A stretch of DNA of 51,572 nt from Clostridia bacterium (GCA_036562685.1 DATCJR010000092.1:1-51572), one strand, 5' to 3'. Counted from the stretch's first letter, positions 1 to 51,572 are shown. Numbers and translations are program-made. The notes: a model not told the origin generated them from the letters alone.

Positions 1-1370
1 TCAGGAATCATTGCAGTATAGGTTACGACAGGAATTTGGGTTACTGTAGGTTCCAAAGAATATGTATAGTCATTAACCATACAGCTAAATCCATCAATCA
101 ATACTCCATCAACTTTCAAAGTGCTCAAATATTTTCTTGCTTGATCTTCTGATTCGTTTTTTACAAAGTTTATTTTAATCAGCTTGGATATATCGCCTTT
201 TGATAACTTGAAAACTTTATAATATGTAGTCTGATCATTGGCTGTAACATGTTCTGATTCCTCTACAACTTCTACGGTGTAATCGCTAGAAGCTATGGGG
301 GTTATAGAACCATAACTGGTATCTGTATTTACAGAACTCAAGGTTGCAGCTTCAAATGTTATACTAGGTTCAAAATTATCGTTTTGGTCTCCATCCGGAT
401 CCTCAAAATCCTTAATGTAATAAATCACATATTCAGCATTTTCGTAAGGAATACCAGCTGAAACCTGATCGTAGGTATATTCTTTAAATACAGCGTCGTC
501 TGCAAAAATCTTGGAAATATTAAGCGATGCGCTGTTGCTGTATTGTTCTGCAACTTCTTCATCTGTCAAAAGTTCACTTATTCTAAGGTCATCAAAACGA
601 GCTATATTGCCGTCGCCAAACACCAAACCTTGTGTCTTGGCTGCTTGAATACATGTAGTAACTATATCATTAATGGTATAAGCTGGATTATTCAATGCTG
701 TTGTAAGAGGATAATGGATTGCTTTTACGCCATCTTTATAATATGTAATACCCTTAGCAGCATCAACGCTAATTGTAACGTACATGTATTCATTAAGATT
801 ATTTGATGTTATCGGATCTGTAGTATTCTTAAAGCTGTCCCATTCATGACCGTTAAGCTTATTATCAGCACCAGGATAGATGTTAGCAAATTCGCCTTCA
901 AATCTATAAGTTAGATTAGGAAGTGATATTTCACTTGTTCCTGCTGCATAAAGAGTTCCATATCTAAAGATTGTATTCCAGTCGCTATCTTGGTTAATCA
1001 TCCAGCCACTTACTGAGAAGCCTGTTGCCTCAGAATCTAAAAATGCAGGAATTGTCATACTTCCGCTTGTAAAATTACCTGCGCCTTTTCCTTCCATCGC
1101 ATCAAATGCAACACTTGCTGTCGTTACGGCTTTTTTCTCATCAATTGGATTGCCGTCTTTATCGATAGCTAAAAAGTATTTTGTTGTCGTTTCATCCACC
1201 TTTTCTGTAACAATTTCATCTAAAGTATAGCGGACAATGAACTTATCATTATAGCCTATATCGGGGTCATCATCAGCCACAACGAAACGTAAGCCAATTC
1301 CCACAGTAAGACATAAAGCACTTAAAAGTGATAACAAACTAAGGCAAAACTTTTTGAACTTACTCATCAT
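1..1370 (-). CDS. Secreted cell-surface protein, 3'-partial (C-terminus lies beyond the window start). Has an N-terminal signal peptide, a LamG/concanavalin-like lectin region and a cadherin-like beta-sandwich repeat.
   Basis: Not in the ORF track because it is truncated. My translation of the minus strand from ATGATG at 1370 gives MMSKFKKFCLSLLSLLSALCLTVG..., open to position 1. RBS AAAGGAG is the reverse complement of 1373-1379. The segment LSTLKVDGVLIDGFS...YTYSLE...PVVTYTA resembles the cadherin-like beta-sandwich also found at the C-terminus of the next gene. Confidence 0.6.
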   Translation of the reverse strand, partial: MMSKFKKFCLSLLSLLSALCLTVGIGLRFVVADDDPDIGYNDKFIVRYTLDEIVTEKVDETTTKYFLAIDKDGNPIDEKKAVTTASVAFDAMEGKGAGNFTSGSMTIPAFLDSEATGFSVSGWMINQDSDWNTIFRYGTLYAAGTSEISLPNLTYRFEGEFANIYPGADNKLNGHEWDSFKNTTDPITSNNLNEYMYVTISVDAAKGITYYKDGVKAIHYPLTTALNNPAYTINDIVTTCIQAAKTQGLVFGDGNIARFDDLRISELLTDEEVAEQYSNSASLNISKIFADDAVFKEYTYDQVSAGIPYENAEYVIYYIKDFEDPDGDQNDNFEPSITFEAATLSSVNTDTSYGSITPIASSDYTVEVVEESEHVTANDQTTYYKVFKLSKGDISKLIKINFVKNESEDQARKYLSTLKVDGVLIDGFSCMVNDYTYSLEPTVTQIPVVTYTAMIP

Positions 1371-1433
1371 AAACTCCTTTTTTCTATTTTTTATTTCTCA
1401 TTACTCCCATGAAAAAAGAGCAATGAACAAAAG

Positions 1434-3995
1434 CTAAATAATTTTCTTTTTCTTTTTTAATACAAGCAAAGTAACGACTGCACCACCTGCTACCAAAACA
1501 CCGCAACCCACACTAAGCCCAATAATAATTGCCAAATTATTTTGATTTTTTGATTTACCATTTACGCGATAATTTATGGTATATACAGTAGTAGTGCCAT
1601 CTTCTGCCGTAACTGTAATCTTGGTTGTGTCATTAACTGAATCGGCATAATCGATTTCTACTTTGGCCCTTTGGTCTGTTGGCAAAGCAAAAACTCTAGG
1701 AATGCTTGCGCCGTCTTTAAGATTGACAGTAAAATCAGTTCCGCTTGACACATCATAGGACTTGCCTAGAATTTTCAGACTGCTTAATGTGCTGTCAGTA
1801 CCTTCATTGCCATAAGGGAAAACCAAAACAGAAACTGAATATTTCTTTAAATTTATGGTTGCTTTTTTATTAGAAAATTGCGTTTTATCTATACTTTGAG
1901 GCATTACGGTATATTGAGCCTCGCCTTCGTATGCGTCTGCAAGCTTGTTTACCGCTTTGTTATTGTCATTTTGCATGGTCTTGCCAAAATAATAGCCTCT
2001 TATATCAGAAACAGAACTAAAATCTATATTGACTGTATGCTCAGCATTTCCATAATTGACAAGTTTGATAATGATCTGCTTATTCTTAGTGTCTTGAGTG
2101 ATGCTTTGGGCGACATTGGATAAATTAAGCTGTGCAGGAATATATTTGTCGCCTACATATTCGCTGAACATCTGCTGGACAAAATAATTTGGAGTCAATA
2201 CAATGTTTCTATTATTAAGCCAGATCGCGTTTGTAGCCCAGTTATAATTGCCTTCTTTTCCAAAAAACGGAGCATAACTTGCCATAACCACTATGTCGCT
2301 GTTTTTTTCCAATCCTGTCATAAATGCGGCTTCCGCCAAAGCGCCTTCCAAAGTATTGACTCTTGCACCGCCGCTATTGGCTGAATACTCACCTACGAAG
2401 ACCTTAGCACCGTCTCTGCTGTAAGTGTCATACCTGTTTTTATTGCTGATATACCAGCTTGGACTGTTATAATAATGTTCGTCTACTATAAGGTCTTTAT
2501 AAAGTCCAAACTCGGTAACTTCTTGCGGGCTGCTGCCGTTGATTATGCGCCATGCGTTATAATAATTTGACCCCCAAACATCTGTACCCGAAGTGGTTAC
2601 TAAGGTTATTCCCCATTTTTTGAGCATATCGGTGGGATTGTTTTTATAATAGTCGTAAGCATAATTTTCAAGCTCGCGTTTTGCTGCCGCGAAGTTATCC
2701 CAATATACGCTTCCCCAGTTTTCATTACCCAAAGATATATAATCCAACTCAAAAGGCTCCGGATGTCCCATATCTGTACGCACTTGAGCCCAATACTTTT
2801 CAGCAGGATCATTAGAATTTACACTGCCCTTGGCAAAATAAATCAAATGCAAAGTCTGATCGACTACTTCTGTTTTAAACTCAGGGTCATCATATTTGTA
2901 AATCAAAGCGCCGGTTTCGCCCATTCTTGCCTGACAAATAAGTCCAGCAGATACTACGGGCATTGCCTTCATATTAAGGTCTTCGCACAACAGGAAATAT
3001 TCATAAAATCCAATATTATAACTTTGCCAATATTCCCATAGATTAGGCGTTCCAATACGGTCAGTGAGTTTTCCTACAGTATGTTTCCAGTTGTAAACAT
3101 TTTCCCATGATACCGTACCTTCAGCAACACATCCTCCTGGAAAGCGCAAAAATTTGGGTTTCATCTGTGCAAAGATATCAATTATTTCTTGCTTAATTTT
3201 GCCACCTGTCCATCTGGGATCATTCATTCCATAAGCATTAACAGGCATAAGGCTAAAGAAATCAACATTGATTGTTCCTTTGCCCTGAAAATCCACATAA
3301 AGCGCACCCGCTAAGGATTTTAGCCCCTTAATGCGTGCAGTATATTTTGTCCATTGTTTTGAACTTGAATTATTAAAAGAAAATTTGGCCAAGGTCGTGA
3401 TTATCTCGCCGTCTTTGGTCTGAACATAAACAACAATATCTCCTATGTAGGCATTTGCATCCTGACGCGCATAAAAATAAAACTCATATTCTCTTTGGGC
3501 ATCTATGCATATAGCGTAATCGTCATCATTGATATTGTTGTTTCCGTCAAAATCATCGCCAATAAAGCCGACATTATATATTTTATAGCCCTTTGTTTTT
3601 GTCTCAATTTTTAGATAACTGGGATTGTTGGTGGACATTCCGCCGCTAATAGATAATGTCTTAGTGGCATACTTTGGATTTTCTATATACCAGAATTTCT
3701 GATTATCATCTACAAGCTGGTTCTTTGCAAAATTAATATACTTATACTCAAAAGATTGATTATTAATCATCTCGGCGCTCATGCCGCCGTCAGCACCGTG
3801 ATTAATGTCTTCAAAGAAAATGCCGTACAAGGTTGAACTTACATCGTGAATGCCTGTACCGCTTGCACCCTCCCGCTGATTAAGATCCACCACTAAATCA
3901 GCAGAACTAGCGTAAACTTTATTATTGATTAAAAATGAAAACGAAAACGAAAATACCGCAAAACATAAAACTATCATCAAAAAACATTTTTTCAT
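1434..3995 (-). CDS. GH51-type alpha-L-arabinofuranosidase with an N-terminal signal peptide, a C-terminal cadherin-like beta-sandwich domain and a C-terminal transmembrane anchor.
   Basis: YGIFFEDINHGADGGMSAEMINNQSFE and LGNENWG motifs are typical of GH51 arabinofuranosidases. The C-terminus is LSSLKILGKSYDV...TVYTINY followed by the hydrophobic LAIIIGLSVGCGVLVAGGAVVTLLVL and KKKKK. I prefer ATG at 3995 (MKKCFLMIV, RBS GAGGGTGG) over the TTG at 4010 used in the track. Confidence 0.8.
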   Translation of the reverse strand: MKKCFLMIVLCFAVFSFSFSFLINNKVYASSADLVVDLNQREGASGTGIHDVSSTLYGIFFEDINHGADGGMSAEMINNQSFEYKYINFAKNQLVDDNQKFWYIENPKYATKTLSISGGMSTNNPSYLKIETKTKGYKIYNVGFIGDDFDGNNNINDDDYAICIDAQREYEFYFYARQDANAYIGDIVVYVQTKDGEIITTLAKFSFNNSSSKQWTKYTARIKGLKSLAGALYVDFQGKGTINVDFFSLMPVNAYGMNDPRWTGGKIKQEIIDIFAQMKPKFLRFPGGCVAEGTVSWENVYNWKHTVGKLTDRIGTPNLWEYWQSYNIGFYEYFLLCEDLNMKAMPVVSAGLICQARMGETGALIYKYDDPEFKTEVVDQTLHLIYFAKGSVNSNDPAEKYWAQVRTDMGHPEPFELDYISLGNENWGSVYWDNFAAAKRELENYAYDYYKNNPTDMLKKWGITLVTTSGTDVWGSNYYNAWRIINGSSPQEVTEFGLYKDLIVDEHYYNSPSWYISNKNRYDTYSRDGAKVFVGEYSANSGGARVNTLEGALAEAAFMTGLEKNSDIVVMASYAPFFGKEGNYNWATNAIWLNNRNIVLTPNYFVQQMFSEYVGDKYIPAQLNLSNVAQSITQDTKNKQIIIKLVNYGNAEHTVNIDFSSVSDIRGYYFGKTMQNDNNKAVNKLADAYEGEAQYTVMPQSIDKTQFSNKKATINLKKYSVSVLVFPYGNEGTDSTLSSLKILGKSYDVSSGTDFTVNLKDGASIPRVFALPTDQRAKVEIDYADSVNDTTKITVTAEDGTTTVYTINYRVNGKSKNQNNLAIIIGLSVGCGVLVAGGAVVTLLVLKKKKKII

Positions 3996-4097
3996 CAAAT
4001 CCACCCTCAAGAAAATGTTTTAGTCGTAATTAAAATAAATTATTTGTTTTATATAAAGCTGTTATATTTTAGTATTTTCTAAAGCTTTTGCAAAATT

Positions 4098-4126
4098 ATA
4101 ATATCATATCCTAATATACTTGTCAA
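4098..4126 (-). promoter_or_regulatory. Candidate sigma-A promoter for the arabinofuranosidase operon.
   Basis: Minus strand reads TTGACA - 17 nt - TATTAT, with TG at the extended -10 position (TGATATTAT). Confidence 0.4.
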
Positions 4127-4692
4127 TAGCATTTGATAAATTTTTTAAATTTTTAAATGTTTTATCAAATAGTTTAGTATTTTTATCAAAATAAAAAATT
4201 ATATTAGTGATTTTACCATAAGAATGACTATAAAATTATGTATTCGTTTAATTATATTTATACTATTATATTTACAGTTAAACTTTTATAATGCATTTAA
4301 GATATATTTTTAAATTTTACTAAACTAATTCAAGATTTATTAAAAGACATAAAAATCAAAAAATCTTCATGTTCTCGCTTTTTTGATTTTATATTTGAAG
4401 CAGTTTATAAATGGCAATCTAAAATCACCAGCGAATATGTTGTAAAAAAAATCTAAAATAAATTCTTAAAAAACATCATAAAATTTTTTATAAAAATATC
4501 CGCTTGGAGATCCAAGCAGATATTTCTTATTCATCTATCAAATTATTTACTCAATTTTTATCCAGCGGGCGAACAAAACGGTTTCTTTCATATATGGGAC
4601 TGCCGTCTTTCGTCTTTTTCTATCATCACTTCGTCATTTTCAAAATCCCTTTCGTGTTTAAACTCTGGTTCTGTGTACCTAAAAAAGATAAT

Positions 4693-4726
4693 AAAAAAAG
4701 ACTTGCATGACAGCAAGTCTTTTTTA
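4693..4726 (-). terminator. Rho-independent terminator downstream of rpmF (bidirectional shape).
   Basis: Stem AAGACTTGC / GCAAGTCTT with a 6-nt loop, flanked by A-run and T-run, 34 nt past the rpmF stop. Confidence 0.7.
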
Positions 4727-4759
4727 AATAATATAAAACTATCAAAACTACTAAAGATT

Positions 4760-4951
4760 TTACTTCTCTTTAGCCTTGTTAACTTCTACAACCTTTTGTC
4801 CGTCATAATATCCGCAAGCCTTACATACGCGGTGTGCAAGTTTGAATTCGTGACATTGAGGGCATTCGTTCAAATTAGGCACCTCCGCCTTCCAGTTAGC
4901 AAATCTGGTATTAGCTCTTTGTTTTGATGTTTTTCTCTTGGGTACTGCCAT
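4760..4951 (-). CDS. rpmF: 50S ribosomal protein L32.
   Basis: [16 protein letters not shown]... with CPQC...CKAC zinc ribbon. TAATG overlap with the upstream yceD, and RBS GGAGGTG. Confidence 0.97.
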
Positions 4952-5430
4952 TACTTTTCACCTCCAATGTCCTTTAATATATCGAATGGATTATTTCTGA
5001 CTTCGTCAATCTTGCAGTCGCATTGATTATAATTTCTATCCGTTCCGCAAACGGGACACAATCCTTTGCAATCCGGTTTGCACAAAAGTCTAGACGGCAA
5101 ACTTAACATCAAAGCATCAATCACCAACTGAGTCAAATCAATCTTGTTTCCATCAAAATGGTATTGATCCTCGTTATTGTCAACTAAAAAAGCTTCATCA
5201 AAATCAATACTATTTGAATACTCACAATCTTTTGCACAAAGGTCGCATTTGTATTCAAAGCCGTATTCTATAATGCCTGATGCTCTCCAGCCCCCGCTTA
5301 TCCTATCAAGTTCGCCGGTTATCTTTATCGGACGATCAGGATGGACATAATCGGGAAGAAACGGTTCCGCCTTTTCCTCAAAAGCAAAAGAAATCTGGTC
5401 TTTTGAGTTGGCAGGAATATTTATAATCAT
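4951..5430 (-). CDS. yceD: YceD/DUF177 family protein (large-subunit rRNA accumulation protein).
   Basis: Conserved position upstream of rpmF. C-terminal Cys cluster [17 protein letters not shown]. Confidence 0.9.
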
Positions 5431-5451
5431 ATTTTACCTCACGGCTAGCTT

Positions 5452-5480
5452 ATTATATTAAATCAAACCAAAATTGTCAA
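5452..5480 (-). promoter_or_regulatory. Consensus sigma-A promoter for yceD-rpmF.
   Basis: Minus strand reads TTGACA - 17 nt - TATAAT, abutting the ackA stop codon and followed by RBS GAGGT before the yceD ATG. Confidence 0.6.
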
Positions 5481-6683
5481 TTATTTTTCTATTAAAGCCT
5501 TAGTTTCTCTAGCGATAACTAATTCTTCATTGGTAGGAACAAGCAATACTTTTATCTTGGATGACGGTTTGCTTAGTTCGGTTAGTTTTCCGCGTACGAC
5601 ATTGTAATTGAGTTCGTTGTCAAAATCTATGCCTAAGAATTCCAGTCCCTTAACTACACGCTCTCTTACTTCAGGCGTATGCTCGCCTATTCCTGCGGTA
5701 AACACAATCACATCCACACCGCCCATTGCAGCAGCATAAGCTCCTATATATTTTTTTACTCTGTAGCTAAATACATCTATTGCAAGCTCGGCTCTTTTGT
5801 TGCCTTCGTACATCGCTTTGGTCAAATCTCTAAAGTCGCTGCTTACTCCGCTCAATCCCCAAACACCGCTTTGTTTGTTGAGATAATTAAGCACTTCATA
5901 TACGGTCCAGTCTGTTTTACCTATTATATATTCGATAACTGCAGGATCGATATCTCCGCAGCGTGTTCCCATAGCAAGTCCTTCCAAAGGCGTAAAGCCC
6001 ATAGAAGTATCAACAGACTTTCCGTTTTGGACTGCGGTAACTGATGCACCGTTGCCCAAGTGGCAGGTTATAATCTTTAGATCTTTTATATCTTTTTTCA
6101 AATATTCTGCGGCTACTTGAGAAACATATTTGTGCGATGTTCCGTGGAAGCCGTATTTTCTTATCTTCCAATCCTTATATGCTTCGTAAGGTATTGCATA
6201 CATATAAGCATAAGGCGGCATTGTAGAATGAAATGCTGTATCAAATACCGCCGCCATAGGCGTAGTAGGCATAACCTCACGGCAAGCTTCTATTCCCATA
6301 ATGTTGGCGGGAACATGCAAAGGCGCAAGATCGCTGTTCTTGCGGCAGGTTTCAAGTACTTTTTCGTCTATCAAAACCGAACTGTTGAAGTCCTCTCCGC
6401 TATGCACTACTCTGTGACCTACTGCATCTATTTCTTTAACATCTTTTATAACACCATATTGAGGGTCTACCAAAGCATCAAGCATAAGCTTAACTGCTAC
6501 AATATGATTGGGCATAGGCTTTTGAATAGAAAAGTCAGTGCCGTCTTTTCCTGTCGCTTTTAAAATTGAGCCGTTAAGTCCTATTCTTTCACATGTACCC
6601 TTGGCAATAACTCCTTCGGTATTCATATCAATAAGCTGATATTTTAGCGAACTGCTGCCTGCATTAACTACCAAAATGTTCAT
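5481..6683 (-). CDS. ackA: Acetate kinase.
   Basis: MNILVVNAGSSSLKYQL, HRVVHSG, FHGTSH and EELVIARET motifs over full length. Confidence 0.97.
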   Translation of the reverse strand: MNILVVNAGSSSLKYQLIDMNTEGVIAKGTCERIGLNGSILKATGKDGTDFSIQKPMPNHIVAVKLMLDALVDPQYGVIKDVKEIDAVGHRVVHSGEDFNSSVLIDEKVLETCRKNSDLAPLHVPANIMGIEACREVMPTTPMAAVFDTAFHSTMPPYAYMYAIPYEAYKDWKIRKYGFHGTSHKYVSQVAAEYLKKDIKDLKIITCHLGNGASVTAVQNGKSVDTSMGFTPLEGLAMGTRCGDIDPAVIEYIIGKTDWTVYEVLNYLNKQSGVWGLSGVSSDFRDLTKAMYEGNKRAELAIDVFSYRVKKYIGAYAAAMGGVDVIVFTAGIGEHTPEVRERVVKGLEFLGIDFDNELNYNVVRGKLTELSKPSSKIKVLLVPTNEELVIARETKALIEK

Positions 6684-6732
6684 CTTGTATTATTTTCTCC
6701 GTTTTTATATTTTTTTAAAAACTCAAAAAATT

Positions 6733-6768
6733 AGAGGCGTTTTTTGTTAAAAAACGCCTTTGTTTTTT
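6733..6768 (-). terminator. Intercistronic stem-loop between pta and ackA (terminator, attenuator or mRNA-processing hairpin).
   Basis: AGGCGTTTTTT / AAAAAACGCCT stem with a 3-nt loop; a T-run follows on the minus strand. Confidence 0.5.
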
Positions 6769-6772
6769 ATTG

Positions 6773-7765
6773 TTAATTGTTAAGTGTTGCCTGAACTGCT
6801 GTTATTGCTACTGCGCTTACTACATCTTCTGCAGTACAGCCTCTTGACAAGTCGTTTACAGGTTTGTTGAAGCCTTGGCATATAGGTCCTATCGCCTCTG
6901 CACCTGCAAGTCTTTGTACCAGCTTATATGAAATATTGCCTGCATTAAGATCAGGGAATATAAGCACATTTGCTTTGCCTGCTACAGGGCTGTCGGGGCT
7001 CTTTAATTTTGCAACGCTTTCTACCAAAGCGGCATCGCCCTGCAATTCTCCATCAACTTTTAGATTAGGATCAAGTTCTTTTGCTTTTTGTGTAGCCAAA
7101 ACCACCTTGTCAACAAGCTCGTGCTTAGCGCTGCCCTTGGTTGAGAATGAAAGCATAGCCACATGAGGATCCATGCCTGTAAGTACTGCAGCACTCTTTG
7201 CGCTGGTTACTGCAATCTCTGCCAATTGATCCGCATCAGGATTGGGGTTGAGTCCGCAGTCAGCAAATAAAAATGCTCCGTTGTATCCGTATTTTGAACC
7301 TTCTATTACCATCAAGAAAAAGCTGGATATTGTATTGATTCCAGGAGCTGCTTTTATTATCTGCAATGCAGGTCTTAAAGTATCGCCTGTTGCGTGAATA
7401 GCGCCTGCTACCATACCGTCAGCATCATCAGCTTTTACAGCCAAAACCGAATAATACAAAGGATCCAAAACCAGTTCTTGCGCTTTTTCAAGTGTCATTC
7501 CCTTGTTTTTTCTTAATTCGTATAAAAGATTAGTGTACTTTTCACGGTTGGGATCTGTTTTGGGATCGATTATTTCGATTCCGGTCAAATCTCCGCCTTT
7601 CTTTTTTATTTCGTCATAGTCGCCGGTCAAAACAACTCTGGCAATTTTTTCTTTTGCTATTATCTTAGCAGCTTCAATAATTCTAGGTTCTTCGCCTTCA
7701 GCTAGTATAATCTTTTTGTTCGCCTTTTTCGCTCTTTCGCGAATTTCATCTAACAGTCTAGACAT
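6773..7765 (-). CDS. pta: Phosphate acetyltransferase.
   Basis: Full-length PTA_PTB-type sequence (ILAEGEEPRI..., DCGLNPNP, SRGCTAEDV), adjacent to ackA. Confidence 0.95.
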   Translation of the reverse strand: MSRLLDEIRERAKKANKKIILAEGEEPRIIEAAKIIAKEKIARVVLTGDYDEIKKKGGDLTGIEIIDPKTDPNREKYTNLLYELRKNKGMTLEKAQELVLDPLYYSVLAVKADDADGMVAGAIHATGDTLRPALQIIKAAPGINTISSFFLMVIEGSKYGYNGAFLFADCGLNPNPDADQLAEIAVTSAKSAAVLTGMDPHVAMLSFSTKGSAKHELVDKVVLATQKAKELDPNLKVDGELQGDAALVESVAKLKSPDSPVAGKANVLIFPDLNAGNISYKLVQRLAGAEAIGPICQGFNKPVNDLSRGCTAEDVVSAVAITAVQATLNN

Positions 7766-7801
7766 CCTAACACTCCAATGTTATAATAATTTTACCTAAA
7801 T

Positions 7802-7830
7802 ATTATACTCTTATAACCATTTTCTGTAAA
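7802..7830 (-). promoter_or_regulatory. Candidate sigma-A promoter for pta.
   Basis: Minus strand reads TTTACA - 17 nt - TATAAT, about 35 nt upstream of RBS GGAG and the ATG. Confidence 0.5.
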
Positions 7831-7980
7831 CACAAAAGGCGGTTATAACGACAATAAGTTTGAAATTTTGACAATAAAAAATCATAAAAAAATGGTAATA
7901 TTATTAAATTATCATCTGTAAAAGACGGTAATTTTATAATGCACCTTTGTTGAAAAAAAACTAGACAGGCAGAAAACTTG

Positions 7981-9171
7981 ATGAAACTTGCGGCTATTAT
8001 TTGTGAATACAATCCACTTCATAATGGGCACATAGAACATATACGCTACACAAAAGAAGCTCTAGCTTGCGATAACCTGATATGCGTTATGAGCGGCAAT
8101 TTTGTTCAGCGCGGCGAACCAGCTATCTTGGACAAATACACAAGAACGCTTGCAGCACTTACAGTCGGAGCCGACATGGTTATCGAACTGCCTACTATAT
8201 TTGCTGTTTCGGGCGCAGACATCTTTGCCGACGGAGCTGTCAGAATAATCAATTCCATAAAAGATATGCGCGTGCTGTCTTTTGGAAGCGAAAGTGGAAA
8301 ATTATCAGAATTAATAGACGCGGCAATGAATCTAAAAACAGAGAGCCCGGAATACAAAAAAGCAGTAAAAGAAAGTCTAGACAAAGGCGCAAGTTATCCA
8401 AAAGCTAGATCTACTGCAGCAAGAGAAGTATTCGGTCAAGACTTTGAATCGCTTATAAGCGAACCAAACAATATCCTTGCGATAGAATATATAAAAGCGC
8501 TGATAAGATATAACAGCATGGTCGCTCCCGCCACTCTAAAAAGGCTGGGAAGCGGTTATAATGAAACTCAATTAAAGGGCGTTTTTGATTCGGCTACCGC
8601 GATACGTACAGCCGTAAAAAACGGTTCTTGGGACAGTATAAGCTCTGTGCCTGACGATTTAAAGACACTATATAAAGATAATTATTATGACTTTTCCGCT
8701 ATGCTGCAGGCGTTGTCCGATATCTGTATTTTTGATATTATTTCGTCTTCGCCCAAACAGCTCAAGAGTATCTTCGATTTTACCGAAGGCATAGAAAACC
8801 GCATTAAAGACAAAGTTCAAAAATATCATACGCTTGAAGATTTGGCGGCCAATATCAAGACCAAAAGATATACTCTCGCCAGACTAAAAAGAATGCTGCT
8901 TTATCCTGCGTTAAAAATAACCAAAGATTTGATTAACAACGCAAAAAAATGCCCCCCGTATATCAATGTGCTTGGCATAAAAAAGGACAAAAAAGAACTG
9001 CTTTCAAGACTGCCGGCTAACACAATCACTAGAAAAAAAGATATAGAAAAAATAAGCGATCCTTTTACCCTAGAAATGCTTAATGTCAATATCTTGGCCG
9101 ATGACTTATACTGCCAGATAACCAAAAGAAAAAAGGGAATGTTTTTGGGACAAGGAATGATAGTGTATTAG
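7981..9171 (+). CDS. tmcAL: tRNA(Met) cytidine acetate ligase (TmcAL/YlbM, UPF0348 nucleotidyltransferase).
   Basis: N-terminus MKLAAIICEYNPLHNGHIEHI and length around 395 aa are typical of the family. ATG at 7981 is preferred over TTG at 7978. Confidence 0.85.
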   Translation: MKLAAIICEYNPLHNGHIEHIRYTKEALACDNLICVMSGNFVQRGEPAILDKYTRTLAALTVGADMVIELPTIFAVSGADIFADGAVRIINSIKDMRVLSFGSESGKLSELIDAAMNLKTESPEYKKAVKESLDKGASYPKARSTAAREVFGQDFESLISEPNNILAIEYIKALIRYNSMVAPATLKRLGSGYNETQLKGVFDSATAIRTAVKNGSWDSISSVPDDLKTLYKDNYYDFSAMLQALSDICIFDIISSSPKQLKSIFDFTEGIENRIKDKVQKYHTLEDLAANIKTKRYTLARLKRMLLYPALKITKDLINNAKKCPPYINVLGIKKDKKELLSRLPANTITRKKDIEKISDPFTLEMLNVNILADDLYCQITKRKKGMFLGQGMIVY

Positions 9172-9177
9172 GCAAAT

Positions 9178-9210
9178 TAAAATCTGTTGAATTTTTCAAC
9201 AGATTTTTTA
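9178..9210 (+). terminator. Rho-independent terminator of tmcAL.
   Basis: AAATCTGTTGAA / TTCAACAGATTT stem followed by TTTTTT. Confidence 0.75.
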
Positions 9211-9528
9211 TTAATTAGATTTTTTACCATCTTCCGTTAAAAAATGAACACCAAAACAATTATCTATTTTTCCATCTTCAAGCTATAACACTTAAATAAA
9301 ATTCATTGGTATCAGCACAATAACCAATAAAAGTCCGTCTTTATTATTAGAAATACTGACCAAGTCTAATTCATATAAGTTCCGCTAAATTTTATTGAAT
9401 TCGTACTTTGGTTAATTACAATTCGACATTATCAAATTCATTAAAAAAACTTTGATAGTCAACGCTATCAGCATTTAACGTCACTGTACGAATTTGCGCC
9501 TTTTGATGATTACATCCTACAGACAATC

Positions 9529-9954
9529 CTAATTGCTTATTCTATTTAAAAACTGCTTTTCTTTATAATAGCGTTCTTTTAGTTCGCTATATTTGGACAT
9601 AAGCATAAGCAGATATCTTTGCTTGGATACAAAATCCATTTGGTCGTATTTTTCGTGATCTATAAGATAGTTGACTGGATTAATAATGTCTTCGTTTTTA
9701 TCCAAAATCTCGCACACTTTTTTGTACATAAGCTCGTCCGAATTGTTGACGCTGTTAATTGTCGCCTTAATTTCGCGTGTGTGCTTGGTCTTGTAGTACT
9801 CGTCAATAGATTGAGCATTTTTGCCCGAAGTGATAGCCTGCTCTCTTGCGTTTTCTCTTTCTTGTTTTACGGCAGTCCAGTAGCCGCTCTTAAGGCGAGC
9901 TTTCGCTCCCATAGCCAATTTTCTGAGTTCGCCTTTTTCTCTTTTACTTCTCAT
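9529..9954 (-). CDS. Hypothetical basic, helical protein (about 141 aa).
   Basis: ORF track gives 9529..10029. I trim to MRSKREKGELRKL at 9954 because the upstream part runs through the rpsU terminator hairpin. No family recognised. Confidence 0.55.
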   Translation of the reverse strand: MRSKREKGELRKLAMGAKARLKSGYWTAVKQERENAREQAITSGKNAQSIDEYYKTKHTREIKATINSVNNSDELMYKKVCEILDKNEDIINPVNYLIDHEKYDQMDFVSKQRYLLMLMSKYSELKERYYKEKQFLNRISN

Positions 9955-9982
9955 AACTTTCCAACCGCCTTTTTTAATTATA

Positions 9983-10024
9983 AAAAAAAGACCAAACTCT
10001 ATTTCTAGACTTTGGTCTTTTGTA
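9983..10024 (-). terminator. Rho-independent terminator of rpsU.
   Basis: AAAGACCAAA / TTTGGTCTTT stem; T-run on the minus strand. Confidence 0.7.
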
Positions 10025-10043
10025 AACAAGATTCAACTTTTAA

Positions 10044-10226
10044 TTAGTTTTTATTGGGTTTACGCTTTTTTGCGGCTTCCATTTTTTTCTTGCGGCGAAC
10101 ACTGGGTTTTTCATAGTGTTCCTTTTTACGAAGGTCGCCCATAATATTGTCTTTTTGACATTTTCTTTTCCAGCGTTTGATAGCGTCATCAATAGACTCT
10201 TTTTCATTTACCTTGACAGTTGACAT
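10044..10226 (-). CDS. rpsU: 30S ribosomal protein S21.
   Basis: MSTVKVNEKESIDDAIKRWKRKCQK...; RBS GGAAGGAGGT. Confidence 0.97.
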   Translation of the reverse strand: MSTVKVNEKESIDDAIKRWKRKCQKDNIMGDLRKKEHYEKPSVRRKKKMEAAKKRKPNKN

Positions 10227-10303
10227 GTTCTCGACCTCCTTCCCGCAAACCGGACAGATTCTTCAAAACCACAAACATTCTTAGGTTATTGAAGTGTATT
10301 ATT

Positions 10304-10332
10304 ATTTTATACTATCTGAAAAAAATAGTCAA
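10304..10332 (-). promoter_or_regulatory. Candidate sigma-A promoter for rpsU.
   Basis: Minus strand reads TTGACT - 17 nt - TAAAAT. Confidence 0.5.
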
Positions 10333-10373
10333 TTAATTACTTTATATTTTAATAGCTTATATTTTTTGCTCAA

Positions 10374-10718
10374 TTATTCTCTAAAGTCAGGCCAGCCCAA
10401 ACTTTGACCGCCCATAATATGAATATGAAGATGATGCACAGTTTGACCTGCACTCTCGCCCTGATTGATTATAAGTCTATAACCGTCAGACAATCCAAGA
10501 GTGTTTTTGAGTTCTGCGATCTTACTTAAGATATAGCCTATATCTTCCTTGTCCTGACTGTTCATTTCATCTATCAATGCATAATGATGTTTGGGTACGG
10601 CTAGATAATGAAGTTTTGCTTTAGGCGAAATATCTTCAAAAATTATCATTTTGTCGTCTTCATAATGTTTTTTGGACGGAATCTCGCCTTTTATTATCTT
10701 ACAAAAAATACAATCCAT
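10374..10718 (-). CDS. HIT (histidine triad) family nucleotide hydrolase.
   Basis: MDCIFCKII... and the HHLHIHIMGG triad. Confidence 0.9.
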   Translation of the reverse strand: MDCIFCKIIKGEIPSKKHYEDDKMIIFEDISPKAKLHYLAVPKHHYALIDEMNSQDKEDIGYILSKIAELKNTLGLSDGYRLIINQGESAGQTVHHLHIHIMGGQSLGWPDFRE

Positions 10719-10742
10719 AGCTTATCTCCTTTTTTGAGATTA

Positions 10743-11981
10743 TTATATCAGAATTCCTTGTACACCGTCACGCATTCTTTGACCGATTTTAACTTTTAGC
10801 AGGCTGTCTTTTTGGGTATCTAGGGGCAGATAAACCTTAATATAATTTTCAGTGTGTCCAGTAATATATCCGTTTTCTTCCTGTTCGGTTATGACCTCGC
10901 CTGTTTTTCCGTATTCGCTTTTTAAAAACGCGTCAAACAGCTTTTCACGCAAAATCTCAAGGTCATGCACTCTTGCTCTTTTTACCGTCTTTTCAACTTG
11001 TGGCATCTTGGCGGCGCGTGTGCCTGCGCGCACCGAATACGGGAAAATATGCATATATGTCAAACCCGCTTTTTCTAATGTATCCAAAGTCTGACGGTGG
11101 TTTTCATCCGTTTCCATGGGAAAGCCCGCTATTATATCCGAAGTTATTGCGGCTCTAGGATAATATTGCTTAATCAACTTGCAGGCATCTATAATGTCTT
11201 GAGAATTATACTGCCTGTTCATATTCTTCAAAACCTCGTTGCTGCCGCTTTGGATAGACAGATGAAAATGCGGGCAATAATTGCCTTCTTTCATTGCTTC
11301 CAGCAACTCAGTCGTTACCGCTTTTACACCCAGAGAACTAATACGCACTCTTGCGCCTGTCTTGCCTACGCGTCTGACCAGATCCACAAATGTAAGCCCT
11401 TCGTACTTATAATCCGACAAGTCTATTCCGCCAAGAACAATTTCTTTTGACTGGCATTCCTGAATTTCTTTCAAAATAGAATCAATGCTTCTAGAACGGC
11501 TTCTTCCTCTCAAATAAGGCACTATGCAATAAGAGCAAAATTTATCGCAGCCGTCTTGGGCTTTTATATAGCTTCTTGTTCGGCTTCTGATCGGAGATTG
11601 GTCTTCGTAGTTTTTGCTTACGCTGACATCAAAAAATTTTCTTTCGCCGTTAAGATAACGCTCAATTATATTAACCTTGCCGCTTATTCCGCCTGCCGCC
11701 ACCACATTGGGCAAATCCAAAAAACTCTTGGCTGCGTTTTGGGCGGCACAGCCCATGATAATAATGTCCGCGTTAGGCGACAATGTGTTGGCATGTCTTG
11801 CGGCCTGCCTAGATTTTCTTTCCGCTTCGGCTGTAACCGCGCATGTATTGATTATATATAGATCGGCATTGTCTTCAAAATTCTCTGTCACTTCATAACC
11901 GTGTTCTATGAGTTTTTTCAAGACAGCGCCTGATTCGTATTGATTGGTTTTACATCCTAATGTATGAACTACTGCTTTCAA
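10743..11981 (-). CDS. mtaB: tRNA t6A37 methylthiotransferase MtaB (radical SAM, YqeV-like).
   Basis: UPF0004 N-terminal domain (HTLGCKTNQYES) and radical-SAM CDKFCSYC. Synteny dnaJ-prmA-rsmE-mtaB matches Bacillus yqeT-yqeU-yqeV. Confidence 0.85.
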   Translation of the reverse strand: MKAVVHTLGCKTNQYESGAVLKKLIEHGYEVTENFEDNADLYIINTCAVTAEAERKSRQAARHANTLSPNADIIIMGCAAQNAAKSFLDLPNVVAAGGISGKVNIIERYLNGERKFFDVSVSKNYEDQSPIRSRTRSYIKAQDGCDKFCSYCIVPYLRGRSRSRSIDSILKEIQECQSKEIVLGGIDLSDYKYEGLTFVDLVRRVGKTGARVRISSLGVKAVTTELLEAMKEGNYCPHFHLSIQSGSNEVLKNMNRQYNSQDIIDACKLIKQYYPRAAITSDIIAGFPMETDENHRQTLDTLEKAGLTYMHIFPYSVRAGTRAAKMPQVEKTVKRARVHDLEILREKLFDAFLKSEYGKTGEVITEQEENGYITGHTENYIKVYLPLDTQKDSLLKVKIGQRMRDGVQGILI

Positions 11982-11982
11982 A

Positions 11983-12717
11983 TTATTCTCCTGCCTTCAT
12001 CTGTTCAAAATGATACATTATTATTGACATTACGCTGATCGCCGCTGTTTCGGCACGCAAAATTCTTTTTCCCAAAGTTACAATATCAGCACCCAAAGAT
12101 TTTGTCTGATTTACTTCAGACTCGCAAAATCCGCCTTCAGAACCTATGATAATTGCTATATTTTTTTTGTCTGTGGTCTTATTTAATGCTGTTTTTATAT
12201 CCGTGCCTGTTTCCAATTCGTAGGGCATCAGGACATAATCATAATCTTTCAGCATCTCGACTACTTGGGGAAATGTCTTGACTTCTTCAATTTCGGGCGT
12301 AACCGCTCTGCCGCATTGTTTTGCCGCTTCAATTGCGATTTTTTTGAGTCTGTCCGTTTTTACGCTGACTGCTTTTACTTGGGTAAAGCTGGACAAAAAC
12401 GGTACGATTTTTTTTACGCCAAGCTCGGTGCTTTTTTGACAAATCAACTCAAGCTTGTCGCCTTTTGGAACTGCCTGAAAAAGCGTTACTGATATGCTTG
12501 CTTCGGCTGTGTTATTTTTTCGTTCCAAAACCTTCAACTGCGCATGATTTTTGTTCAGACTTATTATCTCGCAAATATTATCTATTCCGTCATTAAAGCA
12601 AACGGTTATCTGCTCGCCTATTTGAGCGCGCATTACATTGACAAGATGATGATATTCTTCATCTTTTAGATAAATAATGTCATCAGGTGTATAAGATGTA
12701 AAAAACCGTTTTGCCAT
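11983..12717 (-). CDS. rsmE: 16S rRNA (uracil1498-N3)-methyltransferase RsmE.
   Basis: Size, the C-terminal IIGSEGGF...LGKRILRAETA motif, and synteny. Confidence 0.9.
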   Translation of the reverse strand: MAKRFFTSYTPDDIIYLKDEEYHHLVNVMRAQIGEQITVCFNDGIDNICEIISLNKNHAQLKVLERKNNTAEASISVTLFQAVPKGDKLELICQKSTELGVKKIVPFLSSFTQVKAVSVKTDRLKKIAIEAAKQCGRAVTPEIEEVKTFPQVVEMLKDYDYVLMPYELETGTDIKTALNKTTDKKNIAIIIGSEGGFCESEVNQTKSLGADIVTLGKRILRAETAAISVMSIIMYHFEQMKAGE

Positions 12718-12723
12718 AAAGAA

Positions 12724-13629
12724 TTATCCTTTTTTGTACATATAACAATGCCAGCAATCCATAGAAACATGAGATATAAGTGAAAAGTTTTGGAATGCGT
12801 TTTCTATGTCTTTGGTATAGCTGTCTATTATTCCGCTCAAAATCAATATGCCGTTTTCGTTAAGATATTGATAAAACAAATCTTTCAAACTTACCAATAT
12901 GCCTGCGGTGATATTGGCCAATATTATATCCGCCTTATCTTTTGCCTTTTCCAGCGTTCCCCATATTGCATCCGCTTGGTATGCTGAGATATTGTTTAAG
13001 GCAAGGTTATCTTTTGTAACCTTAACCGCGCTTTCATCTGTGTCTATAAGCACTGCATATTTTGCGCCAAGTTTTAGGGCGGCTATTCCCAAAATTCCGC
13101 TTCCGCAGCCCACATCCAAAACAGTTTTTGAGTCTAAATCCACATTTTGCATTGCTTCAAGACACATTCTTGTAGTCTGGTGCGTACCTGTTCCGAAAGC
13201 CATTGACGGATTGATAAACACTATGGGCTTGTCTGTATGAAAGTCCTTAATCCATTCGGGTACTATGGCTATCTTTTCTAGCTCAATAGGCAAAAAGTAT
13301 TTTTTCCATTCATCACGATACGTTATATCGTCTTTTAGTTCTATTTCTGCTTTATAGTCAAAATCGTCATTTATAGTTTTCAGATAATCAAGTTCATCCA
13401 AAAAAGCGCTCAAATCGCTGTCTGGATAAAAATACGCTCTTACATACACCTCTTTGGGTGCGTTCCGGATATCAATATCAGAATAATCCCACATTCCGGC
13501 TTCTTGGAGTTCTATATAATCCTGTTTATCCCATACGGCTACGCCTTCATATGCTCCGTCAGACAAAATAGCCGACACAATGTCTGAATACTTATGTGAA
13601 CAAGTAATAGTAAGTTCTTTGTATTGCAT
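12724..13629 (-). CDS. prmA: Ribosomal protein L11 methyltransferase.
   Basis: INPSMAFGTGTHQTT and VLDVGCGSGILGIAA SAM motif. ATG at 13629 is preferred over TTG at 13635. Confidence 0.92.
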   Translation of the reverse strand: MQYKELTITCSHKYSDIVSAILSDGAYEGVAVWDKQDYIELQEAGMWDYSDIDIRNAPKEVYVRAYFYPDSDLSAFLDELDYLKTINDDFDYKAEIELKDDITYRDEWKKYFLPIELEKIAIVPEWIKDFHTDKPIVFINPSMAFGTGTHQTTRMCLEAMQNVDLDSKTVLDVGCGSGILGIAALKLGAKYAVLIDTDESAVKVTKDNLALNNISAYQADAIWGTLEKAKDKADIILANITAGILVSLKDLFYQYLNENGILILSGIIDSYTKDIENAFQNFSLISHVSMDCWHCYMYKKG

Positions 13630-13671
13630 AATCAATCTCTTTTAATTTATTTCCAAAGTTATATTAACATA

Positions 13672-13732
13672 AAATAAAAAAACCGCAATCAGTTTTGATG
13701 CGATTTTTTTTGTCAATGCTAGATTGCGGTTT
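13672..13732 (-). terminator. Possible terminator after dnaJ (long-loop hairpin plus T-run).
   Basis: AAACCGCAATC / GATTGCGGTTT arms separated by about 31 nt, followed on the minus strand by TTTTTTTATTTT. Confidence 0.4.
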
Positions 13733-13742
13733 GTTTTAACTT

Positions 13743-14858
13743 TTATTTCATGTATTCTTTTGCTTTCTCGTACTGATTACCGCTTATGCTCTTATGCAGT
13801 TCTTTGATAAGTTCCTTTTGGTCGCCTTTTAGGCTCTTGGGCAATTCGACGATCACCTTTAGGTACAAATCCCCGTACGAATCTCGCCTTAACAATTTCA
13901 TGCCCTCGCCGCGCATTTTGAACACGGTATCAGTTTGAGTTCCTTCAGGTACAGTCAATGTAACAGAACCTTTCAAAGTGTTAATCTTGATCTTATCGCC
14001 CAAAATTGCCTGTGTAAATGTTATCGGAATGTCTGCATAAAGGTCATTGCCCTTTCTAACAAACAGCTTATGCGGCAATACCGTAACAGCAATAACAAGA
14101 TTGCCCCTTTGGGTGGACTCGGCTATACCGTTGCCTTCGCCCTGTACAGTCATTATTTGACCGTTGTCAATGCCTGCGGGTATATTGATTTTGATTGTGC
14201 GGTTTTTCTTAACTGTGCCTTTTCCATGACATTCAGAACATGTCTGCTTGATTTTTTTGCCAGTGCCGCCGCATGTCGAACATGTTTGGGTATTGATTAC
14301 GCGTCCAAACAATGTGTTTTGGGCGTATTGAACGCGTCCTGTACCTTTACAGTTGGGACATGTTGTATATTCGGTACCGTTTTTGGCACCCGTACCCTTA
14401 CAAGCATCGCAATGTTCAACTCTTGAAATCGTAATGTCTTTGCTTACGCCAAAATACGCTTCTTCAAATGTCAAAGTGATTCCAAGCGAAATATCTGAAG
14501 GACGCACTTTTACGCGTCCTTCGGAATCCCCGCCCGAAAACATATTGATTATATCTTCAAAGAAACCGCCGCCACCGCTTGAAAAGCCGCCAAAACTTCC
14601 AAAGTTTCCAAAGTCAAAGCCGCCCATGCCGCCTGAGCCAGGGTCAGCCGTACCAAACCGGTCATAATTGGCGCGCTTTTTGGGATCGCTGAGCGTTTCA
14701 TACGCTTCATTGATCTCCTTAAACTTTTCAGCGGCCTCAGCATTATCCGGATTCAAGTCTGGATGGTATTGCTTGGCAAGCTTTCTGTAAGCAGATTTTA
14801 TATCACTGTCCGAAGCGTTTTTTTCCACTCCGAGTATTTCGTAATATGATTTTGCCAT
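13743..14858 (-). CDS. dnaJ: Chaperone DnaJ.
   Basis: J domain (YYEILGV...HPD), G/F region, four CxxCxGxG zinc-finger repeats. Confidence 0.97.
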
Positions 14859-14887
14859 CTATGGTTATACTCTTTTTTGCTTATTGA

Positions 14888-16675
14888 TTAATGGATATCA
14901 GGATTTACGCCGTCTTGAGGACCAGCCTGTTGTTGCTGATTCTGCTGATAGAACTTTGTGAAAATCTCGCTAGTTACCTTTTGAGTTTCATTCAAAGCAT
15001 CCTTAATAGTGTCTTTGTTGTCACTCTTAACTGCATCTTTTAGGCTGTCAGCTGCTTTTTTGAGTCTGTCTTTTTCGTCTTCGCTAACCTTATCGCCGTT
15101 TTCATTGATAAACTTTTCAATGCCGAACACGATAGTATCAGCCTGGTTTTTGAGTTCAACAAGCTCTTTTCTTTCCTTGTCTTCTGCTTCGTATTTCTTA
15201 GCATCTTCAATAGCTTTGTTGATTTCTTCTTCAGACAAGTTGGAAGAAGCGGTTATTGAAATAGACTGCTCTTTTCCTGTGCCTTTATCCTTAGCTGTTA
15301 CGTGAACTATACCGTTGGCATCGATATCAAATGTAACTTCAATCTGAGGAACGCCTCTAGGTGCAGGAGGAATACCTGTCAATTCAAATCTTCCCAAAGT
15401 CTTGTTATAAGCCGCAAGTTCTCTTTCGCCCTGCAAAATGTGAATATCTACTGAAGGCTGGTTGTCGGTTGCGGTAGAGAATATCTGGGATTTCTTGGTA
15501 GGAATGGTTGTGTTTCTTTCGATTAGCTTGGTGAAAATACCGCCCATTGTTTCGATACCCAATGACAACGGTGTTACGTCAAGCAACAAAACGTCTTTAA
15601 CTTCGCCGACCAAAACACCTGCTTGAATAGCAGCACCTATAGCAACGCATTCATCAGGGTTAATGCCCTTGAAGGGTTCTTTGCCTGTAAAGTTCTTGAC
15701 TGTTTCTACTACTGCAGGAATACGTGTTGAACCGCCGACCAATATAACCTTATCTATATCATTAATAGAAAGTTTGGAATCAGAAAGTGCACGTTTCATA
15801 GCTTCTAGAGTTTTTTGAGTCAAGTGTGCAGTCATCTGTTCAAACTTAGCTCTTGTCAGCTCATAATCAATGTGTTTAGGACCGCTGCTATCAGCTGTTA
15901 TAAAAGGCAAGCTGATGTTGGTCTTTAGAACACTTGACAATTCAATCTTAGCTTTTTCGGCTGCATCTTTTAGTCTTTGCATAACCATACGGTCTTTGCT
16001 CAAATCAATGCCGTTTTCTTTTTTGAATGTGTCAACTATCCATTTTATAATTTCGTTATCATAGTCATCGCCGCCTAGTCTGTTGTCACCTGCGGTTGCC
16101 AAAACTTCAAATACGCCATCGCCGATTTCTAGTATGGACACGTCGAATGTACCGCCGCCCAAGTCATAAACCAAAATCTTGGCGTTTTTGTTGGTGCCCT
16201 TGTCAAGTCCGTAAGCAAGCGCAGCCGCTGTAGGCTCGTTGATTATTCTCAATACTTCAAGTCCTGCGATTCTGCCTGCGTCTTTGGTAGCCTGTCTTTG
16301 TGAGTCAGAGAAATACGCAGGAACAGTTATAACAGCTTGAGTTATTTTTGTTCCAAGATAGTTCTCTGCATCTGCCTTTAACTTTTGCAAAATCATTGCA
16401 GATATTTCTTGAGGTGTGTAGTTTTTATCGTCAATTTTAACCTTTCTTTCACTGCCCATATCTCTCTTGATTGAGATTACAGTTCTTTCAGGGTTAGCTA
16501 TCGCTTGTCTTTTTGCTATTTGTCCAACAAGCCTCTCTCCATCTTTCGAAAAACCAACTACAGAAGGAGTTGTTCTCATACCTTCTGAATTAGGTATAAC
16601 GGTAGGTTCTCCGCCTTCCATTACGGCAACGCATGAGTTTGTTGTTCCTAAGTCAATTCCTATTACTTTGCCCAT
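14888..16675 (-). CDS. dnaK: Chaperone DnaK (Hsp70).
   Basis: [17 protein letters not shown] and other canonical Hsp70 signatures. Confidence 0.98.
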
Positions 16676-16720
16676 AATTATTTTTTTATCTCCTTTTAAT
16701 GCGATTTCTAAATTTATATG

Positions 16721-17398
16721 TTATTCGGCTACTTTAACGCTGCTATAGCGCAGTATCTTTTCGCCCAAACGATATCCTTTGTTTACAACTTCTATTATTT
16801 TGCCTGATTCAACGCCTTCTTGTTTAACTTTTTCTACAGCGTTGTGAATATTGGGATCAAAATCCATTCCTAATGCTTCGATTTCTTGTACGCCAAAATT
16901 ACCAAGCATATTTTCTATCTGACGATAAATCATTTTTATTCCGTCAATTGTTGTGCTGTCTTTTATCATCTTTTGCGCTTGTTCAATGATATCCAAAATC
17001 TTAATCACTTCAATCAAGACTTCGGCATTGCCCTCTGTTCTTGCGGACTTTATGCTGTCGGCATTTCTTCTTCTGTAGTTATCAAAATCAGATTGAAGGC
17101 TTATAACTCGTCTTGCAAGTTCGTCTGCTCTAGCCTTTTCTTGAGTTGCTAATTGTTTAGCTTCTTCTATCTGATTATTAAGCCCTTGAAGATGTTCGTT
17201 GAACGCCTTTAATGCTTCTATCTGTTCTTGGGTCATTTCAACTGTATCTTGTTGATTGTTAATATCAGCATTTTGGGCTGTTTCTTGTGTATCGCAATTA
17301 CAATTTGCATCTTGCTCATCGCAGCAGCATTTGTTTTCTGCTGTGCAGTTTTGTTCTTCGGGTGTGCCTTGTTGTTTTACGTCGTTGTTATTAGACAT
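16721..17398 (-). CDS. grpE: Nucleotide exchange factor GrpE with an unusual Cys-rich N-terminal extension.
   Basis: The C-terminal two-thirds is GrpE-like (coiled coil plus beta domain, ...GYRLGEKILRYSSVKV). Sits between hrcA and dnaK. Confidence 0.92.
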   Translation of the reverse strand: MSNNNDVKQQGTPEEQNCTAENKCCCDEQDANCNCDTQETAQNADINNQQDTVEMTQEQIEALKAFNEHLQGLNNQIEEAKQLATQEKARADELARRVISLQSDFDNYRRRNADSIKSARTEGNAEVLIEVIKILDIIEQAQKMIKDSTTIDGIKMIYRQIENMLGNFGVQEIEALGMDFDPNIHNAVEKVKQEGVESGKIIEVVNKGYRLGEKILRYSSVKVAE

Positions 17399-17413
17399 TA
17401 ATATCCTCCAAAA

Positions 17414-18493
17414 TTATTCAAGCTCATTATTTTTATCTTTTTCGTCATCGTTGTTTCCTATCGAAATATTGATGTTATTGTTCATAGTTTCGCTCAAAGT
17501 CTTTCCTATATAGTCAAGTACAGAAACTACTTTTGAATAATCCATTCTGATAGGTCCGATTACACCTGCTTGACCAATACTCTTTCCATTAAGCATGTAA
17601 CTTGCGGTAATTATAGTACAGTCCGACAAAGAATCGCACTCGTCTTTGCCTATTCTTATATTTAATTCAACATTGTCTGTGGTTTTAAGCGCGGGCAATA
17701 GCTGTTCTTTTGCTTCCAGCATAGCGATTATAGATTTTGCCTTGGCTATATTGCTGTATTCGGGGTATTCTAACAGCTTAGAAGCTCCTTCTAAGACAAA
17801 GTCCTCTGTACCTGCCTGCTCATAGTATTTCTTAATAATATCCAAAATAGCATCAAATATTTTTTGATAGCCCCTAATAGTCTGCTTGATAGCCTGATTG
17901 GGCTTCATAACCTGCGCTATTTTCTTTCCACCAAAAGCCTGCATTGATAATTTGGATACAGCGTCAAAATAGCTGTCGTCCATTTCTTCTTCCATATTGA
18001 CAACGGCGTCTTTCAAAACACCCAAATCGGTAACAACTATAACCAATGCGGTCTTAGCGGTCAGTTTGACGATCTTAATATTTTCTATAATTGCTTCTGA
18101 AATATCATTGACAAATGCCAATGACGTATAATTAGTAACTTCTGAGATGACTTGAGCTGTTTTTTTCAAGACATCTTTTATCTGAATCATCTGCTGATTG
18201 AATTGACTTTTTATAAGCTTAAGCTCGGCATGGGATAACTTTCTCTTGGGCATGAGCTGCTCAACATACAACTTATATGCTTCTTTGGTAGGTACTCTAC
18301 CTGCTGAAGTGTGCGGCTGATAAAGATAACCCATTTCTTCTAATGCCGCAAGCTCGTTTCTTATAGTAGCCGAGCTAAATTCAGGCAAGTGCCTTGATTG
18401 AATATCCGCACTGCTGATAGGCTCAGCTTGATTGATATAATCTTCTACTATTGATTTTAATATTTTTGCTTTTCTTTCAGATAATTTGGGCAT
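17414..18493 (-). CDS. hrcA: Heat-inducible transcription repressor HrcA.
   Basis: N-terminal winged-helix (LSERKAKILKSIVEDYI...SSATIRNELAALEEMGYL). First gene of the dnaK operon. Confidence 0.93.
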   Translation of the reverse strand: MPKLSERKAKILKSIVEDYINQAEPISSADIQSRHLPEFSSATIRNELAALEEMGYLYQPHTSAGRVPTKEAYKLYVEQLMPKRKLSHAELKLIKSQFNQQMIQIKDVLKKTAQVISEVTNYTSLAFVNDISEAIIENIKIVKLTAKTALVIVVTDLGVLKDAVVNMEEEMDDSYFDAVSKLSMQAFGGKKIAQVMKPNQAIKQTIRGYQKIFDAILDIIKKYYEQAGTEDFVLEGASKLLEYPEYSNIAKAKSIIAMLEAKEQLLPALKTTDNVELNIRIGKDECDSLSDCTIITASYMLNGKSIGQAGVIGPIRMDYSKVVSVLDYIGKTLSETMNNNINISIGNNDDEKDKNNELE

Positions 18494-18556
18494 TTTTTAT
18501 CCACTAATTAATGTATTTTATATTATACGCTCTTTAGCAGTTTTTTATTAAGAGCA

Positions 18557-18583
18557 ATAGCAGTCTATCCTCTTGAGTGCTAA
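18557..18583 (-). promoter_or_regulatory. CIRCE operator (HrcA binding site).
   Basis: Minus strand reads TTAGCACTC-N9-GACTGCTAT against consensus TTAGCACTC-N9-GAGTGCTAA: left half perfect, right half 7/9. Lies just downstream of the -10 box. Confidence 0.7.
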
Positions 18584-18587
18584 AACA

Positions 18588-18616
18588 ATATTAGCATTAT
18601 AGATATGCTTTGTCAA
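18588..18616 (-). promoter_or_regulatory. Sigma-A promoter of the hrcA-grpE-dnaK-dnaJ operon.
   Basis: Minus strand reads TTGACA - 17 nt - TAATAT, immediately upstream of CIRCE. Confidence 0.6.
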
Positions 18617-18779
18617 CAAATTTTTGACAAAGTTGATAATATTTTGTACATATTGAAAATATTTGAAAATACTTGATGTCTTAAAAAAAGAGTTTTAAAT
18701 TAAAGCAAAAATAGAAGATAAAAAGAAAATAATGTTTCATAAAATCTATTGATGTTTTAAATAGATAAAAATAGGCTTT

Positions 18780-19211
18780 TTAGTCCTTATGTAGATTTTG
18801 CCTGCATTTGTTGCAATAGCCGAAAATCTCAAGTCTGTGTCCTGTAACTTCAAAACCTTTTTCATTGGTCAACCGCTGTTCATAAGCTTCAAGCGGACAA
18901 TGCATTATGGGCAGCATTTTTTTGCATGTGATGCATACAAAATAGTGCTTATGCTCGTGGCCGTTAAGTTCAAACAAAGTCTTATCGGTGCCGTTGAGTA
19001 TAACAGTGCGGATTATATTTTTGTCTTCCAATGTTTCCAATGTCCTATAAACAGTAGAAAGATTGATGCTTACATCTTTTTTAATGAGATTGTTATATAT
19101 TTCCTCAGCGGATACCGGCTCGTGCAAATCAGAAAGCAAGTTCATAATTTCCATACGGTGCTTGGTAGGTTTCAGACCATAATTAATAAGCTCATTTTTG
19201 ATTTTTGTCAT
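18780..19211 (-). CDS. zur: Fur-family metalloregulator, probably Zur.
   Basis: Fur-like DNA-binding domain, HEHKHY and CxxC...CxxC motifs. Start MTKIKNEL at 19211 forms an ATGA overlap with the znuB stop. The track's longer N-terminus lies inside znuB. Confidence 0.8.
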   Translation of the reverse strand: MTKIKNELINYGLKPTKHRMEIMNLLSDLHEPVSAEEIYNNLIKKDVSINLSTVYRTLETLEDKNIIRTVILNGTDKTLFELNGHEHKHYFVCITCKKMLPIMHCPLEAYEQRLTNEKGFEVTGHRLEIFGYCNKCRQNLHKD

Positions 19212-20047
19212 AATGTTTTTTCCTGTCTTTTTAGTTTTATCATACGAAGTTTTTTGATAACCGCTTTTATTAAAAGAATAGCCAAAAAGCATGCCACTCC
19301 GCTAAGCACTATCACAGAACCAGGTTTTAGCCCTTGATAAAACGAAACAAACAAACCGATTATGGTAAACGAAAGCGCGAACAAAACAGAAAAGATTACT
19401 GTTGTAAAATAGCTTTTGCTGACCTGCATAGAACAAGCAACAGGCACTACTATAATTGAAGAAACGATCAGCGCTCCTACCGTTCTGGACGCAACCGAAA
19501 CTGTAATAGCGGTCAAAATTGTGAATATAAAGTTGACTGTCTTTACTTTTACACCTGACAGTCTTGCACTCTTTTCGTCAAAAGCTATATAAAACAGCTC
19601 TCTGTACAAAATTACAAATGTCAGCAAAACCAAAGCCGACAGTGCTGTGATTATATAAACTTCTAGATCTGTAATAGATATAATGCTTCCGAACAAAAAG
19701 CTGTCAAAATTAGTAGCTGTCTTGACATGGTCGGATAACACACCTGCAAGTCCTATGCCTAAGGACATAATGATAACAATGGATATTTCGGAATATTTGG
19801 GCAGTTTTTTTCGGATCGCCTCAATGCTAAGGGCCGCAATAACACACGCTAAAATCGCTCCTAAAACCGGACTGACATTAAACACAAAGCCTGCCGCAAC
19901 GCCTGCAAGCGAAGTATGAGAAAGCGCATCTCCTATCATAGATAGGCGTTTTAGTACAATGGTAATTCCTATGCAGGGAATAATCAACGCTATCAAAATG
20001 CCCACCAAAAAGGCTTTTTGCATAAATACATATTCAAATATTTCCAT
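19208..20047 (-). CDS. znuB: Metal (zinc/manganese) ABC transporter permease.
   Basis: Polytopic ABC-3 family membrane protein, located between the ATPase and zur. Confidence 0.85.
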   Translation of the reverse strand: MEIFEYVFMQKAFLVGILIALIIPCIGITIVLKRLSMIGDALSHTSLAGVAAGFVFNVSPVLGAILACVIAALSIEAIRKKLPKYSEISIVIIMSLGIGLAGVLSDHVKTATNFDSFLFGSIISITDLEVYIITALSALVLLTFVILYRELFYIAFDEKSARLSGVKVKTVNFIFTILTAITVSVASRTVGALIVSSIIVVPVACSMQVSKSYFTTVIFSVLFALSFTIIGLFVSFYQGLKPGSVIVLSGVACFLAILLIKAVIKKLRMIKLKRQEKTL

Positions 20048-20777
20048 CGTCTTCTCCGTTGTCTGCGTGTTTGTGATGATACTTTAGTTCTAATTCCAGC
20101 TGTTCTTTGGTTAGTTCTAAAAAATTACCTTTGCCTAGACACAAAATGCGCGAACAGTATTTTGAGGCGCGTTCACTATCATGCGTTACCATAAGCACTG
20201 TGATGTTTTGCTCTTTGCATTTTTGTTTTAAAATTTCATATATTTCAGATGAAGTGGCTCTGTCTATACCCGTAGTAGGCTCGTCCAATATAAGCAGGTC
20301 GCAATCGCCTGCCAATGCCTTTGCCAGCATTACACGCTGTTTTTGTCCGCCTGACAGGTTAGTGATAAGCCTGTTGGCATAGTTTTGCATGCCGACCAGT
20401 TCTAACGCCTGCATTGCTTTTTGCTTAGCGTTTTTTCCAAATTTCAAAAAACCGTATTTGCTGTATAGCCCAAGTTTTACGATTTCCAACACAGTCGCAG
20501 GAAAGTTATTGCCAAGCGATATGCTGTTTTGGGCAACATAGCCTATGCGTTTGAAGTCTTTGAACTTTTTTATGTCTTGTCCAAAAAGATATATTTCACC
20601 CGAATCGCTTTTGAGTTCGTCAAGCAGCAGCTTGACAAAGGTACTTTTGCCAGAACCGTTGGAGCCTATAACCCCCACAAATTCTCCGCGATTGGCGTAA
20701 AAGTCTAAGTTTTTTAGCACTCTTTGAGTGCCGTAAGAAAAATTCAAATTATTAACTTGTATTACTGTTTGTTCCAT
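20034..20777 (-). CDS. znuC: Metal ABC transporter ATP-binding protein.
   Basis: Walker A GSNGSGKST, signature LSGGQKQR, Walker B LLILDEP. Confidence 0.88.
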   Translation of the reverse strand: MEQTVIQVNNLNFSYGTQRVLKNLDFYANRGEFVGVIGSNGSGKSTFVKLLLDELKSDSGEIYLFGQDIKKFKDFKRIGYVAQNSISLGNNFPATVLEIVKLGLYSKYGFLKFGKNAKQKAMQALELVGMQNYANRLITNLSGGQKQRVMLAKALAGDCDLLILDEPTTGIDRATSSEIYEILKQKCKEQNITVLMVTHDSERASKYCSRILCLGKGNFLELTKEQLELELKYHHKHADNGEDDGNI

Positions 20778-20778
20778 T

Positions 20779-21708
20779 TTAAATTCCGTTTTGTAAAGTT
20801 AATGCGTTTTTTATTGCAAACAGATTGGCGCGCATTACAGAAAAATAATCTGCGTTGTTTTTTATCTCGCTGCTTGTAAGGCTTTCCAATGGATTGAGAG
20901 GTACCAATTCCACTTTGACACCGTCTTCTTTATTAAGATTGCTAAAAAGTTCTTTTCCCGAGGCAGGCTCATAAAAAACAACTTTGATGTTTTTGGTTTT
21001 TATTTCTTGTATGATTTCTGCCAATTTTTTAGGGTTTGACGATTCTGAATGAAGTCCTAGCAGCGCAATCTGATTGAGATTGTATTCTTGACACAGATAC
21101 GAAAAAGCCTGATGAGAAACGATTATATCTCTTTTTTCAAAACCCTGTAACTGAGTTCTAAACTCATTGTCAAGGTTGTCGCATTCTTGGGCATATCTTT
21201 CATAATTGCTTTGATAAATTTGCGCGTTATCCGGATCAATTTCGACAAACGCATCTTTTATATTTGATAAGATTATTTTTGCATTTTTGGGCGACAGCCA
21301 AATATGCGGATCTGCTTTATTATGCTCTTCTTCGCCTTCGTGTTCGTCTTCATGCCCGCCGTCAATAATGCTGACGCCGTCTGATGCTTTTACCACTTTT
21401 AGATTAGGATTATTTAAAGAAGCGAGCACTTTATCCACCCAGTGCTCCATGCCAAGCCCGTTATAAATAAAAATATCGGCTTTGTTAAGATTGATAATAT
21501 CTTTAGTAGAGGGTTCATAGTCATGTGCATCTGCGCCTTGCGGCATGATGTTATACACCTTGATATCATCGCCAGCAATTTTTTGGGCAAAATCATACAT
21601 GGTATAAAAACTTGCATATACCTTAATTTTTCCGTCATCAGCTTTATCTTTACAGCCAAACATAAAAAACGGAACTATCAACAAACACACTAAAAACCAT
21701 CTTTTCAT
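20779..21708 (-). CDS. znuA: Metal ABC transporter substrate-binding lipoprotein (ZnuA/AdcA-like) with a His/Glu-rich loop.
   Basis: Lipobox FMFGC, cluster-9 SBP fold motifs, loop GGHEDEHEGEEEHNKADPH. ATG at 21708 (TTG at 21711 in the track). Confidence 0.85.
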   Translation of the reverse strand: MKRWFLVCLLIVPFFMFGCKDKADDGKIKVYASFYTMYDFAQKIAGDDIKVYNIMPQGADAHDYEPSTKDIINLNKADIFIYNGLGMEHWVDKVLASLNNPNLKVVKASDGVSIIDGGHEDEHEGEEEHNKADPHIWLSPKNAKIILSNIKDAFVEIDPDNAQIYQSNYERYAQECDNLDNEFRTQLQGFEKRDIIVSHQAFSYLCQEYNLNQIALLGLHSESSNPKKLAEIIQEIKTKNIKVVFYEPASGKELFSNLNKEDGVKVELVPLNPLESLTSSEIKNNADYFSVMRANLFAIKNALTLQNGI

Positions 21709-21741
21709 CAAAAATCATCAACCTTTTTATAAAACATTTGA

Positions 21742-21764
21742 TTGCAAATGAGTTGCATTTGCAA
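21742..21764. promoter_or_regulatory. Perfect 9-5-9 palindrome upstream of znuA; candidate Zur operator.
   Basis: TTGCAAATG-AGTTG-CATTTGCAA, located 34 nt upstream of the znuA start. Confidence 0.4.
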
Positions 21765-22039
21765 GTATTAAATTTAATGTATAACCAAATTTATGTCAAG
21801 CAGTTTTTTGCAAGAAAAACACAAAAAAATTTTATAAAATAATTATACTCCAATATTAAACACTCTATGCAGTTACAAAATTTTAAGAATAATTATGAAC
21901 AAGTTTTTTAGATTATGCATACTATAAAATAAGCAAAGGTAATTACTCTTAGCATCTATCTCCTCCAAATCATTAGATTGTAGGCGGATAAAATCTATCC
22001 GCCTGCAAATTTGTAGAAAAGATTTTAAAAATCTATTGC

Positions 22040-24220
22040 TTATATAGTCAATCCAAATTCCAAAGCCAAGAATTCTAGTTTATGATAATATTGAGAAAAC
22101 CAAAAAATATGATCGTTTTTAAAATGCCATTTTGAACTGAAATCCATTTTGTTATATAGTTCTATCAGCTCTTTTACTTTGTCTATATCCGGAGTTTCAA
22201 GTAATTCTATTTTATTTTTTAGCTGCTCCATATAGCCTTTTTGAGTGCTGAAATACTCATAAGCTGTTTTATATATATTTTTTGAGGTTTTCGGCAGCAT
22301 ATTAGCTTGTGTTTTACTAAGAGAGTTATAGGCTTGTATCATTTCGGTCATTTTTATATAATTGTCCATTCCATAATACACCGCATAATCTGACGGTCCT
22401 GCATATCCTATTTCGATAATCTTTTTCACAGCAAAAATTACTTTATTGTCAATTTTAGAAAGATATCTATACAGCTTTTGGATTTTTTCTTCGCCTATTA
22501 TTTTGGTTATCTGTACTTCGTCTAGGGCAAGATATTTTTCATATACGTTTAAAATCTGTTTTTTTGTGCTTCTGTCATTAAGAGAATCTATCGCTATGAT
22601 TACATTTTGGGCTTGTAGTATCAGTCCGAAAGCCTGATTATAATACGATGAAATTCTTGTAAGATATACTTCGGACAAATTTTGCTGCTGGTCTTCGTTA
22701 AGTCTGTTGGCATATATATCCCATGCTTCAAAAACCTTGTCAGCTTGGTCTATTACATATTCTTTATCCACATGTAAAAACAGCTCTAAAGTTTTTGCGA
22801 TCGCTACGACTTTTTCAATCCCATCAAATAGTTCGCAGTAAGCGTCTTTAGCTTGGTTTAGTCTGGTGTCGTCTATCAATTTTTTTTGACCATCGGTAAG
22901 TTTATAAAACTCTTTTTGCGCGGTAAAAATGGCGTCTTCGTCCAAGGCGGTTATTTCGTCTGCGGGTTTAAGTCTGTCAATCATATTTTGAACAGCATTA
23001 ATGCGTTTTGAATAAGCTGGGCTTAATCCATCAAAAACATAGCTGAAATTATATATATCAGTTTCGTGGATGCTATCATCTTTGCTTACCACAGCAGTAT
23101 TATATATTAAGATATTGGAGTTATTGCTATCAAAATAAAATTCTTGAATATTTTGGGCGTTATATTCAATCTGATAGCCTTTGTCTTGAACGATTTTAAG
23201 ATTTTGCATTTTTGCGCCGTTCATATAGTCCGGCACATTGCCTAATGCCTGTATATCAAGTCCTGCAAAAAAACTCATTAAATTATCTTTAGTATCGTCT
23301 AGGCCCAAATCAAACTCATATTTCCTGCCTGAAGAAAAGTTTAAAAACATACTAGCTCCAAACTGCTGACTAGAGTCTAATTTAAAATCATTTTTTGATT
23401 TTATAGTCATAACCACATCTTCATCAGGAATAAAACATCTTTTTTCTTGATTCCAGTGAGAAGTCAATACGCATTTTTCAAAATCAAGATAATCGTCTAA
23501 AGCCAAATACCAATTTCCTGTTAAAGTATCGCAAACTATTCCAAAAAAGCTGCCAAATGCATAAAAGCCTATTTTGGCATAAACCGGCTGGTCCAGATTT
23601 TGTGACGGATAAAGCTGCATGGCAGATAGTTCAATGTTATACGATAATGCAGATATATTAGGCAAAGGCAGCGAAATCAAAAAAGCGTCAATAGATGGAT
23701 CAATTATACTAATTAATCTAGACTTTTGGTCTTGGGAATTTGGTCCTATTATTTGGGAACTTTGCAAAACATAATTAGGACTTTTGCCAAAAACTGCTGT
23801 GATATTGTCGGCACCCGCCAAATCATCAATAAAACAAAATTCTTGAGCCTCTACAGAATCAAGACTTACCGCGTTTTGATAATAAAAGATTCTGTCAGCA
23901 TACTGGCTGTATTGATACAGCTTTTTGTCGCTGTCATGTCCCCTTGCCTTAGTGATATAGGCATTTTCCCGCGGGTTTTGGGATAAATAATCAATGGCTG
24001 TGTAAAGACTGTTAAAACTTTCAATTAATGTTCCATCTTGCTCATAAGCATTATAGCAAACAGGTCTGGAGTCATTAACTCTCACTTTAGAATTATTAGG
24101 AACTAAAAAAGATTGAATTACGGTGTTGGTGTTTTGGTCGTTTATTAATAGATTATCTTTGCACACATTAGTGCAAAAACAAGGCAAAATCAATAAAAAA
24201 AACAATAACAGCTTTCTCAC
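22040..24220 (-). CDS. Orphan secreted or lipid-anchored protein, 726 aa, with no recognisable family.
   Basis: GTG start with RBS GGAG. Signal-like N-terminus MRKLLLFFLLILPCFCTNVC. The N-terminal half looks beta-rich and the C-terminal half is helical and repetitive. Flanked by its own terminators. Confidence 0.7.
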   Translation of the reverse strand: MRKLLLFFLLILPCFCTNVCKDNLLINDQNTNTVIQSFLVPNNSKVRVNDSRPVCYNAYEQDGTLIESFNSLYTAIDYLSQNPRENAYITKARGHDSDKKLYQYSQYADRIFYYQNAVSLDSVEAQEFCFIDDLAGADNITAVFGKSPNYVLQSSQIIGPNSQDQKSRLISIIDPSIDAFLISLPLPNISALSYNIELSAMQLYPSQNLDQPVYAKIGFYAFGSFFGIVCDTLTGNWYLALDDYLDFEKCVLTSHWNQEKRCFIPDEDVVMTIKSKNDFKLDSSQQFGASMFLNFSSGRKYEFDLGLDDTKDNLMSFFAGLDIQALGNVPDYMNGAKMQNLKIVQDKGYQIEYNAQNIQEFYFDSNNSNILIYNTAVVSKDDSIHETDIYNFSYVFDGLSPAYSKRINAVQNMIDRLKPADEITALDEDAIFTAQKEFYKLTDGQKKLIDDTRLNQAKDAYCELFDGIEKVVAIAKTLELFLHVDKEYVIDQADKVFEAWDIYANRLNEDQQQNLSEVYLTRISSYYNQAFGLILQAQNVIIAIDSLNDRSTKKQILNVYEKYLALDEVQITKIIGEEKIQKLYRYLSKIDNKVIFAVKKIIEIGYAGPSDYAVYYGMDNYIKMTEMIQAYNSLSKTQANMLPKTSKNIYKTAYEYFSTQKGYMEQLKNKIELLETPDIDKVKELIELYNKMDFSSKWHFKNDHIFWFSQYYHKLEFLALEFGLTI

Positions 24221-24270
24221 CGTTTCTCCAAAAAAAACATATTTAATATATATTAATTTGGCATTAAAAC

Positions 24271-24322
24271 AAAAAAAATATAAGGTGTAATTATTGTCAT
24301 ATATAATTACACCTTATTTTTT
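24271..24322. terminator. Bidirectional rho-independent terminator ending the amino-sugar operon.
   Basis: Perfect 15-bp stem ATAAGGTGTAATTAT / ATAATTACACCTTAT with an 8-nt loop, A-run before and T-run after. Confidence 0.7.
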
Positions 24323-24337
24323 ATGTTGTTATTTTAC

Positions 24338-25459
24338 TTATGCTTTTTTGATTATGTTAGAAATGGCAAGATTTTGTGCCAATAAAAATGCGCCGTTTAT
24401 CGTGCAGTTTTCATCCTTGCTGTATAAAACCTGTGTTTTTAGATATTGGTTTTGAGACAGTTCTTGTCTTATAATTTCCAAGAAGCCCTCTCCCAGACTT
24501 CGTATGCTACCGTTAATCAAAACTATTTGGGTGTCCAAAATCAAAAGCAAATCAATTATAGCTTTGGAAACTCTTTTGGCAAAATTATTCACGACTTTTA
24601 CGATTTGCTCTTCTCCTGTCTTAAAGCCTTGCGAAATCTGATTGAGCGATAATTTATGTCCAGCTTCTTCAAACAGTTTTATCAAAGCTCTTACGGAGAT
24701 CAGATTATCCAAAATATCGCCTGTCAAGTTGTCTTTTATAAGCCCGATTTCGCCTGCAAAGCCCCGGTTTCCTTCATACACATTGCCGCCCCACGCAAAA
24801 GCGCAGCCTGCGCCTTTATCCAAATACAGCATTACCACCGAATCGGGTTTTTGAGCTTGAGCGTTTTGGTACTCGCTTACCAAAGCCAAACATACGTCGT
24901 TTTTTACAGCTACGGGAGCATTGAGATTGTCCTCAAACATCTTTTTGAGATTTATCTTGGAAGCGTCTTTGTACCTTAGCGCGTAAATAAATGATCCGTC
25001 TGTATTAATTCTGCCTGACGTTATAACGATAACTGATAACAGATTTTTTATTTTTTTCTCTTTTAAAAAGTCTTTTATAAGTTTTATGCAGTTGTTAAGA
25101 TGTTCTATATCATAAACCAAAACGGTGGGCAAGGTAAGCTCATGCTGCATTTTGCCTGCAAAATCAAAGACCTTCAAAAAGAATTTCTCCATGTCGATTA
25201 TGGCAATATGCCCCAATTTCGCGTTGATTTCTAATCTGATAGGTCTTCGTCCGATTTCATTTTTTTCGGGCGGCTGACTTTCTATTATCAATTTAAAGTC
25301 TTTTAGTTCGCGCGTTATTTTTGCCAAAGCAGTATTTGATAGATGTAAAATATCCGCCATCTCTTTACAAGACAGCGGTTTTTCTTTCAAGAGCTCCAAT
25401 ACAAGCTGCTGATTGATTTCTCTTATATGGCTCTGATTCTTTCCATGATTTTTATGCAT
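24338..25459 (-). CDS. ROK-family transcriptional repressor (NagC/XylR-like).
   Basis: N-terminal winged HTH (IREINQQLVLELLKEKPLSCKEMADILHLSNTALAKITREL) followed by a ROK sugar-binding domain. Confidence 0.85.
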   Translation of the reverse strand: MHKNHGKNQSHIREINQQLVLELLKEKPLSCKEMADILHLSNTALAKITRELKDFKLIIESQPPEKNEIGRRPIRLEINAKLGHIAIIDMEKFFLKVFDFAGKMQHELTLPTVLVYDIEHLNNCIKLIKDFLKEKKIKNLLSVIVITSGRINTDGSFIYALRYKDASKINLKKMFEDNLNAPVAVKNDVCLALVSEYQNAQAQKPDSVVMLYLDKGAGCAFAWGGNVYEGNRGFAGEIGLIKDNLTGDILDNLISVRALIKLFEEAGHKLSLNQISQGFKTGEEQIVKVVNNFAKRVSKAIIDLLLILDTQIVLINGSIRSLGEGFLEIIRQELSQNQYLKTQVLYSKDENCTINGAFLLAQNLAISNIIKKA

Positions 25460-25460
25460 C

Positions 25461-26810
25461 TTATAAAAATGCGGCTGTTATAGAACTTCCTATTCTTCTC
25501 AAACTTCCGTCTGGAATATATACCGTGAGTTTTAGATCGTCAAATACTTTTTCTAATACCTCTCGGCATCTATTGACGATAACTTCTCCACGTTCGCCGC
25601 TTGTTACCCCACCTGAAATAATTACGGTATCTATATCGTAGAATTCCGAATATGTCTTTAGGGCACAGGCAAGATAAACGCCTATATCCTTAAGTATATT
25701 ATAAACCCTTGAGTCTTTTGCGTCCAGTAACTCTTGAAGATAAGTCAGTTTGTCTGTAGGTGTTTTGAAGCTAGACAAATCCATACCGGACATTTCGGCA
25801 AGTTTAATCATACCGTCCTGAGAAAGGTATTTTACGCCACAACCAATATCTCCGCTCCACTCGTCTATCGCTGCATCAGCATTGAGGTCAATAGGCACAA
25901 ACGCAAGCTCATTTAGCCAGCCGGCAAGTCCAAAATTTTGGTCTATATATCCGCCTGCTTCGCTTGTTCCCATACTGATCGCCAAGATTTTTCCGCGGTT
26001 TAGGTATCTTGCGCCTGTAAGCGCTGCAACATCGCCATCGTTAGCGACCTTGAGTCTGGGAATGTCCAACTCTTTGCACAAATCAATCAAAATATTTTTT
26101 ATATGTTTTGAAAAGTTTTCATCATCCACGCTTATAAATATTGAAGCAACTCTGACCTGGTTGTCGATATATACGCCTGCTGCGCTTACGCCCAAAGAAT
26201 CTACATTTTTTAGTGCCTGCATTTCTGTCATTATTACTTTTTTCAAAAAATCATAATGATATTTTGGATCAGAATTGACTTTGGGCTGCCAAGGCGTTTC
26301 GTGATTAGAGACAAGTTTGCCGTCAACTATTGCAGAACTCTTCAAAAAGCTGCCGCCAATGTCAAGTCCTATGCGGCTGCCTTTTTGGGTATTTTGCATG
26401 GATGTAGCCACTTCCAAAGTATCAGGCACATTATTATAATCAGTAATGATTATTTCAAACGGCTCTAGATAAATTTTGGACATAAAGAAAAAGTCAAAGC
26501 TTCGTTTTCCGTTAGGACTATATATTTCTTTAAGTTTTTGACAAAGCTCATTATCTCCGCCTAAGATCACTTTGTATCCGCCAAAAACCCATAGCAAGCA
26601 TTTTAATATGCGTTCGGTTATCAAAAGATTGCGGTCAAAGTTTTCTTTGCCCTTTAGAATTTCCAGTCTATAAGTATGTCTATATCCGCCGTTTCGCTCG
26701 ATGCAAATAGCAAAAGGCTCACCGCCCTGCTTTTTTACATCATTTTTAAATTCTTCATAAACCAAACAAAACGGTTTGAAGTTTTTATCTATTAAAGTCA
26801 AATTGTTCAT
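25461..26810 (-). CDS. ROK-family sugar kinase (polyphosphate/ATP-glucokinase-like subgroup) with an uncharacterised N-terminal extension of about 140 aa.
   Basis: GLDIGGSFLKS, ANDGDVAALTGA and MGTSEAGGYID motifs resemble PPGK-type ROK kinases. There is no CxCGxxGC zinc motif. Confidence 0.7.
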   Translation of the reverse strand: MNNLTLIDKNFKPFCLVYEEFKNDVKKQGGEPFAICIERNGGYRHTYRLEILKGKENFDRNLLITERILKCLLWVFGGYKVILGGDNELCQKLKEIYSPNGKRSFDFFFMSKIYLEPFEIIITDYNNVPDTLEVATSMQNTQKGSRIGLDIGGSFLKSSAIVDGKLVSNHETPWQPKVNSDPKYHYDFLKKVIMTEMQALKNVDSLGVSAAGVYIDNQVRVASIFISVDDENFSKHIKNILIDLCKELDIPRLKVANDGDVAALTGARYLNRGKILAISMGTSEAGGYIDQNFGLAGWLNELAFVPIDLNADAAIDEWSGDIGCGVKYLSQDGMIKLAEMSGMDLSSFKTPTDKLTYLQELLDAKDSRVYNILKDIGVYLACALKTYSEFYDIDTVIISGGVTSGERGEVIVNRCREVLEKVFDDLKLTVYIPDGSLRRIGSSITAAFL

Positions 26811-26820
26811 AAATTCAGTC

Positions 26821-27648
26821 CTAAATAATCTTTTTTAATGAGCTTATTACATTGTTTTTAAAATCATCAATAAAGCCTGCAATATATTCGGTGATATCCA
26901 TATTGTCGTCTTCAATCAATGGTGTAAGGTCAAGAGCAAAATTTAGTTTGCTAAAAGAGTCAACGCTGTGGCTTTCAAAAAATGTAGCGTTGGCAAGTCT
27001 TCTGCCTTCTGCTGCTAAGTCATATCTCTTGCCGCCTGCTATCTGTGAATCAAATACTCCAAGCAAGGCTCTTTCTAGATTGGGATGAGAATCGCAGCCC
27101 AGCAAAACCTTTTTGCTGTCATCTAGCCAGTCTAGATCTCTCCAGACTTCTACACCGTACAGCTTTTGAGGTCTTATGCTCTTATCTAGACTTCTTATAG
27201 CTTTTATAACCTTGGTAACAACTCCCAAATGCGTAAGATGCTTATCGGCAAGGTTGTGAGTATAAACGATTTTAGGACGGGATTGGGTCAAAATTCTTAC
27301 ATAATCGTTGACAATATCGGTGTTGTTGGGATCTTTTATAGCTTTGCTGGTATATTTCAAAAGATGAAGCTCAAGGTATTGTCCTACATCGGCAGCTTGC
27401 TTTTGTTCTTTCATACGTACCTGAACCATCTGTTCATCCGTATAATCTTTGTAAAATCCTGTTCTTGCGCTGCCTGCTCCGTCAGCGGTTACGACCGCCG
27501 AAAATGCTTCGTTTGGATTATTGTAGCAATCCAAAATTGCGCTATAAGCCAAAAGCTCGACATCGTCCTGATGCGCTGCTATGCACAATCTGATATTGTC
27601 AGCCTTTTCGCGCTTGTTAGGTCTATATATTTCCTGCTCTCTATTCAT
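26821..27648 (-). CDS. PIG-L/LmbE family N-acetyl-sugar deacetylase.
   Basis: LCIAAHQDDVELL motif (AHPDDE-like); RBS AAGGAG. Confidence 0.8.
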   Translation of the reverse strand: MNREQEIYRPNKREKADNIRLCIAAHQDDVELLAYSAILDCYNNPNEAFSAVVTADGAGSARTGFYKDYTDEQMVQVRMKEQKQAADVGQYLELHLLKYTSKAIKDPNNTDIVNDYVRILTQSRPKIVYTHNLADKHLTHLGVVTKVIKAIRSLDKSIRPQKLYGVEVWRDLDWLDDSKKVLLGCDSHPNLERALLGVFDSQIAGGKRYDLAAEGRRLANATFFESHSVDSFSKLNFALDLTPLIEDDNMDITEYIAGFIDDFKNNVISSLKKII

Positions 27649-27664
27649 TTTGATTACTCCTTAT

Positions 27665-28702
27665 TTATTTTGTAATCGTAACTTTCTTAAGTCCTCTAGG
27701 CGCGTCTGGATTAAGTCCGCGTGCAACGCTCATATAGCAAGCCCACAATTGAGAAGCTACTACATTATAAAAAGGCATTACATAGTCCGAACCCTCTACC
27801 GGCAAAAGCATTGTGTCTGTAGCACCTTGCGCGATAGTTTGGTCATTGGTCATTACAATAACCTTTGCATCTACGCCCAAAAGCTTATCTTTCATCTCAA
27901 CCATATCGTTTTGGCTCAGACCTTTGGGTGCAATTAACATCACTGTGGATTTGTCGTCAACAATAGCAAAAGGTCCATGATGAAAATCGCTGGCGGCATA
28001 AGCACGCGCGTTAATATATGTGGTTTCCTGAATCTTTAGTGCTGTTTCTTGAGCAATGGCATAGTTTGTGCCTCTAGCCAGCACTATTAATGAACTCATA
28101 TTCTTATACTTTTCGCTCAAAACTGCAATATTTTCTTTGAGCGCAAAGATTTTATTTAAGTTTTCAGGAACAGATTCTAATTCTGCTTTTACTTCTTCGT
28201 TTTCTGCATAATACGCTGCTAAATTAGCCAGCAAATACATCTGTGAAGTGAATGTCTTGGTTGCAGCTACGCTGCGCTCTTTGTCTGCGTTGCAATAAAG
28301 ATGAAAATCAGCAAGCTTAGCCATTTTGGATTCTAGGTTGTTGGTTATGCATACGGTAACAGCGCCTGATTCTTTAGCGTTGTTGATAACCGCCATAACG
28401 TCTTCAGCCGCACCGCTTTGAGATACGCCAATAACAAGGCTGTGTTTTAATGAAAGCTTGGTGTTATACAATGTGTTGATGCTAGGCGCTGCCAAAGCAA
28501 CAGGCAGACCAGCCAGACTTTCAAAAACATATTTAAAATAATTGGAAGCGTTGTCGCTGCTGCCTCTTGCTGCAACAACAACATTTTCTATGTTTTTTTC
28601 TTTTAGTGTTTTTACAAGGTCATTTAGAGTTTGTTTATTATAGTTCAAACAGTTTTTTAGAACATCGCTTTGTTGAAAAATTTCACTTTCCATTATTGTC
28701 AT
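27665..28702 (-). CDS. Double-SIS-domain sugar-phosphate isomerase/deaminase (GlmS isomerase-domain-like; NagB-II/GlmD/AgaS type).
   Basis: VVAARGSSDNA, VIGVSQSGAAEDV and the C-terminal DAPRGLKKVTITK resemble the GlmS C-terminal half. No glutaminase domain is present. Confidence 0.85.
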   Translation of the reverse strand: MTIMESEIFQQSDVLKNCLNYNKQTLNDLVKTLKEKNIENVVVAARGSSDNASNYFKYVFESLAGLPVALAAPSINTLYNTKLSLKHSLVIGVSQSGAAEDVMAVINNAKESGAVTVCITNNLESKMAKLADFHLYCNADKERSVAATKTFTSQMYLLANLAAYYAENEEVKAELESVPENLNKIFALKENIAVLSEKYKNMSSLIVLARGTNYAIAQETALKIQETTYINARAYAASDFHHGPFAIVDDKSTVMLIAPKGLSQNDMVEMKDKLLGVDAKVIVMTNDQTIAQGATDTMLLPVEGSDYVMPFYNVVASQLWACYMSVARGLNPDAPRGLKKVTITK

Positions 28703-28845
28703 AATAATTCACCTATTTATTAAATTTAGTTTAATAATTATATCATTAAATATAATTATAGTCAAATATAGTTATTTGCATTTAGTAACAATATAACGGC
28801 ACATATTAAAATCAATCTTTTTTTCTACTATGACAATAAAGACAT

Positions 28846-28885
28846 TAAAAAATGGCTTTTTGAAATTTCAAAAAAGCCATTTAAA
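28846..28885 (-). terminator. Rho-independent terminator after the GT2 gene.
   Basis: AATGGCTTTTTGAAA / TTTCAAAAAAGCCATT stem; T-run on the minus strand. Confidence 0.7.
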
Positions 28886-28907
28886 ATATCATTTTTAATT
28901 CTAGTTT

Positions 28908-29837
28908 TTAATCAAAGTTAATTTTTTCACTAATGATATAAATAGGACGGTTTTTCACTTCGTCATAAACTCTGCCAAGATAAATTCCTATAATGCCTAA
29001 AGCCATAAGAGTTATAGACAAACCAAGTCCAAGAGACGGGAACAACCAATAAACAACATTAGAGATCACTTTGGTAAGCTGCAAAGTTAGGACTGCAATA
29101 TAGCCCAAAAATGAAAGCACTCCAAAAAATACTCCAAGTCCCAAAATAAATGACAAAGGATAATTGGTATTACTTATTATGCCGTCGCTTGCAAGTTTGA
29201 CCATTTTTTTAAGAGTGTATTTGGTTTCGCCTGCAAATCTAGGATTGCGTTCATATAAAACTGCAGCTTGTTTAAATCCTACCCAGGAATTCATACCTCT
29301 TAAATACCTGTTTTTTTCAGGCATGCTGATAATTGCATCTGCAGCTTTTCTAGACACAAGTCTAAAGTCCCCTGTGTCTTTAGGAATATTAAGTCCTGTA
29401 ATACGCGCCAAAAATCTATAATACAAAAACGCAGTAAGTTTTTTTAGCGGCTTTTCGCCTTTTCTTTTTGTACGCTTGCCATAAACAATATCATAGCCTT
29501 CTTTCCACTTTTTGATCATCTCGTGTACAACTTCGGGAGGATCTTGAAGGTCTGCGTCCAAAATTATTAGAGCTTGTCCGCAAGCTTCTTTCATTCCTGC
29601 ACTTACTGCAGGCTGATGTCCAAAGTTTCTGCTAAATGATATAACTTTTACCGTTTTATCTTCTTGAGCAAATCTTTTTAAAATATCTAAAGATTTGTCC
29701 TTGCTCCCATCATTGACAAATATTATTTCGTACTCACCGTCAAATTTTTGTGCGGTCTTTTTTACCTCACTATAACATTCATCCAAAACTTTTTCTTCGT
29801 TATATACAGGTATAATTAAAGAATATTGCACGCTCAT
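28908..29837 (-). CDS. GT2 polyprenyl-phosphate glycosyltransferase (CsbB/GtrB/ArnC-like) with two C-terminal TM helices.
   Basis: SLIIPVYNEEKVL, FVNDGSKD and LDADLQDPP motifs; C-terminal membrane anchor. Confidence 0.88.
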   Translation of the reverse strand: MSVQYSLIIPVYNEEKVLDECYSEVKKTAQKFDGEYEIIFVNDGSKDKSLDILKRFAQEDKTVKVISFSRNFGHQPAVSAGMKEACGQALIILDADLQDPPEVVHEMIKKWKEGYDIVYGKRTKRKGEKPLKKLTAFLYYRFLARITGLNIPKDTGDFRLVSRKAADAIISMPEKNRYLRGMNSWVGFKQAAVLYERNPRFAGETKYTLKKMVKLASDGIISNTNYPLSFILGLGVFFGVLSFLGYIAVLTLQLTKVISNVVYWLFPSLGLGLSITLMALGIIGIYLGRVYDEVKNRPIYIISEKINFD

Positions 29838-29859
29838 TTTTTTCTCCTAAAATCCCTTT

Positions 29860-30414
29860 TTAATGTTTGGTTTTAATTTCGGCTGTTTCTGCTTTTACGT
29901 TATCAGCGGTCTTGCGGTTATCTCTAAAGACAAAGACTTTTCGTGTAACATAATTAAATACTAGCACAAAAATCGTTATAACTATCTTTACCAGCCAATA
30001 ATTGATTTTGAGTTTTTCAAAGAATACCCACATTCCCGCCAAATGTATAAAAAATCCTATTATTGACAAGACAGCAAACAGCATCGCTCCATTAAATGTC
30101 TTGGCGTATTCTTTTTGCTCAAATACAAACTTAACGCTCATTATATAATTAAATACAAGACCTAGCACAAAGCCCATGCCTGTTCCTAGTATTGATGAGT
30201 AAGCGGCTATCTCATTTTTTCTTTTGCTGCTTTCAATAATGACATTAAGAAAGTTATATGAAAAGACTTTCATATTGATAAAATAAATGACCAAAGCCAT
30301 TACAAGCATATCTATTATAGTCGCAAATCCGCCCACAACCAAAAACTTAAATATCTCCCATAAGCGCGGATATTTTTTAGTCAATTCTGTTAATTTTTGA
30401 ATTGATTTTTTCAA
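29860..30414 (-). CDS. GtrA-family membrane protein (putative lipid-linked sugar translocase).
   Basis: Four-TM GtrA-like architecture (FKFLVVGGFATIIDM...). TTG start with RBS GAAGGGG. Confidence 0.8.
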   Translation of the reverse strand: MKKSIQKLTELTKKYPRLWEIFKFLVVGGFATIIDMLVMALVIYFINMKVFSYNFLNVIIESSKRKNEIAAYSSILGTGMGFVLGLVFNYIMSVKFVFEQKEYAKTFNGAMLFAVLSIIGFFIHLAGMWVFFEKLKINYWLVKIVITIFVLVFNYVTRKVFVFRDNRKTADNVKAETAEIKTKH

Positions 30415-30478
30415 GTTTTTCCCCTTCTTTAATTAACTATTTATCATTATAAATTATATAATCGCAATGTCAATACTA

Positions 30479-32332
30479 TCAATCAATATTGTATAGATAT
30501 ATTTTCCAATAACTGTTTTGCCTTTCGAACACACCGTCTAAGGTTAGACCAAGCTCATCAAAGTTATTGATCGGCAACGCCGAAAAGATGTATTGGCAGC
30601 CCATTTCTTTTAGCTTTTGGGTATTAATATCAAGATCATTGATTTGCTTGCCTGCATTTTTAGAAACCGTATATATTTTTGGTATTTCAGCCGACAAGAT
30701 ATAGCACTTATTGCCCCAATAATCAAAATATTGTCTTAAATGCTCGCTCTTTTCAAGCTCGCCTGCTATTATCTCTCTAAATTCATGCTTATACTCCAAA
30801 GGATAGTTTTGGAAAAAACCGTCCAAGGTATAAAAACCGTTCATACTAGCAATAGCCGGATAAATTCCAAGGCTTACAACCTTATATTCGTCTTGCGGTT
30901 TGCCAATATGATCTTTTATTATTTTAAAAAGCTCTTCATCTACATATTGTTTATAAGTAGGATAATTTTCTTTAATACGGTCTTTATCAAAAACACTATT
31001 AATGGTGGCATAATAACCTACATCAGGAGATGCAAACTCATATACGCCCAAAACGGTATAAGACATTACAACACACAAAATTACGCCAAGTACAATGCAT
31101 GCCGGTTTTTTGAGACCGTTTAACTTTTTTATAAGATTTTCAAATACTCCCCAATCAACAAGCAGCTTTAAACTTATTGCAAAGATTATTGCCCAAGTTA
31201 CCGCATAGCTTAGAAACATACGGTGAAATTGAAAACCTTTCAAAACTCCAAGATGATCGATTATAAAAGTAACAGGCTTGGTATAATACAATCCGTTAAT
31301 AATTGCGCACAAAAAGTTGTATCCAACCAGCAACCAAACTATTTTGAGATATTTTTTGTCTGTTTGGTTTAATTCGTTATTTTTATCCTTAACAATAGCA
31401 ATTATCGCCATTGGTATTAACACCAAAAAGCTATAAATTTGTCCGCTTGCGGCATGAACTTGTCCTACAAAAAACAAGACAAACACTTCTTCAAAGAAGT
31501 TTGTGCTTGTAAGCCTGTTCATAAAGATAAGCGAACGTTCTATGCGTTCGATGCGCATGGAAACATAGTTGTCAAACAATGTCATATATATCATCTTGAT
31601 ATTGGTCAATACATATATTCCTGTTAACAAAGCTAGACCGATCCAAAGATGATAAGTGTTTTTAAAGCCTTTTTTTATGGTAACTACAAGAGCAAGAATT
31701 CCAAAATAGACGAGCAGATAATATCCAGTCAAGATCAATGAAGACGATACTCCAAAAAACGCTATAAGAAGATATGATATTGCTTTCTTTTGGTTTTTGT
31801 ACAAATTCCATACTGCCAAAACCAAAATCGGCTGGCCATAAATAGATAAGCCATATACAGAAAATACAGGAAGGAGTGCAAAAATCAAACTTGCAAAAAA
31901 GCTGATATAGCAATACTCCTTTTGAATAATACGATTAAGTAAAAAATACAATCCCAAAAAACCTGTGATTTTTACAAAGAAGTCATTGAAAATATATGCC
32001 CAAAAAGTAGGCAGAACCATATATATCAGCGTTTGAATAGGAGAAAAGACATTAACAGAACCTACTGACAATCCGTCCATAATCTCCGGCATATTGCCGT
32101 TAAAGCTAAGGAGATATTTTCCGCTGAGCTTATAAAACAAAATTTCAGAATCCAGATTATCAAAAATACGAATATGAGAATTTTCCCCCGCTGCTAGGTA
32201 AGGAATATAATAAAGAACAATTAGACCTAATCCAATAAAAAGAAAAAGTCGATATAAATCTATAGACTTTTTTGGTTGAGAATCAATATCATTCATTAAA
32301 TTAATTTTATTGTTAAAAATTTTTAAAGTCAA
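30479..32332 (-). CDS. Large polytopic membrane protein with a C-terminal extracytoplasmic domain; candidate GT-C/YfhO-type glycosyltransferase partner.
   Basis: About 12 predicted TM segments followed by a soluble domain of about 190 aa. Genomic context is GT2 plus GtrA. The start is uncertain: TTG at 32332 or ATG at 32296, and neither has a clear SD. Confidence 0.6.
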   Translation of the reverse strand: MTLKIFNNKINLMNDIDSQPKKSIDLYRLFLFIGLGLIVLYYIPYLAAGENSHIRIFDNLDSEILFYKLSGKYLLSFNGNMPEIMDGLSVGSVNVFSPIQTLIYMVLPTFWAYIFNDFFVKITGFLGLYFLLNRIIQKEYCYISFFASLIFALLPVFSVYGLSIYGQPILVLAVWNLYKNQKKAISYLLIAFFGVSSSLILTGYYLLVYFGILALVVTIKKGFKNTYHLWIGLALLTGIYVLTNIKMIYMTLFDNYVSMRIERIERSLIFMNRLTSTNFFEEVFVLFFVGQVHAASGQIYSFLVLIPMAIIAIVKDKNNELNQTDKKYLKIVWLLVGYNFLCAIINGLYYTKPVTFIIDHLGVLKGFQFHRMFLSYAVTWAIIFAISLKLLVDWGVFENLIKKLNGLKKPACIVLGVILCVVMSYTVLGVYEFASPDVGYYATINSVFDKDRIKENYPTYKQYVDEELFKIIKDHIGKPQDEYKVVSLGIYPAIASMNGFYTLDGFFQNYPLEYKHEFREIIAGELEKSEHLRQYFDYWGNKCYILSAEIPKIYTVSKNAGKQINDLDINTQKLKEMGCQYIFSALPINNFDELGLTLDGVFERQNSYWKIYLYNID

Positions 32333-32343
32333 ATAAAATTATC

Positions 32344-32898
32344 TTATTTTAATCTATTTTCATATACTCTGTAATTCTTTTTGATTTTCTTAATATAGCC
32401 TTGAGTTTCTTTAAATGGAATATATTTTAAGGTTACTCCGTCATCTGAATATTCTGGGTTATTAAGCCAAGAGGACACATTGCCCTCGCCTGCGTTATAT
32501 GCTGCAAGCGCGGTATAAATGTTTTTGAATTTTTTTAGCATACTGTCAAAAAAATGCACGCCTATTTTTATATTGACATCGGGATCATACAACATATTAG
32601 TGGTAAAGCCTTCAATATTTAACTCCTGCGCTACCATAGCCGCAGTGGCAGGCATAAGCTGCATAAGCCCTATTGCGCCTGCGTTGCTAACAGCATCAGG
32701 ATTAAAAGTGCTTTCTGTTCTTATGATAGAAAAAATCATAGCTTCGTCAAGGCTATAATTCTTGCAATGTTTATAAATTATATCCTTATACTTAAGCGGA
32801 TAAGAAATCATGACATAAATATTGGCGGCAATCAGCATAGCCGTAACTGCCGTCAAAAAAATAATTGCATAAATACGTATTGAAATTAACTTTTTCAA
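32344..32898 (-). CDS. Membrane-anchored lytic transglycosylase (SLT/GH23 domain).
   Basis: IIRTESTFNPDAVSNAGAIGLMQLMP and AAYNAGEGNV motifs. TTG start overlaps the coaE TGA. Confidence 0.85.
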   Translation of the reverse strand: MKKLISIRIYAIIFLTAVTAMLIAANIYVMISYPLKYKDIIYKHCKNYSLDEAMIFSIIRTESTFNPDAVSNAGAIGLMQLMPATAAMVAQELNIEGFTTNMLYDPDVNIKIGVHFFDSMLKKFKNIYTALAAYNAGEGNVSSWLNNPEYSDDGVTLKYIPFKETQGYIKKIKKNYRVYENRLK

Positions 32899-33497
32899 AG
32901 CATACTCAATTCATGGATTAATTTGCGATACTCGGTCTTTATTTGATCAACAAATTCCTGTTCGCTGCCATTGTTATGTATCACCAGATCGGCTACCTTT
33001 AATCTTTCTTCATCGCTTGCCTGATGATTCAAAATATTATATGCCTGCTGTATGCTAATATTATCACGCCGCATCATTCTTTTTATGCGTGAATTTATAT
33101 CGGCGATAATAACCCATACGCGGTCAAACATATCTATCATGCCGCTTTCCACCAAAAGCGGTATGACCACAAAAACGACCGAACAGTTTTTTTGCTCATC
33201 TATCTGTCTTTGAATTTCTTGTCTGATTAACGGATGAGTAATTGAATTAAGAAGTTTTACTCTTTGTGTATCCTGAAAAACATATTGCGAAAATTTGCGC
33301 CTAATAAGCTCGCCGTTTGAATCAAAAAAATCATCGCCAAAAGCCTGTCTGATTTTTTGCGCGGCGATTGAGCCTTTTTGGGTAATATTACGCGCAATAA
33401 TATCGGCGTCAATTATACAAGCGCCTAAATCAGCCAATGTATTGCTTGCAAGTGTTTTTCCACATGCTATTCCGCCTGTAATTGCAATCTTTAACAT
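32895..33497 (-). CDS. coaE: Dephospho-CoA kinase.
   Basis: ITGGIACGKT P-loop, correct size, and conserved position downstream of polA. Confidence 0.92.
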   Translation of the reverse strand: MLKIAITGGIACGKTLASNTLADLGACIIDADIIARNITQKGSIAAQKIRQAFGDDFFDSNGELIRRKFSQYVFQDTQRVKLLNSITHPLIRQEIQRQIDEQKNCSVVFVVIPLLVESGMIDMFDRVWVIIADINSRIKRMMRRDNISIQQAYNILNHQASDEERLKVADLVIHNNGSEQEFVDQIKTEYRKLIHELSML

Positions 33498-33529
33498 AAC
33501 CCACCCTTTTAGACTAATCGTCTATAAAA

Positions 33530-36100
33530 TTATATTTCGTACCAATTATCTCCTATGCCCACCTCTACCAAAAGCGGAACGTCAAATTTCATTGCATTTT
33601 CCATTTCGTATTTTAAAATTTCAACTACCTTGTCAACTTCTTCTATCTTGCTCTCCACTATCAATTCGTCATGCACCTGCAAAATCAAGCGGCTTTTTAG
33701 ATTTTGTCTTTTAAATTCTCGCGCAACATTAATCATAGCTATTTTTATAAGATCCGCCGCCGTTCCCTGCAAGGGCATATTCATAGCCGCTCTTTCGCCA
33801 AACGCTCTTACTGTCCGGTTAGGCGAATTAAGTTCGGCTATTTTTCTCACTCTTCCGCTAGCTAGTACCACTTCGCCGCTTTTTTTTGCGCTCTGAACGC
33901 ATTGGTTCATATATTCTTTTACCCTAGGATAATTGGCAAAATATTTTTCTATATATTTATGCGCCTGAGAAACAGGAATATTAAGATTTTTGGCAAGTCC
34001 AAAATCGCTGATGCCATAAATTATTCCAAAATTGACCGCCTTGGCATCTCGTCTCATTGTCTTGGTTACCTGCTCGGGCGGCACGCCGAACACTTCGGAC
34101 GCAGTATGGGTATGAATATCGGCATTGTCGCGGTATGCCTGTATTAATTTAGGTTCGCCCGAAAAATGCGCAAGCAATCTTAGTTCGATCTGCGAATAAT
34201 CCGCGGTTACCAGCTTATAGCCCTCTCTTGCCACAAACGCGCGCCTGATTTCCCTGCCTTCTTCATCTCTTACAGGAATGTTTTGCAAGTTAGGTTCTAT
34301 GCTGGACAGTCTGCCTGTCGAAGTCAATGCCTGGCGGAACACCGTATGTACTACGCCGTCCGCATCAGCTACTTTTTTGAGTCCTTCAACATAAGTGCTG
34401 TTGAGCTTAGCGATTGTACGGTATCTCAAAATATAATCTATAATTTCGTGCTTGCCTTTTAGTTTTTCCAAGGCTTCGGCATCAGTAGAATGCGCTTTGG
34501 TCGTCTTGGTGTTTTTGGTGGGCGAAAGGTTAAGTTTGTTATACAAAATATCGCCCAATTGTTTTGGCGAATTGATATTAAAGCTCTCGCCTGCAAGCTC
34601 ATAAATTTTTTCGGTTATTTCTTTTAAATCCGCATTGTACTTGTCGTTAAGCTTGTTTAAAACGCCGATGTCAAGCTTAAATCCTACGCATTCCATATCA
34701 TACAAGACATCGGCAAGCGGCATTTCTATATCATAAAACAGATGCTCAAATCTTGTTAAATCAGGCGATAATCTCTCTTTTATTATGTTAAGCGAAACTG
34801 CTGGCGCATTTTCGTCGCAGTCATAGCGGTTGAGTAATTTTTTGAATATTGTAATTCCCATGCCGCCGTCAACTACATACCCCGCAAGCTGAACATCAAA
34901 CACGCCGTTTAGCTCAATGCCTATTTTGCTTAGATAATGGCGCATGTTCTTGTAGTCAAACAATGTCTTGATAATATTGGGGTTTTCTAAAAAAGGCTTC
35001 AGTGTTTTAACCGCAGTTTCAAAGGCTATTCCTTCGCCCAACAAGTTATCTGCGATAATGATTTTGTATTCATCAGATGTGTTAACTGCGATATTGATAT
35101 CCTTTTCCCAAACGATAGAAAATCCCTTAGTTAAATCAAGCGCGGCCATATCCTGCTCGGTTTTTATTTCTACCAAGGTAGCCGGCTTTTTTTCGGGGAA
35201 TGTGTTTAATGCAACTTCGGTATCTACGCTGTCCTCAAAAATATCTTTTTTTAGCAGGCTCTTAAACTTCAGTTTTTCAAACTGTTCTCTTATGCATGCC
35301 GCAAAAGGATAAGCATATTCAAATTCTTTTAAGGCGAACTCATAAGGAGCTTCTCTGTTAATAGTGGCAAGCTCATAAGAAAGATATGCCGACTGCTTGC
35401 CTGCTTCCAGCTTTTCTCTTAATTTATCAGTAAGCTCGTCCAGATGTTCATAGACGCCGTCCAATGTCTTATAATCATTAATAAGTCTTAACGCAGTTTT
35501 TTCGCCTATACCGCTGACACCCGGAATATTATCCGAAGCGTCTCCCATCAACGCCTTAAAATCAATCACTTGTTCTGGCGTCAGACCGTATTCTTCTTTT
35601 AGGCGGACAAGGTCAATTTCGGCGACTTCGGATAAACCTTTTTTTGTAAGATATACTTTGGTTCTATCGTCTATTAACTGTAAAGTATCTCTGTCGCCTG
35701 TAAGTATGATTACATCAACGCCGCACTTTTTTGAGATTGTGCCTATAAGGTCGTCCGCTTCATAGCCCTTTAGCTCAACTGTTTTTATATTCATGCATTT
35801 AAGAAGGTCTTTTAGCATGGGCATTTGAGACGCAAGGTCCTGCGGCATCTTTTTTCTGTTAGCTTTGTAATCGGTGTACATTAAATGCCTGAATGTCGGA
35901 TGCGCCAGGTCAAAGCACACGCCGATATATCTAGGCTTATATTCATTAATGGCTTTTAGCAGCATAGTGGTAAAGCCATAAACCGCATGCGTATAATTGC
36001 CCTGTGAATCGGTAAGCGGCGGCAACGCAAAAAATGCACGGTTGATAAGGCTGTTGCCGTCAATTAAAACTAATTTTTCTTCAAAGTCAAAATTTCCCAT
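33530..36100 (-). CDS. polA: DNA polymerase I.
   Basis: 5'-nuclease domain (LIDGNSLINRAFFA, GDASDNIPGV) and family A polymerase motifs (DYSQIELR, QVHDEL). Confidence 0.98.
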   Translation of the reverse strand: MGNFDFEEKLVLIDGNSLINRAFFALPPLTDSQGNYTHAVYGFTTMLLKAINEYKPRYIGVCFDLAHPTFRHLMYTDYKANRKKMPQDLASQMPMLKDLLKCMNIKTVELKGYEADDLIGTISKKCGVDVIILTGDRDTLQLIDDRTKVYLTKKGLSEVAEIDLVRLKEEYGLTPEQVIDFKALMGDASDNIPGVSGIGEKTALRLINDYKTLDGVYEHLDELTDKLREKLEAGKQSAYLSYELATINREAPYEFALKEFEYAYPFAACIREQFEKLKFKSLLKKDIFEDSVDTEVALNTFPEKKPATLVEIKTEQDMAALDLTKGFSIVWEKDINIAVNTSDEYKIIIADNLLGEGIAFETAVKTLKPFLENPNIIKTLFDYKNMRHYLSKIGIELNGVFDVQLAGYVVDGGMGITIFKKLLNRYDCDENAPAVSLNIIKERLSPDLTRFEHLFYDIEMPLADVLYDMECVGFKLDIGVLNKLNDKYNADLKEITEKIYELAGESFNINSPKQLGDILYNKLNLSPTKNTKTTKAHSTDAEALEKLKGKHEIIDYILRYRTIAKLNSTYVEGLKKVADADGVVHTVFRQALTSTGRLSSIEPNLQNIPVRDEEGREIRRAFVAREGYKLVTADYSQIELRLLAHFSGEPKLIQAYRDNADIHTHTASEVFGVPPEQVTKTMRRDAKAVNFGIIYGISDFGLAKNLNIPVSQAHKYIEKYFANYPRVKEYMNQCVQSAKKSGEVVLASGRVRKIAELNSPNRTVRAFGERAAMNMPLQGTAADLIKIAMINVAREFKRQNLKSRLILQVHDELIVESKIEEVDKVVEILKYEMENAMKFDVPLLVEVGIGDNWYEI

Positions 36101-36106
36101 ATGGTT

Positions 36107-36115
36107 ATTATATCA
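36107..36115 (-). promoter_or_regulatory. Extended -10 element TGATATAAT, 6 nt upstream of the polA ATG (possible leaderless transcript).
   Basis: Minus strand reads TGATATAAT-AACCAT-ATGGGAAAT. No SD sequence precedes the ATG. Confidence 0.4.
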
Positions 36116-36191
36116 TACATTGACAAAATATTAGCTTGTTACAGTAACATTGTGTTTTTCTGATATTTTCAAAAAAACAAGGTTTTTTGCC

Positions 36192-36238
36192 AAAAAAAGA
36201 AGAAAAAGCCCCTTTGGATGTTCCAAAAGGGCTTTTAT
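36192..36238 (-). terminator. Strong rho-independent terminator closing the phage-like operon.
   Basis: 13-bp stem AAAGCCCCTTTGG / CCAAAAGGGCTTT with a 5-nt loop, followed on the minus strand by a long T-rich run. Lies 10 nt past the holin stop. Confidence 0.8.
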
Positions 36239-36247
36239 TAAAAAACA

Positions 36248-36541
36248 TTATTCTTTATCTACTGTTTTATCAATCAAATACTGATCATCTTGATAATTTT
36301 CAATTTCATCTTCTTTTTGGAGTTCATGCTGATTTTGTTGCTCCTGATTTTGGTTATCTTTGGGTTTGGCGATTATTCCCAAAATCACAAGCACCGCCAA
36401 AACTCCGCTTATTATTTCCTCTATAAAAGGCTGGTCTATCTCTATTCCCAGCCTGTTTAGAATAGTCTTAACTACAAGCAGAATCGCGGCGCTTAGACTC
36501 ATCCAAAAGCCATAGCTACGATACACACTCTTGTTGGACAT
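36248..36541 (-). CDS. Phage holin, phi-LC3/SPP1-like family.
   Basis: MSNKSVYRSYGFWMSLSAAILLVVKTILNRLGIEID...ISGVLAVLVILGII matches the typical layout of this holin family. RBS AGAGGAGA lies before the ATG at 36541 (track start 36565 trimmed). Confidence 0.75.
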   Translation of the reverse strand: MSNKSVYRSYGFWMSLSAAILLVVKTILNRLGIEIDQPFIEEIISGVLAVLVILGIIAKPKDNQNQEQQNQHELQKEDEIENYQDDQYLIDKTVDKE

Positions 36542-36773
36542 GATTATTCTCCTCTTTTTGAACATTGTGCTTTTTCTCTATAGACTGCTTAATCTGAGCT
36601 ACGTCTTCGCGTATTTTTCGCACGATACCTAGATTTTCGCTAAGACCCTTGATAGCAGCCTGATACTTGCTTTCGCGGATTTTGCTTTCTTTTAACTGAT
36701 ACACCAGTAAAACGCAAAACAAAACCGCCCAAAGCCCGTTGGTCGCCGCCATTTTCAAAACTTCTTCCCACAT
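36516..36773 (-). CDS. BhlA/UviB-family holin-like peptide.
   Basis: ATNGLWAVLFCVLLVYQLKESKIRESKYQAAIKGLSENLGIV resembles the UviB/BhlA N-terminal TM plus charged helix. Confidence 0.7.
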   Translation of the reverse strand: MWEEVLKMAATNGLWAVLFCVLLVYQLKESKIRESKYQAAIKGLSENLGIVRKIREDVAQIKQSIEKKHNVQKEENNHVQQECVS

Positions 36774-36777
36774 ATTT

Positions 36778-37767
36778 TTAGCTCCTTGCTTCTATTGCGT
36801 TTAAAAGCTTTCGATAATAATAAGTGTCCAAAGAATTTTTGATTACGTCATTGGTTTCTGCCAACTTTAACGCTTCTTTTTTGGACATGCTGTTTAGATA
36901 ATCTAGAATATATTCAAACTTTTTTTCTTGCTTATGAGTGTTTAGTTCTTTTTCAATTTCGCTTAAGCCCGTAGTTTTGTTTTTCAAAATCTCATATTGT
37001 CCCAAAGTCAAATCCTGCTCTGCTTTTTGGCGGTTGATGTTGTATTCGGCTTCGTACTTGGCAAGCTCGTTATTGTACTTTTGGACTTCTTCTATCTTAT
37101 CGCTGCGCTCTTTTTTGAGTTCGTCTATCTCTATCGCAAGTTTTGCCGCATAAGTGATATCAAGGTCATTGAGCGCCGACTGCTTTTTGGTCTCAAGCTC
37201 AGCGATCTTATAATCTATTTCAGCCGCCTGTTCTATATATGAATTTCGGACTTGGGCTATTTGTTGGGCTTGTTCTTGGTCAAACGCCGCCGCCTGCGAC
37301 AACGCGATAGACGATCTTGCCAACCCCCTTTTTAGAGCCTCGGCTGCGGCAGAAGATTTTGCCTGACTGTAAGTATCTTGAATCACGCTTTCTTTTTGCG
37401 CCAAAGCATCATATAGCTGCTTTTTGTAATCGCTTAAATCATTTTTCTGATTTTGCGTTTCTTCCATGATCGCCTTTGTGCTTTTGTTGTAATATTCCGC
37501 CAAAGAGTTTTTTGCCAAGTTCTCTATCTCGCCATCAGTCAACGGCTGATATTCCAGCTTTTGCACGCCGCTGCTTTTAGGCAAAACCACATTTTCAAAT
37601 TGCTTGTCCACAGAATACTGCTCGTCAATATTTTTGAGCCCTTCTTCAAGACTGGAAGATGTAGATTTGATTGTGTTTACAGGGTTTATTTCAACCGTCT
37701 TGTTGTTTTTCTCCAGATTTGCTTTTATGTTCAGATCCTTTAGAAGTTTGGAATAATCTATTGCCAT
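36778..37767 (-). CDS. Coiled-coil phage-like structural or ejection protein, family unknown.
   Basis: 329 aa, rich in E/K/Q/A heptad-like sequence. RBS AAAGGAG. Confidence 0.6.
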   Translation of the reverse strand: MAIDYSKLLKDLNIKANLEKNNKTVEINPVNTIKSTSSSLEEGLKNIDEQYSVDKQFENVVLPKSSGVQKLEYQPLTDGEIENLAKNSLAEYYNKSTKAIMEETQNQKNDLSDYKKQLYDALAQKESVIQDTYSQAKSSAAAEALKRGLARSSIALSQAAAFDQEQAQQIAQVRNSYIEQAAEIDYKIAELETKKQSALNDLDITYAAKLAIEIDELKKERSDKIEEVQKYNNELAKYEAEYNINRQKAEQDLTLGQYEILKNKTTGLSEIEKELNTHKQEKKFEYILDYLNSMSKKEALKLAETNDVIKNSLDTYYYRKLLNAIEARS

Positions 37768-37858
37768 TATATACTCCTTTGTAATAGTTAATTATTTTGT
37801 CGTGCCGCACCATGCGGAATATCTCTTTGGGCGGTATAAACTTATATTCGTCTTTCAT
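37691..37858 (-). CDS. Possible small ORF (55 aa) missed by the track.
   Basis: Its ATG forms an ATGA overlap with the stop of the 81-aa ORF. Translation: MKDEYKFIPPKEIFRMVRHDKIINYYKG.... It overlaps the next gene by 77 nt, so its real extent is doubtful. Confidence 0.3.
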   Translation of the reverse strand: MKDEYKFIPPKEIFRMVRHDKIINYYKGVYNGNRLFQTSKGSEHKSKSGEKQQDG

Positions 37859-38100
37859 TGCTTCATCCTCAAACGTCCTTTTATGCTCTCTATGGTAAAC
37901 GCGTTGTTTTTAGCTAGCATGTCGCCCATAGAAATCAGCGTGCCTTCAAAGTTTTCCGGAGCGGATTTTCCCAAAACATATTTGCGTTCTTTTATGGTGT
38001 TATCCGCCTTAGAGTAAACCAAAATATATCCGCCGTCCTTGATATACACTCCGCTTATGTTCCTGCCCTTGCCTATCGCTATGGATTTTTGAAAAAACAT
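37855..38100 (-). CDS. Hypothetical phage-like protein (81 aa).
   Basis: RBS AGGAG overlaps the stop of the upstream 626-aa gene. Confidence 0.55.
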   Translation of the reverse strand: MFFQKSIAIGKGRNISGVYIKDGGYILVYSKADNTIKERKYVLGKSAPENFEGTLISMGDMLAKNNAFTIESIKGRLRMKQ

Positions 38101-38109
38101 CTATATCTC

Positions 38110-39990
38110 CTAAAAGCTAAAAGTCAATAAAACAGAAAAGCTGTTGTAGCCCGTTTGGCTGCCTTGCAATATGTTGCAAAATCTTATACTCGCGTCCGTC
38201 TGATATGCGCTCTGATCTGATAATATTTCTATGTCAGTATAGATAACAGGCGCTATCTCTAAGACATTGCCTTGTCTAAAGACAATAATGTCATTCATGA
38301 CAAAAGCCTGCTCTAGCAAAAAAGGCGCATTGCCTTGCGTTATCAAGCTGATTTCACACAAGTCATAATCTATTTCATATAGATAAAAAACATTGGCAGA
38401 ATCCGTTATAATAATGTACCGCGTATCCAAAAACACCTTGTCAATATTGCTCACATATTTGTTAAGGTCAAAAATATCCAATTTTTCTGACACATAAGAA
38501 TACACCGCGACTTTTTTGTCCTTGTCCGAAAAAGCCACGATAGCCTCTCCGATATAATACATACGGTCGGGCGAAATTGATTTTAAGGTCAATATTATCT
38601 GACTGTACAACGGATTGGCGTCTGCGTTCAAAAGCGCCTTATGAACTGTTCCGTTTAAATCATCTTTTTTATAGTTAGTTGCAAAAAGTGTATTTCGTCT
38701 GTACGATGTACCCAAAAACTGTGTATTTTCGGCTTCTATTGTGCAGTTATCCGTCAATATCGGACTTTGGTCCATATAACCAAAAGTCTGTCCTTTTAAA
38801 ATACCATGGCTAAAATAATACAAAACCATATTTTTGCCGCCTGCGTATTCCAAAGACATCAGTTCTATATCGCACTCTAGGTCATTTTGAAAAGTCTTTT
38901 CAACAATCCCACCATTAGAAACATCAAAAAAATACAGCCTTTTTTTATCATGCCCTAGCAGTGTGTCTGATTGGTTGCACACAACCGCAATCTTGCCTGC
39001 GCACATATCCAATAATGAAACTCTTGCAGGCAAAGTTATTTTTCCGATAAATTTAAGAGTGCCTAAAAAGTCTTTAAAAACTTCTATTTCGTTGTTTTTT
39101 ACGCTCAGCAAAAATTGACGGTCTTTTGAAACAAAAATTTTTGACAAGTCCAAATGCAAACATCTTGTATGCGTCTTAGCGGAAACTGCTTTTATTTTGG
39201 CGTGCATGCTAAAGTGTGCCATAACATCATTAATTTTTAATGATGTTATTTCTTTTTTTATAAAATTTACAATCTCTATTCTTGCCTTATCATCAAATGT
39301 GCAAGTCAAAACAGCGTCTTGGATTTTACTGTATGTCGCGCTAGAAATTATTACAGGCTCGCCTTTATAAAAGATGATTATATTTTTTGCGTCCTGTTGG
39401 TGGGGACAAATCAGCCTAAAGGTATTATGATTAGGAAAAATACAAGGGTAACGCTTTGTAATATTTTGCAGGTCTTCAATACTATGATAATCGCAATATC
39501 CGTAAGTAAATGCATCATAATCCAATGCTTCTATCCCCAAAAACACTTTTATAAGCGGATTATCGCCTTGAACAAACACTTCTGAAAACGGAAAATAAAA
39601 ATACGCCGTTATTTCCATAGGCTCGCTGCCCTTATATACTTTTTGGGGCAACATGCTGTGGGTTATTAAGTTACCGTTTAAATCGGCGCAAAAACCAAGT
39701 TCGGTTATTCCCTGACCCACAAATTCATTTTCATCCAAAACTATCTTTCTAAGAACATAATAATCGCCCTTCGTCCAGTCGGCGTTGTATTCTATTATCT
39801 TAGCGGGTTTGACAGAAATGGGCGAAAACAGACTGTAATTAATCACGCTGGGCGTTCCTGTTCCGCTGCCAAACGCAATATAATCGGTAACCTTATACCC
39901 CTGATTGATTTTTTCTCTGAAGTTAGAAAGCATTATGTTATGCGAAATGTAAGTTTTGCCCTGATGTTTAATGATATATGTATTTTTCAT
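38110..39990 (-). CDS. Candidate tail fibre or receptor-binding protein (626 aa).
   Basis: The N-terminal YIAFGSGTGTPS...GITELGFCADLNGNLITHS resembles the tail-collar fibre N-terminal pattern (GdG..tp...L..E....E.Gl.d.dG.Li). The remainder looks beta-rich and is unassigned. Confidence 0.5.
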   Translation of the reverse strand: MKNTYIIKHQGKTYISHNIMLSNFREKINQGYKVTDYIAFGSGTGTPSVINYSLFSPISVKPAKIIEYNADWTKGDYYVLRKIVLDENEFVGQGITELGFCADLNGNLITHSMLPQKVYKGSEPMEITAYFYFPFSEVFVQGDNPLIKVFLGIEALDYDAFTYGYCDYHSIEDLQNITKRYPCIFPNHNTFRLICPHQQDAKNIIIFYKGEPVIISSATYSKIQDAVLTCTFDDKARIEIVNFIKKEITSLKINDVMAHFSMHAKIKAVSAKTHTRCLHLDLSKIFVSKDRQFLLSVKNNEIEVFKDFLGTLKFIGKITLPARVSLLDMCAGKIAVVCNQSDTLLGHDKKRLYFFDVSNGGIVEKTFQNDLECDIELMSLEYAGGKNMVLYYFSHGILKGQTFGYMDQSPILTDNCTIEAENTQFLGTSYRRNTLFATNYKKDDLNGTVHKALLNADANPLYSQIILTLKSISPDRMYYIGEAIVAFSDKDKKVAVYSYVSEKLDIFDLNKYVSNIDKVFLDTRYIIITDSANVFYLYEIDYDLCEISLITQGNAPFLLEQAFVMNDIIVFRQGNVLEIAPVIYTDIEILSDQSAYQTDASIRFCNILQGSQTGYNSFSVLLTFSF

Positions 39991-40003
39991 TGTGTTACCT
40001 TTT

Positions 40004-40990
40004 TTACCCCAAATTATATGGCGTGGTGGATAAATTCACACTTGAAATCTTTTCTTTGGTCATAATTGAATTGGCGGTTTTGAGATAAATTTTTTGGTCT
40101 ATGGTTTTGAACAAAAACATAGGATACGGCGCGTCAAACACCGCTCTAACAGTTTCATAAACGCCTGACTGCAAAATAATCTCTGTCTTGCCTGACACCT
40201 GATTGGTGGGATACACTATGCGGTAAAACGGTTTTGAGTCTTGAATATAAACTATAAGATAGCCTATGGCTATCGGCGCAACCGCCGCACAATCTACATC
40301 ATTGTCAATGTCTAAGGTATGGCTTCCAAGCACTTCAAACTTAAGTTCTTTTTGCTGCCCTATGTACGTTAATGCCGTTTTATAGTCATCATCAAAACCT
40401 TGGCACAACGAAAAATCCTGTCCCTCGCCCAAAACCAAAGGCTCCTTAAAAAAATCAAATTCACAGGTGTCGCTAACATAACAGCAGATTTTATCTTCAA
40501 TTTTTAGTCCAACAATGTTTTTTGACTCGCGGTTAATAAGCTGGATATTGACATCACTTTCAAATCCGCGCACATTGCCGCCCGAGATTATAAAGTCATA
40601 AGAAATAAGTCTTCCGCTGAAATCCTGCCCATCGATTACAATCCCCAAGCTGTTACTAAGCTGTCCTTGAGTGCAAAAAAAGAAAAAATACTCTCTTTCG
40701 CCTAGGTTTAGTTCAATCCTGTCAACATAGCATATAAAACCGTTCAGCTTGCAGGCAAAATCTATGGTTGATTGTTGTTCTGCTATGAGCCGTAGTTTGC
40801 CTATTATTGTAACCAGAGTGTTTTTAGCAGAAGAAAACTTTATCTCAAAGGTGTAATTATCTTGTATTTTTTCATTAAGAGTTTTATTTACCTGCCAATT
40901 AGACATTATTATATTGGTTTTGTTTTCTATGCTTTTTAGCCGTTTGTTTAGGTCTTCTATATTTAGATATGCCAGTTTTCCAAAGTCCAT
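40004..40990 (-). CDS. Hypothetical phage-like structural protein (328 aa).
   Basis: Short N-terminal coiled coil (LNIEDLNKRLKSIENK) followed by beta-rich sequence. Position is within the structural operon. Confidence 0.55.
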   Translation of the reverse strand: MDFGKLAYLNIEDLNKRLKSIENKTNIIMSNWQVNKTLNEKIQDNYTFEIKFSSAKNTLVTIIGKLRLIAEQQSTIDFACKLNGFICYVDRIELNLGEREYFFFFCTQGQLSNSLGIVIDGQDFSGRLISYDFIISGGNVRGFESDVNIQLINRESKNIVGLKIEDKICCYVSDTCEFDFFKEPLVLGEGQDFSLCQGFDDDYKTALTYIGQQKELKFEVLGSHTLDIDNDVDCAAVAPIAIGYLIVYIQDSKPFYRIVYPTNQVSGKTEIILQSGVYETVRAVFDAPYPMFLFKTIDQKIYLKTANSIMTKEKISSVNLSTTPYNLG

Positions 40991-41001
40991 TTTTTAACCC
41001 C

Positions 41002-42480
41002 CTATTTTGTGATATTGAGTTCAAGCATAGGACGGGTTATGTAGCTATTGGAGCTTAAAACCAAAAACGAAATACTTATAAGTCTGAATTTTAGCCTGAA
41101 CGGTATTCTGGTTACCGCCCTGCTGCCCTGGACTTTGAGCTTATATACTTTTCCGTCTGCATTAATAACAATTTCGCAAGGCGTATGACTCACAAGGCAT
41201 ATGGCTTTGAGTGTTTTTATATAATCTCCGCGCCCCAGATCGGTATATGGCGACTGCCAGACCTTCAAAAATTCCTGACCATAATATTGACCGCATGCAG
41301 ACAAAACGCTCAAAATACCTGAATGTTCACTGTGCGAACAAAAAGTCAAAAGCTCTTTTGAACCGATTTTTAAAACCAAAAAACTACCGACATCTATGCC
41401 CCTGTAAACTATGTATGTTTTTTTGGCTGTGTCGTATTCAATAACCGCATTGCACACATGATCTGAGTTTTCGCACAAAACCTTTTGACCGTCCGAAAAA
41501 TCAAATCGGCAGGCAAGATAATATTTTCCGTTATAAAAGACTGCGTGGGCGTTGTCTATATCTTTTATCGCTCTGGTGATTTCGTCCATTATTCGGTATG
41601 TCTGCAATCCGTCAAAAGCATACAGTCCGCTTGAAGTCAAAAATATCACATGGTCGCCGCACAAGGTAACGGTGTTTTTGCATATTCTGCCGCTGGAAGT
41701 GAACAGGTGCGAAACAAAAAACTGCGTCTGGTCTGCATACGCGCTTATTCTTGTTATGCCAAACTCTCTAAAAACATAGACATAGTCCAAAAAACTCATA
41801 ACCTTTAAAAGCGCGCCTCTCTCGTCGTTCATTTCTATAAAGCCTGCGCTTTCAAGGTTTATATCCCAGTTAATCGGATCAAGCTCTTTTGAAAACCAGA
41901 TCTGATTGCTCTCGCCTGTCGATGTGGCAAACAGCCTTTCATAATGAACGGTCATAGACGCAATCTTGGGAGCTTGTTCTACCCTGTATGGCTCGTCAAC
42001 TCCATTAAAGACCAGCATTTCGTCTGTGGGCGAAGTGACAATCAAAACATCTTCGCTGTTAAGGCGGTAATTGAGAAAATTGGGCGTGCTGGAAAAGTAT
42101 GAGTTAGGAATTTTGGTAAATTCGCAAGACGCCCCAAAAATATCGTTATAGTAAAGAAATCCGTCTGACATATAAAGTATCAGCTTGTCATCTCGTCTAA
42201 GCAGCGAAAAGTCATAGCGGTAATACTGCCATGCGGCTTTTATCTGTCCTTGGGGGTAAACTAATTCTTTTGTTTTTTCCAGATGTTCTGACGACAACGC
42301 CTGTATGCCAAGCCCGTCCTTTAACGCACCGTCCGAAATGTCAAAGTTATATGTATTAAAGGCGTACTTTATAGGCATTATGTTGGAATCAATATCACGC
42401 ACCATTCCGCCGCTGAAATTTGCAAACTCTACTATTGTGTTGCGCACTTTGGGCGTTTTTAGATTTTGATGATAAAACAT
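41002..42480 (-). CDS. Hypothetical large phage-like structural protein (about 492 aa); possible tail hub, nozzle or stabilisation protein.
   Basis: Start MFYHQNLKTPK at 42480 (RBS GGAG, 1 nt after the upstream stop) rather than the track's 42597. Beta-propeller-like repetitive composition. Sits after the adaptor-like gene, as in P22/T7-like layouts. Confidence 0.55.
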   Translation of the reverse strand: MFYHQNLKTPKVRNTIVEFANFSGGMVRDIDSNIMPIKYAFNTYNFDISDGALKDGLGIQALSSEHLEKTKELVYPQGQIKAAWQYYRYDFSLLRRDDKLILYMSDGFLYYNDIFGASCEFTKIPNSYFSSTPNFLNYRLNSEDVLIVTSPTDEMLVFNGVDEPYRVEQAPKIASMTVHYERLFATSTGESNQIWFSKELDPINWDINLESAGFIEMNDERGALLKVMSFLDYVYVFREFGITRISAYADQTQFFVSHLFTSSGRICKNTVTLCGDHVIFLTSSGLYAFDGLQTYRIMDEITRAIKDIDNAHAVFYNGKYYLACRFDFSDGQKVLCENSDHVCNAVIEYDTAKKTYIVYRGIDVGSFLVLKIGSKELLTFCSHSEHSGILSVLSACGQYYGQEFLKVWQSPYTDLGRGDYIKTLKAICLVSHTPCEIVINADGKVYKLKVQGSRAVTRIPFRLKFRLISISFLVLSSNSYITRPMLELNITK

Positions 42481-42481
42481 A

Positions 42482-43048
42482 TTATCTCCATAACCTTTTG
42501 GGAATTTTGAGTACGGTGTTTTGGCTGGCGATATTTTGCAGGGTTTGTTTGTATCTAGAATCAAAGCTCTGCGCTTCTTCATACATGGACATAACAAGAC
42601 AATATTCTCTTGCCGCGCCGTATGCTATCAATCTGGAAGTTACTTTTGGGTCGTTTTCTATCACTTGATCCAGCTCTTCTACTTGGGCAGGAATATAGCA
42701 ATATTCAATTTCGCAATTACCCTCGCAATCTGTATAAATATAAGACGGATACACCTTAAAAAAGCAGTCCTTGCCCTTGTCGTCTTTTATTGACTTAATT
42801 TTCAAAGCAGTTTTGTTTAAGGCCGTATATGGAATTTTACCGTCGGCTACCAAAACATCTTGGACATAATTAAGAGGTATATAATCGCTTGCTATTTCAT
42901 TTAAGGTTAGATTTATGCATTTTTTTATTAAGTCCAAATCCTTTTGCGCCTGCTCGTCCTCGGCATCTCCGCCTATTTCAGGCAATGCTAATACCGCGTC
43001 TAATTTCAGCATAGTCGCAGTGTCTATAATAATATCTTTTAGTACCAT
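42482..43048 (-). CDS. Head-tail adaptor/connector-like protein.
   Basis: Start MVLKDIIIDTATML at 43048. Has an acidic N-terminal helix region, and its position after the capsid gene is typical of gp6/gp4-type adaptors. Only weak sequence resemblance. Confidence 0.45.
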   Translation of the reverse strand: MVLKDIIIDTATMLKLDAVLALPEIGGDAEDEQAQKDLDLIKKCINLTLNEIASDYIPLNYVQDVLVADGKIPYTALNKTALKIKSIKDDKGKDCFFKVYPSYIYTDCEGNCEIEYCYIPAQVEELDQVIENDPKVTSRLIAYGAAREYCLVMSMYEEAQSFDSRYKQTLQNIASQNTVLKIPKRLWR

Positions 43049-43061
43049 AAAAAAACCGCCT

Positions 43062-43298
43062 TTATATATTAATGATTTTGGGATCAAAGCGTGAAGTCAT
43101 CGTTTTTCGGACATAGGTTATAGTGCGTGCGTCAAGCTCTTTATAGGGAACATTTAGACAAAAAGTACTGCCTATGTTGTTGCTGTTATGCACCTCGTAG
43201 CTTTTTGAGATTGTGTCAAACATAACAAAATATCCGCTGTCAATGCTCTTAAGCCTGCTGGCTATGTCATATAAATCATCTTTTATGATAATCTTCAT
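43062..43298 (-). CDS. Hypothetical phage-like protein (78 aa).
   Basis: ORF in operon context; no family recognised. Confidence 0.5.
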   Translation of the reverse strand: MKIIIKDDLYDIASRLKSIDSGYFVMFDTISKSYEVHNSNNIGSTFCLNVPYKELDARTITYVRKTMTSRFDPKIINI

Positions 43299-43325
43299 TG
43301 TCTTTTACCCTTTGGCTCTCTATTT

Positions 43326-43365
43326 AAAAGCTAAGCCCCTTATTTTTCTTAAGAGGCTTAGCTTA
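43326..43365 (-). terminator. Intra-operon hairpin just downstream of the major capsid gene (partial terminator or attenuator).
   Basis: AAGCTAAGCCCCTT / AAGAGGCTTAGCTT stem with one mismatch; TTTT follows on the minus strand. Confidence 0.5.
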
Positions 43366-43372
43366 TCTTTCA

Positions 43373-44527
43373 TTAACTTTCTGTTATTCCTGTCAGCTTG
43401 GCTTGTCCTGCGGGTCTGTCGCATACAAATTCCGCATATTTTACCAATGTTGCGGCGTATGTAGGTTTGCCTTGGTTTTGTCTCAAAATTCTGCCCTGCT
43501 CATTTTCAAGCCACTTCCAATCGCATAACTGATGAAGCTTAAAATCAGTACTGTTAAGCAGATACATTTCGCCGCTTTTTATAAACCTGTCAGAAATAAG
43601 CGGTATTCCGTTAAAGGTCAAAGCCTTATATCCGCCGGCAAGGTCCATGACGTCAATATTGCGCTTAAAAGACAGCATATAGTCCTGATAATTGCGTTTT
43701 ACGCCCGCAGAACAAACAATAAAATCCACCTTAGATCCGTTGACTTCTTCCAAACGGTCTATCGCCTGCTGCATAATGATTTCGGTGATGTCGCCGTTGA
43801 CTTCTTTTATATAAGGTTTCATCCAGCGGTGCGCTGTTCTGTCAACACCATATAATGTCTTGCTGTCTGAAAAGATTGCGCCAAGTCCTGTGATTTCATT
43901 GTTATATGAACCCTGGACATACAGCTTAGCCTGCGCCGAAACCGCCAATGTTTTATCCGCAAAATATATGGTTTTTGTGTCGCGGTCAATGGCGGTAATT
44001 CTTTTAGAAGACGCTACCTTTTCTTCACCCGAATAGATGTCAACGGCAAGCCCTTCTATCAGGTTTCGCACACAATCCACTGCGCAAGTGCCCGTTCCTG
44101 CGTCCGTAACGGTCGCTACAAGCCCGCTTCCGTCGCCATAGAGCATTCGCCCTAAGTTGAAAGCGCTGGCTTTTAACAAGCCTTCCATTTCCGCATTAAG
44201 AAGATTTACAAACGCTCCTACGCTGCTAGAAGAAGCTCGTATTGCCTTGTCTGAAATCTCAATTTGACCGTAAAGATTTTTTAGCGTGCTTACAAATTGA
44301 ACATATTGATTGCCATACGCAGAGGGCAAATCTCCATCTTCTGTGCCTGCGCCTATGCCGCCGTTAATGCCAAAAGGCGCAAGTTTTCGCACTTCTTTTC
44401 CCCATACGTCTTCTGTCGATTGCTTTATCTTAGCCAAAAACGGATTTATTTCGGTGTTTAATTGATTGCTTACCACATCAAGATAAACTGTTTTTAATAC
44501 GCTTTCGGCATTGGTTAATGTTACCAT
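43373..44527 (-). CDS. Phage major capsid protein (HK97-fold-like).
   Basis: 384 aa, immediately after the scaffold gene (TAGATG junction, RBS AAAGGAGAG). The motif NLLNAEMEGLLKASAFNLGRMLYGDGSG is typical of phage major capsid spine-helix regions. Confidence 0.8.
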   Translation of the reverse strand: MVTLTNAESVLKTVYLDVVSNQLNTEINPFLAKIKQSTEDVWGKEVRKLAPFGINGGIGAGTEDGDLPSAYGNQYVQFVSTLKNLYGQIEISDKAIRASSSSVGAFVNLLNAEMEGLLKASAFNLGRMLYGDGSGLVATVTDAGTGTCAVDCVRNLIEGLAVDIYSGEEKVASSKRITAIDRDTKTIYFADKTLAVSAQAKLYVQGSYNNEITGLGAIFSDSKTLYGVDRTAHRWMKPYIKEVNGDITEIIMQQAIDRLEEVNGSKVDFIVCSAGVKRNYQDYMLSFKRNIDVMDLAGGYKALTFNGIPLISDRFIKSGEMYLLNSTDFKLHQLCDWKWLENEQGRILRQNQGKPTYAATLVKYAEFVCDRPAGQAKLTGITES

Positions 44528-45193
44528 CTAAAACTCTCCTTTTTTTGATAAAAGTTCTTTTGCCAGACTTTGCGCGTCTTTTAGATTTTTGGGACGAATC
44601 GGGGGCAAAACGCTTATCACCGTACTCTGTCCGCAAATCGTTCTTGGAACATTGACGCTTACAAGTTTGGACAAATAATCATTGATAAAATGCTGTCTTA
44701 TTTCTTCGTTTTGATAAACAAAATCATTTAGGAACTTCTCGTCTTTCAAAATATCCGCCGGATGCTGAACCTTGGAGATAAGCACCGCATTAAAAGCTGC
44801 GAGCAAATCGTTAAACTCAGGCTTCATAGTATTAAGCGCCTGTCCGATTTCAAGCGCATATTCTTTTGCCTGCGGATACTGTTCAAAAAACCTGTCAATC
44901 ACAAGCTCTGTTTGGTCGTTTGCTTGCTCTTCTTGTTTTACAGGCTCGCTGCCGTTATCCTGTCCGGGCGACAACGGGTTGTCTGCAACTTGGTCATTTT
45001 GAACTATTTGATCTTGGTTTTGGGTTTCAAGTGTCTTTTGCTGAAAATCTTGTTTTTCGTTTTCTAATTGCTTTTTTAAGGCGGCGTATTCCTGACATTT
45101 TTTTGTATAAGCCGAATGCAGGTTGTTGTACGCCTTCAAAAGCTCTTCTGTTGACTTGAACTTAGAAAGAGTAATATCATTCATTGATTTCAC
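44528..45193 (-). CDS. Phage scaffolding protein.
   Basis: N-terminal KFKSTEELLKAYNNLHSAYTKKCQEYAALKKQLE, a Q/E-rich coiled coil, and position between portal and capsid. Confidence 0.75.
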   Translation of the reverse strand: MKSMNDITLSKFKSTEELLKAYNNLHSAYTKKCQEYAALKKQLENEKQDFQQKTLETQNQDQIVQNDQVADNPLSPGQDNGSEPVKQEEQANDQTELVIDRFFEQYPQAKEYALEIGQALNTMKPEFNDLLAAFNAVLISKVQHPADILKDEKFLNDFVYQNEEIRQHFINDYLSKLVSVNVPRTICGQSTVISVLPPIRPKNLKDAQSLAKELLSKKGEF

Positions 45194-47036
45194 CCTTGTT
45201 AGATAAACTCATAATCGCTTTGTGATGTCTTATGTGTTTTAAAAACCGTTCTTTTATGCTATCTTTTTTAGAAAAACCGTCTGAAAGCATATATTTGATA
45301 TGCTCTTCGATATGCAGTTCATGATTGTCTATTTCGCTTGCATCCTGGTCTTGCTCCAATAACGCAAGGTTTTCTCTTTGCGCCTGCTTGATATGTAACC
45401 CGTCTATATCGCGCGCGTTTTCGTAAATTCCAAGCCCCAGCATCTCCAAAATCTTATGCCGCATGCGATTGCTTATTTTGCCATTTTCGTCCGCTAGTAT
45501 CCCCGTTTTTAGCAAATCAAAAACAAAACTTCGCTTATTGGCTGGAGTCTGATTAAGTTCGTTTTCAGAAGCAAACACCACATCATCGCTATTGAGATCG
45601 CTTTTTTTCCAATAATATGTCTCCAAGTCGCCGTTTTCGCCTACGATTTTTAGCACGCGCGCTTCGTTCGAATATTCCCTGTAAATGCGCAAAATCATTT
45701 TAGCGATAGACTTGATCGCATCACGGATAAACTCCGCGCTCATAGAAAGCCTTGTGTCGTCCTGTTCGATAAGCAGCTGCAAGCCTACGCCAGACGAAAC
45801 ACTGTTAGGCACCTGGCTGTTACGCATGATCTCGGACACGCCGCTTATGCTGATAAACTCTGACATTATGCGGTCTTCTTCTGCGTTTAGTTCGCTGGGC
45901 AGTCTGCCCGTATCCATAAAAACAGGCGGATTGGCACCTTGTCTATACACCACGATTTTGCCGGGCGGCAAACCGTCTTCTGTAAGCTCGTCTATATCAA
46001 CCGCACCGTCTTCTACCGCCAGCACGCCCGCCGCTAATCGGTTCAAAAACTCAGCTTTTCTGTTTTTTACTGCATTATAGCTTCGCTGAACAGGTATAGC
46101 TCGTTCGATTATGCTGATCCCAAAAAAACTTCCTGCAGTCTTGGTGCAGGTTTGTTTTACAAAAGGGAACGCAGGCGTATTCTCCGCGCCTACATTATAA
46201 GGTAGTTCTCCGATATGCAACAGCTTGTCTTGAGTGATTATAATCAGCCTGCCTTTAGGGAATTGCTTGGTCGGCTTTTGATAAAACTCTATTACTATCG
46301 AATGTTTTTTTGGCGTTTGAGTAATATTTTTTTCTGACTGATACAGACCAAACACATTGACATCTTCGCCCGAAACGGTTATACCCCATGTGTCCTTGAT
46401 ATAATCAACCTCGCATGCTCTTGCGTGAATAAGACTCTGGCAATCCTCGACTTCGCACGAATTGAGATAATCGGGATATATTTCAAATGGCGGCACAACC
46501 GTTATAGATATGTCGCCCTGATAAACAGGCGTTCCGTCTTCAAGTTTTCCAGCAATTTTGCCTGCGTTTTTATCCCAGCCGATTTTATAAAAAACAGTTC
46601 CGCACGTTTCGCTCCATACCGTGGCCTGTGAAATCAATCGGCTCAAATCGTTTTTATGATAAATAGAATTAAGCAGCATGGACGACACCTTGGCGGTATA
46701 AATATCCGAATCAGAATCAGTAGCAGGCACAACGCTCATAACAGGACGCACCCTGTTGAGCTTGGCAAGTCGTGTTTCAAGTATAGGCGCGAGGTGGTTA
46801 TACACCTGCCTTTCCTGCCAAAAAAACTGCTTGTCGCAATCCTGTATTTCACCGTTTGAGGCTATGTCGCAGTATTGATTTCCCAGCACAAAATTCATAT
46901 TAAGCTGCCATTGAAGCTCATATTTTCTTCTTTGGTTGCGTCTGTTTTGATAATCGCTTCTTATTTCCTGGATTAGTTCTTCTACGCTTTTTCCGCCAAA
47001 CAGATAAAGACTGCTTTTGGGTATTTCTTTTTTCAT
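45177..47036 (-). CDS. Phage portal protein.
   Basis: 619 aa, located between the packaging and scaffold genes. The N-terminal YELQWQLNMNFVLGNQY...NHLAPILETRLAKL is portal-like. Confidence 0.8.
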   Translation of the reverse strand: MKKEIPKSSLYLFGGKSVEELIQEIRSDYQNRRNQRRKYELQWQLNMNFVLGNQYCDIASNGEIQDCDKQFFWQERQVYNHLAPILETRLAKLNRVRPVMSVVPATDSDSDIYTAKVSSMLLNSIYHKNDLSRLISQATVWSETCGTVFYKIGWDKNAGKIAGKLEDGTPVYQGDISITVVPPFEIYPDYLNSCEVEDCQSLIHARACEVDYIKDTWGITVSGEDVNVFGLYQSEKNITQTPKKHSIVIEFYQKPTKQFPKGRLIIITQDKLLHIGELPYNVGAENTPAFPFVKQTCTKTAGSFFGISIIERAIPVQRSYNAVKNRKAEFLNRLAAGVLAVEDGAVDIDELTEDGLPPGKIVVYRQGANPPVFMDTGRLPSELNAEEDRIMSEFISISGVSEIMRNSQVPNSVSSGVGLQLLIEQDDTRLSMSAEFIRDAIKSIAKMILRIYREYSNEARVLKIVGENGDLETYYWKKSDLNSDDVVFASENELNQTPANKRSFVFDLLKTGILADENGKISNRMRHKILEMLGLGIYENARDIDGLHIKQAQRENLALLEQDQDASEIDNHELHIEEHIKYMLSDGFSKKDSIKERFLKHIRHHKAIMSLSNKGEINE

Positions 47037-47248
47037 ATTTTTTCTACCTTGTTTTCTTGGCTCTTTTTTGTTTTGCTATGCGCTTTTAAAACCTTTGCAC
47101 CTTCTTTGGTTAAAGTATCCAGGCAAGCGCTGCATATATGAATTTCATTTCTTATCCCCAGCCTTTTTGCCCTTATCGCAAACTCCGCTTTGTTGGGGCA
47201 AACTCCCATCTCGCAGCGGGACACGTATTTCAGCTTGACTATTTCCAC
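47033..47248 (-). CDS. Small Cys4 zinc-ribbon-like protein (71 aa).
   Basis: GTG start with strong RBS GGAGGAG. Motifs CEMGVC...CSAC. ATGA overlap with the portal start. Confidence 0.55.
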   Translation of the reverse strand: MEIVKLKYVSRCEMGVCPNKAEFAIRAKRLGIRNEIHICSACLDTLTKEGAKVLKAHSKTKKSQENKVEKI

Positions 47249-47504
47249 TATTTAGCTCCTCCATAATTTCGTGCTTGAGTTTGTTGATTTCGTTCTCCAA
47301 CTCTTGGTCTGACATCTCATTAATATTCTGTTCCATATCAATAAGCAGTTTTGCTGCCGCAAGGTCGGGCGGAATATGCTTTTTGGTTACTTTTTTCTTG
47401 GTTAGTTTTAGCCCTTCCTCGTCCATGACATATTCTTCAACAACTTCATTGACATTGTAGCCTTGCGCTTTTTTTGCTATCACCTTCAAAAAATCATCTT
47501 TCAC
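47145..47504 (-). CDS. Small acidic/basic protein, possible small terminase-like or DNA-packaging accessory protein (119 aa).
   Basis: GTG start forms a GTGA overlap with the terL stop. LTKKKVTKKHIPPDLAAAKLLID resembles a motif seen in Firmicute-phage TerS proteins. Its 3' 104 nt overlap the zinc-ribbon ORF in another frame. Confidence 0.45.
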   Translation of the reverse strand: MKDDFLKVIAKKAQGYNVNEVVEEYVMDEEGLKLTKKKVTKKHIPPDLAAAKLLIDMEQNINEMSDQELENEINKLKHEIMEELNSGNSQAEIRVPLRDGSLPQQSGVCDKGKKAGDKK

Positions 47505-48964
47505 ATTCTGTACCCCTGCCTTAACCTTTTGATAAGCCTTTCTTTATCTTTGGTGATTATGCTCTTGTTTGTTTTTATTTCAGGCGGTTCGGGGCGGCTC
47601 ATTATGTAATACCTGAGTTCGTCCATAGCATGGTCTAATTCCTTTTTGGGCATATCGCCCGCATCCCAGCGGTAAGACAAAAACTCCTTGATCATGTTGA
47701 CGCAATGCGAAAAAACATATAACTTGGGCTTGCCGTTTTCGCCTTTTAGATAATATTTGACACGCGAAATCCCCGAAAACACATCTTTGTTGACCTTGTG
47801 ATTGACATGGATGCCCTCGTCATAAAAAAGCTCGCTTACGCTTTTCGTGCCTGCCAATGTCTTTGCCGCCGCCGCACTGTCTATCAGTGCGGATATATGC
47901 CCCGATTTATCTTTAATCCATCCAAGATCCGCGCATATTTTTTTGATTCGGTCGGCATGATACTTTACATCCTTTCCTGCCTGATAATGCTCGGCTATCA
48001 CATATACATTGCCGTCATAGTCCACAGCGTACCAATGCGCCGAAAGCGGATTGTTTAGACCTGGGTCTATCGAAATATTGTCATACCATTCAACAGGCAC
48101 GCTGAACGGTTCTATCACATGCACACTGGTGTCAAACTCTTTATATACAAGTCCGCCTAACCCTGAAAACTTGCCGTACCGTCTTGAATCCAGTTCTTCG
48201 CTGTCTAACAGTCTAGTCATACGCTCTATTTCTGCTTTATCTAAGTACGGATTGTCCGCCCATTCCATGTGAATATGCCACAAATCTGGATCGTTCTTTT
48301 GGTTTTTGAATATCAGTTCATACACCCAGTTAAGCCCTTTTAAGGGAGTCATGGTTACCCAGATATAGCCTTTTTTGTCCAGCAGCCTCATGCGGCATTC
48401 ATCGTATATGTCTTTTGGCGGCTCTTCGTCTATCCATACAAAATCAAGACTAGTGCCTTGAAATTTTTCTCTGCCCTGATCGCAGCTTTTAAACCCAAGT
48501 CTAGATATTCCGCCGAAAACATTTTTGACCAAGATATAATCAATCACGCCCTCAGAATAATTGTCTTTAGAACCTGACGACATAACCACATCTGCAATGC
48601 ACCGCTTAGGCAAATATTCCAAAATCTTTCTTTGTGCGACATCGCGAGATACCTGACTAGACAGCGAAACCGCCCAGCCGCTTACATTGGGGCGGTTGGG
48701 TTTATATGGGTGATTGCCTAACAGCGTCCACACTGTTTCCACCGCCCCGCATTCTGTTTTTCCGCTTCGATTTCCTCCAAAGACAAAGCGCGTGCGTGCG
48801 CAAGCGTTATGAAACATAAGCTGTTTTTTGTGAACTTTTTCGCCTGTGTTGTATTTTGACAATTTATCTGAAACGCTTCTTAAATCCAGTTCTTTTTTTA
48901 ATTTGAGATATTTTTGAATTTTTTGGTTTATATCCATAATCAAACTTAACATTATTCGACACAA
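47501..48964 (-). CDS. terL: Phage terminase large subunit.
   Basis: Walker A GGNRSGKTECG, Walker B LDFVWIDEEP, and a C-terminal nuclease-like half. The start may be ATG at 48937 (MDINQK) rather than TTG at 48964. Confidence 0.9.
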   Translation of the reverse strand: MCRIMLSLIMDINQKIQKYLKLKKELDLRSVSDKLSKYNTGEKVHKKQLMFHNACARTRFVFGGNRSGKTECGAVETVWTLLGNHPYKPNRPNVSGWAVSLSSQVSRDVAQRKILEYLPKRCIADVVMSSGSKDNYSEGVIDYILVKNVFGGISRLGFKSCDQGREKFQGTSLDFVWIDEEPPKDIYDECRMRLLDKKGYIWVTMTPLKGLNWVYELIFKNQKNDPDLWHIHMEWADNPYLDKAEIERMTRLLDSEELDSRRYGKFSGLGGLVYKEFDTSVHVIEPFSVPVEWYDNISIDPGLNNPLSAHWYAVDYDGNVYVIAEHYQAGKDVKYHADRIKKICADLGWIKDKSGHISALIDSAAAAKTLAGTKSVSELFYDEGIHVNHKVNKDVFSGISRVKYYLKGENGKPKLYVFSHCVNMIKEFLSYRWDAGDMPKKELDHAMDELRYYIMSRPEPPEIKTNKSIITKDKERLIKRLRQGYRM

Positions 48965-49017
48965 AGTCAGAAAATCATAGTATAAAAGTTAACTTGCGGG
49001 GCGTATAATTTTAGTTG

Positions 49018-49755
49018 ATGAAGAGGTTGTTTTGCTTTTTTATTTTTTTGCTTTTGTCGATTGTATCTGTATTCGGCGGTTTTTGGACATACCCAAAAAA
49101 AACTCATGCGCAAAACGGAAATTTAGGCTATGGACTGATCGTGGAGTCAAAGTCTGTACTCTACCGCAATCCTGTCAATTCGGATACTTTGGACAACATC
49201 TATTTTTATTTGCCTGAAACTTATTTTGTAGAAGTGTTGGAAAAAATTGATGATGTTTTTTATAAGGTTAGGTATGTTGATGTAGTCGGTTATGTCAAAT
49301 TTTCAGCTATTAATATAAAAAACTATGTGCCCGTCTCGGTTTTTCCTACCAATCTGTCCCTAAAAATCAACGGTGATATTACGGTCAATGTCCGTTCACT
49401 GCCTGACACAAGCTCTGCCCTTATAACAACCTTGCCTTCAGGCACAAGCGTTGAATATTACAACAAAACATCCGGACAAGAACTAAACAGCGGTTCGGCA
49501 TATTGGTATTATGTCAAAATCAACACCGGCACGCAGACCTTGTACGGATATGTGTATTCGGACTATATAACGCTAAACAGCGAAATAATATATCCAAACG
49601 ATATCTCTCCCATGCCCGTAAGCAACGAAAAAGATCCAGACGAGATACTCAATGACAAATACACCTTCTGGACTCAAATAATAATTGCTCTAGCTGTTTG
49701 CATCCCGATAGTGTTTATAATCTATCTTATTTTCAAGCCTAGAAAAACAGCCTAA
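49018..49755 (+). CDS. Signal-peptide protein with two bacterial SH3 (SH3b) domains and a C-terminal TM anchor.
   Basis: MKRLFCFFIFLLLSIVSVFG.... Two SH3b-like repeats (...VNVRSLPDTSSALITTLPSGTSVEYY...YWYYVKI...GYVYSDYI). C-terminal IIIALAVCIPIVFIIYLIF. Confidence 0.75.
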   Translation: MKRLFCFFIFLLLSIVSVFGGFWTYPKKTHAQNGNLGYGLIVESKSVLYRNPVNSDTLDNIYFYLPETYFVEVLEKIDDVFYKVRYVDVVGYVKFSAINIKNYVPVSVFPTNLSLKINGDITVNVRSLPDTSSALITTLPSGTSVEYYNKTSGQELNSGSAYWYYVKINTGTQTLYGYVYSDYITLNSEIIYPNDISPMPVSNEKDPDEILNDKYTFWTQIIIALAVCIPIVFIIYLIFKPRKTA

Positions 49756-49780
49756 ATTTCAATAGGTTTTTTGTCATAAA

Positions 49781-49810
49781 AAGCAGCCAAAACTTAAGGC
49801 TGCTTATTTT
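49781..49810. terminator. Bidirectional terminator between the convergent SH3b and sigma-like genes.
   Basis: AAGCAGCC / GGCTGCTT stem with a 9-nt loop and T-runs on both strands. Confidence 0.6.
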
Positions 49811-50343
49811 TCGTACATTATCCCCTGTCTTTGCATATAAACTGCTTTTGGTATAATTTTTATGTCAGGCTTTTCTTTCTTTTGTGTGTTTTTAGTTTTT
49901 TGAACGCACAATTTCATAAGCCATTTTTGATTTCCATAAGTTTTCAAAAACCAATCATCATCAAATCCGTTTTTTATAAAATACTCATTACAAACCTCAG
50001 GCAGATCTTCTAATAGTCTAAAAATACTTCGGATGCTTAGCCCAAGCATCTTAGCGATATCATGCACTTTTTTTCTTTCTATGTATCTTTTTCTTGCTAC
50101 CTGACGATATTTATACGGCAGACTGTTAATCATATCCATAACCAAAACCTTGAGATTGATAAGGTCGATTTTGTAATTGGTCAAATCAGTAATCGCCTTT
50201 ATATCGCCAAAAATTTCATGCGGTTGTCCGTCTATTCCTGATGATTTTATGGCGATGTCCATTACCTTTCTATCCGATATGTCCGCCAAAATCTGAAGTT
50301 GTTCATAACCTTGAAGCATAGCATTGATAAATTCGTAATTCAT
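49804..50343 (-). CDS. Sigma-70 region-4-like HTH protein; candidate phage late-gene activator (ArpU/RinA-like).
   Basis: LPYKYRQVARKRYIERKKVHDIAKMLGLSIRSIFRLLEDL resembles a sigma region 4 HTH. Strong RBS GGAGGTGAT. Confidence 0.6.
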   Translation of the reverse strand: MNYEFINAMLQGYEQLQILADISDRKVMDIAIKSSGIDGQPHEIFGDIKAITDLTNYKIDLINLKVLVMDMINSLPYKYRQVARKRYIERKKVHDIAKMLGLSIRSIFRLLEDLPEVCNEYFIKNGFDDDWFLKTYGNQKWLMKLCVQKTKNTQKKEKPDIKIIPKAVYMQRQGIMYEK

Positions 50344-50555
50344 ATATCACCTCCGCCTCACTACCAAAATACCATATCTAAACATTTGTTTACAAGTGGA
50401 TTATGACAAATAATTGTATTTTTGAGATAGAAAATATTTATATTGAAAGCATTTATTATAAAATTTTCTTTTGATGTTTTTGTCATAATGAATTATAAAT
50501 ATGAATTTTTAAATAAGTTTTGGGGAACAATTTTATATGAAAGGAGTGTACAAAT

Positions 50556-50984
50556 ATGAATAAAACAGCTGATTTACTCAATTATATCTACAAAAATACG
50601 TCTATGGGCGTTTATACCATAAAACAAGCTGTGGGTATGGTTAAAAGTGAAGAATTTAAAAAGGTGCTAGAATCCCAGCTTGAAGAATATAAAGCTATCT
50701 TAGAAAAAGCGAGAGAACTTCTCAACAAACACAACTTTAAAGAAGAAGAGCCAGGTTTTTGCAAAAGGCTGTCCGCCTGCATTATGCTAAATGTGGAAAC
50801 CATATTTAACAACACCGATTCAAAGATAGCAGAAATGATGCTTATTGGAAGCAATATGGGTATAATTAAAGTTATTAAAAATCTAAAAAAAGTAACCGAA
50901 GCCGAAGAAGATATAAGAGAACTGATGCAAAGACTTCTCAAGCATGAAGAAAACAATGTTCAGCAGCTAAAGAAGTTTTTATAA
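50556..50984 (+). CDS. Hypothetical all-helical protein (142 aa; four-helix-bundle-like).
   Basis: RBS AAAGGAG and a terminator downstream. No family confidently recognised. Confidence 0.6.
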   Translation: MNKTADLLNYIYKNTSMGVYTIKQAVGMVKSEEFKKVLESQLEEYKAILEKARELLNKHNFKEEEPGFCKRLSACIMLNVETIFNNTDSKIAEMMLIGSNMGIIKVIKNLKKVTEAEEDIRELMQRLLKHEENNVQQLKKFL

Positions 50985-50993
50985 CCTCTTCCC

Positions 50994-51027
50994 AAAAAAA
51001 AATCACTCACAAACGAGTGATTTTTTA
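50994..51027 (+). terminator. Rho-independent terminator.
   Basis: AATCACTC / GAGTGATT stem with a 6-nt loop, followed by TTTTTT. Confidence 0.7.
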
Positions 51028-51128
51028 TTGAGTTATTTTGATTTTTTTTAACAACTTTTTTGTTTAATACTGACATATTATCTTTATTTTTATATATTCA
51101 TATTATCATAGAATTATTAAGGAGAAAA

Positions 51129-51335
51129 ATGATGAGTACGAGAAAAAAATTACTCGCCTTATTTCTTGTTGCGTTATTTTTGATTACATTTTTATTTGCC
51201 TGCAAAAAAGAGGAAGAATCAACAATTGATTTTAGTAAGGATATATCTTTTGATGTAACTCAGGCACAGTTTGAAGATATAACACTAGAAGAATTTCGTT
51301 CTGCTGTTAATACTGATTCTATAGCCATAGACTAA
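51129..51335 (+). CDS. Lipoprotein N-terminal ORF (68 aa), ended by a TAA that is followed by a long open frame in the same phase.
   Basis: RBS AAGGAG. MMSTRKKLLALFLVALFLITFLFAC with lipobox LFAC. The track start 51060 is trimmed. Confidence 0.5.
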   Translation: MMSTRKKLLALFLVALFLITFLFACKKEEESTIDFSKDISFDVTQAQFEDITLEEFRSAVNTDSIAID

Positions 51336-51572
51336 TCAGTTCAGGAAGAATGGATCGCAATAAAAGACGTGATTTTAACACAGGCGAACGGATATTATGT
51401 TTCTAAAGACGGACAGGTCAAGTCCGCAACAAAAACGACACATTATTATACATATTCCATTACAGAAAATGGCAAGACTAGAACGGGCGTCGAAATAAGC
51501 TCTATTTCGTATGAATATTTTGATGGAATATATTTGGCAAAAAAAGATAAAGACGGTAACAAAACCAAAAGA
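51336..51572 (+). pseudogene. 79 stop-free codons in the same frame as the preceding lipoprotein ORF, open to the window end. Probably the continuation of an interrupted gene.
   Basis: Translation: SVQEEWIAIKDVILTQANGYYVSKDGQVKSATKTTHYYTYSITENGKTRTGVEISSISYEYFDGIYLAKKDKDGNKTKR. There is no in-frame ATG with an RBS near its beginning. Confidence 0.4.

Follow-up and report, generated by a model that had tools for sequence, protein, structure and literature searches.

The window is a 51,572-nt stretch of DNA from a Clostridia bacterium, and its minus strand carries, between positions 36248 and 48964, 15 phage-type genes that are all co-oriented and all intact. The open reading frames (ORFs) listed in a preliminary description of this DNA are all present at their given positions on this strand, and the strong terminator that it placed near polA is real. 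This intrinsic terminator (36194–36236, minus strand) closes the cluster some 94 nt away from polA, which starts at 36100; its 15-bp stem (36204–36236) includes six GC pairs, the loop has 3 nt, and a T-run follows. At the other end, a divergent SH3b gene (49015–49755, plus strand) is separated from the large terminase gene by the 50 nt first estimated when the longest terminase ORF is used, and by 65 nt with gene-caller starts. A gene for a regulator follows (49804–50343, minus strand), and the boundary of the cluster lies to the right of the coordinates first proposed, as the SH3b and regulator genes both travel along with it in relatives. The locus measures 12.7–14 kb.

The SH3b protein (246 aa; PF08239 SH3_3, 7e-14) carries a signal-like segment at its N-terminus and a transmembrane segment at its C-terminus, which predict a secreted and membrane-anchored protein. 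Of 38 related loci, 31 have a homolog that is placed and oriented in the same divergent way, and a catalytic domain is found in 0 of the 32 members of the family. The regulator (179 aa) resembles sigma-70 region 4 (PF08281 Sigma70_r4_2, 2.6e-6) and is a candidate activator of the cluster. Its family profile matches region 4 of SigF, SigL and FliA in the PDB (2e-5 to 5e-4), the matches in NCBIfam are partial matches to region 4 together with a weak one to ArpU, and a homolog sits at the same upstream position in 30/38 loci.

The cluster begins with the large terminase, TerL (47501–48964, or 483 aa from the gene-caller start at 48952; phrog_2, 7e-38; PF03237, PF04466 and PF17289). The 119-aa ORF that follows (47145–47504) appears to encode a truncated TerS-like protein that is missing the N-terminal DNA-binding part. 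This assignment leans on the wider family, 18 of whose 25 members match the terminase small subunit profile phrog_309 (best 8.6e-9); the window protein by itself matches weakly (E 0.013) and aligns at profile positions 204–287 of 319 only. Overlapping the 3′ end of this gene is a 71-aa Zn-ribbon ORF (47033–47248) with a CxxxxC...CxxC pattern, a GTG start and GGAGGA 7 nt ahead of it, which is kept in loci L014 (66%), L021 and L080 and forms ORF family 14, present in 12 loci. The portal (45177–47036) is of the P22/SU10 type (PF16510 P22_portal, 2.7e-18; PF23899 SU10_portal, 1.6e-9; phrog_156, 1e-38). The next gene (44528–45193) is conserved in 35/38 loci and has no family match and no Prp match; we assign it as the putative scaffolding protein from its position between portal and capsid and from its composition. 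The major capsid protein (MCP; 43373–44527) is of the podovirus type (NF033394 capsid_maj_Podo, 6e-79, 265 bits; phrog_14242, 8.6e-64). It has more than 6600 homologs, most of them 60–65% identical and on contigs of up to 558 kb, and its identity to the nearest cultured phages is just 25–30%. A small 78-aa protein without a family match (43062–43298), possibly involved in head completion or decoration, belongs to ORF family 8 and is found in 26/38 loci, with tblastn identities of 34–69%.

Between capsid and tail genes lies a 188-aa protein (42482–43048) that has no PHROG or PDB sequence match and is conserved at this place in 31/38 loci. The label of adaptor-like protein, given in the preliminary description to this 188/201-aa protein, fits its position, which is also the basis on which we retain it as a putative head-to-tail adaptor. 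The 492-aa protein (41002–42480) is predicted from its fold to be a podovirus tail nozzle, or tail tube: its AF2 model (pLDDT 90) matches the Pa223 tail (9nwi_Y; E 3e-24, TM 0.76) in a Foldseek search of the PDB, and also VP1, GP4, P22 gp10 (8eap_D), SU10 and T7 gp12. With a P22/SU10-type portal, a podovirus HK97-fold capsid protein and a beta-propeller nozzle, the locus holds the virion module of a P22/SU10-like podovirus. Its portal families (PF16510 and PF23899), its podovirus-type capsid family and its nozzle fold are those of podophages of the P22/SU10/Pa223 type, but it sits at a fixed chromosomal site and lacks an early module and modules for lysogeny and genome replication.

Two larger proteins follow that may form the distal tail. 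The first (328 aa, 40004–40990; a fibre or spike component?) has no family match, although its N-terminus weakly resembles ORF family 30 of other loci, and it evolves fast, with 34–57% identity in relatives whose MCP is 85–89% identical. The second (626 aa, 38110–39990), a candidate receptor-binding protein, is likewise variable, with 41–55% identity among close relatives and a dN/dS of about 0.10; its conserved N-terminal ~170 residues are shared with an ORF family of ~670 aa elsewhere (family 15), while the remainder differs. A small 81-aa protein (37855–38100) has no family match and is 71% identical in locus L012. The 329-aa coiled-coil protein (36778–37767) belongs to DUF7934 (PF25588, 2.7e-51), is found in 26/38 loci and is modeled by AF2 as a long helical hairpin (pLDDT 84); weak hints of podovirus internal virion proteins in BFVD make it a candidate internal virion (ejection) or plug protein. 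The operon ends with a BhlA-family holin (36516–36773; PF10960, 8e-19; phrog_2429) and a second, Phage_holin_1-like holin (36248–36565, 97 aa per gene callers; phrog_297, 2.9e-8) whose borderline PF04531 match scores 22.5 bits where 22 is the cut-off. An endolysin gene is missing from the cluster and is not a recurring member of the clusters of relatives, so release of particles would need a gene encoded elsewhere. The earlier statement that the whole window lacks an endolysin is correct for the cluster but not strictly for the window, as a protein with an SLT lytic transglycosylase domain is encoded at 32344–32898, downstream of coaE; nothing connects it with the phage-type genes.

The remainder of the window consists of housekeeping genes, namely hrcA-grpE-dnaK-dnaJ, prmA, pta-ackA, rpmF, a Zn ABC transporter and polA-coaE, and the codon usage of the cluster agrees with that of the host (r 0.94). 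The preliminary description recognized no integrase, repressor or replication gene in the window and no tRNA or obvious direct repeat beside the cluster, and none of these, nor an att repeat, lies in the 36 kb on its left or the ~7.5 kb on its right: a tRNA scan and an Rfam search returned nothing, and a search for flanking direct repeats gave just short A/T-rich chance matches. A 118-kb contig from the same species continues past the window end at 51572 with an AraC regulator, an aldose epimerase and a Big_3 protein, and it too is free of an integrase. When the flanks of the 38 relatives were clustered into ORF families, no integrase, excisionase, primase/replicase or repressor was found, and terminal repeats occur in 0/148 loci. 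The locus lacks what marks an ordinary temperate prophage, namely an integrase or recombinase, a repressor, a replication module and att repeats adjoining the structural genes, nor does any of these gene families recur among the 38 related loci.

The core of the cluster is present in at least 543 species-representative genomes of uncultured, mostly Christensenellales-like Clostridia, with a near-universal gene order of TerL, portal, scaffold, capsid, 188-aa protein and nozzle. Among the 38 related loci with full flanks, the upstream host genes include a deacetylase (10/38) and SSB (11/38), and downstream are a multi-TM protein, RNase J (18/38) and an O-methyltransferase; RNase J is downstream even in a relative with an MCP that is merely 48% identical. 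The adjacency to polA is therefore lineage-specific, although host flanks common to many species do exist, and with the window lineage beside polA and many others beside RNase J, the locus has been relocated or rearranged at least once. Distances between elements correlate with those between RNase J sequences (Mantel r 0.57, p 0.0015, 14 loci), and mean pairwise distances are 0.33 for the MCP and 0.38 for TerL versus 0.46 for RNase J. Against close relatives, every gene shows a dN/dS of 0.04–0.25 with dS saturated, and the dN of the capsid gene (0.077) is below that of polA (0.132), making the MCP more conserved than RNase J or PolA. This is purifying selection, and the earlier observation that all ORFs are intact, which had been taken to argue against simple decay, holds at saturated synonymous divergence. 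A few relatives bear insertions within the cluster, and in one of them these are accessory toxin- or ATPase-type genes. IMG/VR lists fragments of the cluster as viral contigs; these are short contigs that carry this same chromosomal element.

Several features recall the RcGTA type of the Alphaproteobacteria (Rhodogtaviriformidae), which is also a vertically inherited structural cluster under purifying selection that co-diverges with its host, has no integration or replication genes, keeps auxiliary genes elsewhere in the genome, and has a TerS without DNA-binding specificity. The RcGTA activator GafA bears a sigma-region-4-like domain, a likeness to the regulator in the window. RcGTA differs in its siphovirus ancestry, in having a tape measure and a tail tube, in its Gram-negative hosts and in proteins that are unrelated in sequence; moreover, packaging of ~4 kb and transfer are proven for RcGTA, whereas the window locus is known from its genes. 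PBSX and PBSX-like elements of Bacillus resemble the locus in their Gram-positive host, in being domesticated phage-like elements and, as proposed here, in packaging host DNA and in holin-dependent lysis, but PBSX is a ~28-kb killer particle with a contractile, myovirus-type tail, its own repressor (Xre) and endolysins. Neither this tail type nor such repressor and endolysin genes occur in the window cluster.

Judged by gene order, family names and fold matches, no known system comes closer than FpGTA of Faecalibacterium prausnitzii, which packages 8.4–8.9 kb of host DNA in 40-nm particles (Borodovich et al., Nat Commun 2026, PMC12946183). Its host is likewise within the Gram-positive, anaerobic Clostridia lineage, the element is near-ubiquitous in its own host clade, and its chromosomal operon (~10 kb) is also without replication or lysogeny genes. 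The two loci share the order TerL, portal, one gene, capsid, small ORF, adaptor, nozzle, further ORFs and coiled-coil protein, such that the FpGTA adaptor is at the place of the 188-aa protein and an abundant coiled-coil particle protein is at that of the DUF7934 protein. Both have a P22 gp10-like nozzle, with PDB 8eap among the matches for each, and a TerS or TerS-like protein without an obvious DNA-binding domain. The capsid families differ, however, as the FpGTA capsid (RCH50849.1) is named N4-gp56 family and the window MCP matches only NF033394 capsid_maj_Podo in NCBIfam, and by this measure the locus does not belong to the FpGTA family. In FpGTA, TerS precedes TerL and the gene that separates portal and capsid encodes a Prp-like protein, whereas here the TerS-like and Zn-ribbon genes are downstream of TerL and the scaffold is an ordinary one. 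FpGTA also has a second operon, 125 kb off, for its holin, endolysin, fibre and receptor-binding protein. In the window locus, two holins and the distal tail proteins are encoded in one operon with the other structural genes, no endolysin is seen, and the conserved sigma-like regulator and the SH3b gene are present in addition.

As in GTAs and viriforms in the sense of Lang and of Kogay et al. (2022), this is a chromosomal, phage-derived structural cluster that has no replication, integration or lysogeny genes of its own, is inherited vertically with its host, and is under purifying selection in its structural genes. The most likely explanation is that a short-tailed phage of the P22/SU10 kind left a remnant that is fixed in the chromosome, is inherited vertically and has been kept by the host lineage as a GTA-like viriform. 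That it is a selected, domesticated locus which produces particles we consider probable; that these particles achieve real transfer of DNA between cells we suggest with clearly less assurance, as a serious possibility that falls somewhat short of even. We envision that the conserved sigma-region-4-like protein would turn on the operon in some cells and that a procapsid would then assemble from the scaffold, capsid protein and portal, as their homology suggests. TerL and the TerS-like protein, with its lack of a recognizable DNA-binding part, may carry out headful packaging with little sequence preference, so that mostly host DNA would be packaged. The adaptor, the nozzle predicted by fold, the DUF7934 protein and the 328- and 626-aa proteins could complete a short tail that recognizes related cells, and the two holins, together with a wall hydrolase encoded elsewhere, would free the particles. 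Beyond the encoding of a podovirus-like particle, this whole account is inferred.

Three origins were put forward in the preliminary description, and the data strongly support the domesticated locus, GTA-like or bacteriocin-like, given its presence in at least 543 species, common flanks, purifying selection and lack of mobility genes. A decaying prophage is contradicted by ORFs that are every one intact at saturated synonymous divergence. A functionless remnant that persists by chance or hitch-hiking could account for the missing lysogeny, replication and endolysin genes and for the insertions seen in a few relatives, but all 15 ORFs (15/15) are intact with dN/dS of 0.04–0.25 at saturated dS, the MCP has diverged less than RNase J and PolA, and the core is found in 543 species or more, which makes this reading extremely improbable. 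Intact retention across hundreds of species instead makes a GTA-like particle factory likelier than a dead prophage. The third suggestion, a satellite that depends on a helper (for instance a capsid-forming PICI), to which we add an active temperate phage whose structural genes are seen here and whose other half lies beyond the window, would suit a compact, capsid-encoding cluster with fragments among the IMG/VR viral contigs. It conflicts with the flanks of the window and of 38 relatives, where no integrase, excisionase, primase/replicase or repressor is found, and with host flanks conserved across species, a fixed position, the locus's own tail nozzle and distal tail proteins, and the lack of terminal repeats in all 148 loci; the IMG/VR matches, being short contigs of the chromosomal element itself, do not help it. 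We regard it as very unlikely, and the PICI type in particular, which has an integrase, a regulatory and replication module, and capsid and packaging genes without tail genes, does not fit a locus that lacks an integrase or replication gene and has a tail nozzle.

It is harder to separate the GTA-like reading from a PBSX-like killer or adhesion particle, in which DNA-containing, short-tailed particles bind and damage competitors and deliver no usable DNA. The conservation and selection data would be identical for both, fast evolution of the distal proteins is expected of strain-specific targeting, and the FpGTA authors keep the same option open for their element. Known tailocins, however, kill via contractile or long tails rather than a podovirus nozzle, and a pure killer would not need the full packaging set of TerL, TerS-like protein and portal that is under strong purifying selection here; we consider this alternative unlikely. 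Exaptation for another cellular role, either as anti-phage defence or decoy capsids or as a system for DNA release or public goods that is linked to stress or lysis and targets no recipient, would agree with the conserved, host-like regulator and membrane SH3b partner that go with the cluster, and with the toxin- or ATPase-type genes inserted in one relative. Yet the window cluster contains no defence-type domain, and a complete adsorption apparatus is kept while its distal proteins diversify, which points to interaction with other cells, and there is little probability in this last alternative.

GTA-like packaging of about 4–7 kb of host DNA has been described in MAGs of gut Christensenellaceae with no locus assigned to it (PMC12946183), and the GTA-like locus described here is an obvious candidate through a link that is taxonomic only. 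It is possible, and we propose it tentatively, that this is the cluster behind the Christensenellaceae packaging and represents an ancient, order-wide GTA that was domesticated independently of FpGTA and has its own sigma-like activator. If true, no GTA family known outside the Alphaproteobacteria would have a wider distribution than this one, found in at least 543 species of Gram-positive anaerobes.

The 15 co-oriented ORFs of the cluster run on the minus strand from 48964 down to 36248. Among their products are a packaging motor, portal, scaffold, capsid protein, nozzle and two holins, the components of a podovirus-like particle. Profile searches identify TerL (PF03237/PF17289, phrog_2), a portal of the P22/SU10 type (PF16510, PF23899), a podovirus-type major capsid protein (phrog_14242, 8.6e-64; NF033394 capsid_maj_Podo, 265 bits), a BhlA holin (PF10960) and a second holin (phrog_297, with PF04531 borderline), all on the minus strand. 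The cluster ends about 94 nt short of polA at a terminator with a 15-bp stem (36204-36236). No tRNA, Rfam RNA or cluster-flanking att-like repeat was found in the window, and its remaining 36 kb is made up of housekeeping genes (hrcA-grpE-dnaK-dnaJ, prmA, pta-ackA, a Zn ABC transporter and polA-coaE). The preliminary description of the cluster is therefore correct in its 15 ORFs, its families, which the profiles confirm, its terminator and the lack of a flanking tRNA or att-like repeat. The absence of integrase, replication and repressor genes that it reported also holds just past the window end, as a 118-kb contig of the same species continues there into an AraC regulator, an aldose epimerase and a Big_3 surface protein. 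The right end of the window is probably a strain-variable or repeated spot: three independent assemblies of the species, including those carrying loci L001 and L002, break within about 100 nt of it (about 51450-51572), and a fourth, with locus L003, crosses the break into two small ORFs, the aldose epimerase and the AraC regulator.

The AlphaFold model of the 492-aa protein (pLDDT 90) matches the tail nozzles of podoviruses, namely Pa223 (E 3e-24, TM 0.76), VP1, GP4, P22 gp10, SU10 and T7 gp12, and this predicted nozzle fold establishes, at the level of the model, that the cluster encodes a short tail. The 119-aa ORF that follows TerL is part of a conserved family, of which 18 of 25 members match PHROG 309, 'terminase small subunit' (best 8.6e-9); since the alignment of the window protein to this profile is confined to the last third, it reads as a TerS-like protein without the usual N-terminal part. 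The 329-aa protein is Pfam DUF7934, with a predicted fold consisting of a long helical hairpin. A fold search against the PDB returned generic coiled-coil matches only, and BFVD gave weak 'internal virion protein' hints from podoviruses (E 1e-3 to 0.1), so any function given to it is a guess. Neither the 328- nor the 626-aa protein has a family match. Their N-termini resemble those of differently sized distal proteins in other loci, and their identity is 34-57% in relatives whose capsid protein is 85-89% identical, a pattern of divergence that would be expected for fibre or receptor-binding proteins. The 188-aa protein is called a putative adaptor by its position only; a PHROG scan of its family gave no adaptor match, and sequence-profile searches of the PDB with the nozzle, DUF7934 and the 188-aa protein returned nothing useful.

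A 71-aa Zn-ribbon ORF overlaps, in a different frame, the final ~35 codons of the TerS-like gene (47145-47248), and its GTG start is preceded by a strong GGAGGA Shine-Dalgarno. The overlap is also present in the related locus L014, and the overlapped tail of the 119-aa protein shows no conservation within its family; the arrangement may reflect translational coupling or give a frameshift product.

Homologues of the capsid protein number more than 6600, most of them 60-65% identical and many on bacterial contigs of up to 558 kb. Scanning one genome per species, we found relatives of the element in at least 543 genomes, almost all of them MAGs of uncultured Clostridia, Christensenellaceae, Borkfalkia, Catabacter and Fimimonas. 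Gene order was compared by tblastn over 91 loci and by ORF clustering over 38, and in both sets TerL, portal, scaffold, capsid, the 188-aa protein and the nozzle follow a near-universal order. DUF7934 is present in 26 of the 38 loci, and the distal tail module exists in several versions. The cluster is also accompanied by genes beyond the stretch initially delimited: a divergent gene for an SH3b-type membrane protein (31/38 loci) and, upstream of it, a gene for a small protein whose sole recognisable part is sigma-70 region 4 (30/38).

Some relatives carry additional genes. Two multi-pass membrane families, of ~326 aa (e.g. L016:17501-18511) and ~279 aa (e.g. L022:17039-17857), end the element just before RNase J in 26 and 8 of 38 relatives, respectively; neither has a homologue in the window, and the ~326-aa representative, scanned singly, has no Pfam match. 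One relative, L054, has two opposite-strand genes inside the cluster that look like inserted accessory or toxin-type cargo, an AAA_14/DUF4143 ATPase between TerL and the TerS-like gene (L054:3199-4497) and a Fic/DOC gene between portal and scaffold (L054:7495-8433). At L136:3376-7263 (IMG/VR contig 3300029711_000209), from a distant relative with a capsid 48% identical, TerL is reduced to a C-terminal fragment, and next to it lie two large serine recombinases in tandem and a protein with a major tropism determinant (Mtd_N) domain. This points to the insertion of another element in the TerL gene.

In many different species the element has the same host neighbours. Polysaccharide deacetylase and SSB genes lie upstream, and on the downstream side come a gene for a multi-pass membrane protein, the RNase J gene (in 18 of 38 loci) and one for an O-methyltransferase; L136, too, keeps RNase J downstream of the cluster. 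The direct adjacency to polA, emphasised in the preliminary description, is true of the window. It is confined to the sub-lineage that the window shares with L012, and in L040 polA is oppositely oriented, so the adjacency carries no general significance. At least 11 species with loci of the RNase J type (for instance L022:50-1198) carry, 3-4 kb upstream of the regulator, the polysaccharide deacetylase gene and an SSB gene with no rpsF/rpsR beside it; this second SSB may belong to the host or be left over from the ancestral phage. L012, the closest relative, has between holin and polA a 122-aa DUF559-like ORF (L012:9511-9879), Vsr-type endonuclease-like as judged by its sequence, and ~1.4 kb of extra DNA; the window has ~150 nt at this place.

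When 52 ORFs of relatives, taken from their distal modules and flanks, were scanned, host genes and holins were the only matches and no endolysin was among them. The SH3b protein was considered for this role and rejected, as no member of its family has a catalytic domain. The sole wall-hydrolase-like gene of the window encodes a 184-aa SLT (lytic transglycosylase) domain protein (32344-32898); this gene follows coaE directly, at 3.3 kb from the cluster, and nothing ties it to the element. A promoter search upstream of TerL yielded subgroup-specific motifs only, such as AAAATGCGNTTTTTGTC in five loci. In L016, L017, L018, L049 and L065, the stretch between SH3b and TerL contains AAAATGCG(N)TTTTTGTC at 40-60 nt upstream of TerL, and a second subgroup (L048, L057, L061 and L067) has a motif of its own, AAAATGTCGTAAAAAA. 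None of these motifs is present in the window; the latter two are candidates for an operator or promoter on which the sigma-like regulator would act.

The locus is maintained by selection. In comparisons with the three closest relatives, synonymous sites are saturated, dN/dS is 0.04-0.25 in every measurable gene, and dN is lower for the capsid gene (0.077) than for polA (0.132). At the protein level, the mean pairwise distance is 0.33 in the capsid, 0.38 in TerL, 0.51 in the portal and 0.46 in RNase J, and the distances of the element correlate with those of RNase J (Mantel r 0.57, p 0.0015, 14 loci). Codon usage agrees with that of the host (r 0.94; GC 40.2% against 36.9%). Among cultured phages the best capsid match is only 25-30% identical, the IMG/VR matches are the same chromosomal element on short contigs, and terminal repeats were found in 0 of 148 loci. 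Together with the flanks, these results on inheritance, selection and termini exclude the decayed prophage and the helper-dependent satellite that had been proposed as readings of the cluster, and a mobile prophage as well. An independent small phage is likewise rejected, as no circular or terminal-repeat contigs occur among the 148 loci.

The best explanation is a particle locus of podovirus origin that has been domesticated, is passed on vertically and is GTA-like; the main alternative is a killer particle like PBSX. As a GTA-like locus, its operon would be activated by the sigma-like protein, and TerL, acting with a TerS without a DNA-binding part, would package DNA without site preference, so that the packaged DNA would be mostly that of the host. 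DUF7934 may be an internal protein or a plug, binding to recipient cells would be the task of the 328- and 626-aa proteins, and lysis would fall to a wall hydrolase encoded elsewhere.

To our knowledge, gene transfer agents have long been known almost only from Alphaproteobacteria. FpGTA, the GTA-like element of Faecalibacterium prausnitzii, has been described as the first podovirus-like one (2024 preprint, published 2026; Borodovich et al. 2026, PMC12946183). Its operon I of ~10 kb encodes a TerS that lacks a DNA-binding domain, TerL, the portal, a Prp-like protein, a capsid protein of the N4-gp56 family, the adaptor, a nozzle that matches PDB 8eap and a coiled-coil protein abundant in the particles, and the genes for fibre, receptor binding, holin and endolysin lie in a second operon; FpGTA proteins carry the accessions RCH50844-RCH50852. 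Its particles measure ~40 nm and package 8.4-8.9 kb of host DNA (PMC12946183). The window locus shares this architecture from the portal through the coiled-coil protein. However, its capsid belongs to NF033394 with no N4-gp56 match, TerS is placed differently, and another gene separates portal from capsid. Because of these differences from the published description, we set the locus apart and do not file it as a member of the FpGTA family; the names of distant capsid relatives gave no informative link to FpGTA. Judged by its genes, the locus looks like one that would work as FpGTA does, and like a separate or very anciently diverged domestication. The gene cluster appears not to have been described previously, and it is a variant of a recently recognised kind. 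GTA-like packaging of ~4.1, 6.3 and 7.1 kb fragments has been reported for the Christensenellaceae MAGs HGM11616 sp900761075 (GCA_900761075) and QANA01 sp019420265 (GCA_019420265), with the locus unnamed (PMC12946183). An element of the window type is the obvious candidate behind it, the link being purely taxonomic.

The element thus represents a second short-tailed particle system, apparently separately built, that is fixed across hundreds of Christensenellales-like species, and the lineages carrying it include gut groups in which packaging of host DNA has been observed but left unexplained. The analysis defines the gene set, offers candidates for the regulator and for the proteins that bind the receptor, and gives Pfam DUF7934 a structural context. 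The main interest lies in the very wide spread of the element and in the Christensenellaceae packaging signal having become testable, as particle-borne gene flow or killing can now be tested in a health-associated, largely uncultured clade.
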